Shown here piece by piece: positions 1-64,000 of a stretch of 64,000 bases of DNA (position 1 is the stretch's first letter; every line of letters begins with the position of its first letter). Source of the stretch: Carpediemonas membranifera BICM (taxonomy: Eukaryota > Protista > Fornicata). The DNA is taken from the NCBI GenBank assembly GCA_019828565.1, contig JAHDYR010000064.1, forward strand, positions 372,001 through 436,000. The letters are read 5' to 3'. The notes beneath the pieces are model-generated. The model made no database searches and was not told the origin of the DNA. It saw nothing but the letters and a program-made list of their open reading frames with translations. The position numbers were made by a program, and so were the translations under genes.

Positions 1-2
1 TC

Positions 3-461
3 ACCGCGGACGACATCAGCTCGAACTACAACCCCCGCCTCGTCTTCCACGGCGGCATGGTCTGCCTCGAGATCGACGACGCCGAGTTCGGGTCGACCGA
101 CGACCTTGTCTTCGTCATCAATGGTGAGGTGTACAGCACGCTGAGCCTCGTCGACGCCATGCCGTGCAGCAGCGTCCCCCTGACTGACCTCACCTCGGTC
201 AACTCGTACGTGCTCCTCGACAGCGCCGTCGTCCTCTCGTCGCTCACAACACCCCCAACCCAACCCGCGGCCAGCTCCAACGTCGGCCTGTTCATCGCCG
301 GCGGAGTGGCGAGCGCCGCCATTGTTGGCATCACGGTCCTCCTCGTAGCCTGCTGTGTCATCGGAGGCTGCATCGTCTGTGCCACGCCGCGTCTCGTGGT
401 CTACCCGCTCGCCCGGTGGAGGGGCAAGCGATTCGTGTACGACCACGCTGAGCGGTACTAG
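3..461 (+). CDS. 3' part of a single-pass membrane protein (5' end outside the window)
   Basis: Frame is open from position 3; hydrophobic segment VGLFIAGGVASAAIVGITVLLVACCVIGGCIVC followed by a basic tail; GC3-rich codons. Confidence 0.65.
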   Translation, partial: TADDISSNYNPRLVFHGGMVCLEIDDAEFGSTDDLVFVINGEVYSTLSLVDAMPCSSVPLTDLTSVNSYVLLDSAVVLSSLTTPPTQPAASSNVGLFIAGGVASAAIVGITVLLVACCVIGGCIVCATPRLVVYPLARWRGKRFVYDHAERY

Positions 462-496
462 TGATTGATAGATAAATGTACTCTAGAGCTGTGTGT

Positions 497-1111
497 TTAC
501 TCCTCGGGCTCCTCTACGGTGCAGTTTCTGCGACTGTACGATATGAGCCACTCCCCGAGCCAAGCCACTGGGTCCGCGGGAGCAGCCTTCGTCATGGCGA
601 CAAGGCCCTTGGTCAGCGCCTCCTGCATGTTCTCGGAGGCTGCGTACTCGGCCAGCTCGTCGGCAGTGGGGATCTTCTGCACGAACTCGGGGAAGAAGAA
701 ACGCACCTCCCTTGCCGCCGACTCGGCCGAGTCCGACCCGTGGACGGCGTTACGGGTCTTATCTACGCCGTAAATGGCTCTGATTGAGTCGGGGTGGGTC
801 ATCCGTGCACCCTCAGGGCTGGTGGGGCCCATGAGGCGGCGGTAGGCCTGGATGGCGTTGGGCCCGGTGATGAGAAGTGGCATGACAGGGCCCTCGGTCA
901 TCATTGAGACAAGGTTGATGAAGAATGGCTTGTCAGCGTGCTCCTCGTAGAAGTGGCGTGCTCTATCGTCAGACAGCGTCAGTTCCTGCCTCGAAATGAC
1001 GTGCAGTCCGGATTTCTCGATAATATCGATGATATAAGACCACGCTCCGCTAGCTACAGCGTGCGGCTTGATCATACCCAATGTAAATTGCCATGCGTTG
1101 TCGTCCGACAT
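497..1111 (-). CDS. NME5: Nucleoside diphosphate kinase with C-terminal Dpy-30 domain (NME5/RSP23-like, flagellar)
   Basis: IKPHAV, FYEEH, SIRAIYG, RNAVHGSDS NDK motifs; C-terminal LTKGLVAMTKAAPADPVAWLGEWL Dpy-30-like motif; start taken at MSDDN. Confidence 0.85.
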   Translation of the reverse strand: MSDDNAWQFTLGMIKPHAVASGAWSYIIDIIEKSGLHVISRQELTLSDDRARHFYEEHADKPFFINLVSMMTEGPVMPLLITGPNAIQAYRRLMGPTSPEGARMTHPDSIRAIYGVDKTRNAVHGSDSAESAAREVRFFFPEFVQKIPTADELAEYAASENMQEALTKGLVAMTKAAPADPVAWLGEWLISYSRRNCTVEEPEE

Positions 1112-1397
1112 GCTGGTTTGTCGTTTTCGTTCGTTTCTGCAAAATTGGAGAGTTTGGTCGACCTCATGACAGAACCGCATGTGGTGGGTGCTGTGGACCG
1201 CAAGCGTATGGTGCTTTGCGGCTGCTCGGTAAGATTTTTGTTTTTCTCTTCGTCAACCTTATCAGTTGTCCAACGAACGAATTAATTTAGCCAATGTCTG
1301 ACAGCCGCCATATGACGCTCCTAGGCGTGTAGATACCCGGGTCAACTCACTTTTCCCGAGTTTGATTCCCGAGTTGCATCGACTCGGCTGATCCTGA

Positions 1398-3515
1398 ATG
1401 GGCAAGCGCAAGGGCCGTGGTTCGAAGAAGGGTGGCGATAAGCGCTCCAACAACACTAGAGATGATAGTTGGGGCACCGCTCGCGACGATGCGAAGCTGA
1501 ACGACGCATTTGCTCAGTACTACAAGCGCATCGTTCCCGCCGAGGAGTGGGATACCTTCATCGAGACGCTCTTGCAGGAGCTTCCCATCACCTTCCGCTT
1601 TAACGGCCTCCTACAGGATGGTTCTCCCGCTACCGTTCTTCGCGAGGACTTCATCAAAACCCACTGCGCTGGCTCCATCGAGAAGCCCGAGACTGTCACC
1701 GCAGAGGTCGACAACAACCGCGGCGAGGGCATTCTGAAGTTCGACGTTACCGGACCCCATCAGATGAAGTGGTACCCCGCCGCCTTCAAGATGACGATCC
1801 CCAAGCTCGTTCTCCGCAAGAACGCCGACTACCGCGCTCTCCACGAGTATCTGAAGATCCAGCACGTCCAGGGCAACATCACCCGCCAGGAGGCTGTTTC
1901 TATGGTTCCCCCGCTCTTCCTCGACGTCCAGCCTGGCCACCGCGTCATCGACATGTGCGCCGCCCCCGGGTCCAAGTCCGCCCAGCTCGTGGACATGGCG
2001 ATGGGCCCGCCCCACCTGCCTGGCACCACGGAGAAGGACACTGGCATCGTGGTCGCCAACGACGCTGAAAGAGACCGCGCCTACCTGCTTTGCTTCAACC
2101 TCTCGAGAATTGGCTCCCCTCTCGCCTGCATCACCTGTCACGACGCCGGCCACTACCCCCACGACCCTGACACGCCTCTGTACGACCGCGTCCTTGCTGA
2201 CGTGCCCTGCTCTGGGGACGGCACCCTCCGCAAGGCCCCCGACCTCTGGCGCCGCTGGACACCCGCGCTTGGCGTCGGCCTGCACGCCACGCAGCTCCGC
2301 ATCGCCATCCGCGCGTTCAACCTGCTGAAGCCCGGCTGCCGCATGGTTTACTCGACTTGCTCGTTCAACCCGATTGAGAACGAAGCTGTCGTCGCCGCTA
2401 TGCTCCAGCACGTGCACGGTGCCACCCTCGTCGACACCACCGGCCAGATGCCCGAGCTTAAGCGCCGCCCTGGCCTCCACGCCTGGGACGTCTTCAACTA
2501 CCGCTCCAAGGAGTACGTTGAGTCTTTCGACAAGCTCTCCGAGGAGGACCAGAAGAAGTTCGTCGCAACCATGTTCCCTCCCGCTGCCGAGACTGCTGCG
2601 GACCTCCACCTTGAGCGGTGCATGCGCTTCTATCCTCATGACGGCGACACGGGTGGTTTCTTCGTGGCCGTCATTCAGAAGGCCCCCGCCACCGAGGAGG
2701 AGCTCGCCCGCGAGAAGACACGCGCCGCCCGCCGTGAGGAGCGTCTTAAGGAAGCCGAGGCCGCTCCCGCGCCCACTGACGAGAGCGGCGTGCCCACCGA
2801 GACCGGGAAGCACCTGATTGTCGACATCAACAACCGCACGTTCATCGAGGAAGCATTCCTTCCCGTCGTGCCCGATGCTCCATACATCCGCACCATCCGG
2901 GACTTCTTCGGCATCGGCGACGACTTCCCCATCGCCAACACCGTCGTTCGTGGCCAACACAGCGTTAACAAGCCTTCCAAGCTCTACGTTGTTCCGCCGC
3001 CCGCCATGGAGTTCATCAACAAGCTGACGAAGGACAAGAAGCACTTCATGTACAACCTCATCAACTGCGGAATCGACGTCTTTTCCCACTGCAACAGGGC
3101 TCAGGAGACGAACCCCTGGCGCATCACTCAACAGGCCGCCAACCTCGTCGGCCCGATGTGCACTAAGCGTGTGATCGACATGCCCCGCGAGCAGCTCGCT
3201 GGGTTCTTCAAGTACGGCATTGTCGGCCTCATCGACCGCCCTGACGAGGACAATTCGATGGAGAACTGGCTCGACAAGTCGGTGGCCGAGCTAGTCACGG
3301 CCCTGTCGACCGGCTGCTTCCTTGTCCGCGTCCCCTGCCGCTGGGGCAAGGAGTACTACGCTATGTGGCGCGCCAAGGCTAGCGTCGCTACGCTGATCAA
3401 GAAGGACATGCTCGCCGTACTGTGCGGTGAGTTTGGCGTGACGATGGTAATGCCGCGCGACGAAGAGATTGCTCGCCACGAGAAGAAGCGCGCCAAGGAG
3501 GCTGAGGATGAGTAA
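1398..3515 (+). CDS. NSUN2: tRNA (cytosine-5)-methyltransferase, NSUN2/Trm4
   Basis: RQEAVSMVPP, DMCAAPGSKS, DVPCSGDGTLRK, VYSTCSFNPIENEAVV motifs. Confidence 0.95.
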   Translation: MGKRKGRGSKKGGDKRSNNTRDDSWGTARDDAKLNDAFAQYYKRIVPAEEWDTFIETLLQELPITFRFNGLLQDGSPATVLREDFIKTHCAGSIEKPETVTAEVDNNRGEGILKFDVTGPHQMKWYPAAFKMTIPKLVLRKNADYRALHEYLKIQHVQGNITRQEAVSMVPPLFLDVQPGHRVIDMCAAPGSKSAQLVDMAMGPPHLPGTTEKDTGIVVANDAERDRAYLLCFNLSRIGSPLACITCHDAGHYPHDPDTPLYDRVLADVPCSGDGTLRKAPDLWRRWTPALGVGLHATQLRIAIRAFNLLKPGCRMVYSTCSFNPIENEAVVAAMLQHVHGATLVDTTGQMPELKRRPGLHAWDVFNYRSKEYVESFDKLSEEDQKKFVATMFPPAAETAADLHLERCMRFYPHDGDTGGFFVAVIQKAPATEEELAREKTRAARREERLKEAEAAPAPTDESGVPTETGKHLIVDINNRTFIEEAFLPVVPDAPYIRTIRDFFGIGDDFPIANTVVRGQHSVNKPSKLYVVPPPAMEFINKLTKDKKHFMYNLINCGIDVFSHCNRAQETNPWRITQQAANLVGPMCTKRVIDMPREQLAGFFKYGIVGLIDRPDEDNSMENWLDKSVAELVTALSTGCFLVRVPCRWGKEYYAMWRAKASVATLIKKDMLAVLCGEFGVTMVMPRDEEIARHEKKRAKEAEDE

Positions 3516-4427
3516 ACCGCGATATCACTGCTTTGTTGAGAAATGGGAGACAATTGTCAATACTTTTTGGCAAAAATGTCGCCCCGACGTGATCAATGAA
3601 CTGCCGACTGGCTGAACCACTCTATCTGTCTGCTCCTGACCCCAAAGAGATGGCGCATGGTCGATGGTGTTCTTTGGACACAGATTCAATGCCGGTCAGC
3701 TAATCAGATGCCACTCAAACGCACAGACAAAGAACTCCGACAAACACAATGGGAAACGCTTCTGGAACGGCCCATCAGAACAATATGCATCCGGGCAAGG
3801 GCGCAAGGGAAGTTGGAACGATCACGGAGGATGATGCCACAGTTGGCTCCGACGGCAAGCCGATTGGCTTCGGTGGTGGCTTCTAACGCTTAGGTAAAAC
3901 GGTAGTGAACAGAATTGAAATGTTTCAGCATAATGAGGCCTTTTGCTGCTCTCTGAACTGATATGAAACTTGTGGCTCATATCTGTCCTCCGAAATTTGG
4001 ATCCCTGATAATCGTTTCTGGCCGGCAACATGCGTCTAAACATGCCCTATAGCAGATCCATTTCATACCCTAGTTGCCTTATGAGCCTTTCTTCACACAT
4101 CCTATACCCGTTTTGTTGGCGATGTCGTTGGATTGGCCAAGCCTGTGCACGATCATAGTCATATCAGATGAACAGGAGTGCCGTGATATGCTGATTTGAC
4201 GCACTGCGTCGGTCGACCGCTCAATCATAAGGCAGCTGTGAAAGGCGATTGCTGGCTCGCTACGCAACCAAGACTCAATATGACGCTTAGCTTGCACCTC
4301 TGCATGTCCTGCGAGTCTGGCTGACAACCTGCCGCGGCGAGGACCTGTTCTTGAACTCCCAGATGATGATTGAAAAAAGATTTTCTCCCTCAAAACTTGA
4401 AGCCGAAAGAAAGCAGAAACATTGGAT

Positions 4428-5996
4428 ATGGTGCACCATGATTCATCTTCGGACGGAAGCTCGGTCAGGGAAAGTGTTTCTTCCCGTAGCTCTGCTTCTT
4501 CGGGCGCTTCGAGCAATGCTGGTCTTGGACGCGCCCAACAAATGCAACGGGTGGCGTTCGAGCTTATCTACTTGACATCTACCCCGAATAAGATCTTCAC
4601 ATTCGTAACCCTTATCCTCCTCTTGCTAGATGCTGGTCAAATCGCCAGTTTCGCGACCGATGCAAACGTCATGGTGCTCGACGCACTTTTCGGTGTGGAC
4701 GTTTCGCCCTTGCAGAAGGCTTTGGCGTTCACTCGTGTCGGTTGGATCGCTGATATCATCGGAGCGAACGGCCTCCTCATTCTCGGCGTCGCCATCGTCG
4801 TCTTTTTCGCCGTTTTCTTTGTCGCCTCTTACTCCAGCGCTCGCGCCATCCAGCGCAACCAGCCCCCCAATATCAGCCTCGTCCGCTTCATCCGGACCAC
4901 CCTCATCCTGGTCAATACTGCCGGCTTCATCCCAGTCTTTTCGTGCCTCGTGCAGCTTGTGGTCAAGTATACTGAGAACATCATGGACAGTGGGTTCGAC
5001 TTGCTCAGCGTTGTCATCATCGCCACGTTCGGTATCATGGGTCTCATCATCACCGCCCAGGTCGTGTTCTCCACGCTGATCTCCTTCCCAAACACGCTGA
5101 CGAGCAGGAACCCGCTCGCCCGGATGCACTCCCGGGTCGACATCGTCTACTTGATCGCCAAGGTCATCACCGTCACGATGTACCAGATCAGCTTCTTCAC
5201 AGACCGGCCGATGATCCTGGCGGTCTGGATGAGCTTCTTCCTAACCACGACAATGCTCGCATACGCAGTATTTCTCCCGTACTACAACATCATCACCACC
5301 ACAGTCAGAGTGGTCGCCCTCTACCTCATCCTCGTCCTTGTCGGCTTGTCGGTCTCCTGGACTCTCTCCCTTGGTCTCCTCGTTCTCACGCCCGTGGCCG
5401 CTGTGCTCCCGCTGCTAAGCTTCCTCGCCACTGAGATTCCCATGAAGTTCTTCCGGGGTCGACTCCGCAAGACCGTTGGAGACGATATCTTCGAATCAGA
5501 GTCGGTCGAGTCATTGATGCAGAGTGTCAGCAAGGTCCCGCTGCTATTCCCGTATCAGGCGGAGATTGCAGTCAGGTATCACGTGTTGAAACTCCAGTAT
5601 ATCCAGAATCGTATCAGGAAGATTGAAAACAAGGCCCCGATCTCTCTGCTCGAGTTCAACGGTGCTGTCGAGAATGACGGCGAGTTCAACTTCCGTGCCA
5701 TGCCCCAGGACATCCGAGTCCGCTACACCCAGCTCGTCGAGGAGGCCAACCGCGAGGTAGCCTTTGTCATCCGTCTCTACCAGGCCATGCTCAGTCGGTG
5801 GCGGACGCGCCCCTTCCCCCGGATGGCGTTCATCCACTTCGTCGCCTGTTTCAGACCCAATTCGCTGCCAAATGGATCGATTCGGTCACGAGTTATTGCA
5901 ATGCCGGAAACCGGACTCCGCTTCCAACATGGTGATCTCACAAACCATCCTCAAATCGGCGCAGCTCTTCGAAAAGGACGTTTCAAAGATCGTTAA
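4428..5996 (+). CDS. Multi-pass membrane protein resembling the N-terminal part of TmcB/TmcC-like proteins; C-terminus probably truncated or rearranged
   Basis: About 8 TM helices, SRNPLARMHSR and LPYYN motifs, then a helical region; codon style changes near 5850. Confidence 0.55.
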   Translation: MVHHDSSSDGSSVRESVSSRSSASSGASSNAGLGRAQQMQRVAFELIYLTSTPNKIFTFVTLILLLLDAGQIASFATDANVMVLDALFGVDVSPLQKALAFTRVGWIADIIGANGLLILGVAIVVFFAVFFVASYSSARAIQRNQPPNISLVRFIRTTLILVNTAGFIPVFSCLVQLVVKYTENIMDSGFDLLSVVIIATFGIMGLIITAQVVFSTLISFPNTLTSRNPLARMHSRVDIVYLIAKVITVTMYQISFFTDRPMILAVWMSFFLTTTMLAYAVFLPYYNIITTTVRVVALYLILVLVGLSVSWTLSLGLLVLTPVAAVLPLLSFLATEIPMKFFRGRLRKTVGDDIFESESVESLMQSVSKVPLLFPYQAEIAVRYHVLKLQYIQNRIRKIENKAPISLLEFNGAVENDGEFNFRAMPQDIRVRYTQLVEEANREVAFVIRLYQAMLSRWRTRPFPRMAFIHFVACFRPNSLPNGSIRSRVIAMPETGLRFQHGDLTNHPQIGAALRKGRFKDR

Positions 5997-6696
5997 TGGG
6001 TATGTATTTCAGTTCTCGTCACTTTACACTGCCTCATTCAGCAGATTTCGACAGAAGAGGCGCAAGGAGTCACTTCAGCGTTAACCAACGCAAACGACAC
6101 GCTTGATACCGTCAATGAGCTTGTATTCGAGCTGGTGACGAACTTTAGACCTGATGATTACCTGCAGATGCTTGAAGACATGACCGAAGAGCTGCTCGAA
6201 CAAGAATAACGTCACAATGAGGGCAGTTGCAGGTAAATATCGCTAAGAAGCAGTCCAAACTATGCCATGCACGGTGATTTCAACCCCCTTCCCCCCTCAC
6301 CGCAGCATGGACAGTGATAGTGACTTCCATGTCGCCCACGCCGCGTACAGCCGCCCGGCATCGCCCACACACCAGGACACGCCGCCGCCCCGAGGTTGCT
6401 GGCCGACAATGGCTGCTGTGCCGTCTGTCGTCAGCTTCTGGGTGGTATATCATATGCGCAGGCTATTCCCAGTAATTATTACATGATAGCACCAATTCCT
6501 CATGCGCCCACCATTGGATGGTTTTCGATCCGAAAACACGGCCGCTGTTCCGGAATAAAGACCTGAATTGCGAGAGATGGGTTCATCTTGGGGCTTTGAC
6601 CGTATGAGACGCTTGACCCGGGTCCAAGTCAGTTTTCGATCTTCACGCGATCAAGATCGAGTTCGACGAGCAGTCACTCAACGACGAAAGCACCAA

Positions 6697-8295
6697 ATGT
6701 CACTGCCCGCACCTGAAAACGCCTTTGTAACCCCGCTGCTTACCGATTTTTACCAAATTAGCATGTGCTATGCCTATTTCAAGGCCAAGATGCACGAGCA
6801 ACCCGCCGTGTTCGAGCTCTTCTTCAGGAAAAACCCCTTCAAGGGCGCATTCACCGTTCTTGCTGGGACCGATGAAGTTCTCCGCTTTGTTAGTAACTTC
6901 AAGTTCACTGCTGAGCACATTGCCTATCTCCGCACTGTCATGCCCCACGCCGAGGATGCCTTTTTCGACTACCTCGCCGAGCTCGACTGCTCCAAGGTCA
7001 AGATCTCCACCATCGCCGAGGGCACCGTGGTGTTCCCCAAGGAGCCTCTCATCCGGGTCGAGGGCCCCCTTGCCGTCGCCCAGCTGCTCGAGACGCCCCT
7101 GCTGAACCTCATCAACTACCCCTCCCTCATCGCCACAAATGCCGCCCGCATGCGGCTGGCTGCCGGGCCCACTGTGAAGCTCCTGGAGTTCGGTCTGCGT
7201 CGTGCCCAAGGCCCCGATGGCGGGATGTCCGGGTCGAAGTACGCTATGGTCGGTGGGTTCGACGCCACCAGCAACGTTCTCGCGGGAATGATGTTCGACA
7301 TCCCGATCCAGGGCACGCACGCCCACTCCTTCATCACGTCGTTCACATCTCTCGATGACGTCGACGATGGGTTGACGCACGGGCCTGTTGTCATTCCCGA
7401 CTTCAAGCAGCAATGCGTCGCCATGAGAGAGCGGCTGGGCTACCGCACCAACGACAGCGAGCTGGCTGCCTTCATCTCGTACGCCATCTCATTCCCGGCC
7501 ACGTTCCTCGCGCTGGTCGACACATATTCGACACTCGACAGCGGCGTCAAGAACTACGTCGCCGTGGCCGCTGTCCTCGCCAGCCACGGCATCAAGCCTC
7601 TGGGCATTCGCCTGGATAGCGGCGATCTGGCCTATCTCTCGATACAGGCCCGCAAGCAGTTCCGGGAGGCCGACGAGAAGCTTGGGCTCGACCTGAAGCT
7701 GGAGAACTCGACAATCGTGGCGTCTAACGACATCAACGAATCGATCCTCCACTCCCTGAAGGAGCAGAAGCACGACATCGACACCTTCGGCATCGGCACG
7801 CACCTCGTCACCTGCCAGGCTCAGCCCGCCCTCGGTTGTGTCTACAAGCTCGTGCAGGTCCGCGGCATGCCCCGGATCAAGCTTTCGAATGAGAAGGACA
7901 AGATGACGATCCCCGGCCTGAAGCAGCTCTACCGCATCCACGGCCGGACTGGCCCCATCCTCGACCTGCTGACCCGGGCGGACGACCCCGCTCCCGCTGT
8001 CGGCGAGAGCATCATGGCGATGCACCCGTTCCAGGAGGAGAAGCGCGCCCGGGTCACACCCGTGAAGGTTGAGAAGCTGCTGCTCGTACGGTGGGACGGC
8101 CGGCTCGTCGACGGGTACACCCTGCCCAGCGTCTCGGACACCCGCGAGTTCGTGAAGCAGCAGCTGCGTGTGATGCGTGAGGACCACATCCGGTCCCAGT
8201 TCCCCACGCCGTACAAGCTCAGCGTCACACAGACACTGTTCGCGTCGATCAGGAAGCTGTGGCTCGAGTCGAGTCCCGTAGCTGAGCTGTGTTAG
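6697..8295 (+). CDS. NAPRT: Nicotinate phosphoribosyltransferase
   Basis: LLTDFYQISM, EFGLRRAQGPDGG, GTHAHS, GIRLDSGDL, GIGTHLVTC, ALGCVYKL. Confidence 0.95.
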   Translation: MSLPAPENAFVTPLLTDFYQISMCYAYFKAKMHEQPAVFELFFRKNPFKGAFTVLAGTDEVLRFVSNFKFTAEHIAYLRTVMPHAEDAFFDYLAELDCSKVKISTIAEGTVVFPKEPLIRVEGPLAVAQLLETPLLNLINYPSLIATNAARMRLAAGPTVKLLEFGLRRAQGPDGGMSGSKYAMVGGFDATSNVLAGMMFDIPIQGTHAHSFITSFTSLDDVDDGLTHGPVVIPDFKQQCVAMRERLGYRTNDSELAAFISYAISFPATFLALVDTYSTLDSGVKNYVAVAAVLASHGIKPLGIRLDSGDLAYLSIQARKQFREADEKLGLDLKLENSTIVASNDINESILHSLKEQKHDIDTFGIGTHLVTCQAQPALGCVYKLVQVRGMPRIKLSNEKDKMTIPGLKQLYRIHGRTGPILDLLTRADDPAPAVGESIMAMHPFQEEKRARVTPVKVEKLLLVRWDGRLVDGYTLPSVSDTREFVKQQLRVMREDHIRSQFPTPYKLSVTQTLFASIRKLWLESSPVAELC

Positions 8296-8323
8296 ATGGT
8301 AAAGATTATGATAGTGCTCTGCA

Positions 8324-9997
8324 ATGGCGACAACTGAGTTATCATCGGCCTTGCCCAACGTTGCCAGCTGTATGTCCATGCAGGTGGGGAAACGATTCAT
8401 ATTTGGAACAGACATCGGAACTATACGGTACATAGGACCAATCAAGTCCGCGAAAGCTGCTGATGTTGATTATGTGGGCGTAGAATGGGACGAAGACTCC
8501 AAGCGGAAGACCACTTACGATGGAAGCTTCGATGGCGACAGATACTTCACTTGTGATCCAAAGCGTGGCTCATTCTTCAAGAGGAGCGCTGTAGAGGGGA
8601 AATTCGTCTTTGCCACTCCATTTTTCAGCGAGATCCAGGACAGGTACGAGAACAACACGCTCACAGACGCCGACAGGGAGGGTATGTTCCTCCACACAGG
8701 CAACAGGACCATCCAGATCGAGTTTGTGGGCGAGGAGAAGATCAGTGCCCGCCAGTCGAGGACGGAGCACATCACGGACTTCTGTCTCAAGGAGTCTGCC
8801 CTCGGTCGCCCCTACCCCGAAGACATCGCGGAAGCCGACATTCCGGCCCACGTTTCTGCGGTTCGGGCCAAGACGGCGTCCCTGGTGAGCCTGGACATCT
8901 CCCGCTGCCTGCTGACGTCCTGGGCCGACCTGGGCAGTATCCTCGCCATGTGCCCTGCGGTGGAGACCGTGCGGGTCGACGGAAACCATATGGGCCCTGT
9001 TGCAGAGGGTGACCCGGCCCTCATCGCCCAGGCCGCCCCTAAACTGCGGGCCCTGTTCGCTTCGAACTGCGGGCTGAGGGGCGAGGCTATCGCTCGGCTA
9101 GCCGCGGTACCAGGCCTGAGGGCGCTCCATGTCGCTGAGAACTCCCTGGGAACGGTCACTGCCCCGCCGTCGTCCCTCAGCCTGGTCCGGCTCGGGCTCG
9201 AGCGGTGCGGCGTCGACTCATGGGCGACTGTGCAGGTTATGACCAAGGGCCTGACAGCGCTGGACTCTCTTGCACTCGAGGGCAACCCGCTGGGGGACCA
9301 CCAGTTCACGGGGGAGTCGTTCCCGCAGTCACTCCGGCACGTCACAGTTTCCGGCACCGCAATCGACTCCTGGGCGACTCTGGAGTCGATGGGGCAGACT
9401 TCCGTTGACTCTCTCCGGACCGGGGCGGAGCAGGTGGAGACCGACGTCAGGCCGGTCGCCGTGCTCGAGGGTCTGACCGCCCACAAGGCGCGGCTGCTGT
9501 GCATCGCCCGGCTCGGATGGCTGAGGCTCCTCAACGGGGCGCCGGTCAACCAGCTGGAGCGGCAGGACGCGGAGAGGTCGTACGTGCGGTCCGTCGTCCA
9601 GTTCATGCCGGGGTCGACCCTCGCCGAGATTGAGGCCGCCCACCCCAGGGTCCCAGTACTCATCGACCGCCACGAGATGCGGCCTGAGTTCCCAGCACTA
9701 TTCGGCAAGGCCGCCAAGACTACTGTCCTGGTGCACTTTAAGGTCTTGTCTGGAGTCGACGAGATTCTTTCCGAGGACCGCGATGTTCCCCTCAGCCTCT
9801 CCGTGTCCGAGCTCCTCAAGCTGGTTCCAATCCCAGCCGGTCATGCGCCGGTGCGAGGCAGGGCTGCGTGGGTCGACCCTGCGAGCGGGCGGATGGAGGA
9901 GCTGACGAAGGAGCTGCTGCTGGTGAGGGACATCGGGCTGGACGACGGCTACGAGGTCCGCATTCCTGTGACTGCCATCAAGCGGCGACGGAGGTAG
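8324..9997 (+). CDS. TBCE: Tubulin-specific chaperone E (CAP-Gly, LRR, ubiquitin-like)
   Basis: GTIRYIG..YVGVEWD..YDGSFDGDRYF CAP-Gly; LRRs; ERQDAERSY; UBL-like C-terminus. Confidence 0.85.
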   Translation: MATTELSSALPNVASCMSMQVGKRFIFGTDIGTIRYIGPIKSAKAADVDYVGVEWDEDSKRKTTYDGSFDGDRYFTCDPKRGSFFKRSAVEGKFVFATPFFSEIQDRYENNTLTDADREGMFLHTGNRTIQIEFVGEEKISARQSRTEHITDFCLKESALGRPYPEDIAEADIPAHVSAVRAKTASLVSLDISRCLLTSWADLGSILAMCPAVETVRVDGNHMGPVAEGDPALIAQAAPKLRALFASNCGLRGEAIARLAAVPGLRALHVAENSLGTVTAPPSSLSLVRLGLERCGVDSWATVQVMTKGLTALDSLALEGNPLGDHQFTGESFPQSLRHVTVSGTAIDSWATLESMGQTSVDSLRTGAEQVETDVRPVAVLEGLTAHKARLLCIARLGWLRLLNGAPVNQLERQDAERSYVRSVVQFMPGSTLAEIEAAHPRVPVLIDRHEMRPEFPALFGKAAKTTVLVHFKVLSGVDEILSEDRDVPLSLSVSELLKLVPIPAGHAPVRGRAAWVDPASGRMEELTKELLLVRDIGLDDGYEVRIPVTAIKRRRR

Positions 9998-10766
9998 GTT
10001 CAGATCCTCAGATAAATTTTGGCAGTCTCCAGTGATCTCGCCTTGTAGCCCTGTCGACAGTGAAAAGCCATAAAGCATAGCTGGCGTTATCATCTGACAG
10101 CAGTACGGAATGCGGTTAAAACTGAGTCGTAGACTCCATTGATGACCGTGGACGGTGTGAAATGGGTCAGTCGCTACATCACAATGGTCGACTCTCACCC
10201 CGTATCCCCGGGCCAAGGGGAGACAGTCCAAGTGCCGGGATGTGATGCCAATTACACTCTCTCGCGCTCCTGATCTCACCCCGAAGCAAGTGCTTCGGTC
10301 AAAATTTTGACTTTGAAATGGAGTGACCTTAAAATGTGCAACAGTCACTTGCCACCCGAACCAATGTTTAACCTCTTCCCTAACCGAAGCCCACCTGTGC
10401 TCCATTGCCTCGCTTGGGCAGACGCAGGCCGGCAGGCTTTGCGAGTAAAGAAGCAGTTTCAAAAATCGTGACCATCCGGACGTGTGCATCCGCTTATTAA
10501 CCGCTTATTACTTCACAAATGTACATAAGGCCAGAACCCCCGGGGTGAGAGAGGGTTGACAACGGTGTGAGGGATGAGGTGTCCGACATGCTCAGGCAGC
10601 CTTGCCCAGTGATAATCATGTTGGGGATAAAGACACTGCCAAGGCTCTTATACAAGGCCCGCTGTGATCACGGGTCGACTCTGCCGGTGCATTGGGCCGT
10701 ATGACTGCACGACTTTGACCGCAGCATTCGAATGCGAACCAATGCAATGCACGTGACCTTGATTGA

Positions 10767-11321
10767 ATGAATATGGATAGTATGCCCATAGATAGCAGAG
10801 AAAGCGGTATTGCACTGAATGGAAAGAGTATGGACGATAGAACGTTCATCGTCGGCAATAGCGGCCTCGACATCTCTCTAGCGCATTTCAGAGCACTTCT
10901 AGACGACGCTGGAATGACTGGATGTGCTTTAGTTACCGGGTTCAACGCGAAGGGTGATCCGGTTGCCCTTTTCAAGACTCTGGACGAGCTGGACGGGATG
11001 ATGGCGGACGAACTATACGACATGGCCGCGTCTCCCTACGCGTTCTCTGCCGCTGACCTTGATCTGTCGAATGCGGTGCCCGTGCCAGCCGGTATGAGTA
11101 CTGAAAGTGCCATTGCCACCCTGCTCGCCGAGAAGCGTCTCCAATCCAGCCAAGCCCTACCCCCGCCCCGGTCGGACGCATCCCCGGCCCTAGACCCATT
11201 TACTGTGACTAAGATGACTCTAGTGGTCCCGGAGCCGGTGGGGAGGAAGCGGAAGCAGGGACACGGCCAGCTGAAGATGACCTCGTACTTCCCTGCCGGC
11301 GAGAGCACCGAGACCGCGTGA
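10767..11321 (+). CDS. Hypothetical protein
   Basis: 184-aa ORF; ends in QLKMTSYF, a PIP-box-like motif; start uncertain. Confidence 0.5.
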   Translation: MNMDSMPIDSRESGIALNGKSMDDRTFIVGNSGLDISLAHFRALLDDAGMTGCALVTGFNAKGDPVALFKTLDELDGMMADELYDMAASPYAFSAADLDLSNAVPVPAGMSTESAIATLLAEKRLQSSQALPPPRSDASPALDPFTVTKMTLVVPEPVGRKRKQGHGQLKMTSYFPAGESTETA

Positions 11322-11681
11322 CAGCGTGGGGTGGTTAAAGCAAGTTTCGTTATGCATGAGTTAAGCTTTCCGCGGGTCAAGAGAGAGCGTTTATGGTTGA
11401 TGCTTTCATTTTGATTTGTCAGATTAGGTCCTTACAGGAAGCTCATCGACCACATGAGAGAGATGACCGGGAACCGCCGTAAGACCTGGTCTCCCACAGC
11501 CCCGAACCAGCGCATCGCCATCATCAGGGGCAACTACGAAGTTTATCGTCGTTTCGCCAGCATTAGTGGCAGCTCCGCCCCCGGCCTGTAGACTGGCCGG
11601 CGTTGGACAGACTTGGACCGGTGTGGACCGGTACATTGAGAGGTATGTATACGTGTAAATCGATTAGGTCGTTCATTGCGT

Positions 11682-13154
11682 ATGGTCGAAGAAGTCGAAC
11701 AGACAGTTGAGCAGCCATGGGGTCGCCATGAAAGTGAGTACGAAGGTGCTCCCTTTGCGGCTTTCGAGAAGGATCGCGCCGAACTCCTTCAGAAGTCCCG
11801 GTTCTACGATGTGTTCCTTTCTCGCTCAAAGGCCGAGCGCCATGGCTATGCATTCAAGCCTACTGACGATGACGATCAGTACTTGATTGAGCGTACTGCC
11901 ATTCTTTCTGTTACGCCTCTTGACGCTGTCAAGAAGGAGACTGCGCCCGTGAAGAAGTACGAGGCCGAGCCCCAGCGCCAGTACTTCGGCAAGAACGCTG
12001 CCCGGTTCAACTACGTCCGCACGAACCGCGTGACCCGCCCCGAGTCCATCATGATCCGTCCCGAGTGGCTTCCCATCACCGAGCTTTCATGGCAGAACCT
12101 CAAGAACGCGAAGCACACCATCCCCGCCGCCGAGAAGGCCGACAAGAACGACTACGCCGCCCAGTTTGCGTCCGAGGAGGTTGCCACTGAGGGCACGCTC
12201 CCGAAGTACAACGAGGCCATCGAGAGGCACGCCCCCCGCAAGCCCACCCGCCTCCCGGCCGACGCACCCCGCCGCACGAACAGCATCCGCAGCGACAAGA
12301 CCGCCAAGAGCATCATCGAGAAGATCGATCCCGAGGGCAAGACGACCGTCGTGGCGTCCGCCTCTGCTCTGTCCCTCGTGATGGCCGCCCTCCGCACCCA
12401 CAACGGCTGGGACGTCCTTGTGACGAAGCAGGGCAAGGCGATCACCCTAGACTACCGCCCTGAGAACGAGTTCGCGGACTTGGTGCCGCTGGACGAGTCG
12501 AGCACGACCATGACCGAGGACCCCCTCGCCACGTACGCCGAGGCCGCCGCAGCCATCGCCGAGTACAGGGCGGCTGCGACGGACGGCAGCAAGGGCCAGG
12601 TGCGGTGGCGTAAGATCGCCGTGGACGACGAGATCGACGTCGTCGTCAAGACCCATGTCGACGCCGAGGTGAAGCAGAAGCGCCGCGTGCAGGTCGAGGC
12701 AGTCGGGCCCGACGGGGAGCCCATGGAGCGGGTCGAGATTGTCGAGGAGACGGTCCCCGCCATCGTCAAGGCCGTCGTCGAGACCGCCGACCACGGCACC
12801 TGGCTCAGCAAGTGGCAGTCGATGAAGGCGACCATCTTTGGTGAGATCATCATCAAGAACAGCGCCCTGACGGACCGCTGGGCGATCGAGGGCCTGCTCG
12901 CAGGTGCGGATGCCTTCAAGATGGGCTTTGTGGCCCGCAACAACCCCAAGGACGCCAGCAAGCACCACCACGTGGTCGGCGCCCACGACGAGACGATGGA
13001 GAAGTACGCCAAGAACGTCATGATGGAGGCTGCGTCCTGCTGGGGCGTGTTCAAGGCCGTTGTCGACGACGTGCGGGGCCGGGCGGACGGGCAGTACGTG
13101 CTCGTCCACACGCCCAACAGCACGAGCCTGCAGCTGTACAACCACGTCGAGTAA
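11682..13154 (+). CDS. EIF3D: Translation initiation factor eIF3 subunit D
   Basis: SIMIRPEW, WDVLVTK, WAIEGLLAGADAFKMGFVAR, DGQYVL..PN..L.LY pattern typical of eIF3d. Confidence 0.85.
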   Translation: MVEEVEQTVEQPWGRHESEYEGAPFAAFEKDRAELLQKSRFYDVFLSRSKAERHGYAFKPTDDDDQYLIERTAILSVTPLDAVKKETAPVKKYEAEPQRQYFGKNAARFNYVRTNRVTRPESIMIRPEWLPITELSWQNLKNAKHTIPAAEKADKNDYAAQFASEEVATEGTLPKYNEAIERHAPRKPTRLPADAPRRTNSIRSDKTAKSIIEKIDPEGKTTVVASASALSLVMAALRTHNGWDVLVTKQGKAITLDYRPENEFADLVPLDESSTTMTEDPLATYAEAAAAIAEYRAAATDGSKGQVRWRKIAVDDEIDVVVKTHVDAEVKQKRRVQVEAVGPDGEPMERVEIVEETVPAIVKAVVETADHGTWLSKWQSMKATIFGEIIIKNSALTDRWAIEGLLAGADAFKMGFVARNNPKDASKHHHVVGAHDETMEKYAKNVMMEAASCWGVFKAVVDDVRGRADGQYVLVHTPNSTSLQLYNHVE

Positions 13155-13384
13155 ACGGATAAATGCGGAAGAATCAGCTTATGCGCCAAGGTGCTCACTA
13201 CAAGGCCCCCATAGTCGACGTCCGTGGTCAAGTCCTTTGTGACTTAACAAAGGCCGGTTCACCTTGGTCCATGAGACCAGACGCGTCCCAGATACATTTG
13301 CACCTGTATCCAGGCATAAGGACATCCTTTATATGAAGGTATGGTAAATAGGTTAAACTGCTCGAAATCGAATCTGGCAGCTGG

Positions 13385-14242
13385 ATGCATCTGCTAGCGT
13401 TCATGTTGCTTCTTTCCATAGCGATTGCAGCGACTACTGGTACATTCTGTCATTTGGACGAGTCAGATGCAACCTGCTATCCAGGGTTTTACCGTAATCC
13501 GAAATGGAACGAGAAAACGCCAACTATCATCCCATGCTTGCCATGCAGGGCTGGTACGATATCATCTATCAAGAATGCAACGTCATGCGACAGCTGTCCT
13601 ATTGGATTCTTCTCCCATTCGTGCTCTCCAGCTTGCGACCCTTGCGCCCCCGGGACATACGGCGCTGGGGACTGCGTGGACGGCTGCAAACGCAGTATAA
13701 CGACTGAATGCGCCAACTGCACGCTGGTGGACCAGTGCGCGCCCTGCCCCAACGGCTCGTTCAGCCCCCTCCCCGCCATGCTCACATGCCTACCTTGCGG
13801 TCCGGGCAGGTATCGCGACGGCACGGCCACCAGCGACTTCTACTGCAAGCGCTGCCCCGAGCACCACCAGTGCCCCAACCCGATCACGTCCCACCCCGTC
13901 GTGTGCGAGCCCCACCACGTGGCCCAGGCCGGGCAGGCCGTGTGTACCTCATGCAGACCGCCCTTCCACGCGACATTCGATAACGGTGTCACGTGCTCGC
14001 CCACGCCGGTCGTGACCTCGATCCTGCTGGGCATCCTCGGCTTGCTGTGCCTGTTCACACTGTGCCTCTGCCTCCCTGTGTGGAGCAAGGAGATGGCGTC
14101 ATTCGCCATCCAGCAGGACCCCGGGCGGAAGACGGCGGCCTATGCCCATCTCTACGACTACCACAACCTCGAGGCCGACGTGGAGCGGCATGAGGACGAT
14201 CAGGTCTTCCTGGATCAGGACTATCAGTTCCAGGGCTACTGA
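13385..14242 (+). CDS. Cysteine-rich (GCC2/GCC3 or TNFR-like repeat) type I membrane protein
   Basis: Signal peptide, CxxCxxG repeats, TM helix, tyrosine-containing cytosolic tail. Confidence 0.8.
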   Translation: MHLLAFMLLLSIAIAATTGTFCHLDESDATCYPGFYRNPKWNEKTPTIIPCLPCRAGTISSIKNATSCDSCPIGFFSHSCSPACDPCAPGTYGAGDCVDGCKRSITTECANCTLVDQCAPCPNGSFSPLPAMLTCLPCGPGRYRDGTATSDFYCKRCPEHHQCPNPITSHPVVCEPHHVAQAGQAVCTSCRPPFHATFDNGVTCSPTPVVTSILLGILGLLCLFTLCLCLPVWSKEMASFAIQQDPGRKTAAYAHLYDYHNLEADVERHEDDQVFLDQDYQFQGY

Positions 14243-14498
14243 GGTGCACAGTTTGGGTAGTTGGGGTTTCTCGGTTAGTTTGGTCGGCCGGTTGGCACTT
14301 GTAAATGTTTAGGCGTGGCATGTCATGGCCGAGGTCTGTATGGGTGGGTAGCGTTGACAGCTCCGCCAGGGTCAGGTGTACATGGATGAGTGCTGAAGAT
14401 GTCGCCTGGCCGAGGTTTGCTTCAATGTGATGGCTCATCGAGTCGGGGGCCCTTATCTCCCGGAGGACACCATCATCAGGACCTTCGTGAATCGGGCA

Positions 14499-15090
14499 AT
14501 GAGGAACATATTGGCGTTGTGTGTGTTCCTTGTGTGCATCACATCATGCCTAGCAATCAGCTGCAGCGACGTTCCAGCGTCTGAATTGCGTTAGTACGCC
14601 TCCATCTCCTCACACAGACTGCGACTGGGGCTCTACTGAGCTGTGCGCCGTATATGGACAGGAATACAGCGACCTATCATGTACTGCTCCATCTACTATC
14701 GATTGCGACGGGGCACGCACCTTCCTCGTCGACTACACCTGCCAGTACTGCTGGCAACTGAACGGGGCCGTATGCGACGACCCTACATCATGCAGCTTCG
14801 TCGGAGAGGGCGTTGAGACCAGATGTACCGTCCCCGAGACTGTGTTCTGTAACGGCACGCGGACGTTCTCGAAGATGGTGCCCTGCCTCGTCGAGTCCAG
14901 CAAGTCTTGGCTCGTCTGTGTCACTCTGTCTGTCATAGCCGGTAGCTGGGGCCTGGACCGCCTCTACCTAGGCCACTTCTGGCTCTTCCTGGCCAAGCTG
15001 CTGACGATGGGCGGCTGGGGGCTGTGGTCCTTCGTGGACCTCGCCCTCATCGCATTCGACATAGTCAGGCCTGAGGGAGAGATCTGGTGA
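14499..15090 (+). CDS. TM2-domain protein (TM2D3-like); intron 14590-14617
   Basis: Splicing the 28-nt GTTAGT..CTCACACAG intron joins signal peptide MRNILALCVF to CDGARTF, CQYCWQL, CNGTRTF, GLDRLYLGH, KLLTMGGWGLW. Confidence 0.85.
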
Positions 15091-15285
15091 GAGCAGCGGT
15101 CCATGTGGGTATGTGCTTGGACCTTAGCGATGGGCGAGTGACTGAGAGATGATGGATAACCATTGTAAAGAGCCACCTTGGTCATCCCCTGCGATGTCTA
15201 TATCGATCTATGTGCGTCTGAGCCCAAAGGTGGTCTAGGACTGGCCTCTGGGCCATTTTTGACGATTTATACCAGATCGCCATAA

Positions 15286-15999
15286 ATGGTCTTTCAACGC
15301 GCGGGCGAAAGCCAAATACCGACACCTAGAGCCTTTAGCGATGACCTGGGCACAATGTTCGTCAAGTTCCATCATTTCACACAGGCAAACCTCATTATAC
15401 GCTCTGGCCGTGGCCTGAAAAGAAAGCAATGTGTATGTCCCCAGATTCTCCATGACACAGGCAAGAAGATGAAACCGGACACGGTCCTGCGCTTGGACCA
15501 GCTATGGGCAGATCCTGGCCGGGGTCACAAGGACAGCGACATGATTAAGCAATGCCGTGGATGCCAGGCATACTTCTCGCCGGGCACGTCCTCGCAACAG
15601 CTCCTCACCCACATCCGCAAGTGCCAGGGCCAGGCTATCATCAGTGATTTCGACCCAGCCCCGCGTAGGGTGGACTCCGGGTCGTACGGGGCGGTGGGCA
15701 CCCCTCCCGACGGTCACTTCCACCGCTTCCCCTGCGACGACCCGGAGCTGATCATGTTGATCGAGCCCGTGGCCAACGACGACGTCAACATCATCCGGAT
15801 ACGGCTCCGGGAGCTGGCAGCGAGAGAGCAGATGATGACGCAGATGCTTGGGAAGCTGATCACCGACATGAGCGGGACACACAACTTCCACTCACTGCTC
15901 AACAACTTCTACCACGTGCTCGACGCCATTGCCGCCCTGACCGAGCGGCTGGAGACTGTCCTGAACCGGCAGTCGATCGAGCAGACCGTGCAAGGATAG
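15286..15999 (+). CDS. Hypothetical protein with a BED-like CxxC..HxxxC zinc finger and a coiled-coil C-terminus
   Basis: CRGCQAYFSPGTSSQQLLTHIRKC; start uncertain. Confidence 0.5.
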   Translation: MVFQRAGESQIPTPRAFSDDLGTMFVKFHHFTQANLIIRSGRGLKRKQCVCPQILHDTGKKMKPDTVLRLDQLWADPGRGHKDSDMIKQCRGCQAYFSPGTSSQQLLTHIRKCQGQAIISDFDPAPRRVDSGSYGAVGTPPDGHFHRFPCDDPELIMLIEPVANDDVNIIRIRLRELAAREQMMTQMLGKLITDMSGTHNFHSLLNNFYHVLDAIAALTERLETVLNRQSIEQTVQG

Positions 16000-16011
16000 G
16001 CCCGGCGCCGT

Positions 16012-16047
16012 CCATTGTATCCAGTAAACCCATTGTATCCAGTAAAC
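16012..16047 (+). repeat. 18-bp perfect tandem duplication CCATTGTATCCAGTAAAC x2
   Basis: Read directly; lies just after the stop at 15999. Confidence 0.9.
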
Positions 16048-16254
16048 TATGCAGTATGGCGGGCGATTGGACGGGACATCGATGTGATGAGGGACCCTAC
16101 CCCGGTAACGCCGGTTCAACAATGCCTCTTGCTATTCCACTCCTGGCATGCAGGTCGGTTGGTGACGCGGATAGAACTGACCGGTGAGCGCGGTACATAA
16201 CCAGGTATGTATACGTTTAAAGCGACAAGAACAGAACGAATTCGAGAATTTAAC

Positions 16255-16905
16255 ATGGGCTTATTCGGAAAGAACCAGTCTAGTGCTGAAAAGATGAAAG
16301 AGCAGTCTAGAGAATGGAAATCGGCCCTTCGTGGTGAGACGCGGACGATTGACAGGCAGATCCGCACTATTCAGCGCGAAATGGACAAAGTGAAGGGCGA
16401 GATCCGCAAAGCAGCACAGTCCAACGATCTTGAGATCGCTAAGATCCTCGCAAAGGAGGTAGCACGCACTGAGAAAGCCGTGGAGCGCCTCTACGTCTCA
16501 AAGTCTCACGTGAACAGCGTCATGCTCTCGATTCAGCAGGCCTTCGCCACCTCACGCATGGTTGGCGCCATGGAGTCCTCATCCGAGGTGATGGAGCACA
16601 TGACCAGCCTCGTCAAGCTCCCCGAGATCCGCCAGACGATGATGAAGCTCTCCAAGGAGATGGCCAAGAGCGGCTTCATCGAGGAGATGGTCAGCGACTC
16701 CATCGATGACAGCCTCGGCAACGAGGAGGAGGAGGAGGTCGCCGACTCCGTCATGCAGAAGGTGCTCATGGAGGTCGCGGGCGAGGACTTCGCCAAGATG
16801 ACGGCTGCTGGGAGCAACCCCGTCGCCGTGCAGCAGGCGCAGGCGACTGCTGATGCTGAAGACCCCTTCGCGGAGAGGGCGCGGGGGCTTGGCATCTCGG
16901 GATAG
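16255..16905 (+). CDS. VPS24: ESCRT-III subunit Vps24/CHMP3
   Basis: MGLFGK..EWKSALRGETRTIDRQIRTIQRE, ILAKE, LSKEMAKSGFIEEM. Confidence 0.9.
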   Translation: MGLFGKNQSSAEKMKEQSREWKSALRGETRTIDRQIRTIQREMDKVKGEIRKAAQSNDLEIAKILAKEVARTEKAVERLYVSKSHVNSVMLSIQQAFATSRMVGAMESSSEVMEHMTSLVKLPEIRQTMMKLSKEMAKSGFIEEMVSDSIDDSLGNEEEEEVADSVMQKVLMEVAGEDFAKMTAAGSNPVAVQQAQATADAEDPFAERARGLGISG

Positions 16906-17096
16906 AGAGCAGTGTGTATTAAAGCTTGGACCCGGGTACTTGGTGGCTTGCTGGCATAGAGGGGTTGGATGCGAGCCTGTCTCTTAAAGTGCGGTGCCCA
17001 TGGCGGATCCACAGCCACCTCCGACACAATTGGTGTGGTGCTCAGCCGCTGAAGCAGCAATGATCACCTGAATATGAATATGAATGTGATGGCGTA

Positions 17097-17351
17097 TTAA
17101 GCCCGCAAGTGAGAAAGAGGGCCGAAGCCCGGGAGACGCGTCCTGTTGTCTGGGAATAGAGGATCGCTGAAGGCAGCTGGATTGCGACCAAGAGTAATGA
17201 TGTCCTGGGCCGCGAACATGTCGCGATTGTCGGTGTTCAGCTTCTTACTGTTCGGATACTCCCACAGACTGTCGCCGTACAGCTCATGGTACCACGGCGC
17301 GCCGGTGCAGCGCGGGTTCTGGCACACGTGCGAGCCAGCGTGTCCAATCAT
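17097..17351 (-). CDS. Possible small hypothetical protein (84 aa)
   Basis: ATG-initiated ORF filling the gap, divergent from PFDN4; no recognised motif. Confidence 0.35.
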   Translation of the reverse strand: MIGHAGSHVCQNPRCTGAPWYHELYGDSLWEYPNSKKLNTDNRDMFAAQDIITLGRNPAAFSDPLFPDNRTRLPGFGPLSHLRA

Positions 17352-17380
17352 TTGATGCGCGACAATTCGACTCGTTCGTC

Positions 17381-17816
17381 ATGAACTCATCAGTGCTCAC
17401 CAGGGAAGATGAATCCAACGCTGAGGTCACCAGGGCCGATCAGGAGAAGATCAACCTTTTCAGCCGTTTGAATACCCGTCTTTCTGGCCTGAAGGAGCGT
17501 TCCGAGCGCCTGGAGGCCGATATTGACAGTATTGAGCAGTCTGAGATGGTTGTTGAGGAAATGATGTTCGTAGCTGCCCCCGCGTTGCTGTTTACTCAGG
17601 GTTATGGATCAGGATCACGTGCTCCTCAACGTCGGTACCGCGCTCGTCATGGCCGATGAGGATGTCGCCTCGACGTACGTCAGCACCGAGAAGGACTCCC
17701 TCAAGGCCAAGCACGCCGAGGTTGTCGCCGAAATCAACAAGGCAGAGGGCGAGATGTCTGCGTTGAAGCAGGAGCTGTACGGCAAGTTCGGGTCGAGCAT
17801 CAACCTCGACCCCTAA
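17381..17816 (+). CDS. PFDN4: Prefoldin subunit 4; intron 17566-17599
   Basis: VTRADQEKINLFSRLN and LKQELYGKFGSSINL; 34-nt GTTCGT..TTTACTCAG intron restores the frame. Confidence 0.9.
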
Positions 17817-18151
17817 GCGGCGTGTGTGTAAATAGCTATTCTTATCGGTCTGGAGTGGCGCTAGACTCCACCTCGGCCGCGTTCGTTGGTTCGTCGACTG
17901 CTGATTAATGAATGATCGCGCTGACACAACTCGACGCAGCGGTGACATACTACATCATGTGGGCATGTCGGAGGCATCTCACGCCCTCAGGAGGGAGGCG
18001 AAGAACACCTGAGTCGAAGCACAGTTTTAGGATCGTGCCCGCGCAACCGGATGAGTCTTGGCTCCTTATCGTTCGTAATCCTTCATTACTCTCATATAGG
18101 ACAGAAAAAATCCGACTTCTGTTGCAGAACGACTCTCTTGTGGGCTACACG

Positions 18152-21100
18152 ATGCTGCAGTACATGGAGCAGCCCACCCGCCTGCTCAGCGAGGACGAGG
18201 AGGTGGTTACGGAACGCAGGAGGAGTCCTGATGAAATATCAGCGATAATATCGACCTACCATGGCGCGATGATCGAGCTGATGAAGAAGCTGTGCTCCAA
18301 TGACCCTTCCCGGGTAGAAAGCCTCGCTCGGGGGCAGCTGTACGTCGACCACGTGTGCCAGCCCATTTTTCATGACCCTCTGCGCATCCACAAGTATATC
18401 CGCGGCATGGTCGTGCTGTATGCGTTCGAGCAGTGCACGCTTAAGACAGCCAGCGTCACCGTCGCCGATCTCATGGAGGCCAAGCTTGCAGCCGTGGAGA
18501 TCGCCAAGCTGTCCGAGAAGGAGGCCGAGGACCTCGTTGTCGACATCGTGAACTCGCTTGTCATTGTCGGCCAACTGCTGGACAGCCGCGAGTACGTCCT
18601 GGCCGGCCTCGGGGTGATCCACTACCTCCCGCCCAAGCCGTACGACTCCCAGCAGCTGCTGATGACGCTGTGCATGAAGCGGGATGAGCTGGGGGCCGCG
18701 GGGCTGCCTGGCCTGTTCAACGGGCTCCTCGTCGACCTCGCGACCACCCAGACCGCCCTGCCGCTGGAGTACATCTTCGCCATCATCCGGGCAAGTATGC
18801 TGGCCCACACGCTGGTCAAGCAGCCCAAGCACGAGCTCCCGGGCTGGGTGACGTTCTTCTCGTCGTTTGTTGCCGATGCCCCCCTGCTGCTCCGGACACT
18901 CTCAGCCCGCGCATCGCAGCTCGCAGTCCACCCCAACGCCCAGGCGATGGTCAGGGACATCCTCGTTATGCTGCTGTCGACCGCTGGGATCCCTTGGCTT
19001 CCCCGGTCGCCGCACGCCCTCGCCCTCCTCGTGGGACACCCATACACGGCGCGCCACGTCATTCGGATCATCACGGAGGACCCCGCTCTCATCGCTAGCT
19101 GGCCCGACCTGGCCATCGCCCTGTTGGAGACGGGCATCCTCGTCGGGGCCGATGCATACGAGATGATCGCCCCCTCCGCCGACGCCATCCTGCATGCCCT
19201 GCTGCAGACGTTCTCCGACACCACCGCGGCCCCGTGCACGCTGCCCCTGCTCCGGGGGCTCCCCCAGACCACCCCACGCCCAGAACACGTCCCGACGCTG
19301 GCTGGGCTGTACGGCGCCGTCATCACGCGACACACACAACCCGCGGTCGCCTTCCTCGCACAGTCGGTGCTCGCGTCGCTGTCCCCGGTGGGTCGCCGCG
19401 AGGTGGGCCCGCTGGTGTGGCTGCTCGGCTTCCTCACGAGCTCGCCCCTCGAGACCCTTCCCTTTCCCACACTCAGACACGAGAAAGGGATGCTGTTCGC
19501 CGCCGTCTCGGCCAAACCAGCCCGCGCTATGCTCGTCGTGGCCTCCTTCGCCGTGACCCTCACCCCCCAGTCGGGCCCGGACGTCATCGTGCCCGTGTGT
19601 CAGGCAATGACCGCCCTGGCCGAGGCCGTCGACCCCCCGACCGCGGAAGTGCTGATGAACATGCCCCAGCTGCTGAGGGCCGCGCAGACGATGCTGGACT
19701 TGACCAGGATGCAGAACCTCACACGCGACACAAAGGAGGTGGTCGTCCCGTTCCTAGCAGCGTGGCTACCGATGCTGCTGACGTTCCCGGTGGTTGGTGT
19801 GGACTTGGCGACCATACATGTGACCAAACTCGTCAAGACGTTTGCCGGCATTACCATGTCACAGCGCACCCGCCAGGATCTGGGGATGCATCCGGTGATT
19901 GCGGACACGTCCGTCGTCGCTGCCCGGGACCTGAAGCGAGTGATCGATGACGGTGCGAGACAGGCTGTGTTCGCCGCCCAGGAAGACGACGATGACGACG
20001 ATGATCTCTTCATCAGCGCTCACGAGCTCGAGGCAAAGCGGGCACCCGACCCCATTGCGGCCATGCTCGGCTCTGTTAGCGACACCGAGGACGACGACGT
20101 CGACATGAACAGCAGCATCGAGTCGACCCAGTCGGTGGCGTCCACGGCGTACGGCGACGACGACGGCATTGCGGCCCTCACCGCGGTCCGCTCCACCGTC
20201 GACACGACCCACCGCCCCGTGCTCGCACGCCCCGCCCCGATGACGGCACCCAGGCCCAAGCTGCCCCGCCGGGCCGAGCTGATCGCCCAAGCGGAGATAT
20301 CGTTCCGGGCCGCGATCCTCGAGCACGATCCCATGGACCCCAATGTGATTGGGACGCTGGCGGCCCGGGTAACAGAGCTGGACAAGGTCTACAAGGACGT
20401 GGAGATGTATAGAGACCACATGCTGAGCTGTGTCATCATTGAGACGGTCACGGTGATACAGGAGGATATCAAGAACCTGGAGCGGGATGCGGATGTCCGG
20501 AAACGGGCGACACAACTCCGGGGCTCTTTCGGCAGCAAGACCAAGGTGCGGCAGCCGGACGGGCGGGACCTCCAGGAGTTCGAGGTCTGGCCCGAGGACG
20601 TCAACGTCGACCTGACAACGTTCAGTAGAGACGACCTCGTCCTGCTCGAGCTGGCCGAGTTTGACCAGACAAAGTCGATCATGCGCACACAGAAGTCGAT
20701 GCTGAGACTGGCCGCAGTCAACACACCACCCAAGCCGCCGCAGATGCTGATCTGCGTGGTGACCGACACGATCCCGGCCAGCGCCAGGAAGGAGTACCCC
20801 TGTTCGGCCATGCGGCTCCTGGCGAACGCCAAGCGGTTCGAGAAGTGCACAAAGAGCTCACGGAAGCAGGAAGTCCGGCTGCACCGCCTCAGCAGCGCCA
20901 GCTCAGCGCAGCGGGAGGTCACGGCGCTGTACCTGGCCCGTCTGCTGCCGGACGACTGGATGAACGCGCTGCTGCAGGGTAAGAACGCCGCGAAGGACGT
21001 GCCGCGGTCAATAGAGGGTCTCCCGAGCGATATAGTGACCACCACGGCGTTCAACAAGGTGCAGCGGCAGAGCATCGAGGACGTGGTCTCGCCTACCCGC

Positions 21101-23080
21101 GCCATCACAGCCATCCAGGGCCCGCCAGGCACGGGCAAGACGCACGTCGTCGTCGGGGCGATCCTCACCGCGCATGCGGTCCGGAACCGGCGGAACAGTG
21201 GCCTCGTGGCGACTTCCCGGCCGAAGATCATGGTCTGCGCCCCCAGCAACGCCGCCGTGGACGAGATCACTCGCCGTATGCTGCAGCACAACTACGCGCG
21301 GCAGTCCCGCCTGGTCCTAGTTCGGGTCGGCGTCTACGATGCCATCTCGGAGGACGTGCGGCACTGCCACAGCACCAGGGTCGGGTCCGTCATCAGCGCA
21401 CTCACCAGGATCGAGGGAAAGATAGAGGAGTTCGAGGCCCGCGTCGCCGCCGGCTACACTACCACGACGGCCGACCGGAAGATGTTAGAGGCCGAGAAGG
21501 ACGAGTGGCGCGAGACATATGAACATTCTCCGGTCAGTCCGAAGCCCCCGGCGAACGAGGCGGACCAGAAGAGGGCTCTTCTGGCCAGGGCTGACATAAT
21601 CTGCACGACCTTATCCTGCGCGGGCCGATCGATCATCACGAACGGCCTGGCGAACCAGCTCGTGACCCATATCTTCATTGACGAGGCGGGGCAGGCCACT
21701 GAGCCGTCGACGCTGATCCCGCTGACGGCGCTGCAGAACATCACGAAGGAGGCCTCGCGTCCCCGGATCGTGATGCTCGGCGACCCGGCCCAGTTGCCGC
21801 CGACCGTGAAGAACCGCAAGGCGAAGGCGTGCCACTACGACACCTCCTTCCTCCAGCGTCTGTTCACGTACACGCCCGGGATGCGGATGCTGACGACCCA
21901 GTACAGGATGCTTCCTGCGATCAGCAAGGCGCCCAACGCACTGTTCTACGGCAACCGGCTGCAGGACGACCCCTCCGTCTACACCAGACTGGGTAAGCTC
22001 AGCTGGCCCCACGACATGGCGCGGTTGTTCGGGCCCTACACGTTCATCGACCTGCCGGACACCCAGGAGGCCCGCGACCCTGTCAGTGGGTCTTACTCGA
22101 ACCGGCGGGAGGCTGAGGTTGTCGCCACGATAGCCGGCACACTCATTGAGAAGTGCGGCCCACTCCGGACAAGGCTCCAACGCAGTTTACAGCAGTTCGC
22201 CATGACGGGCGAGGAGAAGAAGGAGGGGAAGTTCTCGGCGTCCGACATCGGCATCATCACGCCTTACAACAGACAGAAGGACCTCATCCGCGGCGTCCTC
22301 CGCGAGGGCAGTCCCAATTGGGCTCATTTCTGTGAGATCGGGACGGTCGACTCATTCCAGGGCCGTGAGAAGGAGATCATCATCCTCTCCCTCGTCAGGT
22401 CCGGTCAGGGTGAGTCGTCCCGGATCGGCTTCCTCGGCGACAACAGGCGGATCAACGTCAGCCTGACCAGGGCCCGGCGGAGTCTCATCATTGTCGGAAA
22501 CGCCGAGAATCTGCTGAAGGCGAACACAGTCTGGCGGACCCTGGTCGAGGACGCCAAGGACCGGGGCGCTCTCTTCACCATCCACCCGGCCCGGCCGACG
22601 CACAAGGTCCCGAACAACCTGCCTAAGTACGTCTTCCGGCTGGACTGCATGCTCAGCGGTAAGATCACGAACAAGGAGTACGGTTTATTGCGGGCTGTGG
22701 AGACGACGAAGGACCAGACGCGGCGTCGGGACCGGATACGGGAACTCGTGGAGCTGAAGAAGGCCAACCGGCACACGCGGAGCGATGTTGAGGAGCACGC
22801 CAAGCTCTCGAAGGAGGAGATGCAGCGCCACCTCTTGCTCAAGCCGTTCCAGGGCAACTACGCCGTCGCCGGGGGAAAGCCGATCGCGGACGCCAGCGTC
22901 AACACGGAGGTGCCCACGCTCGACCAGACCTTGGAGCAGCAGGAGTCGGAGCCGGTGATGAACGCGACTGCCCCGATGAGTGACGACGACGACGACGATG
23001 ACAGCCCGGTTGACCCCCGGCTGGTGTTGATGGACCGGCAGAGTAGCGGGTATGTGCGGACCTTCGATCCCAAGTTGTAA
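18152..23080 (+). CDS. Sen1/senataxin-like superfamily 1 helicase (Upf1-like)
   Basis: IQGPPGTGKT, CAPSNAAVDEI, IDEAGQ, GDPAQLPPT, QYRM, GIITPY, TVDSFQGREK, RINVSLTRAR; long helical N-terminus; start uncertain (ORF open from 17912). Confidence 0.85.
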   Translation: MLQYMEQPTRLLSEDEEVVTERRRSPDEISAIISTYHGAMIELMKKLCSNDPSRVESLARGQLYVDHVCQPIFHDPLRIHKYIRGMVVLYAFEQCTLKTASVTVADLMEAKLAAVEIAKLSEKEAEDLVVDIVNSLVIVGQLLDSREYVLAGLGVIHYLPPKPYDSQQLLMTLCMKRDELGAAGLPGLFNGLLVDLATTQTALPLEYIFAIIRASMLAHTLVKQPKHELPGWVTFFSSFVADAPLLLRTLSARASQLAVHPNAQAMVRDILVMLLSTAGIPWLPRSPHALALLVGHPYTARHVIRIITEDPALIASWPDLAIALLETGILVGADAYEMIAPSADAILHALLQTFSDTTAAPCTLPLLRGLPQTTPRPEHVPTLAGLYGAVITRHTQPAVAFLAQSVLASLSPVGRREVGPLVWLLGFLTSSPLETLPFPTLRHEKGMLFAAVSAKPARAMLVVASFAVTLTPQSGPDVIVPVCQAMTALAEAVDPPTAEVLMNMPQLLRAAQTMLDLTRMQNLTRDTKEVVVPFLAAWLPMLLTFPVVGVDLATIHVTKLVKTFAGITMSQRTRQDLGMHPVIADTSVVAARDLKRVIDDGARQAVFAAQEDDDDDDDLFISAHELEAKRAPDPIAAMLGSVSDTEDDDVDMNSSIESTQSVASTAYGDDDGIAALTAVRSTVDTTHRPVLARPAPMTAPRPKLPRRAELIAQAEISFRAAILEHDPMDPNVIGTLAARVTELDKVYKDVEMYRDHMLSCVIIETVTVIQEDIKNLERDADVRKRATQLRGSFGSKTKVRQPDGRDLQEFEVWPEDVNVDLTTFSRDDLVLLELAEFDQTKSIMRTQKSMLRLAAVNTPPKPPQMLICVVTDTIPASARKEYPCSAMRLLANAKRFEKCTKSSRKQEVRLHRLSSASSAQREVTALYLARLLPDDWMNALLQGKNAAKDVPRSIEGLPSDIVTTTAFNKVQRQSIEDVVSPTRAITAIQGPPGTGKTHVVVGAILTAHAVRNRRNSGLVATSRPKIMVCAPSNAAVDEITRRMLQHNYARQSRLVLVRVGVYDAISEDVRHCHSTRVGSVISALTRIEGKIEEFEARVAAGYTTTTADRKMLEAEKDEWRETYEHSPVSPKPPANEADQKRALLARADIICTTLSCAGRSIITNGLANQLVTHIFIDEAGQATEPSTLIPLTALQNITKEASRPRIVMLGDPAQLPPTVKNRKAKACHYDTSFLQRLFTYTPGMRMLTTQYRMLPAISKAPNALFYGNRLQDDPSVYTRLGKLSWPHDMARLFGPYTFIDLPDTQEARDPVSGSYSNRREAEVVATIAGTLIEKCGPLRTRLQRSLQQFAMTGEEKKEGKFSASDIGIITPYNRQKDLIRGVLREGSPNWAHFCEIGTVDSFQGREKEIIILSLVRSGQGESSRIGFLGDNRRINVSLTRARRSLIIVGNAENLLKANTVWRTLVEDAKDRGALFTIHPARPTHKVPNNLPKYVFRLDCMLSGKITNKEYGLLRAVETTKDQTRRRDRIRELVELKKANRHTRSDVEEHAKLSKEEMQRHLLLKPFQGNYAVAGGKPIADASVNTEVPTLDQTLEQQESEPVMNATAPMSDDDDDDDSPVDPRLVLMDRQSSGYVRTFDPKL

Positions 23081-23307
23081 AGCAGCATCTCTTTGACGCG
23101 GGTGTCGCCCGTGCTTGGCCAGCCGGTGGATGTGGAAAGTCACCGAGTCAGGTTTTATTGGGGAGGGCATCACGGGCCTGCTGCCGCTGTCATGAGCTGT
23201 CAGCGCGAATCTTGCGCCAGTGTGCAATGATAGGGTCATTTCTCGAGATCGCAGTTATTCCCGCAAGACGACCTGAGAATCTTCAGCCCCGTGACCAATT
23301 CCACAGA

Positions 23308-24003
23308 ATGAGCGGCGTATATCCTGACACAGTCCATACAAGGGAGGAGCACAGGCTTGATGCCTGTGCACGTCGCTTATACATGGAGGGCTTTGGGATT
23401 GGCGAAATCTCTCAGATTTTGAAGGTGCCGGCGCGAGAGTTCAGATCGTACATTGATAAGCCATCCAAGACAGAGAGAAAGACACCTCGAGCTCCCTCAG
23501 CACAGTTTAACATCCACGAACACATGGCTGGTTTTGTCGACGAGCACGGACAACCCGTGTCCGAGCTTGAACCGGGCATGGAGGTCACAGAGCTGCTGTC
23601 AGACTCCCTCGTGTCCATCAGCGAGGGGTCTGTCTTCTCAGCGTCATCCTACACATGTGCCGACACCCTCGAGGTGTCCCCCGTCCCCCACACCACGGCC
23701 ATCACCAGCGACTCTGTGATGGACTCGTATCCCGACTCCCTCAGCACCGAGAGCACCGTGTCGGGGGCCAATTCTCTCATCACAGAGTACGCCTCGGACG
23801 CGGAGACTGATAGGTCGACCTGCTCGTGGGGCAGTGACCTGGCACCAACGGCGGCGTCGAATGTGTCGTGCAAGTCCGGCATGGTTGACACAAGCATGCA
23901 AACGGCCCCGACGTCTGCCGGGCACGTAGAGTGCGACCTCCTGGCGCCTGTGCGGCAGACAGGCCGTCTACTCCTGCGGATAGTGAACATGCTGACCTTC
24001 TAG
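23308..24003 (+). CDS. Hypothetical Ser/Thr-rich protein with an N-terminal HTH-like segment
   Basis: ARRLYMEGFGIGEISQILKV is HTH-like; remainder low complexity. Confidence 0.5.
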   Translation: MSGVYPDTVHTREEHRLDACARRLYMEGFGIGEISQILKVPAREFRSYIDKPSKTERKTPRAPSAQFNIHEHMAGFVDEHGQPVSELEPGMEVTELLSDSLVSISEGSVFSASSYTCADTLEVSPVPHTTAITSDSVMDSYPDSLSTESTVSGANSLITEYASDAETDRSTCSWGSDLAPTAASNVSCKSGMVDTSMQTAPTSAGHVECDLLAPVRQTGRLLLRIVNMLTF

Positions 24004-24201
24004 CCCCGTGCTAGCCGGCAGCGAACACGAGTGCAGCCTTATCTTATTGTACGATCACACGTTAAAACACATGTGGCATGGTATTGATCCGCCTGCTATC
24101 AGCAGGCCTCGTCTACCAGTCTGTGATGTGGCGTCTGTCTCGCGGCCATCGAATCAATCTCGGGTTGTCACTCACAAAGGTGCACGCCACACCATCTGAC
24201 A

Positions 24202-24774
24202 ATGCCGACTGCTCTTGTTATCTTCCCTGGTACCGGTTTCGAGGAAATTGAGGCCCTCACTCCCATTGATGTGCTCGCACGATGCGGCGTGAAGATGACC
24301 ACGGCCTCCCCGTACGAGGACGCCGAGGATAACGCCGAAGTCCACGTCGAGGGCGCCCACAACGTCGAAATGGTGGTTGAAAACCTTACAAAGCATATGA
24401 AGACTACTTTTGATGCCGTGATCCTCCCCGGCGGCATGCCTGGTGCCGAGATGCTGGGCCGGGACCCCCTCGTCGAGGAGCTCGTCATGGCCCACCACAA
24501 GGCCGGGAAGCTCGTATGCGGCATCTGCGCCGCTCCTGGTATGGCTCTGGCGAAGTGGGGTGTCCTTGATGGCAAGACCGCGACCTGCTACCCTGGCTTC
24601 GAGAAGCACTTCCCCAAGACTGTCCACCACGTCAACGAGCCCGCCGTGATGGACGGAAACGTCATCACTGCCCGCGGACCCGGCGCTGCATTCCAGTTCG
24701 CCCATAAGATTGCCCAGCAGCTTGTTGGCGAGAAGAAGGCGAACGAAGTCGGCAAGGGCATGCTCTTCCAATAA
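24202..24774 (+). CDS. DJ-1/PfpI (YajL/ThiJ-like) protein
   Basis: GFEEIEA, ILPGGMPGA, ICAAP, ATCYPG, ITARGPG. Confidence 0.95.
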   Translation: MPTALVIFPGTGFEEIEALTPIDVLARCGVKMTTASPYEDAEDNAEVHVEGAHNVEMVVENLTKHMKTTFDAVILPGGMPGAEMLGRDPLVEELVMAHHKAGKLVCGICAAPGMALAKWGVLDGKTATCYPGFEKHFPKTVHHVNEPAVMDGNVITARGPGAAFQFAHKIAQQLVGEKKANEVGKGMLFQ

Positions 24775-24952
24775 GCTCAACTGTAAAATGGAAATGACAG
24801 GGGTCCAAGGGCCTTGCATTGAGGTAGCGCACGCTCTAAGACTGATTGTCGCGACATTTCCTGTGGTTCCAGGCGATATACTTTACAGTAATTCGCCCCC
24901 GTAATTCAATTCAAAAACACGACAAGTCGACGTCGAAGCAAGCTTCTGTCGC

Positions 24953-27241
24953 ATGGAAACCTATCAAGACAAGCTTGCCCAGATTGAAGAGCGCACTGGC
25001 ATTCGTGCTACCTGGAATGTGCTCCCAAACAACAGAACCGAGGCCGCCAAATTGGTTGTGCCCCCCACTCTGATGTATGCGCCCCTTAAGCGCATTGCTA
25101 ACATGCCCCGCGTGAACTACTCTCCTGTTAACTGCTCTCGGTGCAACGCTGTTCTTAACCCCTACTGCCAGGTGGACTTTAAGTCCTCCCAGAAGCGCTT
25201 CGTCTGCCCTCTCTGCGGCGCCTACACCAACCTCCCCTCGAACTACGCAGGCATCACGGAGACCCATCTTCCTGCCGAGCTGGCCCAGACGAGCAACACC
25301 ATTGAGTATAACCTGAGCTTCACCAATGAGAAGCGCCAGCACCCCGTCTACCTCTTCGTGCTTGACCTGTGCCTCCCCGAGGACGAGTTCGAGTCTATGA
25401 AGGAGCGTGTGTCCAACGCCATCCTCGCCCTGCCCGAGGACGCTGTCATCGGCCTCGTGACGTTTGGGACAACGATCCAGGTCTACGAGCTCATGTATGA
25501 GTACTGTCCCCGCTACTTCGTGTTCCGCGGCCACGAGGACATCCAGACGAGCCAGCTCGAGAGCTATCTCGGACTCCGTAACCGCAACCGGCCCAACCCC
25601 GCGGCCCAAGGCTCCCTCGACCAGAGGTTCCTCCTCCCCATCGGTCAGTGCCTCGACTCACTCGCGCAGATCGTCGACGGGCTTGAACCCGACCCGTGGC
25701 CGGTGAAGCAGAAGGCCCGCCCTCTCCGCTGCACGGGCATCGCCATATCCGTCGCATCGTCCCTCCTCGGCGCCGTCAACCCCTCGTCGGCAGGTCGCAT
25801 CATCGTGCTCACGGGTGGCCCCGCCACCGTGGGACCCGGCATGATCGCCTCGACCGACAAGGGTGACAACTTGCGGTCCCACTCCAACATCGATAAGAAG
25901 GAGGCACTTGCCGCCCACGTCAAGCCCGCTATCAAGTTCTACACCGCCCTGGGCAAGCGGTGCCTCGACAAGGGCCACTGCGTCGACATCTTCGGTGCCT
26001 GTCTCGATCAGGTCGGGCTCCACGAGATGCGTCCCCTCGTTGACCTAACCGGCGGCCAGTTCGTCCAGTCGGAGTCCTTCTCCAACGTCCACTTCGTCGA
26101 CTCGTTTGAGGCGGTCATCAACTCGCTCTCGGGCGACAAGGACGCCCTCCTCGACCACGGCATGAACGGCATCGTCGAGATCGCCCTGTCTCCAGAGATC
26201 CGCGTCTCCGGCTGCCTTGGCCCCTGCGGCGCCCTCGGCACCTCTGGCCCCGTCGTCGGCGAGAACGAGACCGGCAAGGGCAAGACGGCGTCATGGAAGG
26301 TCTGCTCGATCGACTCCCTCACCACACTCGCCTTCGTCCTCGAGATCTGCGCCACCCCCAAGGACGGAGCCACGCCCCCCGGCCAGCAGAGGTATGTGCA
26401 GTTTAAGACCCGCTACCAGTCCCCCGCCGGCGACTACATCCTGCGCGTCACCACCATGGCGTACCGGTGGGCCGGCCGCGAGGGCGCCCGTGTGGTGTCT
26501 GCCGGCTTCGATCAGGAGGCAGCCATCGCTGCTGTGGCCCGCATCGCGTGCTGGAAGGCAGAGAGCATGCCGTCGGCCGATGTCTTGCGTTGGGTCGACC
26601 GGGCCGTGATCAAGCTGACTGCGCGCTTCTCCCAGTTCGAGAAGAATCGGCCCGAAACTGTCAAGATGCAGACGAACTTCATGCTGTTCCCACAGTTCGT
26701 GTTCCATCTCCGCCGCTCCCCCATCCTCAACGTCTTCGGCATGTCGCCCGACGAGACGGCGTACTACCGCCACCACATCATGCGTGCCGACGTGCGGTCC
26801 TCTGTGACAATGGTCCAGCCCGTGCTCATCGCATACAAGCCCGAGAACCCCGACGAGCCCGGACCCGTCGACCTCGACTCGCGGTCGGCCAACCCGCAGC
26901 ACGTGCTGCTTATGGACACGTTCCACCACGTCCTGGTGTGGCGCGGCGACAACGTCGTGCAGTGGGAGAAGCAGGGTCTCGCCGAGTCCAACGAGACCGT
27001 GTCCAAGCTCATCCAGTACCCCGTCGACGACGCCGAAGAGATCATCACCTCCCGCTTCCCGCGGCCCCGGTACACGCATTGCGACCAGGGCAAGAGCCAG
27101 GCTAGGTTCCTGCTGGCCAAGCTCAACCCCGCCAACACCTACACCAGCGGGTCCGGGGCGGCCGGCGAGGTCATGCTGACCGACGATGTGAACCTGCAGA
27201 AGTTCCTGGACCACCTAAAGAAGGTCTCCGTGTCTGAGTAA
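24953..27241 (+). CDS. SEC23: COPII coat subunit Sec23
   Basis: GIRATWN, CSRC..LNPYC..CPLC zinc finger, GFDQEAA, HLRRS, SQARFLLAKLNP, TDDVNLQKF. Confidence 0.97.
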   Translation: METYQDKLAQIEERTGIRATWNVLPNNRTEAAKLVVPPTLMYAPLKRIANMPRVNYSPVNCSRCNAVLNPYCQVDFKSSQKRFVCPLCGAYTNLPSNYAGITETHLPAELAQTSNTIEYNLSFTNEKRQHPVYLFVLDLCLPEDEFESMKERVSNAILALPEDAVIGLVTFGTTIQVYELMYEYCPRYFVFRGHEDIQTSQLESYLGLRNRNRPNPAAQGSLDQRFLLPIGQCLDSLAQIVDGLEPDPWPVKQKARPLRCTGIAISVASSLLGAVNPSSAGRIIVLTGGPATVGPGMIASTDKGDNLRSHSNIDKKEALAAHVKPAIKFYTALGKRCLDKGHCVDIFGACLDQVGLHEMRPLVDLTGGQFVQSESFSNVHFVDSFEAVINSLSGDKDALLDHGMNGIVEIALSPEIRVSGCLGPCGALGTSGPVVGENETGKGKTASWKVCSIDSLTTLAFVLEICATPKDGATPPGQQRYVQFKTRYQSPAGDYILRVTTMAYRWAGREGARVVSAGFDQEAAIAAVARIACWKAESMPSADVLRWVDRAVIKLTARFSQFEKNRPETVKMQTNFMLFPQFVFHLRRSPILNVFGMSPDETAYYRHHIMRADVRSSVTMVQPVLIAYKPENPDEPGPVDLDSRSANPQHVLLMDTFHHVLVWRGDNVVQWEKQGLAESNETVSKLIQYPVDDAEEIITSRFPRPRYTHCDQGKSQARFLLAKLNPANTYTSGSGAAGEVMLTDDVNLQKFLDHLKKVSVSE

Positions 27242-27395
27242 TAAACAAAGGAGATGGCCGGGGATGAGGGGGTGCTGGTGAGTGCCGTGGCAGTGCTAGT
27301 AGGCCGCCTAGTCCCCTTGGTTGGCGGCCGCGCTGTAGATATTTCCGGAGTTGAGATCGGGTCATCTGCATCCACCTGAACACCACCGTCGCAGC

Positions 27396-28619
27396 ATGTT
27401 CCGCTGTTTCAAAACACCGCATACCAAGGGCCTCGATATCTACGCCGTGATGAAGGACGTTGTTACAATCACGACTGACGTGAAGTCCAAGCTCAACAAC
27501 GCTACACAAGCCGAAAATGATTTAGTTTCATACTGCGACAAGAAGAACGCGACTACTGCCGATATTATACATGCCATTGATGCTGTTACACCGCATATCC
27601 ACACGCTGTACACTGAATTGAACCGGCTCTCACAGGGCCGTCCCTACATGATCAAGAAGCTTCAGTTCGAGTGGCGCTCTCCCTCCCGCGGCGACAAGAA
27701 CTTCATCAAGATGCACGGGCTGAACTACGAGCTGCTCATGCTCATCACGAGCAAGGCGACCATGATGCTCAACCAATCCGCCGAGTCCTACGAGGTCGCG
27801 CAGACCGCCAGTGACAAGCAGAAGCACTTCACGGAGGCGGTCAAGCTGTGCAAGGAGGCTGCTGGCCTTATCACTTACGCCAGAGACACGCTGCTGCCCT
27901 CCTGGTCGGCCGACGAGATCCCTTCGGACTCCCATCCCGAGCTCCTCACCGAGTTCCTCGACCTGCTCCACTCGTACGCCATCGGGTCGGCCAGAATGAT
28001 CGCCAGCGAGACCCTTATTGCCGCGAGAGAGGCGATCCTTGCCAAGCCGGTCGAGGGTTACGAGATCCCCGAGGAGGACCGTAACGCCCTCCAGGTCAAG
28101 GCCGAGGTCATCGCGGGGCTCTCGAGGGACGCCTCGGTGAAGCTCACGACGGCGATCTCCATGTTCAGCAACTCGAAGATCAGCAAGAACGTCGACAAGG
28201 ACATCAAGAAGGCGCTAGAGTGGCTCGTGTCGATGCTCGAGGTCCGTGAGCTGCAGTTCATGGCAGAGTCTGAGTTCTACACATCCAAGCCCGACAGCAC
28301 CGAGCAGTACGGCCGGGCGGTCGCGTACATGGACAAGGCCCGCCGCCTGTGTAACACCTGGGGCGGCAAGGTGACCGACAAGGCCGGCGGGAAGGTCGCC
28401 ACCGCAGTCAAGAAGGCTATGGTCGAGAAGGTCACGCAGAGGCTCGAGCAGATGCAGTTCGACAACCTCATGGTGTACCACGAGCCGGTCCCAGAGTTCA
28501 GCACGCTCAAGCGGGCCGAGGCGCTTGCTCAGATCGGGGAGAAGCCGTACGAGCCGGGAGCGCCCCTGTACACTGACCTCGAGCTCAAGAAGGGCGGCAA
28601 GATGCACGTCGAGAAGTGA
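27396..28619 (+). CDS. BRO1-domain protein (BROX-like)
   Basis: LQFEW, LNYEL, EAAG, YGRAVAY, DNLMVYHEPVP. Confidence 0.8.
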   Translation: MFRCFKTPHTKGLDIYAVMKDVVTITTDVKSKLNNATQAENDLVSYCDKKNATTADIIHAIDAVTPHIHTLYTELNRLSQGRPYMIKKLQFEWRSPSRGDKNFIKMHGLNYELLMLITSKATMMLNQSAESYEVAQTASDKQKHFTEAVKLCKEAAGLITYARDTLLPSWSADEIPSDSHPELLTEFLDLLHSYAIGSARMIASETLIAAREAILAKPVEGYEIPEEDRNALQVKAEVIAGLSRDASVKLTTAISMFSNSKISKNVDKDIKKALEWLVSMLEVRELQFMAESEFYTSKPDSTEQYGRAVAYMDKARRLCNTWGGKVTDKAGGKVATAVKKAMVEKVTQRLEQMQFDNLMVYHEPVPEFSTLKRAEALAQIGEKPYEPGAPLYTDLELKKGGKMHVEK

Positions 28620-28804
28620 TATAAAGTGTCTAAGCGAGATGACCCGTGTGACCCCTGTGATGGATTGCCCGCAGATTATGACAAAGACTGCGGGAAGTCA
28701 AACTACCAACGAATCCCTACCTGGAGGGCTCTAGGGGGCGACTTGACCTCGACCTGGGCGTTCCGAGCAGGTTAACGAAGGGGCCAGAGCACTGACAAGA
28801 ACCA

Positions 28805-30196
28805 ATGGATGCACTGGAGCGCTCCATAATCATAAGGCCGAACAGATCGATGCTTTCCATGGATGAATCGCCGTTTCCTACAGCTCCGCCGTCTCCCGAG
28901 ACCGAATCTGCGCTGCTGCCGCTCTCATCCTTTGGAGATCACCGGGTAATGCAGTATAGCACTTCATACGAACGCACAGTATCCACCGTGGCATACCACT
29001 GCCCTGTGTGTGGCCAGAGGACCTCCCGTCCGATCAATCCGATGGATGCGGACCAGTATTGGATGAACCTGGAAATGCACGTTCCCAGGCAGCCGTACTA
29101 CGCCATAGAGGGTGACATGGACGACGAAGATACGCCATACGATGTTCCTGACACCGATGGGCTCCACGACCTTTCCGCTGCGTCGCTCAACAACGGCTAC
29201 TACTCAACCTTCTTCACGAACGAGACCCTCATCGGCCGCGGGTCTTTTGGCTCCGTATACAGGGTGACACACAGGCTAGGAGATATAGAGCTGGGCACCT
29301 ACGCCGTCAAGCGGGTGCCCGTGGGCGACTCGAGGCCCTGGTTGCTCCGCGTCCTTCGGGAAGTCCACGCACTCGAAACGCTGCGCCACCCAAACGTTGT
29401 CGACTACCACCACAGCTGGCTTGAGACGTACAGTGACGGTCCTGCCTGCCCCTCCGTCCCCCACCTCTTCCTGCTGCTCGACTACGCCGCGGGGGGGAGT
29501 CTGACCAGCTTCGTCGAGGCCATGCAGCGGGGCGACCTCGTCGTCCCCGCCCAGGTTGTCGCGGAGATGTGCACCGGCATGGTGAACGGCCTGGCTCATC
29601 TACACTCCGTGAACGTGCTCCACCGGGACCTCAAACCGGAGAATATCCTACTATTGTCATCAGTTGATGAGGCCCAGGCGACATGGGACACACCCATACC
29701 CGTGGTGCCCCGGCCACAGCTGGCCGACTTTGGGCAGTGCGGCGACGTCGAGGCGCTACCGGCTGATGGGCAGACAGGCACGATGGAGTTCATGGCGCCC
29801 GAGAAGATCTTCGACGCAGAGCTGCCGTGGACCGAGGCCATGGACGTATACTCCCTCGGCCTGACCCTGTTCTACCTCGTGACGGCCGGAGGGCTGCCCG
29901 AGAGGCAGCTGAGGGCGCTGCGGGCCGTCCACGTGCCGTGCGACCACTTCATCGGGTCGGCCCCGGTTGTGTCTAATCATTTGATTGCTGTGATCGAGCG
30001 ATGTGTGGCAGAGGACCCCGCGGAGCGTCCCAGCGCCAGGGAAGTTGCGCGGCTGCTGTCCGAGAAGCACCCCGGCTTGTCAGTGTCGTCCGAGGCCTCG
30101 TCCGGGGCACACAGCACTCGTCGGATGGTGTTCGCCGGGGCAGTTGGAGTCGGGCTGGGTTTCGGTCTCGCTGCAGGCCGCATCGTCTTCCGATAG
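28805..30196 (+). CDS. Ser/Thr protein kinase, IKS1-like
   Basis: GYYSTFF, IGRGSFGSVY, YAVKRVPVGD..WL..VLREV, HRDLKPEN, DFG, GTMEFMAPE. Confidence 0.85.
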   Translation: MDALERSIIIRPNRSMLSMDESPFPTAPPSPETESALLPLSSFGDHRVMQYSTSYERTVSTVAYHCPVCGQRTSRPINPMDADQYWMNLEMHVPRQPYYAIEGDMDDEDTPYDVPDTDGLHDLSAASLNNGYYSTFFTNETLIGRGSFGSVYRVTHRLGDIELGTYAVKRVPVGDSRPWLLRVLREVHALETLRHPNVVDYHHSWLETYSDGPACPSVPHLFLLLDYAAGGSLTSFVEAMQRGDLVVPAQVVAEMCTGMVNGLAHLHSVNVLHRDLKPENILLLSSVDEAQATWDTPIPVVPRPQLADFGQCGDVEALPADGQTGTMEFMAPEKIFDAELPWTEAMDVYSLGLTLFYLVTAGGLPERQLRALRAVHVPCDHFIGSAPVVSNHLIAVIERCVAEDPAERPSAREVARLLSEKHPGLSVSSEASSGAHSTRRMVFAGAVGVGLGFGLAAGRIVFR

Positions 30197-30413
30197 GGAG
30201 GGCTGGCCTTGTCTCGTCCATCGGGTCAGTTGCTCTCTGTCCATCATTTAAACCGCGATAAGTCTGCATTATAAGGTCATGTGGACACTCGGTGATGCAT
30301 TAGTGCGTCCTTGTTGACTTCGGGGAATCGCGATCTCACACCGATCTTCCGATCCTCTCACTGATTCTGTCCACAGTCACTCGAGTCGAAAGCACTTCGA
30401 GAGCAAGCTGAAC

Positions 30414-31526
30414 ATGGTAACGGAAAGCGAGCAACGTGTTCCCGGTGAAATCCCGAAGATTGTGGCTGATGCTGTTCTTGTTCAGTCCGAGAGCATGCCG
30501 ATCGACTCCGATCTATGCGAGGGCTACGATTTCAACAACGGCGTGGACATCCAGGCCCTTCTCGGCTCCTATGTCCACAGCGGCTATCAGGCCACCAACA
30601 TGGGCAAGGCGATCAACATCATCAACGAGATGAGAGCCTGGCGCAACCCCGAGCCCGTCGACGAGGAGGCTGCTGCCGACGACTGCGAGGTGGACAAGTC
30701 CCGCACCACCATCTTCCTGGGATACACCTCCAACCTCATCTCCTGCGGCCTCCGCGAGTCCCTGCGCTACCTTGCCCAGCACCGGATGGTCGACTGTGTC
30801 GTTTCGACTGCGGGCGGCATCGAGGAGGACTTTATCAAGTGTCTGGCCCCGACGTACATGGGCGACTTCCAGCTCAACGGCGCCGACCTCCGCGACAAGG
30901 GCATCAACCGCATCGGCAACCTCCTAGTGCCGAACGACAACTACTGCCTGTTCGAGGACTGGATCATCCCGATCCTTGACCAGATGCTGGTGGAGCAGAA
31001 CGAGCAGGGGGTTAACTGGACGCCCAGCAAGATGATCCACCGCCTCGGCAAGGAGATCAACGACGAGCGCTCCGTGTACTACTGGTGCTACAAGAACAAC
31101 ATCCCCGTCTTCTCCCCTGCCCTGACAGACGGCTCCATCGGCGACATGCTATTCTTCCACTCCTTCAAGAACCCCGGCCTCAAGCTGGACATCATCGAGG
31201 ACATCCGCCGCATCAACCTCATGGCGGTCCACGCAGCCCACACTGGCATGATCATCCTCGGGGGCGGCCTTGTCAAGCACCACATCTTTAACGCTAACCT
31301 CATGCGGAACGGTGCTGACTACGCCGTCGTCATCAACACCGCGGGCGAGTACGACGGTTCTGACGCCGGTGCTAGCCCCGACGAGGCGAAGTCCTGGGGC
31401 AAGATCAAGGCCGACGCCAAGGACGTTAAGGTCACGGCAGAGGTGACGCTCGTGTGGCCCATGATTATGGCCGCGACGTTCGCCCGGGACGGCCCCCGCG
31501 AACCCGTCGGCCGCCGCCTGAAGTAG
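30414..31526 (+). CDS. DHPS: Deoxyhypusine synthase
   Basis: [51 protein letters not shown]. Confidence 0.97.
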
Positions 31527-31611
31527 GCGCCTATCCCATATCTCAATGTTCTTGAATCAATGTCAGTGAAGTCAATGGAATAAATTGAGATTGAGAGCGG
31601 AGAAGTTCACC

Positions 31612-31768
31612 TGAGCGGGCGCCTCAACCAGAAGCGCTTCATGGCCGAGTTCACCCGCGACTAACCGGAATCATAAAGCATTCTTAAAGTGCGATTGTGG
31701 GAGGAAGGGGAGGCCGTTCAAGCCCGAGCAAAGTAGCGCCTTTATGAACATGAAACCGACCTCAGCCT
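31612..31768 (+). repeat. 157-bp inverted duplicate of 33326-33482 (3' end of the methyltransferase gene plus its downstream region)
   Basis: Reverse-complement match read by eye, one mismatch seen. Confidence 0.9.
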
Positions 31769-33037
31769 AATGCGAGTGGTAGTTATAGCCGAAGAACTCG
31801 TAGTCCTGCATGAGGACGGGCGCGAGAAGCCCCCATAGGTAGAGCCCCGCGGACACCAGCACAGCGACGAGCACGGCGACGGGGACGTACCAGGCGAAGG
31901 TGCCACTGCCGAGGGTGCCGAATGCGACGGGAATGGAGGCCGCTGCCAGGGCGAGTACGAGGTGGAATCGCCAGTAGGGGTACGAGATGTCGGCGCCGGA
32001 CTCGGGATCGTCGTCCTCGCCGGAGTCGTAGCCCTCGAGGTCGTCAGCCTTGAGGTCGGCCTGCGCGAAGAGAGGCTTGAAGGAGACGGTCGACACGCAC
32101 GCCGTGATGATGGCGATGATCAGGAAAACGGCGCCCCAGATGGTGTGCACGAACTTGAAGACGGTGTTGAATAGGGAGCCGAAGATGTAGTTCAGCCAGT
32201 AGTTGTTGAACAGCGACCCGAACTGCAGGGGGCAATAGGACAGGTTGTCGACGGCCACCTTACGGAGGAACGGGTTGATGATGTGTCCCCAGAACTCGGC
32301 GTTCGCGGAGATGGCGACGACAACGAGGAAGGTCAGGAAGAGCGAGATCACGGCCGCGACAAAGACGGAGCCGCGGGCGACGACGGCGGAGACGACCATG
32401 ATAGTGATGACCAGGGCGATGCCGAGGGCGTAAAGGACCCAGACTGGGATGCAGAAGAAGTAAAGGACCGCCGATAGCAGGTACTGAAGGCCAGCAATGA
32501 CTAGCAGCACGACGGAGGCGACGAGCAGGGCGGCCGGGGCAGCCCGCTCCATGATGGCGTTGTTGGCCCGGATGGAGAACTCGGTGAGGAGCAGGGTCTG
32601 GCACACGATGAACCCGACTGTCAGGATGAGGGCTACGGCCATCCAAGCGAACCAGGCGGGGTTGGGGATGAAGATGGTGATGATGTAGAGGATGATGAGG
32701 AGGGGGATCTTGAGCCACCACAGGCGTCTGTGGATGTTCTTGAAGCTGTGTGAGTGCTACAGAGGAGAGGGGGGACGTACATGGTGCTGTTTGCGCTAAA
32801 GTTGGCAGCAAGTGTCAACCACATGAGGATGAAGTGGTAGACGAACAGTGAGAACGATACACGGAGGAGGTGGAAGTATCCAATGGAACTAGACGTGCTG
32901 AAGTAGCACCATGGCGTGTAGATGAGGAATTTCCAGCAGAGCACGCCGCTTATGTGGTCGAGAACGAAGTCTGCGACGACAATCCATAATAGGAAGAGGA
33001 CAAACACAATTGTGTACAAGAATCGAGCGTTTTGCAT
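31767..33037 (-). CDS. Serine incorporator (Serinc/TMS1) family membrane protein; intron 32746-32780
   Basis: ARFLY, LLRVSFSLFVYH, NIHRRLWWLKI after splicing a 35-nt intron, YPYWRFHLVLALA, LYLWGLLAP. Confidence 0.8.
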
Positions 33038-33429
33038 TGTTTGCGATCAGATGTCCAGTTGTCTGGATGGGATCGCGGCCTTGACCCGGGGTCGTATCTA
33101 TTTCGAGCCACCCCCGGCATGGTGTGTGGGCGATGGCAGCAGGTCGGGTGGGCTGAGGGGAGTTGTTAGAGCATTGCAGTGCCCGCAGTTAAGTTGCTCC
33201 AGGCGGTGATCGTGACACTGTAACCGGACAGACCTTCATCCGGCGTTGATGACGGCCTCAGCCCACCACGCGTCCTCAGAGAAACTTCATTGACTCAAGA
33301 ACTTCGCCTGGCACGCCCCCGCACGAGGCTGAGGTCGGTTTCATGTTCATAACGGCGCTACTTTGCTCGGGCTTGAACGGCCTCCCCTTCCTCCCACAAT
33401 CGCACTTTAAGAATGCTTTATGATTCCGG

Positions 33430-34140
33430 TTAGTCGCGGGTGAACTCGGCCATGAAGCGCTTCTGGTTGAGGCGCCCGCTCATGCCCTTCTTGACGAGCT
33501 TCAGGCCGGACTTCTCGAAGACGGCGACCTCCTCAGCAAAGCGGACAGCGTCGACGTGGTGCTGGGGCTCCGTGAGGACGAGGGTGCCCTTGGGCTTAAG
33601 GCAGCTGATGAGCTGATCGGCGAAGTGCTGCTTCTCGGCCGCAGGGACCTCGTGGAACATCAGGAAAACGGGAATGAAATCCACGATGCCCTCAAGGTCC
33701 TCGACGCCGAGTGAGGTGGCCGTGCAGACGCGCGTCTCGACGGTGAGCTTCTTCTCTTTCATCCTGGCCTCCAGGCCCTTGATCATCTCGGGCTGGATGT
33801 CCACAGCGATATAGCGGCTCGCCTTACGGGCGAAGTACTGGGTAAAGAAGCCCTGGGCGGGGCCGATTTCGAGGACGACGCCGTTGTTCTTGGGAATGTA
33901 CTTCATGAATTGGCGCGGTGGCTCCAGGAAGCGGCGACCGGGATGGAGGAGATGATTGGCCATATGTGATGGCATGACGCTTCCCTCCTTGCCCGGAACG
34001 TGGCCGTGGTGGTGGTGATGATGATGATCATGCTCCTCTGCGGCCTTCTTGCAGTTGTCGCAATCGTGCTTGCAGTCCTTGCATTCGTGAGTCTTTTCAG
34101 CCTTCTTTTCATCCTTGGACCTCCAGAACGGCATAGTCAT
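33430..34140 (-). CDS. Class I SAM-dependent methyltransferase with a Cys/His-rich N-terminus
   Basis: VLEIGPAQGFFT, AVDIQPEMI, MFHEV, LKPKG; CKDCKHDCDNC and an HDHHHHHHH tract. Confidence 0.85.
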   Translation of the reverse strand: MTMPFWRSKDEKKAEKTHECKDCKHDCDNCKKAAEEHDHHHHHHHGHVPGKEGSVMPSHMANHLLHPGRRFLEPPRQFMKYIPKNNGVVLEIGPAQGFFTQYFARKASRYIAVDIQPEMIKGLEARMKEKKLTVETRVCTATSLGVEDLEGIVDFIPVFLMFHEVPAAEKQHFADQLISCLKPKGTLVLTEPQHHVDAVRFAEEVAVFEKSGLKLVKKGMSGRLNQKRFMAEFTRD

Positions 34141-34283
34141 TGTTCAAAATTCTCTCGTCGTTGTTGTTGCCAAGGTCGCGCGCCATTTTTGACTCTGGCG
34201 AATCTCCGACAATGCCCTCATCTGGCCGAGAACCCCGGTCCCGAGCTTTGGAGGCTTCATCTTTATTACAGTCAGGCGCCCGG

Positions 34284-35453
34284 CTAGGTCCCAAGCTCGT
34301 GGCTGAGGGCCGCCTTCAGGTCGTCCAGCTCCTTGTTGATGGTGTCCAGCCTGTCGGGCAGTCTGGTGCTGTCGAGGACACCTGACCGGGACTGAACGCC
34401 CTCGCTCACCGCCCTCGAGGCCTGCATCGGCGACGACTGCCGGTCCATCCCGGGGATCTCTGGTGGCAGCGGCGGGGCAGTCGCGAAGCTCTGGCTGTGA
34501 ACGAAGTCTGCCACCATTCTCGAGTGCTCTCGGTAGCCCTCCCTGATGGTCGACAGCAGCTGCTCACACTCGTTCAACGAACGCCGGTCAGCCTCATGGC
34601 GCCGCCTCTGGTCCTCGAGCTCCTGCTGCACATCCAGCCTGCCCCGCTCGGACTCTTCCAGCTCGACTTCAAGCCGCTTGACCTTATTCTGCGCGGCGAC
34701 AAGCTCAGTGTGCTGGGCGTTTGTGATGGACTGCAGTGATTGAACCTGGTCTCTGAGCGTCTCCATGAACGAGCCGACGTTACGGTCCCGCCCCTCCGTC
34801 TCCTGCCGCAGCCGCCCGATCTCGACGCTCTGGTCGGCTATAGTGCGCCGGGCCGTGGCCAGAGCAGTCTCTAGCACCGTAGCCCTGTCTTCGGGCGGCG
34901 GGGCCCGGCCGGGGACGTCGCACTCATCAATGAGCTCCTCCAACAACCGCACGGCAGCCCCCAAGACCGACTTCGACTGGGGGGTCGTCTCCAGCGACGT
35001 CACAGCGGTCTTCGCGGACTCAGCGATGGCCCTGATGCGGCGCGTCTGCTTCTCCTTCGTGCCGTTCATCGTCTCGACCCGCTTGGCCAGCCGCCTCGTC
35101 TTCGAGTGGATCTCGGTCAGCTCCTGCTCGGCAGCGTCCTTGGTATTCGCAAGCTGCTTCTCTAGCGAGGATACTCTCCGTTGGAGCGCCGTGGCCCGTG
35201 CTTTAGCGGCCTTTGTCTCCTCGGTCCGTTTTGATACCACGACTTCGAGTGCCTTCTCCCGATTTTTCCGCTTCTCGTGCTCTTTCTGTAGCCGTACAAG
35301 CTCATTCGTCGCATATGACAGCCTCATGGACGTTGTCGAGCGAGGACCAGACCGCTTCCCCCGGTATTCGTCATAGTTCGCCATGATCGACTCTCCTAGG
35401 CTATCGAGCGCGTCAAGACACTCAGAACGGTGCTTTGGAGCATTTGCTTTCAT
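34284..35453 (-). CDS. Coiled-coil protein of unknown function
   Basis: Long heptad-rich ORF; start uncertain. Confidence 0.65.
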   Translation of the reverse strand: MKANAPKHRSECLDALDSLGESIMANYDEYRGKRSGPRSTTSMRLSYATNELVRLQKEHEKRKNREKALEVVVSKRTEETKAAKARATALQRRVSSLEKQLANTKDAAEQELTEIHSKTRRLAKRVETMNGTKEKQTRRIRAIAESAKTAVTSLETTPQSKSVLGAAVRLLEELIDECDVPGRAPPPEDRATVLETALATARRTIADQSVEIGRLRQETEGRDRNVGSFMETLRDQVQSLQSITNAQHTELVAAQNKVKRLEVELEESERGRLDVQQELEDQRRRHEADRRSLNECEQLLSTIREGYREHSRMVADFVHSQSFATAPPLPPEIPGMDRQSSPMQASRAVSEGVQSRSGVLDSTRLPDRLDTINKELDDLKAALSHELGT

Positions 35454-35769
35454 GCCTACTTGTCTTGTTCTCCCGTTCCTATTGAGGAGAATGTGCACTT
35501 TTGGAACAATTTCCTGTGCTGGGCTTGCAGTTCGCTGAGCATACAACACCGTCTGTAGCATACGGAGGGCTGGGGTAGTAATTGATACAGCCGAGTAAGA
35601 GACAGTGCGGCACCTCGGTCGACCTGGCCACATCAATACTCAGCTGCCTGAGGACAAACGGCCAAGGATCACAAGAACCCTGCATACAAGAAGTATCGGC
35701 ATTCCTCCTCCTTCTACTATTTCCCTTCGCTTTACCCATGCCGTCAACTCCGCAGGTTAGCGCAACGGC

Positions 35770-37519
35770 ATGATGGCGGACTTTGTCGCGGAGACCTTAT
35801 TGATCCACTGGCATCGTAACGGCGTCAACTCCGTCGCTTTCAGTCATGGACGGCTCGTTACATGCGGGAATGACCATCAAACACGTGTATGTCTCTTTTG
35901 CCAATCTCACACAGCTCTGGAAGGTGACAAACTCGCCAACAGCCAAGACCCAGCACTTCAACGTGGAGCAGGTTGGTGTTCTATCGGGTGCTGGTCTTGG
36001 ATCTGCATCCACGAAGGGCCATTCGAAGTCCGTCAACACCGTCCGCCTTTCCCCCGACGGCACAATGCTGGCGACTTGCTCCGACGACCAGACCATCCGC
36101 ATATGGCAGCGCATGTCCGCCGCTGAGGAGGCCGAGGTTGTTGCCCGTAGAGCAAAGGAAGAGGCCGAGGCCGAAGAGGACGAGGAGATGCTGGACGACG
36201 CCGGCGAGGAACAGGTCGCCGAGTACTGGAAGCAGATCAAGGCGTTCGCATACACCCCGCCCGGCCTTAAGGTGCACGAAAAGACTGGCGGGATGATGAC
36301 AGCGGAGGTCATGGACCTGAGCTGGGGCCCCGACTCGTGCCACCTCGTCGTCTCCACCGTCCGGAACGCCTGCATGCTTATCAGATTCAACGAGTGCGAC
36401 AACAAGAAGAGGTCCGGCGGCTTCGACGCGATGATACAGAAGTCGTACCAGTTCCCCGGACTATGCCAGGGGGCCGCGTGGGACCCCATCGGCCGTTTCA
36501 TCGTCACGCAGGGGGCCTCGTCGCAGCTTAAGGTCTGGGCTGTCCGGGTATCCGGCAAGACCAAGCGGGAGACCACCGTGCGGGACGGCGAGACCTGGCG
36601 TACGAACCGGAGGCTCGCGGACATGGACATCGGCTGCATCGTGGCCAAGGTCCAGCCAGATCAGATCCTGCCAGCCACAGATATCGACTGTATTCGCCCG
36701 ATCTGGACCGAGGTTGACCAGCCGATGGCGCTGTTCAAGCACGCTATCCTCTTCAAGGACCAGGTCGGTAAGGACCTCGGCCACCTCGTCTTCTTCCGCA
36801 GACCCGCATGGACCCCGGACGGCGCCTTCTTCATCGCCGTATCGGCGCAGTTCCCCGTGCCGGTGCCCGACTCCGCCGGCGAGGTGGGCGTCGTGTTCCG
36901 GGACTGCGCGGCCGTCTTCACCCGCGACTCCCTCGAAGCCCACGTCAGGGCGAAGAAGTCGCGCGCCAAGACGCCCATAACCCCGCCGCCCGTCACGCCG
37001 GTGGCTCTGCTGCCGTCGTCCGAACCCGTCATCGCCGCGGCGGCCCACCCGAGACTGTTCAAGGGGCCCAATGGCCTCTTCTCCGTCGTCGCCGTGGCCT
37101 CACTGGGCGACGTCACCGTCTACAGGTCGGATAGTTGGACGCCCATCGCCACACTCGCTAACACCCACCAGACACCTATCACCGACCTCGCCTGGGACGA
37201 CGCAGACGCCCCCATGCTTGCTGTCTCCTCGACTGACGGTTTCGTGACTCTAGCGCAGTTTAAGGCAGGGTCATTCGGAGAGTTTGCCGCAGAGGAGGAG
37301 ATCCCCGCGCACATGCGGCCCGGCTACGACTTCGAGCTGGAGCTGGTCAAGGAGGAGAAGGAGGAGGCTCGGCCCGAGGGCGCTGTGTCACCCGGGCCTG
37401 CCTCCCCTGTGCCTCCGTCCGCGGCGGTCTCGCCCGCGGTGACCCCAGCAGCAGCCCCAACCCCGGCCCCGGCGAGGTCGAAGAGGGCGAGGGTGGCGGT
37501 TGAGCACATACCCGAGTGA
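35770..37519 (+). CDS. CHAF1B: Chromatin assembly factor 1 subunit B (Cac2/p60)-like WD40 protein; intron 35887-35914
   Basis: IHWH, GHSKSVNTVRLSPDG, QGAAWDP, FFRRPAWTPDG, ITDLAW, SSTDG; 28-nt intron restores the frame. Confidence 0.8.
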
Positions 37520-38146
37520 AGGTCATGTTTGATAAAGAAGCGCGCTGTATCTGCGGTTATCCTGACCCAAGGTCGGCACTCTGCACTGACATCACGAGGC
37601 TAGCATTCCAGTGATTCATACTCGTGCCCGGTGTCACGAGCTCCTGTCCGGGTCGAATTTAGTGGCACTGCAAAAGATCGACCCAGGTGCTAGCGGGTCG
37701 ACAAGCATGTGTTCACCGACACCCTGGCGCAAGCAACATCAACTTCGTCTTCAATCGCAGTCTGGCGAGAGTTACATCCAATGTTTGCTGACCCGCAGAA
37801 GCGTTGTATTACGAAGCTGGCTCAGTGAAGTGAGCAGAGAAGCCTCAACATAAATCCAACTGATGAAGTTTCGTCGCGCAGAGTTGCAATGGTCGGTCGA
37901 TGACCTGGGATGACCTGCAAGTGGCGTCATTCATGAGGCATCTAGGGAGAACTAGTGTGCTGGGTTCACAAGGTCACCCCAACTCACACCGACCATGGGT
38001 GTTTCAGGCGACTTACGCGAGCAGGATAGATACAGGGCAGTATAACGAAGTATTAAGCACTTGACTTAGCGTTGTTTACGGGGGGCTCATGCAATTTGCT
38101 AAGCCGTCAGTTTGTGCCGCGCAGGATTAGAATTGTTAAGAACCTT

Positions 38147-38897
38147 GTTGCGCAGTGTAAACACATTGTTCGAACCTCCAGACAGGGCCTGAAAGGAACG
38201 ATCAAAGTGCCAAACTGCACAACATCATCCGTCAGCAGACGAATGTTGGCGGTTAGCCAATTGATGATGCTGGAATGATGTTGGAAGGCGCGGGATCGAT
38301 GTGCGACTGAACGGAGAGCCACTGAGCTCATCTTCCGTGGCAAGAGAACGCCACAGGATGTTCTCTGCAGCACTCTTGTCCCGATGATCAACATTCAGAG
38401 CATCAGGAACTGTTGCGCGCCACTGAGCACCACGGCACTGTGGATTTTCGCAGAGCATCACACGATGTGGGTGAACGTGCTGGTCATCACGCGGACGAAC
38501 TCGCTTGTAGGGGGCGTGGTAGTGAGGGCAGACGACGGTGGTGCGGTCCTCGTTAACCATGTTAAGATCGACGACAATGTTATACCTCTTGAGAAGGGGA
38601 ACTATCTCTCTCGCGAACTTTCGATATGACGCGCAAGGAATGAACATACCAGCAGGCTTGGTGAATCCCGAGCTCCCGTAGAAGACTTTCAGGCGAATGG
38701 GGGTGGCGATGGGATGGTGATGAGACGACGTGTGAGCGATTGTGAAGTTTGCAGCTGTGCTGACGTCCACGAAGAAGACGCTTTGTGGAAGCCCTGGAGA
38801 AGACGATCTCCCTACCGACTTAAGACGTGAGTAGGAGGGAGACAGGGCAGTGTTGCGCAGTGTAAACACATTGTTTGACCCTTCAATAGCACAAACC
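38147..38897. mobile_element. Element A: non-autonomous element carrying a Fanzor fragment, with ~34-bp terminal direct repeats and a 10-bp flanking duplication
   Basis: Direct repeats 38147-38180 and 38852-38885 (31/34 identical); TAAGAACCTT at 38137-38146 and 38898-38907; 38770-38875 matches the reverse complement of 52016-52121 at 104/106. Confidence 0.8.
38225..38769 (-). pseudogene. C-terminal half of a Fanzor/TnpB-like RuvC nuclease (RuvC-II, zinc finger, RuvC-III)
   Basis: VFYGSSGF, MVNEDRTTVVCPHY (RuvC-II Glu; CxxC degenerated to CxxY), CENPQC, HRDKSAAENIL (RuvC-III RDxNAAxNI pattern); RuvC-I and N-terminus missing. Confidence 0.8.
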
Positions 38898-38926
38898 TAA
38901 GAACCTTAAACTGCACATGCTGAGAA

Positions 38927-39774
38927 ATGTCCGAGCCTAAAACAGAGCCCCAAGAGCAGAGTGTGTCGCTTGACATTGGTAAGGATCTTTTAGATACCCC
39001 TATGATGATCGTGAATGTACCAAAGAAGCTCTCAGACTATTGGATGGCGATAGCAAAGGAGTCATCGGCAGAGCACCCCGATGGAGGCCAGCCGATCCAT
39101 ATTGGCAACATGTATGTCCATTCTATCCAAAATAATTACTAAGTACCGGTGTCAACACAGCCAATATGAACATCCCGACCGAGATGGCCGTCAAGGTCAA
39201 GGGAAAGGCTCACAAGTGTCTCGTGCAGCCGCCTCGGATGAAGACCAAGCCCTCCATGGTCGGGCATTTTGTCAAGAACAAGCGCGTGTCCTTCGTTGCG
39301 CCTGTACACGAGCGTGCGACCCTCCGCTTTGTCAGCGGCATGCCCGAGATTCCTGCAACCTCCAGTGCCCCGACGACCGGCTTCCTCACCGCAGAGGAGA
39401 CCGCGGAGCTCGAGCGGCGTCGCAAGGCTTTCGAGTTGCCCGAGTACGGCGGCCCCGTGGCGGCTCCCGAGGGTGGGTACGCCCCCCGCCGGGCCCAGCC
39501 TGCGCCCACGAAGGCAGCTGTGCGGAGAGTTCGGTCAGCAGAGGCGGAGTTCACGAGTCGCTTCCACCGGGCCTTTACGGAGAAGGAGGAGTGGAGCCAG
39601 GACGATCTCGACGAGTACCTGGCGTCGATCAACGACGGCACGTACGAGACCCTCGACCACCTCAGGACGAAGCTACGGGAGTTGTGTCTATTCGCGGCAG
39701 AGACCAAGACGTGGAGCCTCAAGCCGGAGTACCGGATTGCTCGGCGGGAAGTCGGCGTCAAGGGCGAGCAGTGA
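38927..39774 (+). CDS. GTF2F2: Transcription factor IIF beta subunit (RAP30/Tfg2); intron 39112-39143
   Basis: MIVNVPKKLSDYW N-terminus; winged helix ending KTWSLKPEYR; 32-nt intron joins the two ORFs in frame. Confidence 0.8.
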
Positions 39775-40015
39775 ACGCTAGGGTTGTAAACGACACCGCA
39801 TCAATGGGATCATAGGAGTGCGGGAGCAATTCAAGGGATGCGAGACATATCATCCTGACGAGCATGGTAGTGATCATGGCCTTTGATTGCTTGGTCGACC
39901 CATGTTTTGGGGCGGAAATGGCAGAAATCAAATACATCTTGCACATGCACAGTTACATGTGTAGCCAGTCGATGCGGAGTCAGACGGCCACTGGTGTTAT
40001 GGCCACATAAATGGC

Positions 40016-41548
40016 ATGCAGCACTCCGAGATGGGCGAAGAACTTCCACCGCTGCTTAAGCAGACCGCAGAGAAGGTGGCTGAAGGAGATTATATGTACA
40101 AAATAGGATACCTTCGCGGAAAAGTCGCCAACAGGCCCGAATTCGCCTTTATGAACGAAACGGACCCTTTGTACGGCCACTTCATGGCTATGGTCATGCG
40201 GATCCGCAATCCAGTTGAAGAAGCGAAGGAGGAGCCCGTTGTCGAGGCTACTGCCAAGGCGGTGCGCTCATTAGAGTGGGTCACGCCGCACCCGGTCATG
40301 ACGAAGAGACAGCGCATGAGACTCCACTACACCGCACAGAACGTCGCGGTGAACGGCCAGTCGTTTTTGGACTTCTTGTGCTCTCGTCACGACCCAGATC
40401 ACGCCTTCCTCCAGCCGACAGACACGCTTAACCCGCACTTCGTCGCGCTGGTGAGGCAATACGCTAAGCTGCTGGGCACCACACCATTCACAGACACGCT
40501 AGGGCTCTCAGAGACGGCAGAGCAGACCGTATCAGCCCAGCGCTGCGTCTTCCTCGAGAAATGCCAGGCGCGGGCCGACGCCGACTCGATCGTTCGCGCG
40601 AGAGACGCCGCTGCTCGGGAGTACCAGGCCCGTAAGGCGGACATGGAGGTCGACTGGGCCGACATCGTGGTGGTAGACACGCTTGCCTTCCCCCCCGAGG
40701 AGATCCCCGCGCTGCCCCTCGCCATGGACACGCCTGCCGTCAGGGACGTCGGGGTCCTCCCCACTCTCAGAGGCGACATCGACATGAAGAGCAGAGAGGA
40801 GGCTGCCGCTGCTGAGCAGGCCCAGACCCGGGCTGAGGCTGAGAAGAACCAGCGGCTGCGGGCCCGGCTCCCCGCTGGGATGTCGGGCGCCGTGGTGCGC
40901 GGAGCGATGGGCAGCACGGCCCGGGCATCCACTGCAACTATTGAGTGCCCCGTGTGCGGGCGGATGGTCCGGGCGGACGGCTTCTCGGACCATATCAGAC
41001 ACGAGGTCGCAAACCACACCAGAGACGCCGAGCTGAAGAAAATGCTCGGCGAGAAGAGGTTTGCTCAGGCACAGCAGGGCCAAATCGACGTCAATGCGGT
41101 CGTAGCAGACATCCTGGCAGCCCGCCCCGAGCTGGGCAGCGGTGTGGCCCCGGCCCCTGTTGCCGTCGTCCGGCCGGCCTTGGGGGTGAGCCTGGCCGAC
41201 TCGCAGCTGGAGTCGAAGCGGGCTCCGGATGACATACCGGCGCCGGGTTCCGGCACTGTGGTTGAGGTGACGTTCCTCGAAAAGGACGTCCCGCCTGCAG
41301 TTTTAGGAGAGCCCGCGTGGGACCGCATCAAGGGTTCGACCCAGGCGCTCAAGTTTACTGGCCCTGTCACCGTTGGTAGCGTCATTGGGCGCGTTGCCGC
41401 GGAATTTAACATCCCCGAGAACGTCCTGAAGAACCGCTTCCGCAACAAGGCCGACGACAAGTTCCTCAAGGGCGAGGACGAGGAGCTGAGCAACGGGATG
41501 CGGCTCGAGTTGGTGTTCAAGGCACCAAGGCGCCGTGGAAAGCGGTGA
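40016..41548 (+). CDS. SF3A1: Splicing factor SF3A1/Prp21
   Basis: Two SURP domains (TAEKVA..FAFM, TAQNVAVNG..FL), VDWADIVVVDTL, CPVCG..HIRHE, UBL-like C-terminus. Confidence 0.8.
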   Translation: MQHSEMGEELPPLLKQTAEKVAEGDYMYKIGYLRGKVANRPEFAFMNETDPLYGHFMAMVMRIRNPVEEAKEEPVVEATAKAVRSLEWVTPHPVMTKRQRMRLHYTAQNVAVNGQSFLDFLCSRHDPDHAFLQPTDTLNPHFVALVRQYAKLLGTTPFTDTLGLSETAEQTVSAQRCVFLEKCQARADADSIVRARDAAAREYQARKADMEVDWADIVVVDTLAFPPEEIPALPLAMDTPAVRDVGVLPTLRGDIDMKSREEAAAAEQAQTRAEAEKNQRLRARLPAGMSGAVVRGAMGSTARASTATIECPVCGRMVRADGFSDHIRHEVANHTRDAELKKMLGEKRFAQAQQGQIDVNAVVADILAARPELGSGVAPAPVAVVRPALGVSLADSQLESKRAPDDIPAPGSGTVVEVTFLEKDVPPAVLGEPAWDRIKGSTQALKFTGPVTVGSVIGRVAAEFNIPENVLKNRFRNKADDKFLKGEDEELSNGMRLELVFKAPRRRGKR

Positions 41549-41782
41549 GGGGACGGTGTCATCACAGCTGACATCGCTAAATAATGTTCACGTCACATTC
41601 TGTTGACGGTTGTAGTTATGTGTCAATATGGGCCCGAGCAAGGATCATGGAGGCAACCTCATCGTTGTGATGACGATCAAGGGCCAGATCTCAGAGATCG
41701 TCATCGGCCATCAAAACTTGGAAGTAGCTCCGAGCAGAAAAGTGGACAAGAGATCACAGAATTTGGACTCAGACAATCAAAC

Positions 41783-43162
41783 ATGAGATTCGTCGTAGTT
41801 TTTGCGTTCCTTTTGGTATCGCTTGTCCAGCTTTCATGGACACTTTCTGAATACGACGAAATCTCAAAGAGCGAGGCGGCCGATTTTGCCCAAGCACTGC
41901 GCGAATCCAACGACGGCGTGCTCCATCCGATCTTGTTTGTTCCCGGCCTTTTTGGCAGTCGCCTTGAATGGAAGCTCGACGGCAAGGACGACGAGAACCT
42001 CGCCTGCTCGCACTCGACCAAGGGCAAGTATGACCAGTTCTGGATCACGATACCCGACATGCTGCCCTTCGAGGATAGCTGCTGGATCCGTAAGAACAAG
42101 CTCGGCCTCACCGCGGAGGGGCACACCATCCCCCAGCCCGGCGTCGACGTCCGGCCCGCCCACTGGCCGCTCGTCCGGTCCGTCGAGTATCTCACGGACA
42201 CCGTGGGCTTCAAGGAGCTCGCCAAGTACGCCCACAACTTCTTCCAGCTGCTCCGCGGCATGGGATACACGGACAACGTCAACATTCTCGCCCACCCATA
42301 TGACTTCAGAGCATCGCCCATCGATTACTTCGACCCGAGCACCGGCGTCCTCGACAAGTTCGCAGGTCTCGTGGAGCACATGTACGCCACCAACGGGAAC
42401 ACGCCCGTCGTCCTGGTCGGGCACAGCATGGGCGTGCTTGTCGCGACGCTCTGCCTCGGCCACCAGACACAGGAGTGGAAGGACAAGTATATTCACCAGG
42501 CGGTATTCGCCGGCGGGCCCCTTGGCGGTGCCCCTGACCTCGTGGGCGCGGTAATCAACGCCCCCGGCGAGTTCCCGCTTGTCCCTCCGGTGTACGCCAG
42601 CGAGAGCACGTTTGTCCCCGCCCTCCAGACATGTATGTAACTTTCGATCCAATCTTACCCAGGGTGTGGCGGTATCTGGCTTGCCCCCGACAGCTCCCTC
42701 CTGACCGAGGACAACCTCCTCATCAAGCACGACGGCAAGGACTATAAGCTCAGCGACATGGATGAGTTCCTCCGTACAGCAGCCGCTGCCGAGCCAGCCG
42801 TCGCCCGCTGCTTTGAGAAGACCCGCGGCCTGTTCACTGAGCAGTGCGAGAACGACTGCGCCCCCGGTGTCGACCTGACGATCCTGTACGGCACCTCGTT
42901 CAAAACGAACGCCCAGTACGAGCTCATCAAGGGCGAGTTCGGGCAGCCCCTGAAGGACCTCAAGGCCAAGGTCACCGGCCACGTCATCGGCGACGGGACT
43001 GTCCCCATGGACTCTGCCCTGACCCTCCCCCGCCGCTGGGAGGCCTCCGGTAACAACGGGCACCCTATCAAGTTCATCGAGGTCCTTAACGTGAAGCATA
43101 ACGATCTTGTTTGCAGCTCTGCCGGCGCTAAGACCCTGTTTAAGGCAATTTTTGGCCAGTAA
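41783..43162 (+). CDS. LCAT/lysosomal phospholipase A2-like secreted acyltransferase; intron 42633-42662
   Basis: Signal peptide, VPGLFGSRL, HPYDFR, GHSMG, GDGTVP, catalytic His region; 30-nt intron removes an in-frame TAA. Confidence 0.88.
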
Positions 43163-43901
43163 AGTCTAAGCGTCTCTCCGATATTTGTGACGAAGTTCCA
43201 CATCATCAGACTGGAATTATGTCTCTCCTTGCGAGACCAGGTTCATTCTCGACTTGCAGTTTAAGACCAATCAAAATCACAAAATGATTGCGCGAAAAAA
43301 AAAGACAGTCTTCTTCGACTAGCTCGAATTCAAGTGAAGTTTCATGTTCTTTTGTGTTTGATCACACAAATACTGCCTCCGGGTAGTTTTTAGATCCAAC
43401 CGAATTTTTCAGACCGGGTACTCCTTTCCTCGACTTGTTCTTGGAAATGTCCCCTGAGGTTGCCGCAGCATTGCACCCCCCGCCGTGTGCGGCCTCGCTA
43501 TCTAACAACATCAACATATGAGCCATTTCATGCGGTCAGGCAAGCTCTGCAGCCACCCTGTGAGTTGATAGGTTCACAGGATCAATTCGAGCATGCCACG
43601 CCCTGAGCTGTGCCATGGCACCCGAGAATCAATGTTTGTTGCACAATATGACGTACTTCCCCGTTCCCTGTTTACAGTGACTCACTTTGACATGGTTCGC
43701 AGTGAAGCTTTGGCGCGAGGCAATCCTCCGGCGGACGCTTCTCAAGATGTCAAATTGAGAAATAAGAATGATTAAACTGGCTACTCACAGTCTGACTACT
43801 TCCTGAAGCTTCCTAAAGCTGTCTCGTGAACGAGTCAGTGGCCGCGCAGGATAGCCGTGCACTATAACTAAGTTCGTTCAACCACTACCATCAAGCCAAT
43901 C

Positions 43902-44168
43902 ATGATTGGAAGCAAGCCCAAAGGACCAGGATATAGAAAGGGAGTTATTCACGTTGACACAGCGACGCTCATTGCAAATGGGGCCGAGTACCATGATTCC
44001 AGCGCTCCTATGCCGGAGCCGGTACAACTGAGTGAACCAAACCCTTCTACGCCAGTAGGACGGCATCCTCCGTCGAAGATGAAGCACATCCCCAGAAGCG
44101 AGCTTCTCCAGATGCCCGGCGTGTCGGAACACGACATGCACGGCGAGGATGCCCAACAACCGAAGTAA
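43902..44168 (+). CDS. Possible small hypothetical protein
   Basis: 88-aa ATG ORF followed by a TAAA-type signal; no recognised motif. Confidence 0.35.
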   Translation: MIGSKPKGPGYRKGVIHVDTATLIANGAEYHDSSAPMPEPVQLSEPNPSTPVGRHPPSKMKHIPRSELLQMPGVSEHDMHGEDAQQPK

Positions 44169-44396
44169 ACTAAACGCTCACACCGTGACGTGTGACGACG
44201 AGGCTGATGGATGTGCCTGCCATATCTTGTACTCTCCTTTCACCCTTTCATTGTCAGGTCACGTTTATACACGGCACCTCGGCACCGGCGACGAATACTG
44301 GCAAGAGTACCCTCGTACACATCAAGCAAGCCTCTCTGAGACACCGGCCAGCTGTTGACGATTGTTGACCAGGGTGCATGTGCCGCCTGACAGCCG

Positions 44397-45230
44397 ATGA
44401 GCGAAAACGTCAACATGTCTAACCGTGGCCTGGACCACGTTAAAAACATCATATCCATCGTCTCTGGTAAGGGAGGTGTTGGTAAGAGCAGTATAACAAC
44501 GAACCTGGCGGTCAGTCTTGCACAGCGCGGGTTGAAGGTCGGAATCGCGGATGTTGACATCAACGGCCCTAGTGTTGCGGCCATGATGTCCATCCCGTCG
44601 GATCAGGCTGCTGCCGGCGTCGAGGTGGAGGATGGGCTTCTCCTTTCCCCGTTCACGTCCCCGCACAGCGGCGTCGCGGTGGCCAGCATGGGCTCGTTTG
44701 TTCAGCCCGGCACACCGCTCATGTGGCGCGGGCCGATGCTAGGATCGGCCACTAAGCAGCTGCTGACCCAGGTGGCGTGGGACGACCTGGACTACCTCTT
44801 GCTGGACTCCCCGCCTGGCACCAGCGACATCATGATGGTCGTTAATGACTCCGCCCAGCTCAACGGCGGCATTGTCGTGACTACACCGCAGCGCGTGGCG
44901 TGGGACGATGCGTCCCGGTCCATTGAGATGCTGCGGCAGCTTAAGGTCCCTGTGCTCGGCGTCGTCGACAACATGGCCTCCTTCGAGTGCCCCAAGTGCG
45001 GCCACAATGAGGACATCTTCGGCGACTCCTCCCTCATCGAGCAGGCGGCCTCTGAGGAAGACTTCGACATCCTCGCCAAGATCCCCCTCATACGCCAGAT
45101 CAGGGACGCCGGTGATGCCGGGAAGCCCGTTGTGCTATCTGACAAGCGCATGCAGGAGCTCTTCGGGGAGCTGGCTGAGCGCGTGATCGAAAGAACAAAC
45201 CTGGGCCTGCTCGGTGTTCTCCGCGACTGA
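44397..45230 (+). CDS. Mrp/NBP35-family P-loop Fe-S scaffold lacking the N-terminal cluster domain
   Basis: SGKGGVGKS, DVDINGPS, WRGPM, DSPPGTSD, VTTPQ, CPKC. Confidence 0.9.
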   Translation: MSENVNMSNRGLDHVKNIISIVSGKGGVGKSSITTNLAVSLAQRGLKVGIADVDINGPSVAAMMSIPSDQAAAGVEVEDGLLLSPFTSPHSGVAVASMGSFVQPGTPLMWRGPMLGSATKQLLTQVAWDDLDYLLLDSPPGTSDIMMVVNDSAQLNGGIVVTTPQRVAWDDASRSIEMLRQLKVPVLGVVDNMASFECPKCGHNEDIFGDSSLIEQAASEEDFDILAKIPLIRQIRDAGDAGKPVVLSDKRMQELFGELAERVIERTNLGLLGVLRD

Positions 45231-45516
45231 GGTCAGCGATAGGAATAAAAGAGAGCTCTCGGCGTGCTCCGATCGTTGAGCACTGTCGCGACCAACTGTG
45301 GCCCGGCAGATCAGATGATTTTTGACGCTTTCATTTCCACCGCCTGCGTCGTCTGTGCACTCAATGACACAACCGGGGCTCTTTGTACACAACGAATCCT
45401 CTTCCAAACTTAATTTATCATCGTCGTCGATGATTGAGCGCGATTCCTCCTCCAAACTGAACAGGACATCGTCATCCATACTGATTGAGCGAGAATTTGT
45501 TACAAACGAGGCTATC

Positions 45517-46788
45517 ATGGACCAATCCAGCGCCCTGGAAAGGTTCCGGGCTCTCTTTACTGAGGGACATGAGGAGCCGGCCTATATGCGTCCGTACCTG
45601 TACATGCACTTCCTCGGATTCCTCTCGGACCAGCCGTCCTACTGGAAGGACGAGATCGAGCCCCACAGGGCACTCTGGGGCGACATACTCTCTCAGCATG
45701 AGGCCAACCTCCGTATAAGCCGCCGCCACGGGGCAGACCCGTCCCACGTCGTTCCGACCGATACAAAGTACCAGCTCGAGGCCGTTGAAGCCTCCATGGA
45801 GCTCGTGCAGAAGGACCTGCTCCGTCTATTCGCCGGCGATGAGTACTTCAAGACGGCCAAGTTCACGGGCGACGTGACCCAGATCCTGACGATGCACAGT
45901 GTGTACGGCGCGTACCACATTGACGAGCACAACCAGGACTGGGCGTACAGGCAGGGCTACCACGTCATGGCGTCTGTGGTCTACTTCCTCGTGCACCACA
46001 GCCGCTCGGTCATCCAGGAGCACGGGACGCCCCTCGCGAAAGCCCTCATCGGCGACGAGGAGAATCTGGTCAAGGACACGTTCATCATATTCAGACGGCT
46101 CGTGAGGATGCTGGACTGCTTCTACAACCACGACAGTGCGGGCTCAGCGTCTAACCTCGACGAGGAGTGCCATAACATGCTCATGGTCATCCAGTCGGAC
46201 GAGGCGCTCTTCGCAAAGATGAAGGAGCCCGCGGGCTACGAGCCATCCATCTTCCTGAACAAGTGGTTCCGCCTGATGTTTGCGTACCAGATGTCGATAC
46301 CGAGCACCGTACTGCTGTGGGACTACATCCTCGCCAGCAGTATCACTAACATGGCCGAACCCCTCATCATGGTCCGATTTATAGCTGCTGCCCTCCTCCG
46401 GAAACACCGTACGACCATCCTGGAGGCCGAGGACGGCGAGCTCATCGAGTTCCTCAGCAGGTCGCCTGCACTCAGCGACGCAGAGGCGTTCGGCCTCATG
46501 AACGACGCCGAGCACCTCTCCCGTCGGTACACGCTGCCCCAGCTGCCCGTGGCCGACTCCCCAGCCATGACGCCGAAGAAGAAGCGCGGGTCGACCAACT
46601 CTGCGCTGCCGTCCAAGTGCTCAAACTGTGGCCAACTGGACGGGGCAACCGTCAGGGCGGACGACCTGATGTCTCAGGCGCTGCCGCTGCTGTACGAGGT
46701 CATGGAGGACGGTGACCGCCGGGCCGAGCTCATCATCGGTCTGCTGTGCCAAGCCCGGGACGCCCTCGACAACGCCGGGATACACTGA
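45517..46788 (+). CDS. TBC-domain Rab GTPase-activating protein
   Basis: VQKDLLR (arginine finger), YRQGYH (glutamine finger), KWFRLMF, LLWD. Confidence 0.85.
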   Translation: MDQSSALERFRALFTEGHEEPAYMRPYLYMHFLGFLSDQPSYWKDEIEPHRALWGDILSQHEANLRISRRHGADPSHVVPTDTKYQLEAVEASMELVQKDLLRLFAGDEYFKTAKFTGDVTQILTMHSVYGAYHIDEHNQDWAYRQGYHVMASVVYFLVHHSRSVIQEHGTPLAKALIGDEENLVKDTFIIFRRLVRMLDCFYNHDSAGSASNLDEECHNMLMVIQSDEALFAKMKEPAGYEPSIFLNKWFRLMFAYQMSIPSTVLLWDYILASSITNMAEPLIMVRFIAAALLRKHRTTILEAEDGELIEFLSRSPALSDAEAFGLMNDAEHLSRRYTLPQLPVADSPAMTPKKKRGSTNSALPSKCSNCGQLDGATVRADDLMSQALPLLYEVMEDGDRRAELIIGLLCQARDALDNAGIH

Positions 46789-46929
46789 GCACCGGGCATT
46801 GTTTCATAAAGTCGTCGCCTGGGGTGAGTCGAAGCGTTGAGTGCCTTGCCGTGTTGCTGGGGTTTGGACTTTTCTGGGATCGATCATTTTGATTAGAATT
46901 TCGCACTTTTGTCTGCGATTTCTGACGAA

Positions 46930-48036
46930 ATGTCAACGTTCCTGACGGAGGGCATGCAATCAGATTCCGATTCCACACACGAACAAACCTATGGGAACTC
47001 GATTGGTGGCGAGCAGAGCGCCATTCATGCAATGCAGCAGGAGGAGCAGACGTTTGATGGGATTTGGGACCGTTTCCACGATGATTTCAAGGACTACATG
47101 AACTCATTGAAAAATCAGGCTGAAACTCATCTCAGTGAACGCTATAACGAGCGTCTGGCCAACAAGGACAAGGAGATTGACCAGTGCAAGGGCCTGATCG
47201 GCCAGCTGGACCAAAAGTGCTCCATGCTCGTCGACCAGCTCCGGAAAATGTACGAGTCGAGGGCTGCTGCTGCCTCGTTTGCTGCCACTGTTCGTGAACG
47301 CGAGAGACAGCGCGCGGCGTGCATTTCTGCTCTCCGTGGATGGCGCCAGTGGGCTCGCGCTTCTGCACACCAGCGGCATGCCGTTCGCATTGTTCGCGAT
47401 GCTGTATCCGTCCGCGTCAAGCGCGAGGCATACTGCCATTGGCTTGGCGAGGCCTTCTCGGCCTACAGGGCTCGGGTCCGCTCAGAGCGGGAGGCGACGG
47501 TCATCACCATTCGCCAGACAATCGAGGCCGAGCTCCACGACGACATGAACGCCATCAAGGCAGAGGCGGCCCGGCTGAAACAGGAGAACGCTATGCTCCT
47601 CCAGGCCCAGCAGGATCTGCAATCTGGCGTCCGCCAGGCCTTCCTCAGGGGCGCTTCGACACTCCGCATGGAAGCCCTCAACGCCTTTGGGGCAGACCTG
47701 ACCGCGACGGATGATAACATGGGCTTCCTGGACATCAGCCAGCCGGTGCCCCGCGCCCCCGTTGAGCCCGAGGGCGAGGACGACGCCCCCTCGGCGCCCG
47801 TTGTGGAGGAAGCGCAGGTCGCACCGTCTGCGCCATTTGTCTCTGTGCCCGCTGAGGCGGCGAGGACGAGGCCACACACCGCACAGCCACGCCGGGCCGT
47901 GGACGAGACGAGGCGGACGAAGCCCGTTGTTGCCCGGATGCCGGGTACTGTTAGGCGGGGCGGGTCCTGCAGTGCTGGGACAGCCGTCAACACTGCCGAG
48001 ATGAAGGCGCGCGTGAAGGTGACGCGCGGAGACTAG
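46930..48036 (+). CDS. POC5: Centriolar protein POC5-like
   Basis: Trp-containing Sfi1-like repeats and AFLRGASTLRMEA resembling the POC5 box. Confidence 0.65.
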   Translation: MSTFLTEGMQSDSDSTHEQTYGNSIGGEQSAIHAMQQEEQTFDGIWDRFHDDFKDYMNSLKNQAETHLSERYNERLANKDKEIDQCKGLIGQLDQKCSMLVDQLRKMYESRAAAASFAATVRERERQRAACISALRGWRQWARASAHQRHAVRIVRDAVSVRVKREAYCHWLGEAFSAYRARVRSEREATVITIRQTIEAELHDDMNAIKAEAARLKQENAMLLQAQQDLQSGVRQAFLRGASTLRMEALNAFGADLTATDDNMGFLDISQPVPRAPVEPEGEDDAPSAPVVEEAQVAPSAPFVSVPAEAARTRPHTAQPRRAVDETRRTKPVVARMPGTVRRGGSCSAGTAVNTAEMKARVKVTRGD

Positions 48037-48181
48037 CTGTTAAATATATCCTTGCTCTGGTGAGATGCGCGACTAGTGAGTTTAGTGTGAGGGGTGACTA
48101 TATTTGTCTGCTCCCGGATTGCGAGGTCCTCGAGTGGAGTGCTAAACTGCGAACGCTGGAATTCTCAGTATCTCTGCAACG

Positions 48182-48944
48182 ATGGAACTAGATGCACCAG
48201 TGGAGGTCGCTGCTGCTGCGACTACCGGAACTACCGCTGCTGCAACTGAAGCTGTTGCCGTGACGGGCTCAGCGATGGATGGCGTGAAGAAGGTATTCAA
48301 ATTCTTGCTAGCGCTCGTTAGGAAGACTGAACACCCGTTTGTCATTGTGTTCCACATAATATTCAAGCTTATTGCCCTTCTTGTGTACGTTCTCGTTGAT
48401 ATTTTCGAGACTTTTGTGCCCTTCAGCTCAAAACTGTTTGTAGCCGCCTTATCCACTCTCATCCAGCGTTTCAGAGTCAAACACCTTCATTTTCACATTC
48501 ATAGCTGTTGTTATCTTCTGTGCTACCGACTTCTGGGTCGTCAAGAACGTCTCTGGCCGCATCCTCGTCGGGATGCGCTGGTGGTCCACTCTCGACGCCA
48601 AGGGCAACCAGATCTGGCGTTTCGAGTCCTTCCGTGCGTATGGTGTGGACAAGTCGATGAACGTCTTCGAGGTCGCGCTGTTCTGGTCCGTGATGCTGGT
48701 GACCCCCATGGCGTGGGCCGTCCTCTTCGTGCTCTCCCTCATCAGGCTCAAGCTCATCTGTGTCCTCTGCCTGGTCGCCATCGTGCTCGGCGTCGCCAAT
48801 CTTATCGGCTATGTCCGCTGCCAGAAGGACGCAAGAGGCGTAGTCACCAGCTTTGTTAAGAGAACTGGCCGTGCTGCCGGCGCACAGGCCGCCCGCAAGT
48901 ACATCGAGCACCAGTTCCGCGAACTGAACGAGGACGAGGTGTGA
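48182..48944 (+). CDS. TVP23: Golgi membrane protein TVP23; intron 48436-48466
   Basis: HP..FHIIFK; after splicing DFWVVKNVSGRILVGMRWW, WRFES, ANLIGY. Confidence 0.9.
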
Positions 48945-49183
48945 TGTAAATAAAATAACCCTGCGACGGGAAAGGCAGGTTGAGCGTGATCACAATAATC
49001 TCGTAAGGATCTGAGTGAGACTCAGTCACGATGGAATTGACGCATCTCTTAGTTAAGCTGCCGCCGACCGGTGTTCAGTCGGTCTCTGCACCCGTCCTGA
49101 CCTTCCATCCTGACTCACACGTGACTCTGACTGCCGTTGACGGCGGTGCAGCCTAAGAACAAACATCTTTTGCATCGCTCGCC

Positions 49184-50134
49184 ATGGCAGGATTAGACGA
49201 CATCTTGTTTGGCGCCCGCTTATGGGTAACGATCATCTTTGGCTCACTTAATGTCGTCTTCCTGATTGCTCTTCTTATTGCCATGCGACGCGCAAAGTCC
49301 TCCCTGTTCAGGAACCGCTATTACGATAGATTGACTTTCCTGCTATCTCTAGATCCCTTTATGACCGTGTGCTACGTCGCCATGGCTCTTCTGAACTTCT
49401 TTGACACGATTGTGTGGCCCGAACACTGGTTCTTCACCAGCAACATGAGTCCAATTACCAAATACCCGTATATGGTCATTCACGACATCGCATCGGGCTT
49501 CACATACGCCCAGTACCTCTACCTGTTCTTCATCGCGCTCTCTCTGGTCCAGACTGTGACCCGGTCCCCCGAGGACGTCACGCCCCCGCCACTCAAGCTC
49601 GCCTACCCCTGGTGGCAGCACCTCATCGTCATCTTAGCCACGCCAGTCGTCATTTTGACCAAGTTCGTGGACCATACGCAGGTGGAGGTGGGCGACGTCA
49701 CGCTGTTCCACCACTGGTTCGGGCCCGGACTCCTCGTCCGAACCCTGTACGCCCTGGCCATCATCGCCGCCATCACCATCTGCTACTTTTACAGCCTCGT
49801 CAAGATGCTCAAGAACCGCGGCAACGGGGGGTCCGACGACTACGTCAAGCACATCCGCCGCACGTTCTCCCTCTTCACCATCCTGTTCGCTGTGGAGATC
49901 ATCATCATGCTCTCCTCCCTGGCTGTACTGACGCCCATGCTCATAGTGGGCCACGCCGTCGTCCACTCGCACCTGTGGAACACGGGTTTCGCCCTCGTCG
50001 ACATCGGCTACACATTCCTGGTCTGTTGGCGCGGTGTGTTCGTTGCGTTGCTCCACATTGCCCGGACTGCCCCCATCAAGCGGTGGATCCGAGACAAACT
50101 GCACAAGAGCGATGAGGATTACGCTTATTTCTGA
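49184..50134 (+). CDS. Putative seven-transmembrane (GPCR-like) protein
   Basis: About 7 hydrophobic helices over 316 aa with a basic loop between TM5 and TM6. Confidence 0.55.
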   Translation: MAGLDDILFGARLWVTIIFGSLNVVFLIALLIAMRRAKSSLFRNRYYDRLTFLLSLDPFMTVCYVAMALLNFFDTIVWPEHWFFTSNMSPITKYPYMVIHDIASGFTYAQYLYLFFIALSLVQTVTRSPEDVTPPPLKLAYPWWQHLIVILATPVVILTKFVDHTQVEVGDVTLFHHWFGPGLLVRTLYALAIIAAITICYFYSLVKMLKNRGNGGSDDYVKHIRRTFSLFTILFAVEIIIMLSSLAVLTPMLIVGHAVVHSHLWNTGFALVDIGYTFLVCWRGVFVALLHIARTAPIKRWIRDKLHKSDEDYAYF

Positions 50135-50416
50135 GGCCGATAAAGATTAACCGTTACCTCTCTGGCATGTTGGGTCAGGCATGGAACAGGGTACTAGGGC
50201 ATCAGTGCCCTCTATGGGGGGGGGTTAGACGACTGTTCTCTGAGTTTGGTCCTGCTGATTTTATGAAGAATCTTGAGAAGACGATTTTACTACCGACCTA
50301 AGATGAGAGGAGGAGGCAGACATGGCGGTATAGCGTTGTATTAAGCGCTTGGTTGTCCCTTCCGTCCACAAAAGGCTGTGCCTTATCCTGCCAAAAATCG
50401 CAACAACTCTCTGAAC

Positions 50417-51899
50417 ATGGCTGGTTTGTCTCGATGCGCTCCATAGATCTCACTTAGTCGACGAAACATTGTTTGGATATACGGTAAAGCGGGAAGCCGC
50501 TGACGCAACCACTGCCGTTGTGTCCCTGGATGATTATCGCCGCATGCGTGGTGTTGCAACCTCCATACAATCAGCCTCGAAGAACGATGCCCTTGAGCGC
50601 CGCCAAAAGTCGAAGGAGAAGGCTGCCAAGTGGAACAACACGATTTCTGGCCTTCAGAAACAGCGGCTTGCCGACCGCCAGCGCCGCATCGAGGAGGAAG
50701 AGGAGCGCAAGCGCGAACTCGACCGCGAGATGGAGCTTCTTGCTATGAAGGAGCACGCCGAGACTATCCAGCGTGCTCGGGACGTCATCAACGACCAGGA
50801 TGACCGCATCCAGGCCTTCAAACGGGCCTCGGACGTCTCCAAGTGCCTCGACACCGTCGGAATCCAGCTCGCAGAAAAGCAGGCCCGTGCCAAGGCCGAG
50901 AAGGAGGAGGACCAGCGCTGGGCAACCCATCTTAAGGCCCAGGAAGAGGCTGAGAAGGCTGACGATGCCCGTAAGGCCGAGGAGAGGTGCAAGGCCGCGC
51001 TAGAGCTGAAGAAGACCCGCATCGAGCAGCTCGAGGAGAAGCGCCGTGGCCTGGACGAGGAGGCCGCCCAGGACCGCATGGAGGGCGAGATAATTGCCGC
51101 CGAGGCCCGCCAGGACGAAGAGGCCGAGATCGAGCGGGTCGCCGAACAGAGACGGCGCGCCCTGGTCGTCAACAAGGAGAACACGCAGGTCTGGGAGGAC
51201 CAGGCCCGCCGCAAGCAGGCCGACCGTGCGGCCGACGCTGAGTCGCTCGTGATGGCGGATGAGCTGACTGTCTGGGGAGACCACATCGAGGCCGCCAAGA
51301 AGAAGTCCGAGCAGCGCTACGTTGACGCTGCCGTTGCCCGGCGTGAGCAGACATACGGAAAGCTCGCCCGGCACCTCCAGGAACAGACGACGTCGTTCGA
51401 ACGGAAGCTTGAGGTCGAGGAGCGCGAGGCCGAGGAGAAGTTCGTCAACGAGGAGGCCGCCAAGAAGGCACGGCAGCTTGAGATGCAGCAGATGTGCGAC
51501 CGGCAGCGGCGGCTGCAGATGAAGCGGGCCGAGGAGGTCGCCGCCCGGGAACGCAGGATAGCCGAGAGCATGAAGCAGAACCTCGACAAGAACATCGCCG
51601 AGCTGAGGGCCGCGGAGAAGCAGGAGCTGATGGACAAGTACCGTCAGGCCAAGGAGCTTTCGATCCACCAGCGGAAGGAGGCCGTCCGCCAGAGGGCCGC
51701 CAAGAAAAATGCCCGGGCCCAGGAGGTCCAGCGATACGAGGCTATGGCCCAGGCCGTCGCTGCGGACGAGAAGGAGTTCATCGAGCGGTACGAGAGCGAC
51801 CTGCTGGCCCGGCGGGACAAGGGAGAGAACGTCGACCCGCTCGCACTGGCACTCGGGAAAATGAAGGTCAAGAGCCAGAAGCTCGAGAGCACGATGTAA
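50417..51899 (+). CDS. Trichoplein/TPH-domain ciliary protein, CFAP210 (CCDC173)-like; intron 50424-50457
   Basis: SKEKAAKWNNTI motif, long E/R/K coiled coil; 34-nt intron supplies an ATG in frame. Confidence 0.7.
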
Positions 51900-52002
51900 A
51901 TACTCACTACAGCGGCGTGGGGGTCGGTGCTGGCCAACTGTAGCGTGCAACTGTGTCTCAATCGATGCATTGAGCTGGCAGTTTAAAGCAAGACAACTTG
52001 TG

Positions 52003-53307
52003 AAGGGTCGAACCGAACAATGTGTTTATACTGCGCAGCACTGCCCTGTCTCCCTCCTACTCACGTCTTAAGTCGGTAGGGAGATCGTCTTCTCCAGGGC
52101 TTCCACAAAGCGTCTTCTTCGAAAATAATGCCGAGGCTCCGCCCGCGCCGGATCCTGATTACCCGAGTGGCGGCAGGTCCGGGCGGCCCATGAGCCAGCC
52201 ACCTTGGCGGCCGATGACGATTAGCTGGGCCATCCTAACCACGATCGCGGTGGCCTCGACGCAGTTGCCGTCGACTGTGAGTCTCGCAGTTGTCGCGCCA
52301 ATTACTAGCAGCGGCTTGCTGTCAACCGTAAACAGCTCTGGGGGGACAGGGATGCTTGTGATCTTGAGCCGCGCCCGGTTGGCCTCGGCCTCCGATAGCA
52401 GCAACGAACAGTCTGCCCCCGAGTCCGGGTCAATCATACGCTCTACCGACGACAGGGTGACCCGTGTGGGGTCAACCCAACTCACAGGGCTTGGCTGATT
52501 GGGACTGGGCGTGGGGTTGGTCGGGGCCGATGACAAGTATCTAGAGGGTTTATAAGACCCTCCGCCATGGTTGCGGTACTTCTTCTGCTGACCCCCCATC
52601 AGCTTGGCCTCCGCCCGTGCCAGCTTCTCCTTGATTGCCGCGATCTGCCGCTTGGCCTGGGCGAGTTCCCTTTCGGCCTTCTCGGCCCTGATGACCCTAG
52701 CAGGCTTCTTCGGGGCCCACATGGTGGGGCTCGCGAGGGCGACGTCGCCGCGCAGTTTGGCGACAGTCGAATCGAAGTCGACGCGCTAAGGATGGCGGCT
52801 TCTGCCGGAAGAACGTCCAAGATGGACAGGAGATGGCTGAGGAGGTGGTTGGCAGTATCCCCCTCCACAAACTCAGCGAGTTCCTCAAATGGGCGCACGA
52901 TCTTCTCGAACTGCGCCGCGGACGGCTGCCCTTCGCCGTGGTGGCGCTTGAGGGCATAGATTGCCCGGAGTTGCTTGTCCGTTGTACCGTAGAGGTACTT
53001 GGTCATGGCTTTGGTCAGCGAATTGAACTCCTTTGCCACCGCTGTGCGGTGCGCTTCGTTCACGGCAGCGTCTGGTTCGGCCTTGCCCAGCGTCTCAATC
53101 CCCTCGTCAACCCATGCCTTCAGCTCACTGTGAGCCAGCATGAGCTGGATCACGTCGCGGTCGATCAGGGACACGGCGTGGACGGCACTTTCGGCGGTTT
53201 TGACGTACAAGGCGCCGTCCCTCGTAAACTTCTTAACCTCGGCGAGGCTGAGACCCTTCAAGGAGGGTGTTTCGCTCATGTTTAGAAGAATGTTTATACT
53301 GCACAAC
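52003..53307 (-). mobile_element. Element B: gag-like plus aspartic protease element sharing ends with element A
   Basis: ACAACTTGTG at 51993-52002 and 53308-53317; TGTTTATACTGC repeat at both ends; 106-bp end shared with element A. Confidence 0.8.
52159..53279 (-). CDS. Gag-like/retropepsin polyprotein, split by a one-base frame break near 52787
   Basis: ATG at 53279; frame change at CTTAGCGC; C-terminal MIDPDSGADCSLL and LIVIGRQ retroviral-type aspartic protease motifs. The gag call is positional inference; no CCHC knuckle seen. Confidence 0.65.
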
Positions 53308-53368
53308 ACAACTTGTGCTATTGAAGCAAATATGACACTGGACGATTTTGGGGACCCAGACAGGTTCA

Positions 53369-54008
53369 ATGGTGACTTTGGTGAACGCAGTATGCTCGTT
53401 TGTGTCAATATTTTGCTGTTCACACAGGTATCTGCCGATTCTGGCGAGGACGTTGACCGAGATCAGGTTCAAGACAGCATTCGCCGTCTCGGTCGTAGCA
53501 ACCAGAAGTTTAATCGTAAGATTAGGGCATGTTCTCCTTCTTTCAGCTCACACAGACGACCCTAGCCTCGGTATACGGAACCATTGCGGGATTCTTCATT
53601 ATCTCCATCTTCTGCGACTTTTTCACCCCAACAAGCTTCCTGTCGCACGCATCTGGTCTTGCCCGCAGCAGTCACCGCGAGAGCACCTCGCTTGTTGCCA
53701 TCTCTGACGCCCTCACGGCCGCGACATGCATCCTGCTCTCCGTCTGGATCAAGAAGAACCCGCTGCATCCCTGCCCCGGTGTCCGCACTGCCGCCCTAGT
53801 TCTTTCGATCGTCGTCCTTCCCCTGTGGACGTCTGTCGTCTCCATCGTCATGACGGCGTCCTTCTTCAACATGCGCTGGGACGAGTGGATCTATCCGTTC
53901 GTCCCTCTTGTCGCATACAAGTTCGTCAAGCTCGTCGACGGTCTCATCGTCGCGTCGGAGGTCGGGATGCGTGAACTTCGCCAAGTCGGTGTCTCGATCG
54001 AGGACTAA
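53369..54008 (+). CDS. Multi-pass membrane protein; introns 53398-53427 (optional, in frame) and 53516-53555
   Basis: Consensus introns join ORFs 53348 and 53529; about 4-5 TM helices. Confidence 0.55.
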
Positions 54009-54111
54009 GGCGCTGCATCAAAAGGAGGGGAGGGGTCATGGGTGCTGGCCAGTTAGTTGGTGTCTGGTCCCGACATTTGGTGGTTGCGAAGTTTTGTCAA
54101 ACGCCAGGAAG

Positions 54112-54819
54112 ATGATCAAGAACATCCGAAGCATTGTTAGAGTACGTGTAAAACGAATACCATCGATACCGCTCAGTATCAGCGACCTGACGCCCAAAGA
54201 TGAGACCTATATCGCAAGACTAAAGGTGATACTCGATCCCGTCGATCTCAGTTGCCTTGGGGAGAACGGCGACATCGTTCTCGCTAGATACCTCAGAGCA
54301 AGCCGCTATCGCATCTACAAGGCGCATCATCGAATCCGTCTTAACATCGGAACCGCCAAGATCGAACGCACCGGGCCCCCCGACCCCCGGCCATGTCTCG
54401 CTGTCCTCGCCGCCAGCTCTGTGCAGGGTTACCCGACCATCGTCACCCAGGCGACGGCTCTTCTGGCCAAGACCCGACCGTCTGTCCGTCGCTGCGTCGG
54501 CCTGGCCCTGGACTCCCTCGATGACGGTCATCGGTACGACATCCTCCCATTCCTGTTCATGGTCGACTGCCACGGGGTCCGGCCTGTCGAGTACCACAGG
54601 CTGGGCCGTCGTCTGGCCGTCATCGTGAGTGTGTTCCGCCAACATCCCTGCCGCCGCGGGCCACTGGTGTTGTTCAACGCCCCACTGAGCCTCAAATTGC
54701 TCGCCAGAGTCGGTTCGCAAGTCTACCCGCGTGGATCGAGCCGCTGCGTTCCCGCCCTGCTTGGAGATGCGACGCCGGTATGGTGGGGCGGGCCTGGAAG
54801 CGCCACGTGGATTAGCTAG
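54112..54819 (+). CDS. CRAL-TRIO/Sec14-like protein
   Basis: DIVLARYLRA, MVDCHG, LFNAP, PVWWGG. Confidence 0.6.
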   Translation: MIKNIRSIVRVRVKRIPSIPLSISDLTPKDETYIARLKVILDPVDLSCLGENGDIVLARYLRASRYRIYKAHHRIRLNIGTAKIERTGPPDPRPCLAVLAASSVQGYPTIVTQATALLAKTRPSVRRCVGLALDSLDDGHRYDILPFLFMVDCHGVRPVEYHRLGRRLAVIVSVFRQHPCRRGPLVLFNAPLSLKLLARVGSQVYPRGSSRCVPALLGDATPVWWGGPGSATWIS

Positions 54820-54941
54820 ATGTGATTATGTCTGAATCAAAGATGCAACATAAGATTTGGGATACAGATTTTGATCTCGACTCGGCGGAGTCATGAGAGT
54901 CGCTGACTGGCCGAACGAATCTTGGCGTTTCTCGCAAAAGA

Positions 54942-55834
54942 ATGGCTACTTTCTATTGCAAGGTACGTTTTGTTGATTGCCATGGCACTTTTAAGCTGTG
55001 TAGTACTGAGATATTGCATCCGCCACATGCTGTCAAGAGCAATACATCGACCTTCTCATACAGACCGGTAACTCGGACAAGATCAACATCGTGAAGCCGA
55101 ACCCCGCTATCATTGGTCGCTGCATTAAGTGGGTGAGCACCAAGAGTGATACCAATCCTGGTATTGGCAAGTGGATGATGCTTCACGCCATTGCTTGGGT
55201 CTGCCTCTTCATTCTCTTCATTCCATGCGAGGCGATCGCCACTGTCCTGACCCCGTTCACCGGCGGTCTCAGCCACTTCGTCGGTGTTTCCCTTCCCGTC
55301 ATCATCTTCTATAACATCCTCCTCGGCAACCTCAGCGAGTCTATGTGGCTCTGCGCCCACGGTCAGATCCCAGAGTCTCTGATCGACTACTTCCGCCCCA
55401 AGTCTGAGAGCGCAAAGGGTGCCCTGATCATCACCATCGCGATGCTCCTCCTCAACCTCGTCGGCGTGGCCCTCCCCATCCTTGTAATCATCCCATTCAT
55501 CATGAAAATCGTCACCCAGCCCACCATCGGCTTCATCAAGGCCAACTACCCCGAGTACTCTGCTGGCGACATCGTCAAGAAGCAGGTCGAGGTCTTCACG
55601 AAGAACTGGGTCTACCAGGTCGTGTTCAACCTCCTCACGTCCATAGTCATGCTGTTCGAGATCATCACCCTGTTCTCCGGCACGATCATCACGCGACCCA
55701 TCATGCATGCCGTCTTCGTCTACTACCACGGTCTTGTCTTTGGTGAGGTTGTCGACGTTGATGACGAGGCGGATGCTAAGCAGGCTGTCGAGACCACCAA
55801 CCCCCTTGCTCGGAAGCCTGAGAATCAGGAGTAA
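54942..55834 (+). CDS. Multi-pass membrane protein; 101-nt intron 54963-55063
   Basis: MATFYCK exon spliced in phase 0 to the hydrophobic ORF. Confidence 0.65.
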
Positions 55835-56053
55835 TCTGCACATTAAATGGCATTGCCGTGACGATATCTGGAGCCATGGATACGGTGGAGAAACCAGCAC
55901 CAGGCTCACGATGTGCTGTGAGCAAAGGACGATGGAAGGAGGCACAGGGCGACTGACCGGGAACGGGAGGGATCTCCCGGCAGCTTGGCAGGCTTGGACC
56001 ATTTATGTGTATACATTTGGCCACGTCACAGCACGTGTCAATCTTGCAACAAC

Positions 56054-56815
56054 ATGAACAACGAAGCTGAGCTTCAAACCCGCTCGCCAGTCGTTAAAGA
56101 AGCAGAAAGTGTACCTCATATAGATGTAGAGGTGAATGTATCGCCCGAACCCCCCGTCGTACCTGTACATTCGCAGCAAGCGGACCCTTCCCCAGCGCCA
56201 GACCTGCACACGCCAATGGCGTTCCCAGAAGAAGCTACGGCCAAGTTCTCTCTCAGAGACCAGTTACATGCAGAGACGCTGCCCGATATGGCTCACGGCC
56301 TGCTCGGCCAAGTGCGGAACTCTTACAACCGGCTCCTGGTGCTCTCCCAGCCGAAGAAGCGAGAGCGCTGGATCATAGCAGCGGTGCTCACTGTCATATT
56401 CCTCCTTCGCGTGCTCGTGGCGCAGCGGTGGTGGTTTATTGCCTACTGTAGCTGGGTGTACATCCTCTCCCGGGCCGTCCTCTTCGTCACGCCCAATGTG
56501 GACCCCGAGGACAGCCCGTCCAACTCCCTGCCGACGTATGAGAACGACGAGTACCGCCCCTTCGTGTCCAGGCTATCCGAGTTCCGCTTCTGGAGACGGT
56601 ATACCGAGACCCACGTAATCTCACTGGTGTTAACTCTGACAACACTCACTGACGTTCCCGTTATATGGCAGATCCTGGTGGTCTACTTTGTCATCCTCGC
56701 GGGCTTCTCTATTGGCCGGGAAGTCCACCGCATGCGGAAGTACGGGTATGCCCCGGACGTCCCCGTGCTGAGGAGGATCGCCGGGCTGACAGCCAAACCC
56801 AAGTTCAGCAGGTAG
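56054..56815 (+). CDS. RER1: ER retrieval receptor Rer1
   Basis: RW, FVTPNVDP, LPTYENDEYRPFVSRLSEFRFW, DVPVIWQILVVYF, MRKYGYAP. Confidence 0.92.
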   Translation: MNNEAELQTRSPVVKEAESVPHIDVEVNVSPEPPVVPVHSQQADPSPAPDLHTPMAFPEEATAKFSLRDQLHAETLPDMAHGLLGQVRNSYNRLLVLSQPKKRERWIIAAVLTVIFLLRVLVAQRWWFIAYCSWVYILSRAVLFVTPNVDPEDSPSNSLPTYENDEYRPFVSRLSEFRFWRRYTETHVISLVLTLTTLTDVPVIWQILVVYFVILAGFSIGREVHRMRKYGYAPDVPVLRRIAGLTAKPKFSR

Positions 56816-57048
56816 GCGGCTGGGATTAGACCATATCTCCCGTGAATAAACCCCCGCGTGTGACAGCCAGGGCTGGGGAGTTGAGCGCTCAACATCCCCT
56901 GCACCCCCCAGACAACTACTTCCCAGACATAGCCGCTAAATGCTTTGCTGGTGCGGGGCCCACTGACGACCGACATGAGGATGAATAACAAACCATCCGA
57001 CCTGGTGACTGCAGGTGCAGTTTATCGTACATCTTCTTCACTTCAAAG

Positions 57049-57273
57049 ATGCTCGCTAAGGCTATTACAACCGCAGCCGTAGACTGTGCTGCCCTTGCTT
57101 TCTTTACTGTAGCAATTTCGCGTGCTACTCGTATCCCGATCCCAACTGAAAGGCTCCAGAACGATAGAGCTCGCCATATCGCCGATTCCTTTGTCTCTGT
57201 GGGCAATCTTCTTTGCGACAACGCCCACAAGATGCTAGACAGCTCGCGTCTTGACGATGATAGCCGTAAGTAA
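57049..57273 (+). CDS. Possible small membrane protein (74 aa)
   Basis: ATG ORF with a hydrophobic N-terminus. Confidence 0.3.
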   Translation: MLAKAITTAAVDCAALAFFTVAISRATRIPIPTERLQNDRARHIADSFVSVGNLLCDNAHKMLDSSRLDDDSRK

Positions 57274-57609
57274 GCCGTAGACCCCGCCCCTAGCCTCCGT
57301 CAATGTCGATAAACGCCCTAGTTGTGCATGATGATTGACGCCCGTTGCGTGTATCACAGCCCACAACGCTGACATGCCCTCCAGCTGGGCCCATACGATA
57401 TCGGTCCGCGAGGCCAATCGCATCGTCATCACACGTCATCGAGCTCAAAAAGGATGTGGCGGATGGGCAGATGGGGCAGTCAACAGGCGTGCCGCAATAC
57501 ATGTCCGCGCCCGGCCGTGTTTGTGCCCGCGGCTATTCCTGGCAGGTGGGTGCGTGGATCATGACAACCCAGATCCCGGCATCCCGGCTGAACGAACGAA
57601 ACGCAATAG

Positions 57610-58264
57610 ATGCCCTTAGTTGGAAAAGGGAGCAAGAAGAACGCCATTCCCAATGCCGAGGCGCTGACGGGCAGTCTTAAGGGCATGAGCACGAGCAATA
57701 TGATGTGGGAGAAGAGGATCGAGGCCGAGAAGGCTCGCGCTAGGGAGTTTGCACAGTCGCTGACAGTAACACAGGTTGATTCGCAAGGATGACCGCGCAA
57801 ATGCCCAGCTTGCTTTACGACGAGCGCGGCAGTTTGAGCATATGGTCAACCGCACGACGGCCATGATGGGCAACCTGGAGACCATCCAGATGGGCATCCA
57901 GTCGGCACAGCAGAGCGCCATATTCGTGGACACCCTGACTGTCGCCAAGAAGGAGCTCGACACTGCCGCCAAGACGATCGATACCGACAAAGTCCAGGAC
58001 ATGATGGACGACATGGCGGACAAGATGGACGAGATCAACGCCACTACGGAGCTGCTGTCCGAGGACATGGGCATGGGCATGGACCTCGACGTCGGGGACG
58101 AGCTCGCCGCCCTCGAGGCCGAGCTGGCGACAGAGTCGATGGCCGAGTTCTCCGCGGTCTCGGCCAATGCCCCGCCCATGCAGATACCCGGAGCTGGTGT
58201 CACTGCTCCACCGGCGGCGACTCGACCCAGCGAGGTCGACTCCCTCGAGGACATGTTCACATAA
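57610..58264 (+). CDS. ESCRT-III Snf7-family protein (Vps32/Vps20-like); intron 57747-57774
   Basis: Spliced IEAEKARARELIRKDDRANAQLALRR, NLETIQ, DKVQDMMDD, ELAALEAE. Confidence 0.85.
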
Positions 58265-58548
58265 AGACCGACGATCACGAGGCTGGGCAGAGTCGGGCGA
58301 TGTTATTGGACACTGAACTTGACCACCCAGGGGAGACTGTTGGCTTACCACATCTGCATCCGATACGACAGTGATTGGATTCTTCTCGGGACCAAACACG
58401 CATAACCCCAGAACAAGGACGCCGATGGGGGTATGGTCTGTTCTCGGGGCCGAAGATTTGATGCGATTTCCGTCTTCCCGGGTCGTGCCACTCAAATTTT
58501 GAGATTCTGCTGCCGATCAAAAAGGCGTTCTCCTCACACCTGGGCTCT

Positions 58549-59407
58549 ATGACGATGGCCTCTTCACTAGATGACGCCAGAAGCTTGGTAACACAGGTGG
58601 AGCTCCCTAAGGCGATTTCATCCACGCATCCGCGCCCTCGCTCGCTTGAGGTCCGTTCTGCCAACTACACCGTGGTCGAGAGCACCACAGAGGCCAAAAC
58701 CGCCTCCATTCTTAGAAAGCTGTTCAAACTGTTCTCTGTTGGGCTTAAGGTGTGCTTCCAAACTTCCGCTCCGATGCTTGAGCACGACAGCGGCGCCGTT
58801 CTACTCGGACCCAGACAGCCACACAGCCACAAGAAGTGCCTCGTGCTCGACCTGGATGAGACGCTCGTCCACTCGACGCTGAAGCCCATGGACTGCCCCG
58901 ACTTCATCGTGCCCGTCTCTGTGGCCGGCGAGCTCCACCACTTCTACGGTCAGTGCCACCACACGCTCTCACACAGTCAAGAAGCGCCCCGGTGTGGACG
59001 CCTTCCTCGAGTATGCCGGCAATCACTTCGAAGTGGTCGTATTCACGGCCTCGATGCCCTCGTACGCCTCTCCCGTGATCGATATGCTCGACCTCACACA
59101 GACCGTGTCCGCCAGACTCTACCGCGACTCCTGCCGCATCGTCGACGGGGACTACGTCAAGGACCTGGACGTCTTGGGGCGGCCCCTGAACGAGACGCTC
59201 ATCGTCGACAACTCACCCCTGTCCTACAAGACGCACACCGCCAACGCCATAGGGATAGAGACATGGATCCAGAGGGAGGACGATGCCGAGCTGAAACGGG
59301 TCCAGACTCTGCTCGAACTCCTCCGGGACCAACACGACGTCCGACCCATCCTCCTCGAGCTGAGGGCCCATGAGCTGGGGGCCGACCCGGACTTCCTGGG
59401 AAAGTAG
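58549..59407 (+). CDS. CTD small phosphatase (FCP1/SCP/Psr family); intron 58949-58976
   Basis: [20 protein letters not shown] after splicing, VVVFTAS, YVKDL, IVDNSP. Confidence 0.92.
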
Positions 59408-59768
59408 GTAGACGGTAGCACCGACGGAACATAGAGTTTATAAACCGGGATAGAGGGGGGTGCTTGGCCGTCACTGGATGGTGGTGCTGTGGGCGGCAGG
59501 GGGCTGTAGATGGTGGATGATGAGCTACGAACCGACTACGAACTTTCCCGATTATTCTCGACCACCCTTCGCACGGTACAGCGTCACAGTGACATCTGAG
59601 TGACAGCCAGCGGGGCAGCAGACCTGAACGCTGTCGACACATCATGGAGAGTGCACGCTGATGAAGACTTGTGGGGGATGACAGTCGGGTCACCGTGACT
59701 GAATCAGCTGGATCGCCGTATCGAGCACTTTTACCGACCGAGCTGTAGCTCACTGGAAATCGACCATA

Positions 59769-60950
59769 ATGAACTCTTCTGCTCTAATCCAATTGGATTC
59801 AGAAGGAAAGGAGGATTACTTTAACGTACCAATGCTAAGGAGGGTTTTGTCATTGCTGAACGTCCGCGAGGCGAAGGGACAAGAGATTGCAGCCTCCGTA
59901 TTCGACAAGCTGATGGCCACGACCTCTTCTATCGATAAGGATCCTGTCTGCATCCACAAAGTCACGAAGGACGAGCTCTGGGCCGTGTTCTCGAAGCAGT
60001 TGAAGAAACCGGGAGTGTATGCCGACGCCGTGGACTTCTGGCGGGCATGGCAGGTCCAGTTCCGCCACCGCAACGTCGTCATTCTCATCGGGGGGACATC
60101 TGGGTGCGGCAAGAGCACGCTGGCCTCTCTCCTGGCCTCGAGGCTCGGCATCCAACGCGTTGTGTCGACGGACAACATCCGGTCCATGATGCGGTCGCAC
60201 ATCCCAGCGTCGGAGTGCCCCATCCTGCACGTCAGCACTTACAACACGGACACTGTGACGCCCCGCGAGGATGCTGCCACCAGCCCGCCGCTGAGTCCTG
60301 ACACGCTGACCGAGCGGGAGATGAGCGTGAGTTCGTCGCCCATCAACTCCTTCCGGCGCCGGGAGAAGGACAAGGACAAGCGGAGGCCGCGGCCCAAGGA
60401 ACCCCGGTTGGTGCAGGGCTGGCGGGACCAGTGCGACGCCGTCGTGTGGCCCATGCTGGACGCGTTTCTGAGCCGCATGCAGGCCACTAATGAGAGTGCG
60501 ATAGTGGAAGGGGTGCACCTGAGTCCGGCGAACATGGTGCGGCTGGCGGAGACGTACAGGTGCATCCCGGTCGTGCTGTACATCAAGGACGAGAAGCGGC
60601 AGCGGCATAGGATGGCGGTGAGGTCGAAATACATGACTGAGGACCCCGCACATAACACGTATATCCGGCATATCGGCAACATCCGCAAGATCCAGGCGGC
60701 CTTCACAAACGATGCCCGGAGGTTCAAGATCCCCGTCGAGGAGAACTCCAACATCGACGAGACCCTCACCCGGCTCCACGCCATGCTCCTGATCTGTCTC
60801 CGGGAGCTGGGTGACGCAACGGACTCCCGGGGCCTGATGGGTGACCGGGCCCGGGGCAAGGGGCCGAGCACGCAGACGCTGTGCCGGGTAGAAGCGATCT
60901 ATCAGGGGGTTAGTGACAGTGTGGAGCGGCTCCGGGAGGTGGTGATGTGA
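59769..60950 (+). CDS. 2-phosphoglycerate kinase-like P-loop protein (LPA1-like)
   Basis: GGTSGCGKSTLASLLASRLG, STDNIR, IVEGVHL, N.NID. Confidence 0.8.
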   Translation: MNSSALIQLDSEGKEDYFNVPMLRRVLSLLNVREAKGQEIAASVFDKLMATTSSIDKDPVCIHKVTKDELWAVFSKQLKKPGVYADAVDFWRAWQVQFRHRNVVILIGGTSGCGKSTLASLLASRLGIQRVVSTDNIRSMMRSHIPASECPILHVSTYNTDTVTPREDAATSPPLSPDTLTEREMSVSSSPINSFRRREKDKDKRRPRPKEPRLVQGWRDQCDAVVWPMLDAFLSRMQATNESAIVEGVHLSPANMVRLAETYRCIPVVLYIKDEKRQRHRMAVRSKYMTEDPAHNTYIRHIGNIRKIQAAFTNDARRFKIPVEENSNIDETLTRLHAMLLICLRELGDATDSRGLMGDRARGKGPSTQTLCRVEAIYQGVSDSVERLREVVM

Positions 60951-61379
60951 GCACCGGGTTCGAGGACATACTGATGATTCGACATGACTTTCAGTGATCA
61001 TAACAGACATAGCATCAATCGCACAGAACTAAACTCATTGCTCATTGGCGGTGACAGGCTGTGGTCGTGGGCCATACCCGGGGGGTCGCCCTTGGTCCAT
61101 CCCGGTGTCTGGATAACGTATGGTACTGCTCTATGTAGCTCCCATGCATGCCAGGCCTCTCACACCAGAAGGACATTAATCAAGGGATGGCTGCGAAGAG
61201 AGCCAAATGATGAAGAGAAATTAAAGATCGGCCCAGTTGAGTCCCAGTGTGGCCCCATGACGGTGCATGGGGTATCCCTTGGTTCGTGTCGCAGTCAGTC
61301 GAGTCGCATGGGTCCGCGAACAATCCATCCGACCTCGCACTTGGCATCTCCACATCACACAACAGTGGAGTATGATATA

Positions 61380-63101
61380 ATGGACGGCAATAGCGACGAC
61401 GACACATCAGATAGCAGCTTATATGGCAGCAGCGACGCGCACAGTCATGCATTCCCCTTAAACAGCAACGAGCCGCGAGAGTGGCACAAGATAACCCCGC
61501 CAGCACAAACAGATGAAGAGTCTGCAGGAAATGACCAGTCCAGTGGCGATCTGGACGAAAGCTCGGACTGTGCACCTGGGGCACTTCCCTCAAGCGGGTC
61601 AGACGACGACGAAGCCAGCGAACCCGACGGTAGAGCCTCAGTGACCGCCGTCGCACAGGAATCAGAGGACAGTCGGACGGACCCGCCCAAGAAGGGCACG
61701 ACAGCGCTCCTCCGCTGGCCCATCCCTCTCCTGTTCGTCCTGTACTGTATCCCCGCGCTCCTAGGCACGACCAGCCTCATGCTATACGCCCTGGTCGACA
61801 TGATCGTCATTGGCAGGGCGTGTGGAGCCGACGCCATGGCCGGTGTGAGTCTGTTCACACCCCTCGACAGCGTCATCACAACCATTGGCGTGAGCCTCGG
61901 CGTCGGTGTGGGTGCGGGCGTGTCGACGTCTCTTGGCCAGAAAAACGTCGCGCGGGCTCGTAAAATGGCCGGAAACGCGATCACGCTGGTTCTAGCGCTG
62001 GGCGTGGTGGCGCCGGTCCCGATGCTCGTGCTCCTTTACCCCTTTCTCCAGCTGACTGGCGCCGACTCAGCCTCCATGCCGCACGCCCTGTACTACTCCC
62101 TCGTCATGCTGCCCACGTCCGCCGTGTTCCTGGCCCCACACATCGTCACGGCAATGCTGCGGGCCGACGAGAAGCCCGTCGCGTCCATGCTCCTGACGCT
62201 CGTGGCGTCCGTCCTCAACATCGGTCTCGACGTCCTCTTCGTCTTCGGGTTCGGCTGGGGCACCACGGGCGCCGCCGTTGCCTCGGTTATCAGCGACCTG
62301 CTTGCCACGATTGCGTCCTTCGCCTACTACTACACGCCCGTCTACTTCTTGATCCATCCCCGCGCCGACCGGACCCGCGCCCTTGTTCTCCCGTGGCGCT
62401 GCTATGTCCCTGACGTCTCCTGCATGGTCTTCATGGTCCGTAGCGCGGCCGTGTTCTCACTCTCTATGATCGGCTTCTCGACGATGCTCTTTCTCACCAA
62501 CATCGCCATCGACCGCATCGTACCATCGTCCCTTACGTCCTCCTATCTGGCCGGCGAGACCGCCATCTACCGGATAACGCTTCTGTGCTGCGTCCCGTTC
62601 ATCTCTATCGAGCAGGCCGTCATCCCGCTCGCCGCCTTCTACTACGGCGCGAGGCTTGCCCGCAAGACCCTCGAGGTGCTCGTGTCCGCCCTGTCTGCGG
62701 GCCTCGTCGTCGGCGTCGTGTGCTGGTTGTTCATTACCCTCCTGCCCAAGTATTACATGCGCGCGTTCACAGACGACGCAGACGCCATCGACGCGGGCGT
62801 GCTCGTTGCCCGCCGGCAGGGCATTCTCTTCGTCGTGCTCGGTGTGCTGCTCCCGGCGCAGGTCTTCCTCGTCGCCGTCCAGCGGAACAAGGCGGCCTTC
62901 ATCACCATGGCATCGAGACAGATGGTCGTCGGCAACCTCACCGTCATTCTCGGCATTGTAGTTGGGAGCATCGATCTTGTTTTCCTGGCAACCCCCATCG
63001 GGGACGTCGTGGCTTCCGTCGTCAGCGTCATCTTTCTGGGATACTTGGGCATGAAACTGGCGACTCGCAGTCGGCGCAAAGCCGTCGAGGTGAAACCTTG
63101 A
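61380..63101 (+). CDS. MATE-family multidrug efflux transporter
   Basis: LYALVDMIVIGR, SLGQK, LNIGLDVLFVFGFGWGTTGAAVAS, about 12 TM helices; acidic N-terminal extension. Confidence 0.92.
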   Translation: MDGNSDDDTSDSSLYGSSDAHSHAFPLNSNEPREWHKITPPAQTDEESAGNDQSSGDLDESSDCAPGALPSSGSDDDEASEPDGRASVTAVAQESEDSRTDPPKKGTTALLRWPIPLLFVLYCIPALLGTTSLMLYALVDMIVIGRACGADAMAGVSLFTPLDSVITTIGVSLGVGVGAGVSTSLGQKNVARARKMAGNAITLVLALGVVAPVPMLVLLYPFLQLTGADSASMPHALYYSLVMLPTSAVFLAPHIVTAMLRADEKPVASMLLTLVASVLNIGLDVLFVFGFGWGTTGAAVASVISDLLATIASFAYYYTPVYFLIHPRADRTRALVLPWRCYVPDVSCMVFMVRSAAVFSLSMIGFSTMLFLTNIAIDRIVPSSLTSSYLAGETAIYRITLLCCVPFISIEQAVIPLAAFYYGARLARKTLEVLVSALSAGLVVGVVCWLFITLLPKYYMRAFTDDADAIDAGVLVARRQGILFVVLGVLLPAQVFLVAVQRNKAAFITMASRQMVVGNLTVILGIVVGSIDLVFLATPIGDVVASVVSVIFLGYLGMKLATRSRRKAVEVKP

Positions 63102-64000
63102 GGCTTCATAAAAATCGGTTTGACTGTTGTTGACTTGAGGTCGAGTCGTCCTGGCACACAGTGATAAGCCGTTACCTGACAAAAAAGTCGGGCGGCCAGA
63201 CTCCCTGACAGCGTTCATTTGACAACTTCAACATATCGGAGAGACCTCTGCACCGTGAGGTTGGGGTTAGAGAAGGCATTGCTAACAAAGGAGTGCAGCC
63301 AGCCTGTGAGTCAAACCACTGAGCCAAAATAGACCGGCATTCCACACCCAGACACATGTGTTGGAACCGTCATAAACCTCGTGTCCATTCTTATTTGGGC
63401 AAGCGATTGACCGGGTCGCCCCGATGATGTGACATGGTGGCATGTTTCGATTGATGAATCATCTCGGGTGAGTCGCGACTTAGAACCAAACATCGGCCGA
63501 ATTTGTCACTGATCCGCACGTCGTTCAGCCGGAGCATGATCGAACCGCGCACTGTAGAAGGCCGACCCACCTTGACGAGCTCACATCGCGCGCGGTTCAA
63601 AGTGAGATACAATGACCATTTATGGCGGGTTGAGCTCATGTAACATAACTAGTTGTAGTGGTATATGCGCAACACAACAGGCAATTTCTTCATTCTATAC
63701 CTGTCAGGGTCCCTCTGCTGGTGGTTGCTCGTAAATTTCAGTTCAAGTTCATGTCTCATGTCTTCACATAGCCACACTCACATGCACTTATCCACTTCCC
63801 AAACAAGCTATCAGCGTGTCTGCGGGCCTGCTGCCTGCTACAATGTGAGATTATGCTCAAGTTAGCCTGATGGCAGTCAACCCGACGCACACCTCAAAAG
63901 GCAATGGGTATTCAAAACAAAGAAACAAAAAGCGATTCTCACTATGGGCAACACGGTTGAATGGCACAGAAGTATCCATAGCTGCGCCAAAATGGTCCGA

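Follow-up and report, generated by a model that had tools for sequence, protein, structure and literature searches.

Organization of the two elements

The window analysed here, a 64,000-nt stretch of the Carpediemonas membranifera genome, contains two mobile elements, A and B, which carry different genes between related ends. Element A (38146-38893) is a cut-down, in-frame deletion derivative of a 2.2-kb Fanzor-like element and corresponds to nt 1-574 plus 2054-2227 of the full-length copy at L048. The following features were assigned to A and its immediate surroundings:

38015..38090, plus strand: diverged tract-plus-repeat remnant just upstream of A, found by sequence match
38141..38145, plus strand: left target duplication AACCT
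38146..38184, plus strand: 5' terminal repeat, its first 25 nt identical to the 3' repeat and the remainder diverged
38208..38224, plus strand: inverted internal copy of the start of the repeat, doubling as a host-like AAACTGCA motif on the sense strand
38225..38719, minus strand: Fanzor/TnpB-like C-terminal remnant, aa 511-674 of a 674-aa ORF
38719..38720: deletion junction, nt 575-2053 of the full element missing (1,479 bp, in frame)
38770..38828, plus strand: shared pre-tract block, sense frame giving a peptide C-terminus ...EKTISLPT, then a stop
38829..38850, plus strand: purine-rich tract, a candidate PPT, directly adjoining the 3' repeat
38851..38893, plus strand: 3' terminal repeat, 43 nt, TG...CA
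38894..38898, plus strand: right target duplication AACCT
38908..38914, plus strand: host motif AAACTGC, 14 nt past the last base of A and just upstream of an ATG at 38927

The Fanzor remnant of A, antisense as described in the first-pass annotation, keeps the RuvC-II Glu, the Zn ribbon and RuvC-III (HRDKSAAENI), and is without RuvC-I. In the Fanzor-sense RNA, the inverted copy at 38208..38224 comes directly after the Fanzor stop codon and is predicted to pair with the 5' repeat, and a stable fold is predicted for this strand of the left end (z-score -4.13 versus -2.67 on the other strand). From its reading frame, the peptide encoded by the pre-tract block is possibly the end of an ancestral pol; a remnant at 50272 (see below) encodes LEKTILLPT followed by a stop, with synonymous differences.

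Element B (51999-53308) lies on the minus strand and encodes a gag-like protein and a retropepsin, without RT:

53314..53326, minus strand: older diverged terminal-repeat end, just outside the left duplication of B
53309..53313, minus strand: left target duplication AGTTG, read on both flanks
53291..53308, minus strand: 5' terminal repeat, only 18 nt common with the 3' repeat
52599..53281, minus strand: gag-like ORF1, no Pfam match
52162..52722, minus strand: ORF2, with a coiled-coil/basic stretch and a retropepsin domain (DSGA at 52414-52425, GRPDL near the C-terminus)
52124..52164, minus strand: 41-nt scrap of the Fanzor gene
52041..52121, minus strand: shared block and purine-rich tract (tract 52041-52062)
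51999..52040, minus strand: 3' terminal repeat of 42 nt that differs from the family by small indels
51994..51998, minus strand: right target duplication AGTTG
51977..51984, minus strand: host motif AAACTGCC, 14 nt past the last base of B

A distant similarity (29% identity, E 5e-7) links the gag-like protein to DNA immediately preceding a chromovirus pol (C1:1797703-1798023), while BLASTP against the ORF called at that locus returned no match. ORF2 shows the features of retropepsins (peptidase A2), i.e., a catalytic D-S/T-G-A and a C-terminal G-R/x-D-h motif within a domain of about 100 aa located downstream of gag, and its DSGA and GRPDL motifs align with the Pfam-verified proteases of two resident gypsy pols. 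The Pfam search with the protease itself gave no match; its nearest Atlas clusters are all retropepsin families (0.93-0.94). Only three relatives of the B gag and protease were detected in the assembly, all partial and none with an RT; the C51 relative has the same 18-nt junction.

The interiors of A and B had been described as unrelated, and this holds for the genes that they carry, but not for the 41 nt of Fanzor gene in B. This scrap (L048 element nt 904-943; 95% identity, E 1.7e-13) follows the stop codon of the protease and precedes the shared block, and thus the last ~150 nt of B come from a deleted Fanzor element. The B interior shares 90% identity with its relative in C27 and the tail 99% with the Fanzor family, and both internal junctions fall at short microhomologies. 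Judged from its sequence, B is a chimera with a tail taken from a deleted Fanzor element; it is a recombinant with that element rather than an independent partner.

Shared ends and their genome-wide distribution

The inverted match between A and B (38770-38875 and 52016-52121) was confirmed over 106 nt at 98% identity, and the end architecture resembles that of LTR retroelements, with TG..CA termini, a purine tract and a 5-bp duplication. In the orientation of the purine tract, A and B open with the same 16-nt repeat (A at 38147 on the plus strand, B at 53307 on the minus strand), and both finish with the shared block, the purine-rich tract and a second copy of the repeat. The cis ends common to A and B thus consist of an 18-25-nt left repeat and a right module formed by the ~60-nt block, the tract and the 43-nt repeat. 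Family termini start with TGTTGCG and finish with GCACA, and the terminal direct repeat is exact over 25 nt in A-type copies and over 18 nt in B. The candidate PPT, conserved in 102 copies, is purine-rich, though not pure (20 of its 22 bases), and lies directly before the 3' repeat.

We scanned the 24-Mb C. membranifera genome for these ends. A 45-nt pattern covering tract and block gave at least 102 matches, versus none for the reversed-pattern control, far in excess of chance, and the 43-nt right repeat was found in 119 copies (up to three mismatches; control 0). Nearly every copy bearing the shared ends contains Fanzor sequence, and one has an uninterrupted 674-aa ORF, which is at odds with a one-off capture of the Fanzor piece, the outcome earlier named as a refutation. 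The abundant Fanzor element is 2.2 kb long and present in more than 100 copies, which form a deletion series of 485 to 2,235 bp from repeat to repeat with both ends always kept. The junctions of many internal-deletion and chimeric derivatives coincide with short microhomologies, and in L036 and L033 the right-hand module is joined to another Fanzor subfamily.

Target duplications and insertion position

The flanking duplications, initially reported as 10 bp, are 5 bp long in A (AACCT), B (AGTTG), L048 (GACCC) and most bounded copies. Among the 15 bounded copies inspected, TG..CA ends with 5-bp duplications (e.g., GGAGC, TAATC, GTGCC) are the rule, with two oddities (L004 and L018). The duplication of A resembles one of 10 bp because AACCT lies inside a local AAGAACCT repeat, and the extra CACA left of the B duplication represents the last 4 nt of the older repeat remnant at 53314-53326. 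Since this older end is positioned directly outside the left duplication of B, the same target position was hit twice.

In 28 of 30 copies, as well as in A, B and the remnant at 50272, a host AAACTGC-type motif follows the 3' end at a distance of exactly 14 nt, and the insertion orientation relative to the motif is always the same. The latter remnant:

50272..50370, plus strand: old sister-family remnant of the 3' end, with 75% identity to the block and repeat together

is likewise followed at 14 nt by an ATCCTGC motif, with an ATG downstream at 50418. From the start codons that follow the motif, we infer that it is a promoter element.

The Fanzor/TnpB-like protein

The sole gene of the 2.2-kb element is a very divergent Fanzor/TnpB-like ORF of 674 aa, antisense to the purine tract and repeats and uninterrupted at L048. 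At the level of motifs, the RuvC triad D...E...D occurs in the right order (GFDPGARS, EFRTS, which is NEDRTT in this subfamily, and HRDKSAxENI) and is conserved across three paralogous subfamilies, with only the E and the last D retained in A. A conserved Zn ribbon (CPxC ... CxNPxC) is placed between RuvC-II and RuvC-III, and the best PDB profile match aligns exactly this stretch to Cas12f, at an E-value of only 0.46. Neither phmmer nor profile searches against PDB reached significance, Pfam PF07282 matched three of seven paralogues with a best, non-significant E-value of 0.12, and NCBIfam returned nothing. A language-model feature search gave 0.97 and 0.96 to PF07282 clusters from Mucoromycota and giant viruses, which is a lead and not a test. 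The AlphaFold2 model has a mean pLDDT of 36.7, and the known homologues all come from one species, C. membranifera.

Unequal repeats and the search for a helper

Canonical reverse transcription makes both repeats equal, and LTRs are identical at the time of insertion, unlike the repeats of these elements, which diverge in the same way in all copies beyond nt 18-25. As the left and right repeats differ in every copy, the textbook two-jump replication scheme is impossible for them. The tract was found followed by a left-type repeat in one case versus 102 with a right-type repeat, and no case was found of the 43-nt repeat ahead of the left interior of the Fanzor element. Variants at repeat positions 13 and 26, counted on the copies of the 43-nt repeat, show no clear independent assortment. 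After nt 18-25, the left sides of A and B have nothing in common, and no tRNA-type (TGG-type) primer-binding site was seen beside either left repeat; a stretch containing TTCGAACC in A-type copies might pair with an internal tRNA region.

No RT or integrase gene of their own is linked to the shared ends among the copies examined. Searches with B DNA, gag and protease revealed no RT/integrase partner with the same ends and no autonomous relative of the B gag and protease in the assembly, and the comparison of RT-match positions with end positions, in which 150 of 1,519 RT candidates were scored, revealed no such partner either. The RT genes that adjoin a shared end in L035 and L047 belong to other Ty3/gypsy families, nested there as insertions that bring their own LTRs and duplications. 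In L035, one 857-aa ORF begins with the Fanzor N-terminus and continues into RT-RNase H. We rejected this ORF as a Fanzor-RT gene: gypsy homology starts at aa 423, the insert carries its own LTR of ~82 bp, and the fusion arose when a gypsy of another family, truncated at its 5' end, inserted into the Fanzor gene.

Resident gypsies with Pfam-verified PR-RT-RNaseH-IN have TG..CA LTRs of 61, ~82 and ~115 bp, a purine tract and 4-5-bp duplications. They are thus of a miniature design resembling that of the A/B-type ends. In two of them, g2 and the L047 insert, the LTRs are equal, unlike in A/B-type elements.

Mobilization and origin of the chimera

We regard A and B as probably non-autonomous LTR-type elements that share cis ends, are mobilised in trans and recombine with each other, which suggests that the Fanzor-like and the gag-protease elements both travel on borrowed retrotransposon machinery. 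RT and integrase would be supplied in trans by the resident Ty3/gypsy elements. The tail of B would most simply have been acquired when reverse transcription switched from one co-packaged RNA template to another, and the resulting chimera would then have integrated as a single unit; the AGTTG duplication, which flanks a B-type left end and a Fanzor-type right end, is what integration of the chimera as one molecule should leave. The lack of a same-end RT/integrase helper, the primer site that was not seen and the unequal repeats speak against this explanation. In the variant that we propose, the elements would be without a U5 and primer site of their own and would receive the right-hand U5 from helper strong-stop DNA in each cycle. 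Of the two possibilities raised in the first-pass annotation, the one of units that share cis ends and complement each other in trans fared better, except that B turned out to be a recombinant and that no helper with these ends was found.

It is unlikely that the elements are mobilised at the DNA level, with ends serving only as integrase or transposase recognition sites and the tract as a relic, similar to DNA transposons with retroviral-type integrases and without any reverse transcription. Inheritance of both ends "as is" in more than 100 copies would be the direct outcome of copying DNA ends, and the failure to recognise a primer-binding site or to find a helper with these ends points the same way. 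However, it is the whole right module, i.e., the tract plus ~60 nt upstream and not the terminal bases alone, that is conserved and exchanged in A-, B- and F49-type chimeras; the junction microhomologies of many derivatives are typical of RT template switching, retroviral-type integrases require free linear DNA ends, and the tract, TG..CA ends and 5-bp layout are common to the resident gypsies.

The chimerism of B could likewise be of DNA-level origin. Once inserted, B may have gained its tail from a Fanzor element through ectopic recombination or gene conversion, or through another insertion at the hotspot with a subsequent deletion, and B would then be uninformative on co-packaging or reverse transcription. 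The reused target with an older repeat end directly outside the left duplication, the old interior joined to a tail that is nearly identical to the Fanzor family, and two repeats found 2.3 kb apart (C39:236934 and 239254), by which tandem or adjacent copies may exist, would fit such a history. We nevertheless hold it to be improbable, given the same AGTTG on both sides of the chimera, the microhomologies at both internal junctions and the joining of the same module to other interiors in L033 and L036.

The other first-pass possibility, that both elements derive by deletion from a single autonomous gag-pro-RT-Fanzor element, with Fanzor perhaps replacing the integrase, could draw on the shared ends, on the protease and Fanzor scrap held together in B and on the 857-aa ORF of L035, but it is largely refuted and very improbable: relative to the tract, Fanzor is encoded on the strand opposite to gag and protease, the longest Fanzor elements are 2.2 kb with this single ORF, the L035 ORF is a fusion caused by a gypsy of another family, and genome searches with the B gag and protease found no RT-bearing relative.

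Comparison with known systems

Similar to TRIM, LARD and TR-GAG elements, A and B possess terminal direct repeats, a purine tract and 5-bp duplications, without their own RT or integrase, those elements depending in trans on autonomous ones; TR-GAG elements keep gag only, while B keeps gag and protease. In contrast to all three, the repeats described here are far below usual LTR sizes (18-43 nt), left and right are unequal, no tRNA-type primer site was seen and the cargo of the abundant family is an antisense TnpB/Fanzor-like nuclease gene.

Fanzor1 and Fanzor2 are eukaryotic TnpB homologues of DNA transposons and giant viruses, and their known carriers are Helitron, Mariner, IS4-like, Sola, MuDr and IS607-type elements (Bao and Jurka, 2013; PMC3627910). 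The gene described here agrees with them in its location in a multi-copy mobile element with many decayed copies, in its 3' end placed at the terminus, and in the RuvC D/E/D and Zn ribbon, and differs in a protein so divergent that Pfam and PDB profile searches miss significance.

Gene capture and antisense ORFs are features of several LTR retroelements, such as maize Bs1, retroviruses with captured oncogenes, and Grande and RIRE2. As in these, a foreign or extra gene is enclosed by the LTRs, in some cases antisense and under a promoter of its own, and recombinants arise via RT template switching. Here, in contrast, the captured gene encodes a mobile-element nuclease and the carrier has lost every retroelement gene.

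Position-specific integration of gypsy elements is exemplified by yeast Ty3 at Pol III start sites, S. pombe Tf1 at Pol II promoters, and DGLT-A and Skipper of Dictyostelium. The elements analysed here resemble these in inserting at a constant, short distance from a promoter-type landmark and in repeatedly hitting the same spots, and are distinguished by the landmark itself, an AAACTGC-type motif of the host that follows the insertion at 14 nt, and by their strict orientation.

Shared Ends, Copy Number and Target Duplications

The first-pass annotation had reported a 106-nt inverted match between positions 38770-38875 and 52016-52121, and we found this match to be real (98%). It links two elements, A and B, both of which, as had also been described, open with a 16-nt repeat and close with a shared block, a purine-rich tract and a second copy of the repeat when read with the tract pointing right. 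The features at these sites are:

38146-38893 (+): element A, a cut-down Fanzor carrier
51999-53308 (-): element B, with a gag-like ORF and a retropepsin ORF
53314-53326: older, diverged repeat abutting the left duplication of B
38015-38090: old sister-family remnant
50272-50370: old sister-family remnant

The A-B interval (38.9-52 kb) is filled with ordinary host genes (PRP21-like, LCAT-like, NUBP/ParA, RabGAP and TPH-domain, among others), thus A and B represent two separate insertions. Scanning of the whole window for LTR pairs returned A and one pair of host promoter-like repeats, and nothing else. The 10-bp duplications previously ascribed to the two elements proved to be 5 bp each, AACCT for A and AGTTG for B; the former is embedded in a local AAGAACCT repeat, which explains the apparent 10 bp. 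The extra CACA at the left of B is the tip of the older repeat 53314-53326, which pre-existed at exactly that position. Because of this older repeat, a 14-mer from within the end of A is seen outside the other end of B.

In the 24.2-Mb, 69-contig genome, the right end of A, used as a 116-nt query, retrieved 40 scored copies with 98-100% identity among 157 candidates. The 45-nt block pattern occurs 102 times (0 for the reversed control) and the 43-nt right repeat 119 times (0 for the control). All 30 fetched copies share a uniform 3' terminus, ...ATAGCACA, while the 15 copies bounded within 1.5 kb start with TGTTGCG and are mostly surrounded by a 5-bp duplication. A scan of the fetched DNA for purine runs followed by TGT gave 0 matches, its rule being too strict.

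The Family Carrying a Fanzor-Like Gene

We determined that the family to which A belongs consists of internal-deletion variants of one unit, with a repeat-to-repeat spacing from 485 to ~2,235 bp. The longest form (2.2 kb) carries a single long ORF on the strand opposite to the tract, and in one copy (L048:887-3114, duplication GACCC) this is an uninterrupted frame of 674 aa. A corresponds to nt 1-574 and 2054-2227 of the L048 unit; the loss of 1,479 bp is in frame, and the ORF of A runs directly from the first 17 codons into residues 511-674. The L048 frame (966-2990, -) is the sole uninterrupted 674-aa frame of this subfamily that was fetched; it has no ATG where its paralogues begin and is open further upstream, across the shared block and into the right repeat.

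At least 293 candidates for the ORF are present in the genome, in subfamilies ~50-58% identical to each other. Their alignment conserves, in TnpB/Fanzor order, GFDPGARS, then EFRTS followed by CPxC ... CxNPxC, and HRDKSAxENI. In a feature search the C-terminal 245 aa adjoin PF07282 (Cas12f1-like TNB) clusters of Mucoromycota and giant viruses (0.97 and 0.96). Against the Fanzor-like paralogues, the Pfam PF07282 model reached a best E of 0.12, below significance; a PDB profile search with the ORF gave Cas12f at a non-significant E of 0.46, the aligned stretch being the right one. No significant match was returned by PDB phmmer and NCBIfam searches with the Fanzor pieces and paralogues, and Pfam gave no usable match for the ORFs of A and B. 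The AlphaFold2 model of the C-terminal 345 aa, computed with 20 paralogues, has a pLDDT of 36.7. An exhaustive search of 1.8 billion representatives found 0 homologues outside C. membranifera, and a word-indexed profile search recovered homologues from this species only. On the evidence of its motifs, we accept the ORF as a putative, very divergent Fanzor/TnpB-like protein.

Substitutions private to one copy are spread evenly over the three codon positions (41/36/28); those found in at least two copies favour the third (26/22/40). This third-position bias of the shared substitutions suggests, weakly, that the reading frame was of importance during family diversification.

Element B Is a Chimera

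In ORF2 of B, DSGA and a C-terminal GRPDL both line up with proteases that Pfam verifies in the pol genes of two resident gypsies, and the Atlas neighbours of ORF2 are all retropepsin families. ORF1 is gag-like by position; otherwise it shows only a 29% match (E 5e-7) to the DNA immediately upstream of a chromovirus pol gene, which encodes CCHC, PR, RT, RNase H, IN and a chromodomain. By BLASTP, this gag showed no match to the ORF called ahead of the pol gene at L045, the match of the genome search lying in another frame. Partial relatives of the B interior occur only on contigs C27, C51 and C21, and none of the three continues into an RT.

Positions 52124-52164 of B (41 nt), which follow the stop codon of the protease and precede the shared block, correspond to nt 904-943 of the Fanzor element (95%, E 1.7e-13) and encode in antisense ...APPAPDPD, the stretch directly before RuvC-I. 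This scrap indicates that the last ~150 nt of B were derived from a deleted Fanzor element. An older gag-protease lineage supplied the first 1.15 kb; as the C51 relative demonstrates, this lineage natively has the same 18-nt left repeat. The whole chimera is spanned by one duplication, AGTTG.

Two other loci, L036:8555-9903 and L033:6484-9894, join the C-terminal half of another Fanzor subfamily (96% identity with the L049 ORF of 642 aa) to the last 250-330 nt of an A-type element, and are further chimeras using the same right-hand module. A 508-aa ORF at L044:5492-7018 (-) has no Pfam match and combines a coiled coil with a VDPDSGA protease start as in ORF2 of B (E 1e-10), and is possibly part of a further unit of the gag-protease type.

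Target Sites and the Host Motif

In 28 of 30 copies, an [AT][ATC][ACT][CG]TGC motif is found exactly 14 nt past the last element base, always in one orientation; A, B and the remnant at 50272 obey the same rule. Half of the flanks have an ORF of at least 100 aa opening within ~100 nt. The motif is located at:

38908-38914: host motif
51977-51984 (-): host motif
50385-50391: host motif
L001-L030, from about position 1639: host motif

It is of the AAACTGC(A/G) type, with the variants ATCCTGC, AACCTGC and AAAGTGC; GCCTT or GGCA often precedes it, and a start codon often follows after 3-60 nt. This host motif is probably a core promoter or initiator element of C. membranifera. Remnants of several families seem to gather at sites close to promoters. 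The left flank of A (38110-38145) includes GTGCCGCGCAGGATTAGAAT, similar to the beginning of the repeat in L049-type Fanzor elements.

On their antisense strand, the terminal repeats of A (38146-38170 and 38851-38875) bear TTATACTGCG, which closely resembles the host motif, and the same type of look-alike is present in the LTR of a resident gypsy (L035:700-760). The right repeat could therefore act as a promoter for the antisense Fanzor gene, and transcription could run outward from the left repeat. A sense copy of the look-alike lies in the A-type left region (38208-38224), and in Fanzor-sense RNA it is predicted to pair with the left repeat (fold z -4.13).

Search for a Reverse Transcriptase, an Integrase and a Helper

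We found no RT or integrase belonging to the A/B ends, and the search with the DNA, gag and protease of B for a helper, i.e., an RT/integrase element serving A and B in trans, gave no result. When 150 RT positions, out of 1,519 RT candidates, were compared by eye with 100 listed ends, C58 alone was within range; its RT, 4.2 kb from a shared end, belongs to a nested insertion with 115-bp LTRs, and this candidate was rejected. The 43-nt repeats without a preceding tract number 14, ~20 repeats follow a different tract, and on C48 an RT lies 3.7 kb downstream of a tract-less repeat.

Three different Ty3/gypsy families are nested within Fanzor genes (L035:698-5282, L035:5320-8389 and L047, reverse strand 2981-9021), with LTRs of 61, ~82 and ~115 bp. 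One of them gave rise in L035 to an ORF of 857 aa, an in-frame fusion of a Fanzor N-terminus with RT-RNase H. We rejected this locus as a gag-pol-Fanzor element: gypsy homology begins at aa 423 of the ORF, and the insert ends in its own tract and ~82-bp LTR. The second gypsy of L035, 40 nt from the first insert, is complete, with 61-bp LTRs and a 4-5-bp duplication. In L047, another Fanzor copy is interrupted by a 6-kb gypsy with ~115-bp LTRs. The resident autonomous gypsies have the same miniature layout, yet their two LTRs are equal.

Unequal Ends and Possible Routes of Mobilisation

Agreement between the left and right repeats is confined to nt 1-25 in A-type copies and to nt 1-18 in B. Genome-wide, a full right repeat ahead of an A-type interior was found in 0 cases, and a tract followed by a left-type repeat in 1 case versus 102 of a tract followed by the right type. 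The left/right difference is inherited. Equal repeats are a defining expectation of LTR-type replication, and this expectation fails here. The same unequal design recurs in L050, an independent third Fanzor subfamily (600-aa ORF) with a 20-nt direct repeat at 1402-1421 and 3803-3822, a strong purine tract just before the right repeat copy and a longer right end.

Four features point to a Ty3/gypsy integrase acting on cDNA: the TG..CA termini, target duplications of 5 bp, the tract and the common targeting. Deletion derivatives and chimeras are numerous and show microhomology where their parts join, which fits RT template switching. A DNA-level route of mobilisation is possible.

For the cDNA route, we propose a scheme in which A/B-type elements would have neither U5 nor a primer site. 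A helper RNA would be the template for minus-strand strong-stop DNA, which would then be transferred to the 3' R of the element; plus-strand transfer would proceed via R alone, and the outcome would be U3-R rebuilt on the left and U3-R-U5 on the right. Taken to its full extent, the reading is that such micro-elements without U5 and primer site replicate solely on the strong-stop DNA and integrase of a helper and swap the right-hand module freely, with Fanzor giving a homing drive, and we regard this combination as rather unlikely. Its community would comprise Fanzor carriers of several subfamilies and one gag-protease unit. A guide RNA would extend from the left end into the flank, so that the Fanzor gene would not be dead weight: the nuclease could cut the empty promoter allele and provide a homing drive for a copy-and-paste retroelement. 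If true, it would be the first demonstrated case of an RNA-guided nuclease spreading by retrotransposition.

Non-autonomous LTR elements (TRIM, LARD, TR-GAG) are already known, as is gypsy integration targeted to promoters. Fanzor/TnpB nucleases are thought to earn their keep by restoring cut-and-paste transposons after excision; as retroelements never excise, they would on this view have no use for them. Published carriers of Fanzors are DNA transposons and giant viruses (PMC3627910), and according to a 2026 review no retrotransposon is known to encode one (PMC13565253). Our literature search found no paper linking Carpediemonas with Fanzor. Here, more than 100 young Fanzor-like gene copies lie between miniature LTR-type ends. 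New are the gag-protease element on the same ends as the Fanzor carriers, the proof that this element, B, is a recombinant with a Fanzor element, and the genome-wide count showing inheritance of the unequal ends, whose persistence poses a concrete mechanistic puzzle for reverse transcription. If movement is truly via RNA, the range of carriers for RNA-guided nucleases would be wider, raising the question of how the nuclease serves an element that copies and pastes itself, and the family would illustrate in nature that Ty3/gypsy-type integration can have very small cis requirements and can be targeted next to promoters with base precision.

Expression and Other Repeats in the Window

A Trinity transcript-derived protein in EukProt P0056 is 98% identical to part of the Fanzor-like ORF. 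Probable RNA contigs, which carry neither strand nor transcript ends, cover the host flank, the right repeat and the Fanzor start, and one probable RNA contig of the Fanzor-like elements has a poly(A) tail. Another contig, from a probable RNA run, lies at 53116-53240 and terminates in a run of 25 A's beyond 53240, on the + strand and thus antisense to gag; its variants are those of the C51 paralogue, thus the transcript derives from the neighbour of that copy and not from B.

Two further repeats were observed in the window. A 35-nt direct repeat (83% identical) at 11629-11663 and 16191-16225 is situated ~50-90 nt upstream of two host ATGs 4.5 kb apart, and resembles a promoter element common to both rather than a pair of LTRs. 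Identical 50-nt contexts round TTAAAGTGCG at ~31664-31713 (+) and ~33381-33430 (-), inverted and ~1.7 kb apart, are part of an inverted duplication.
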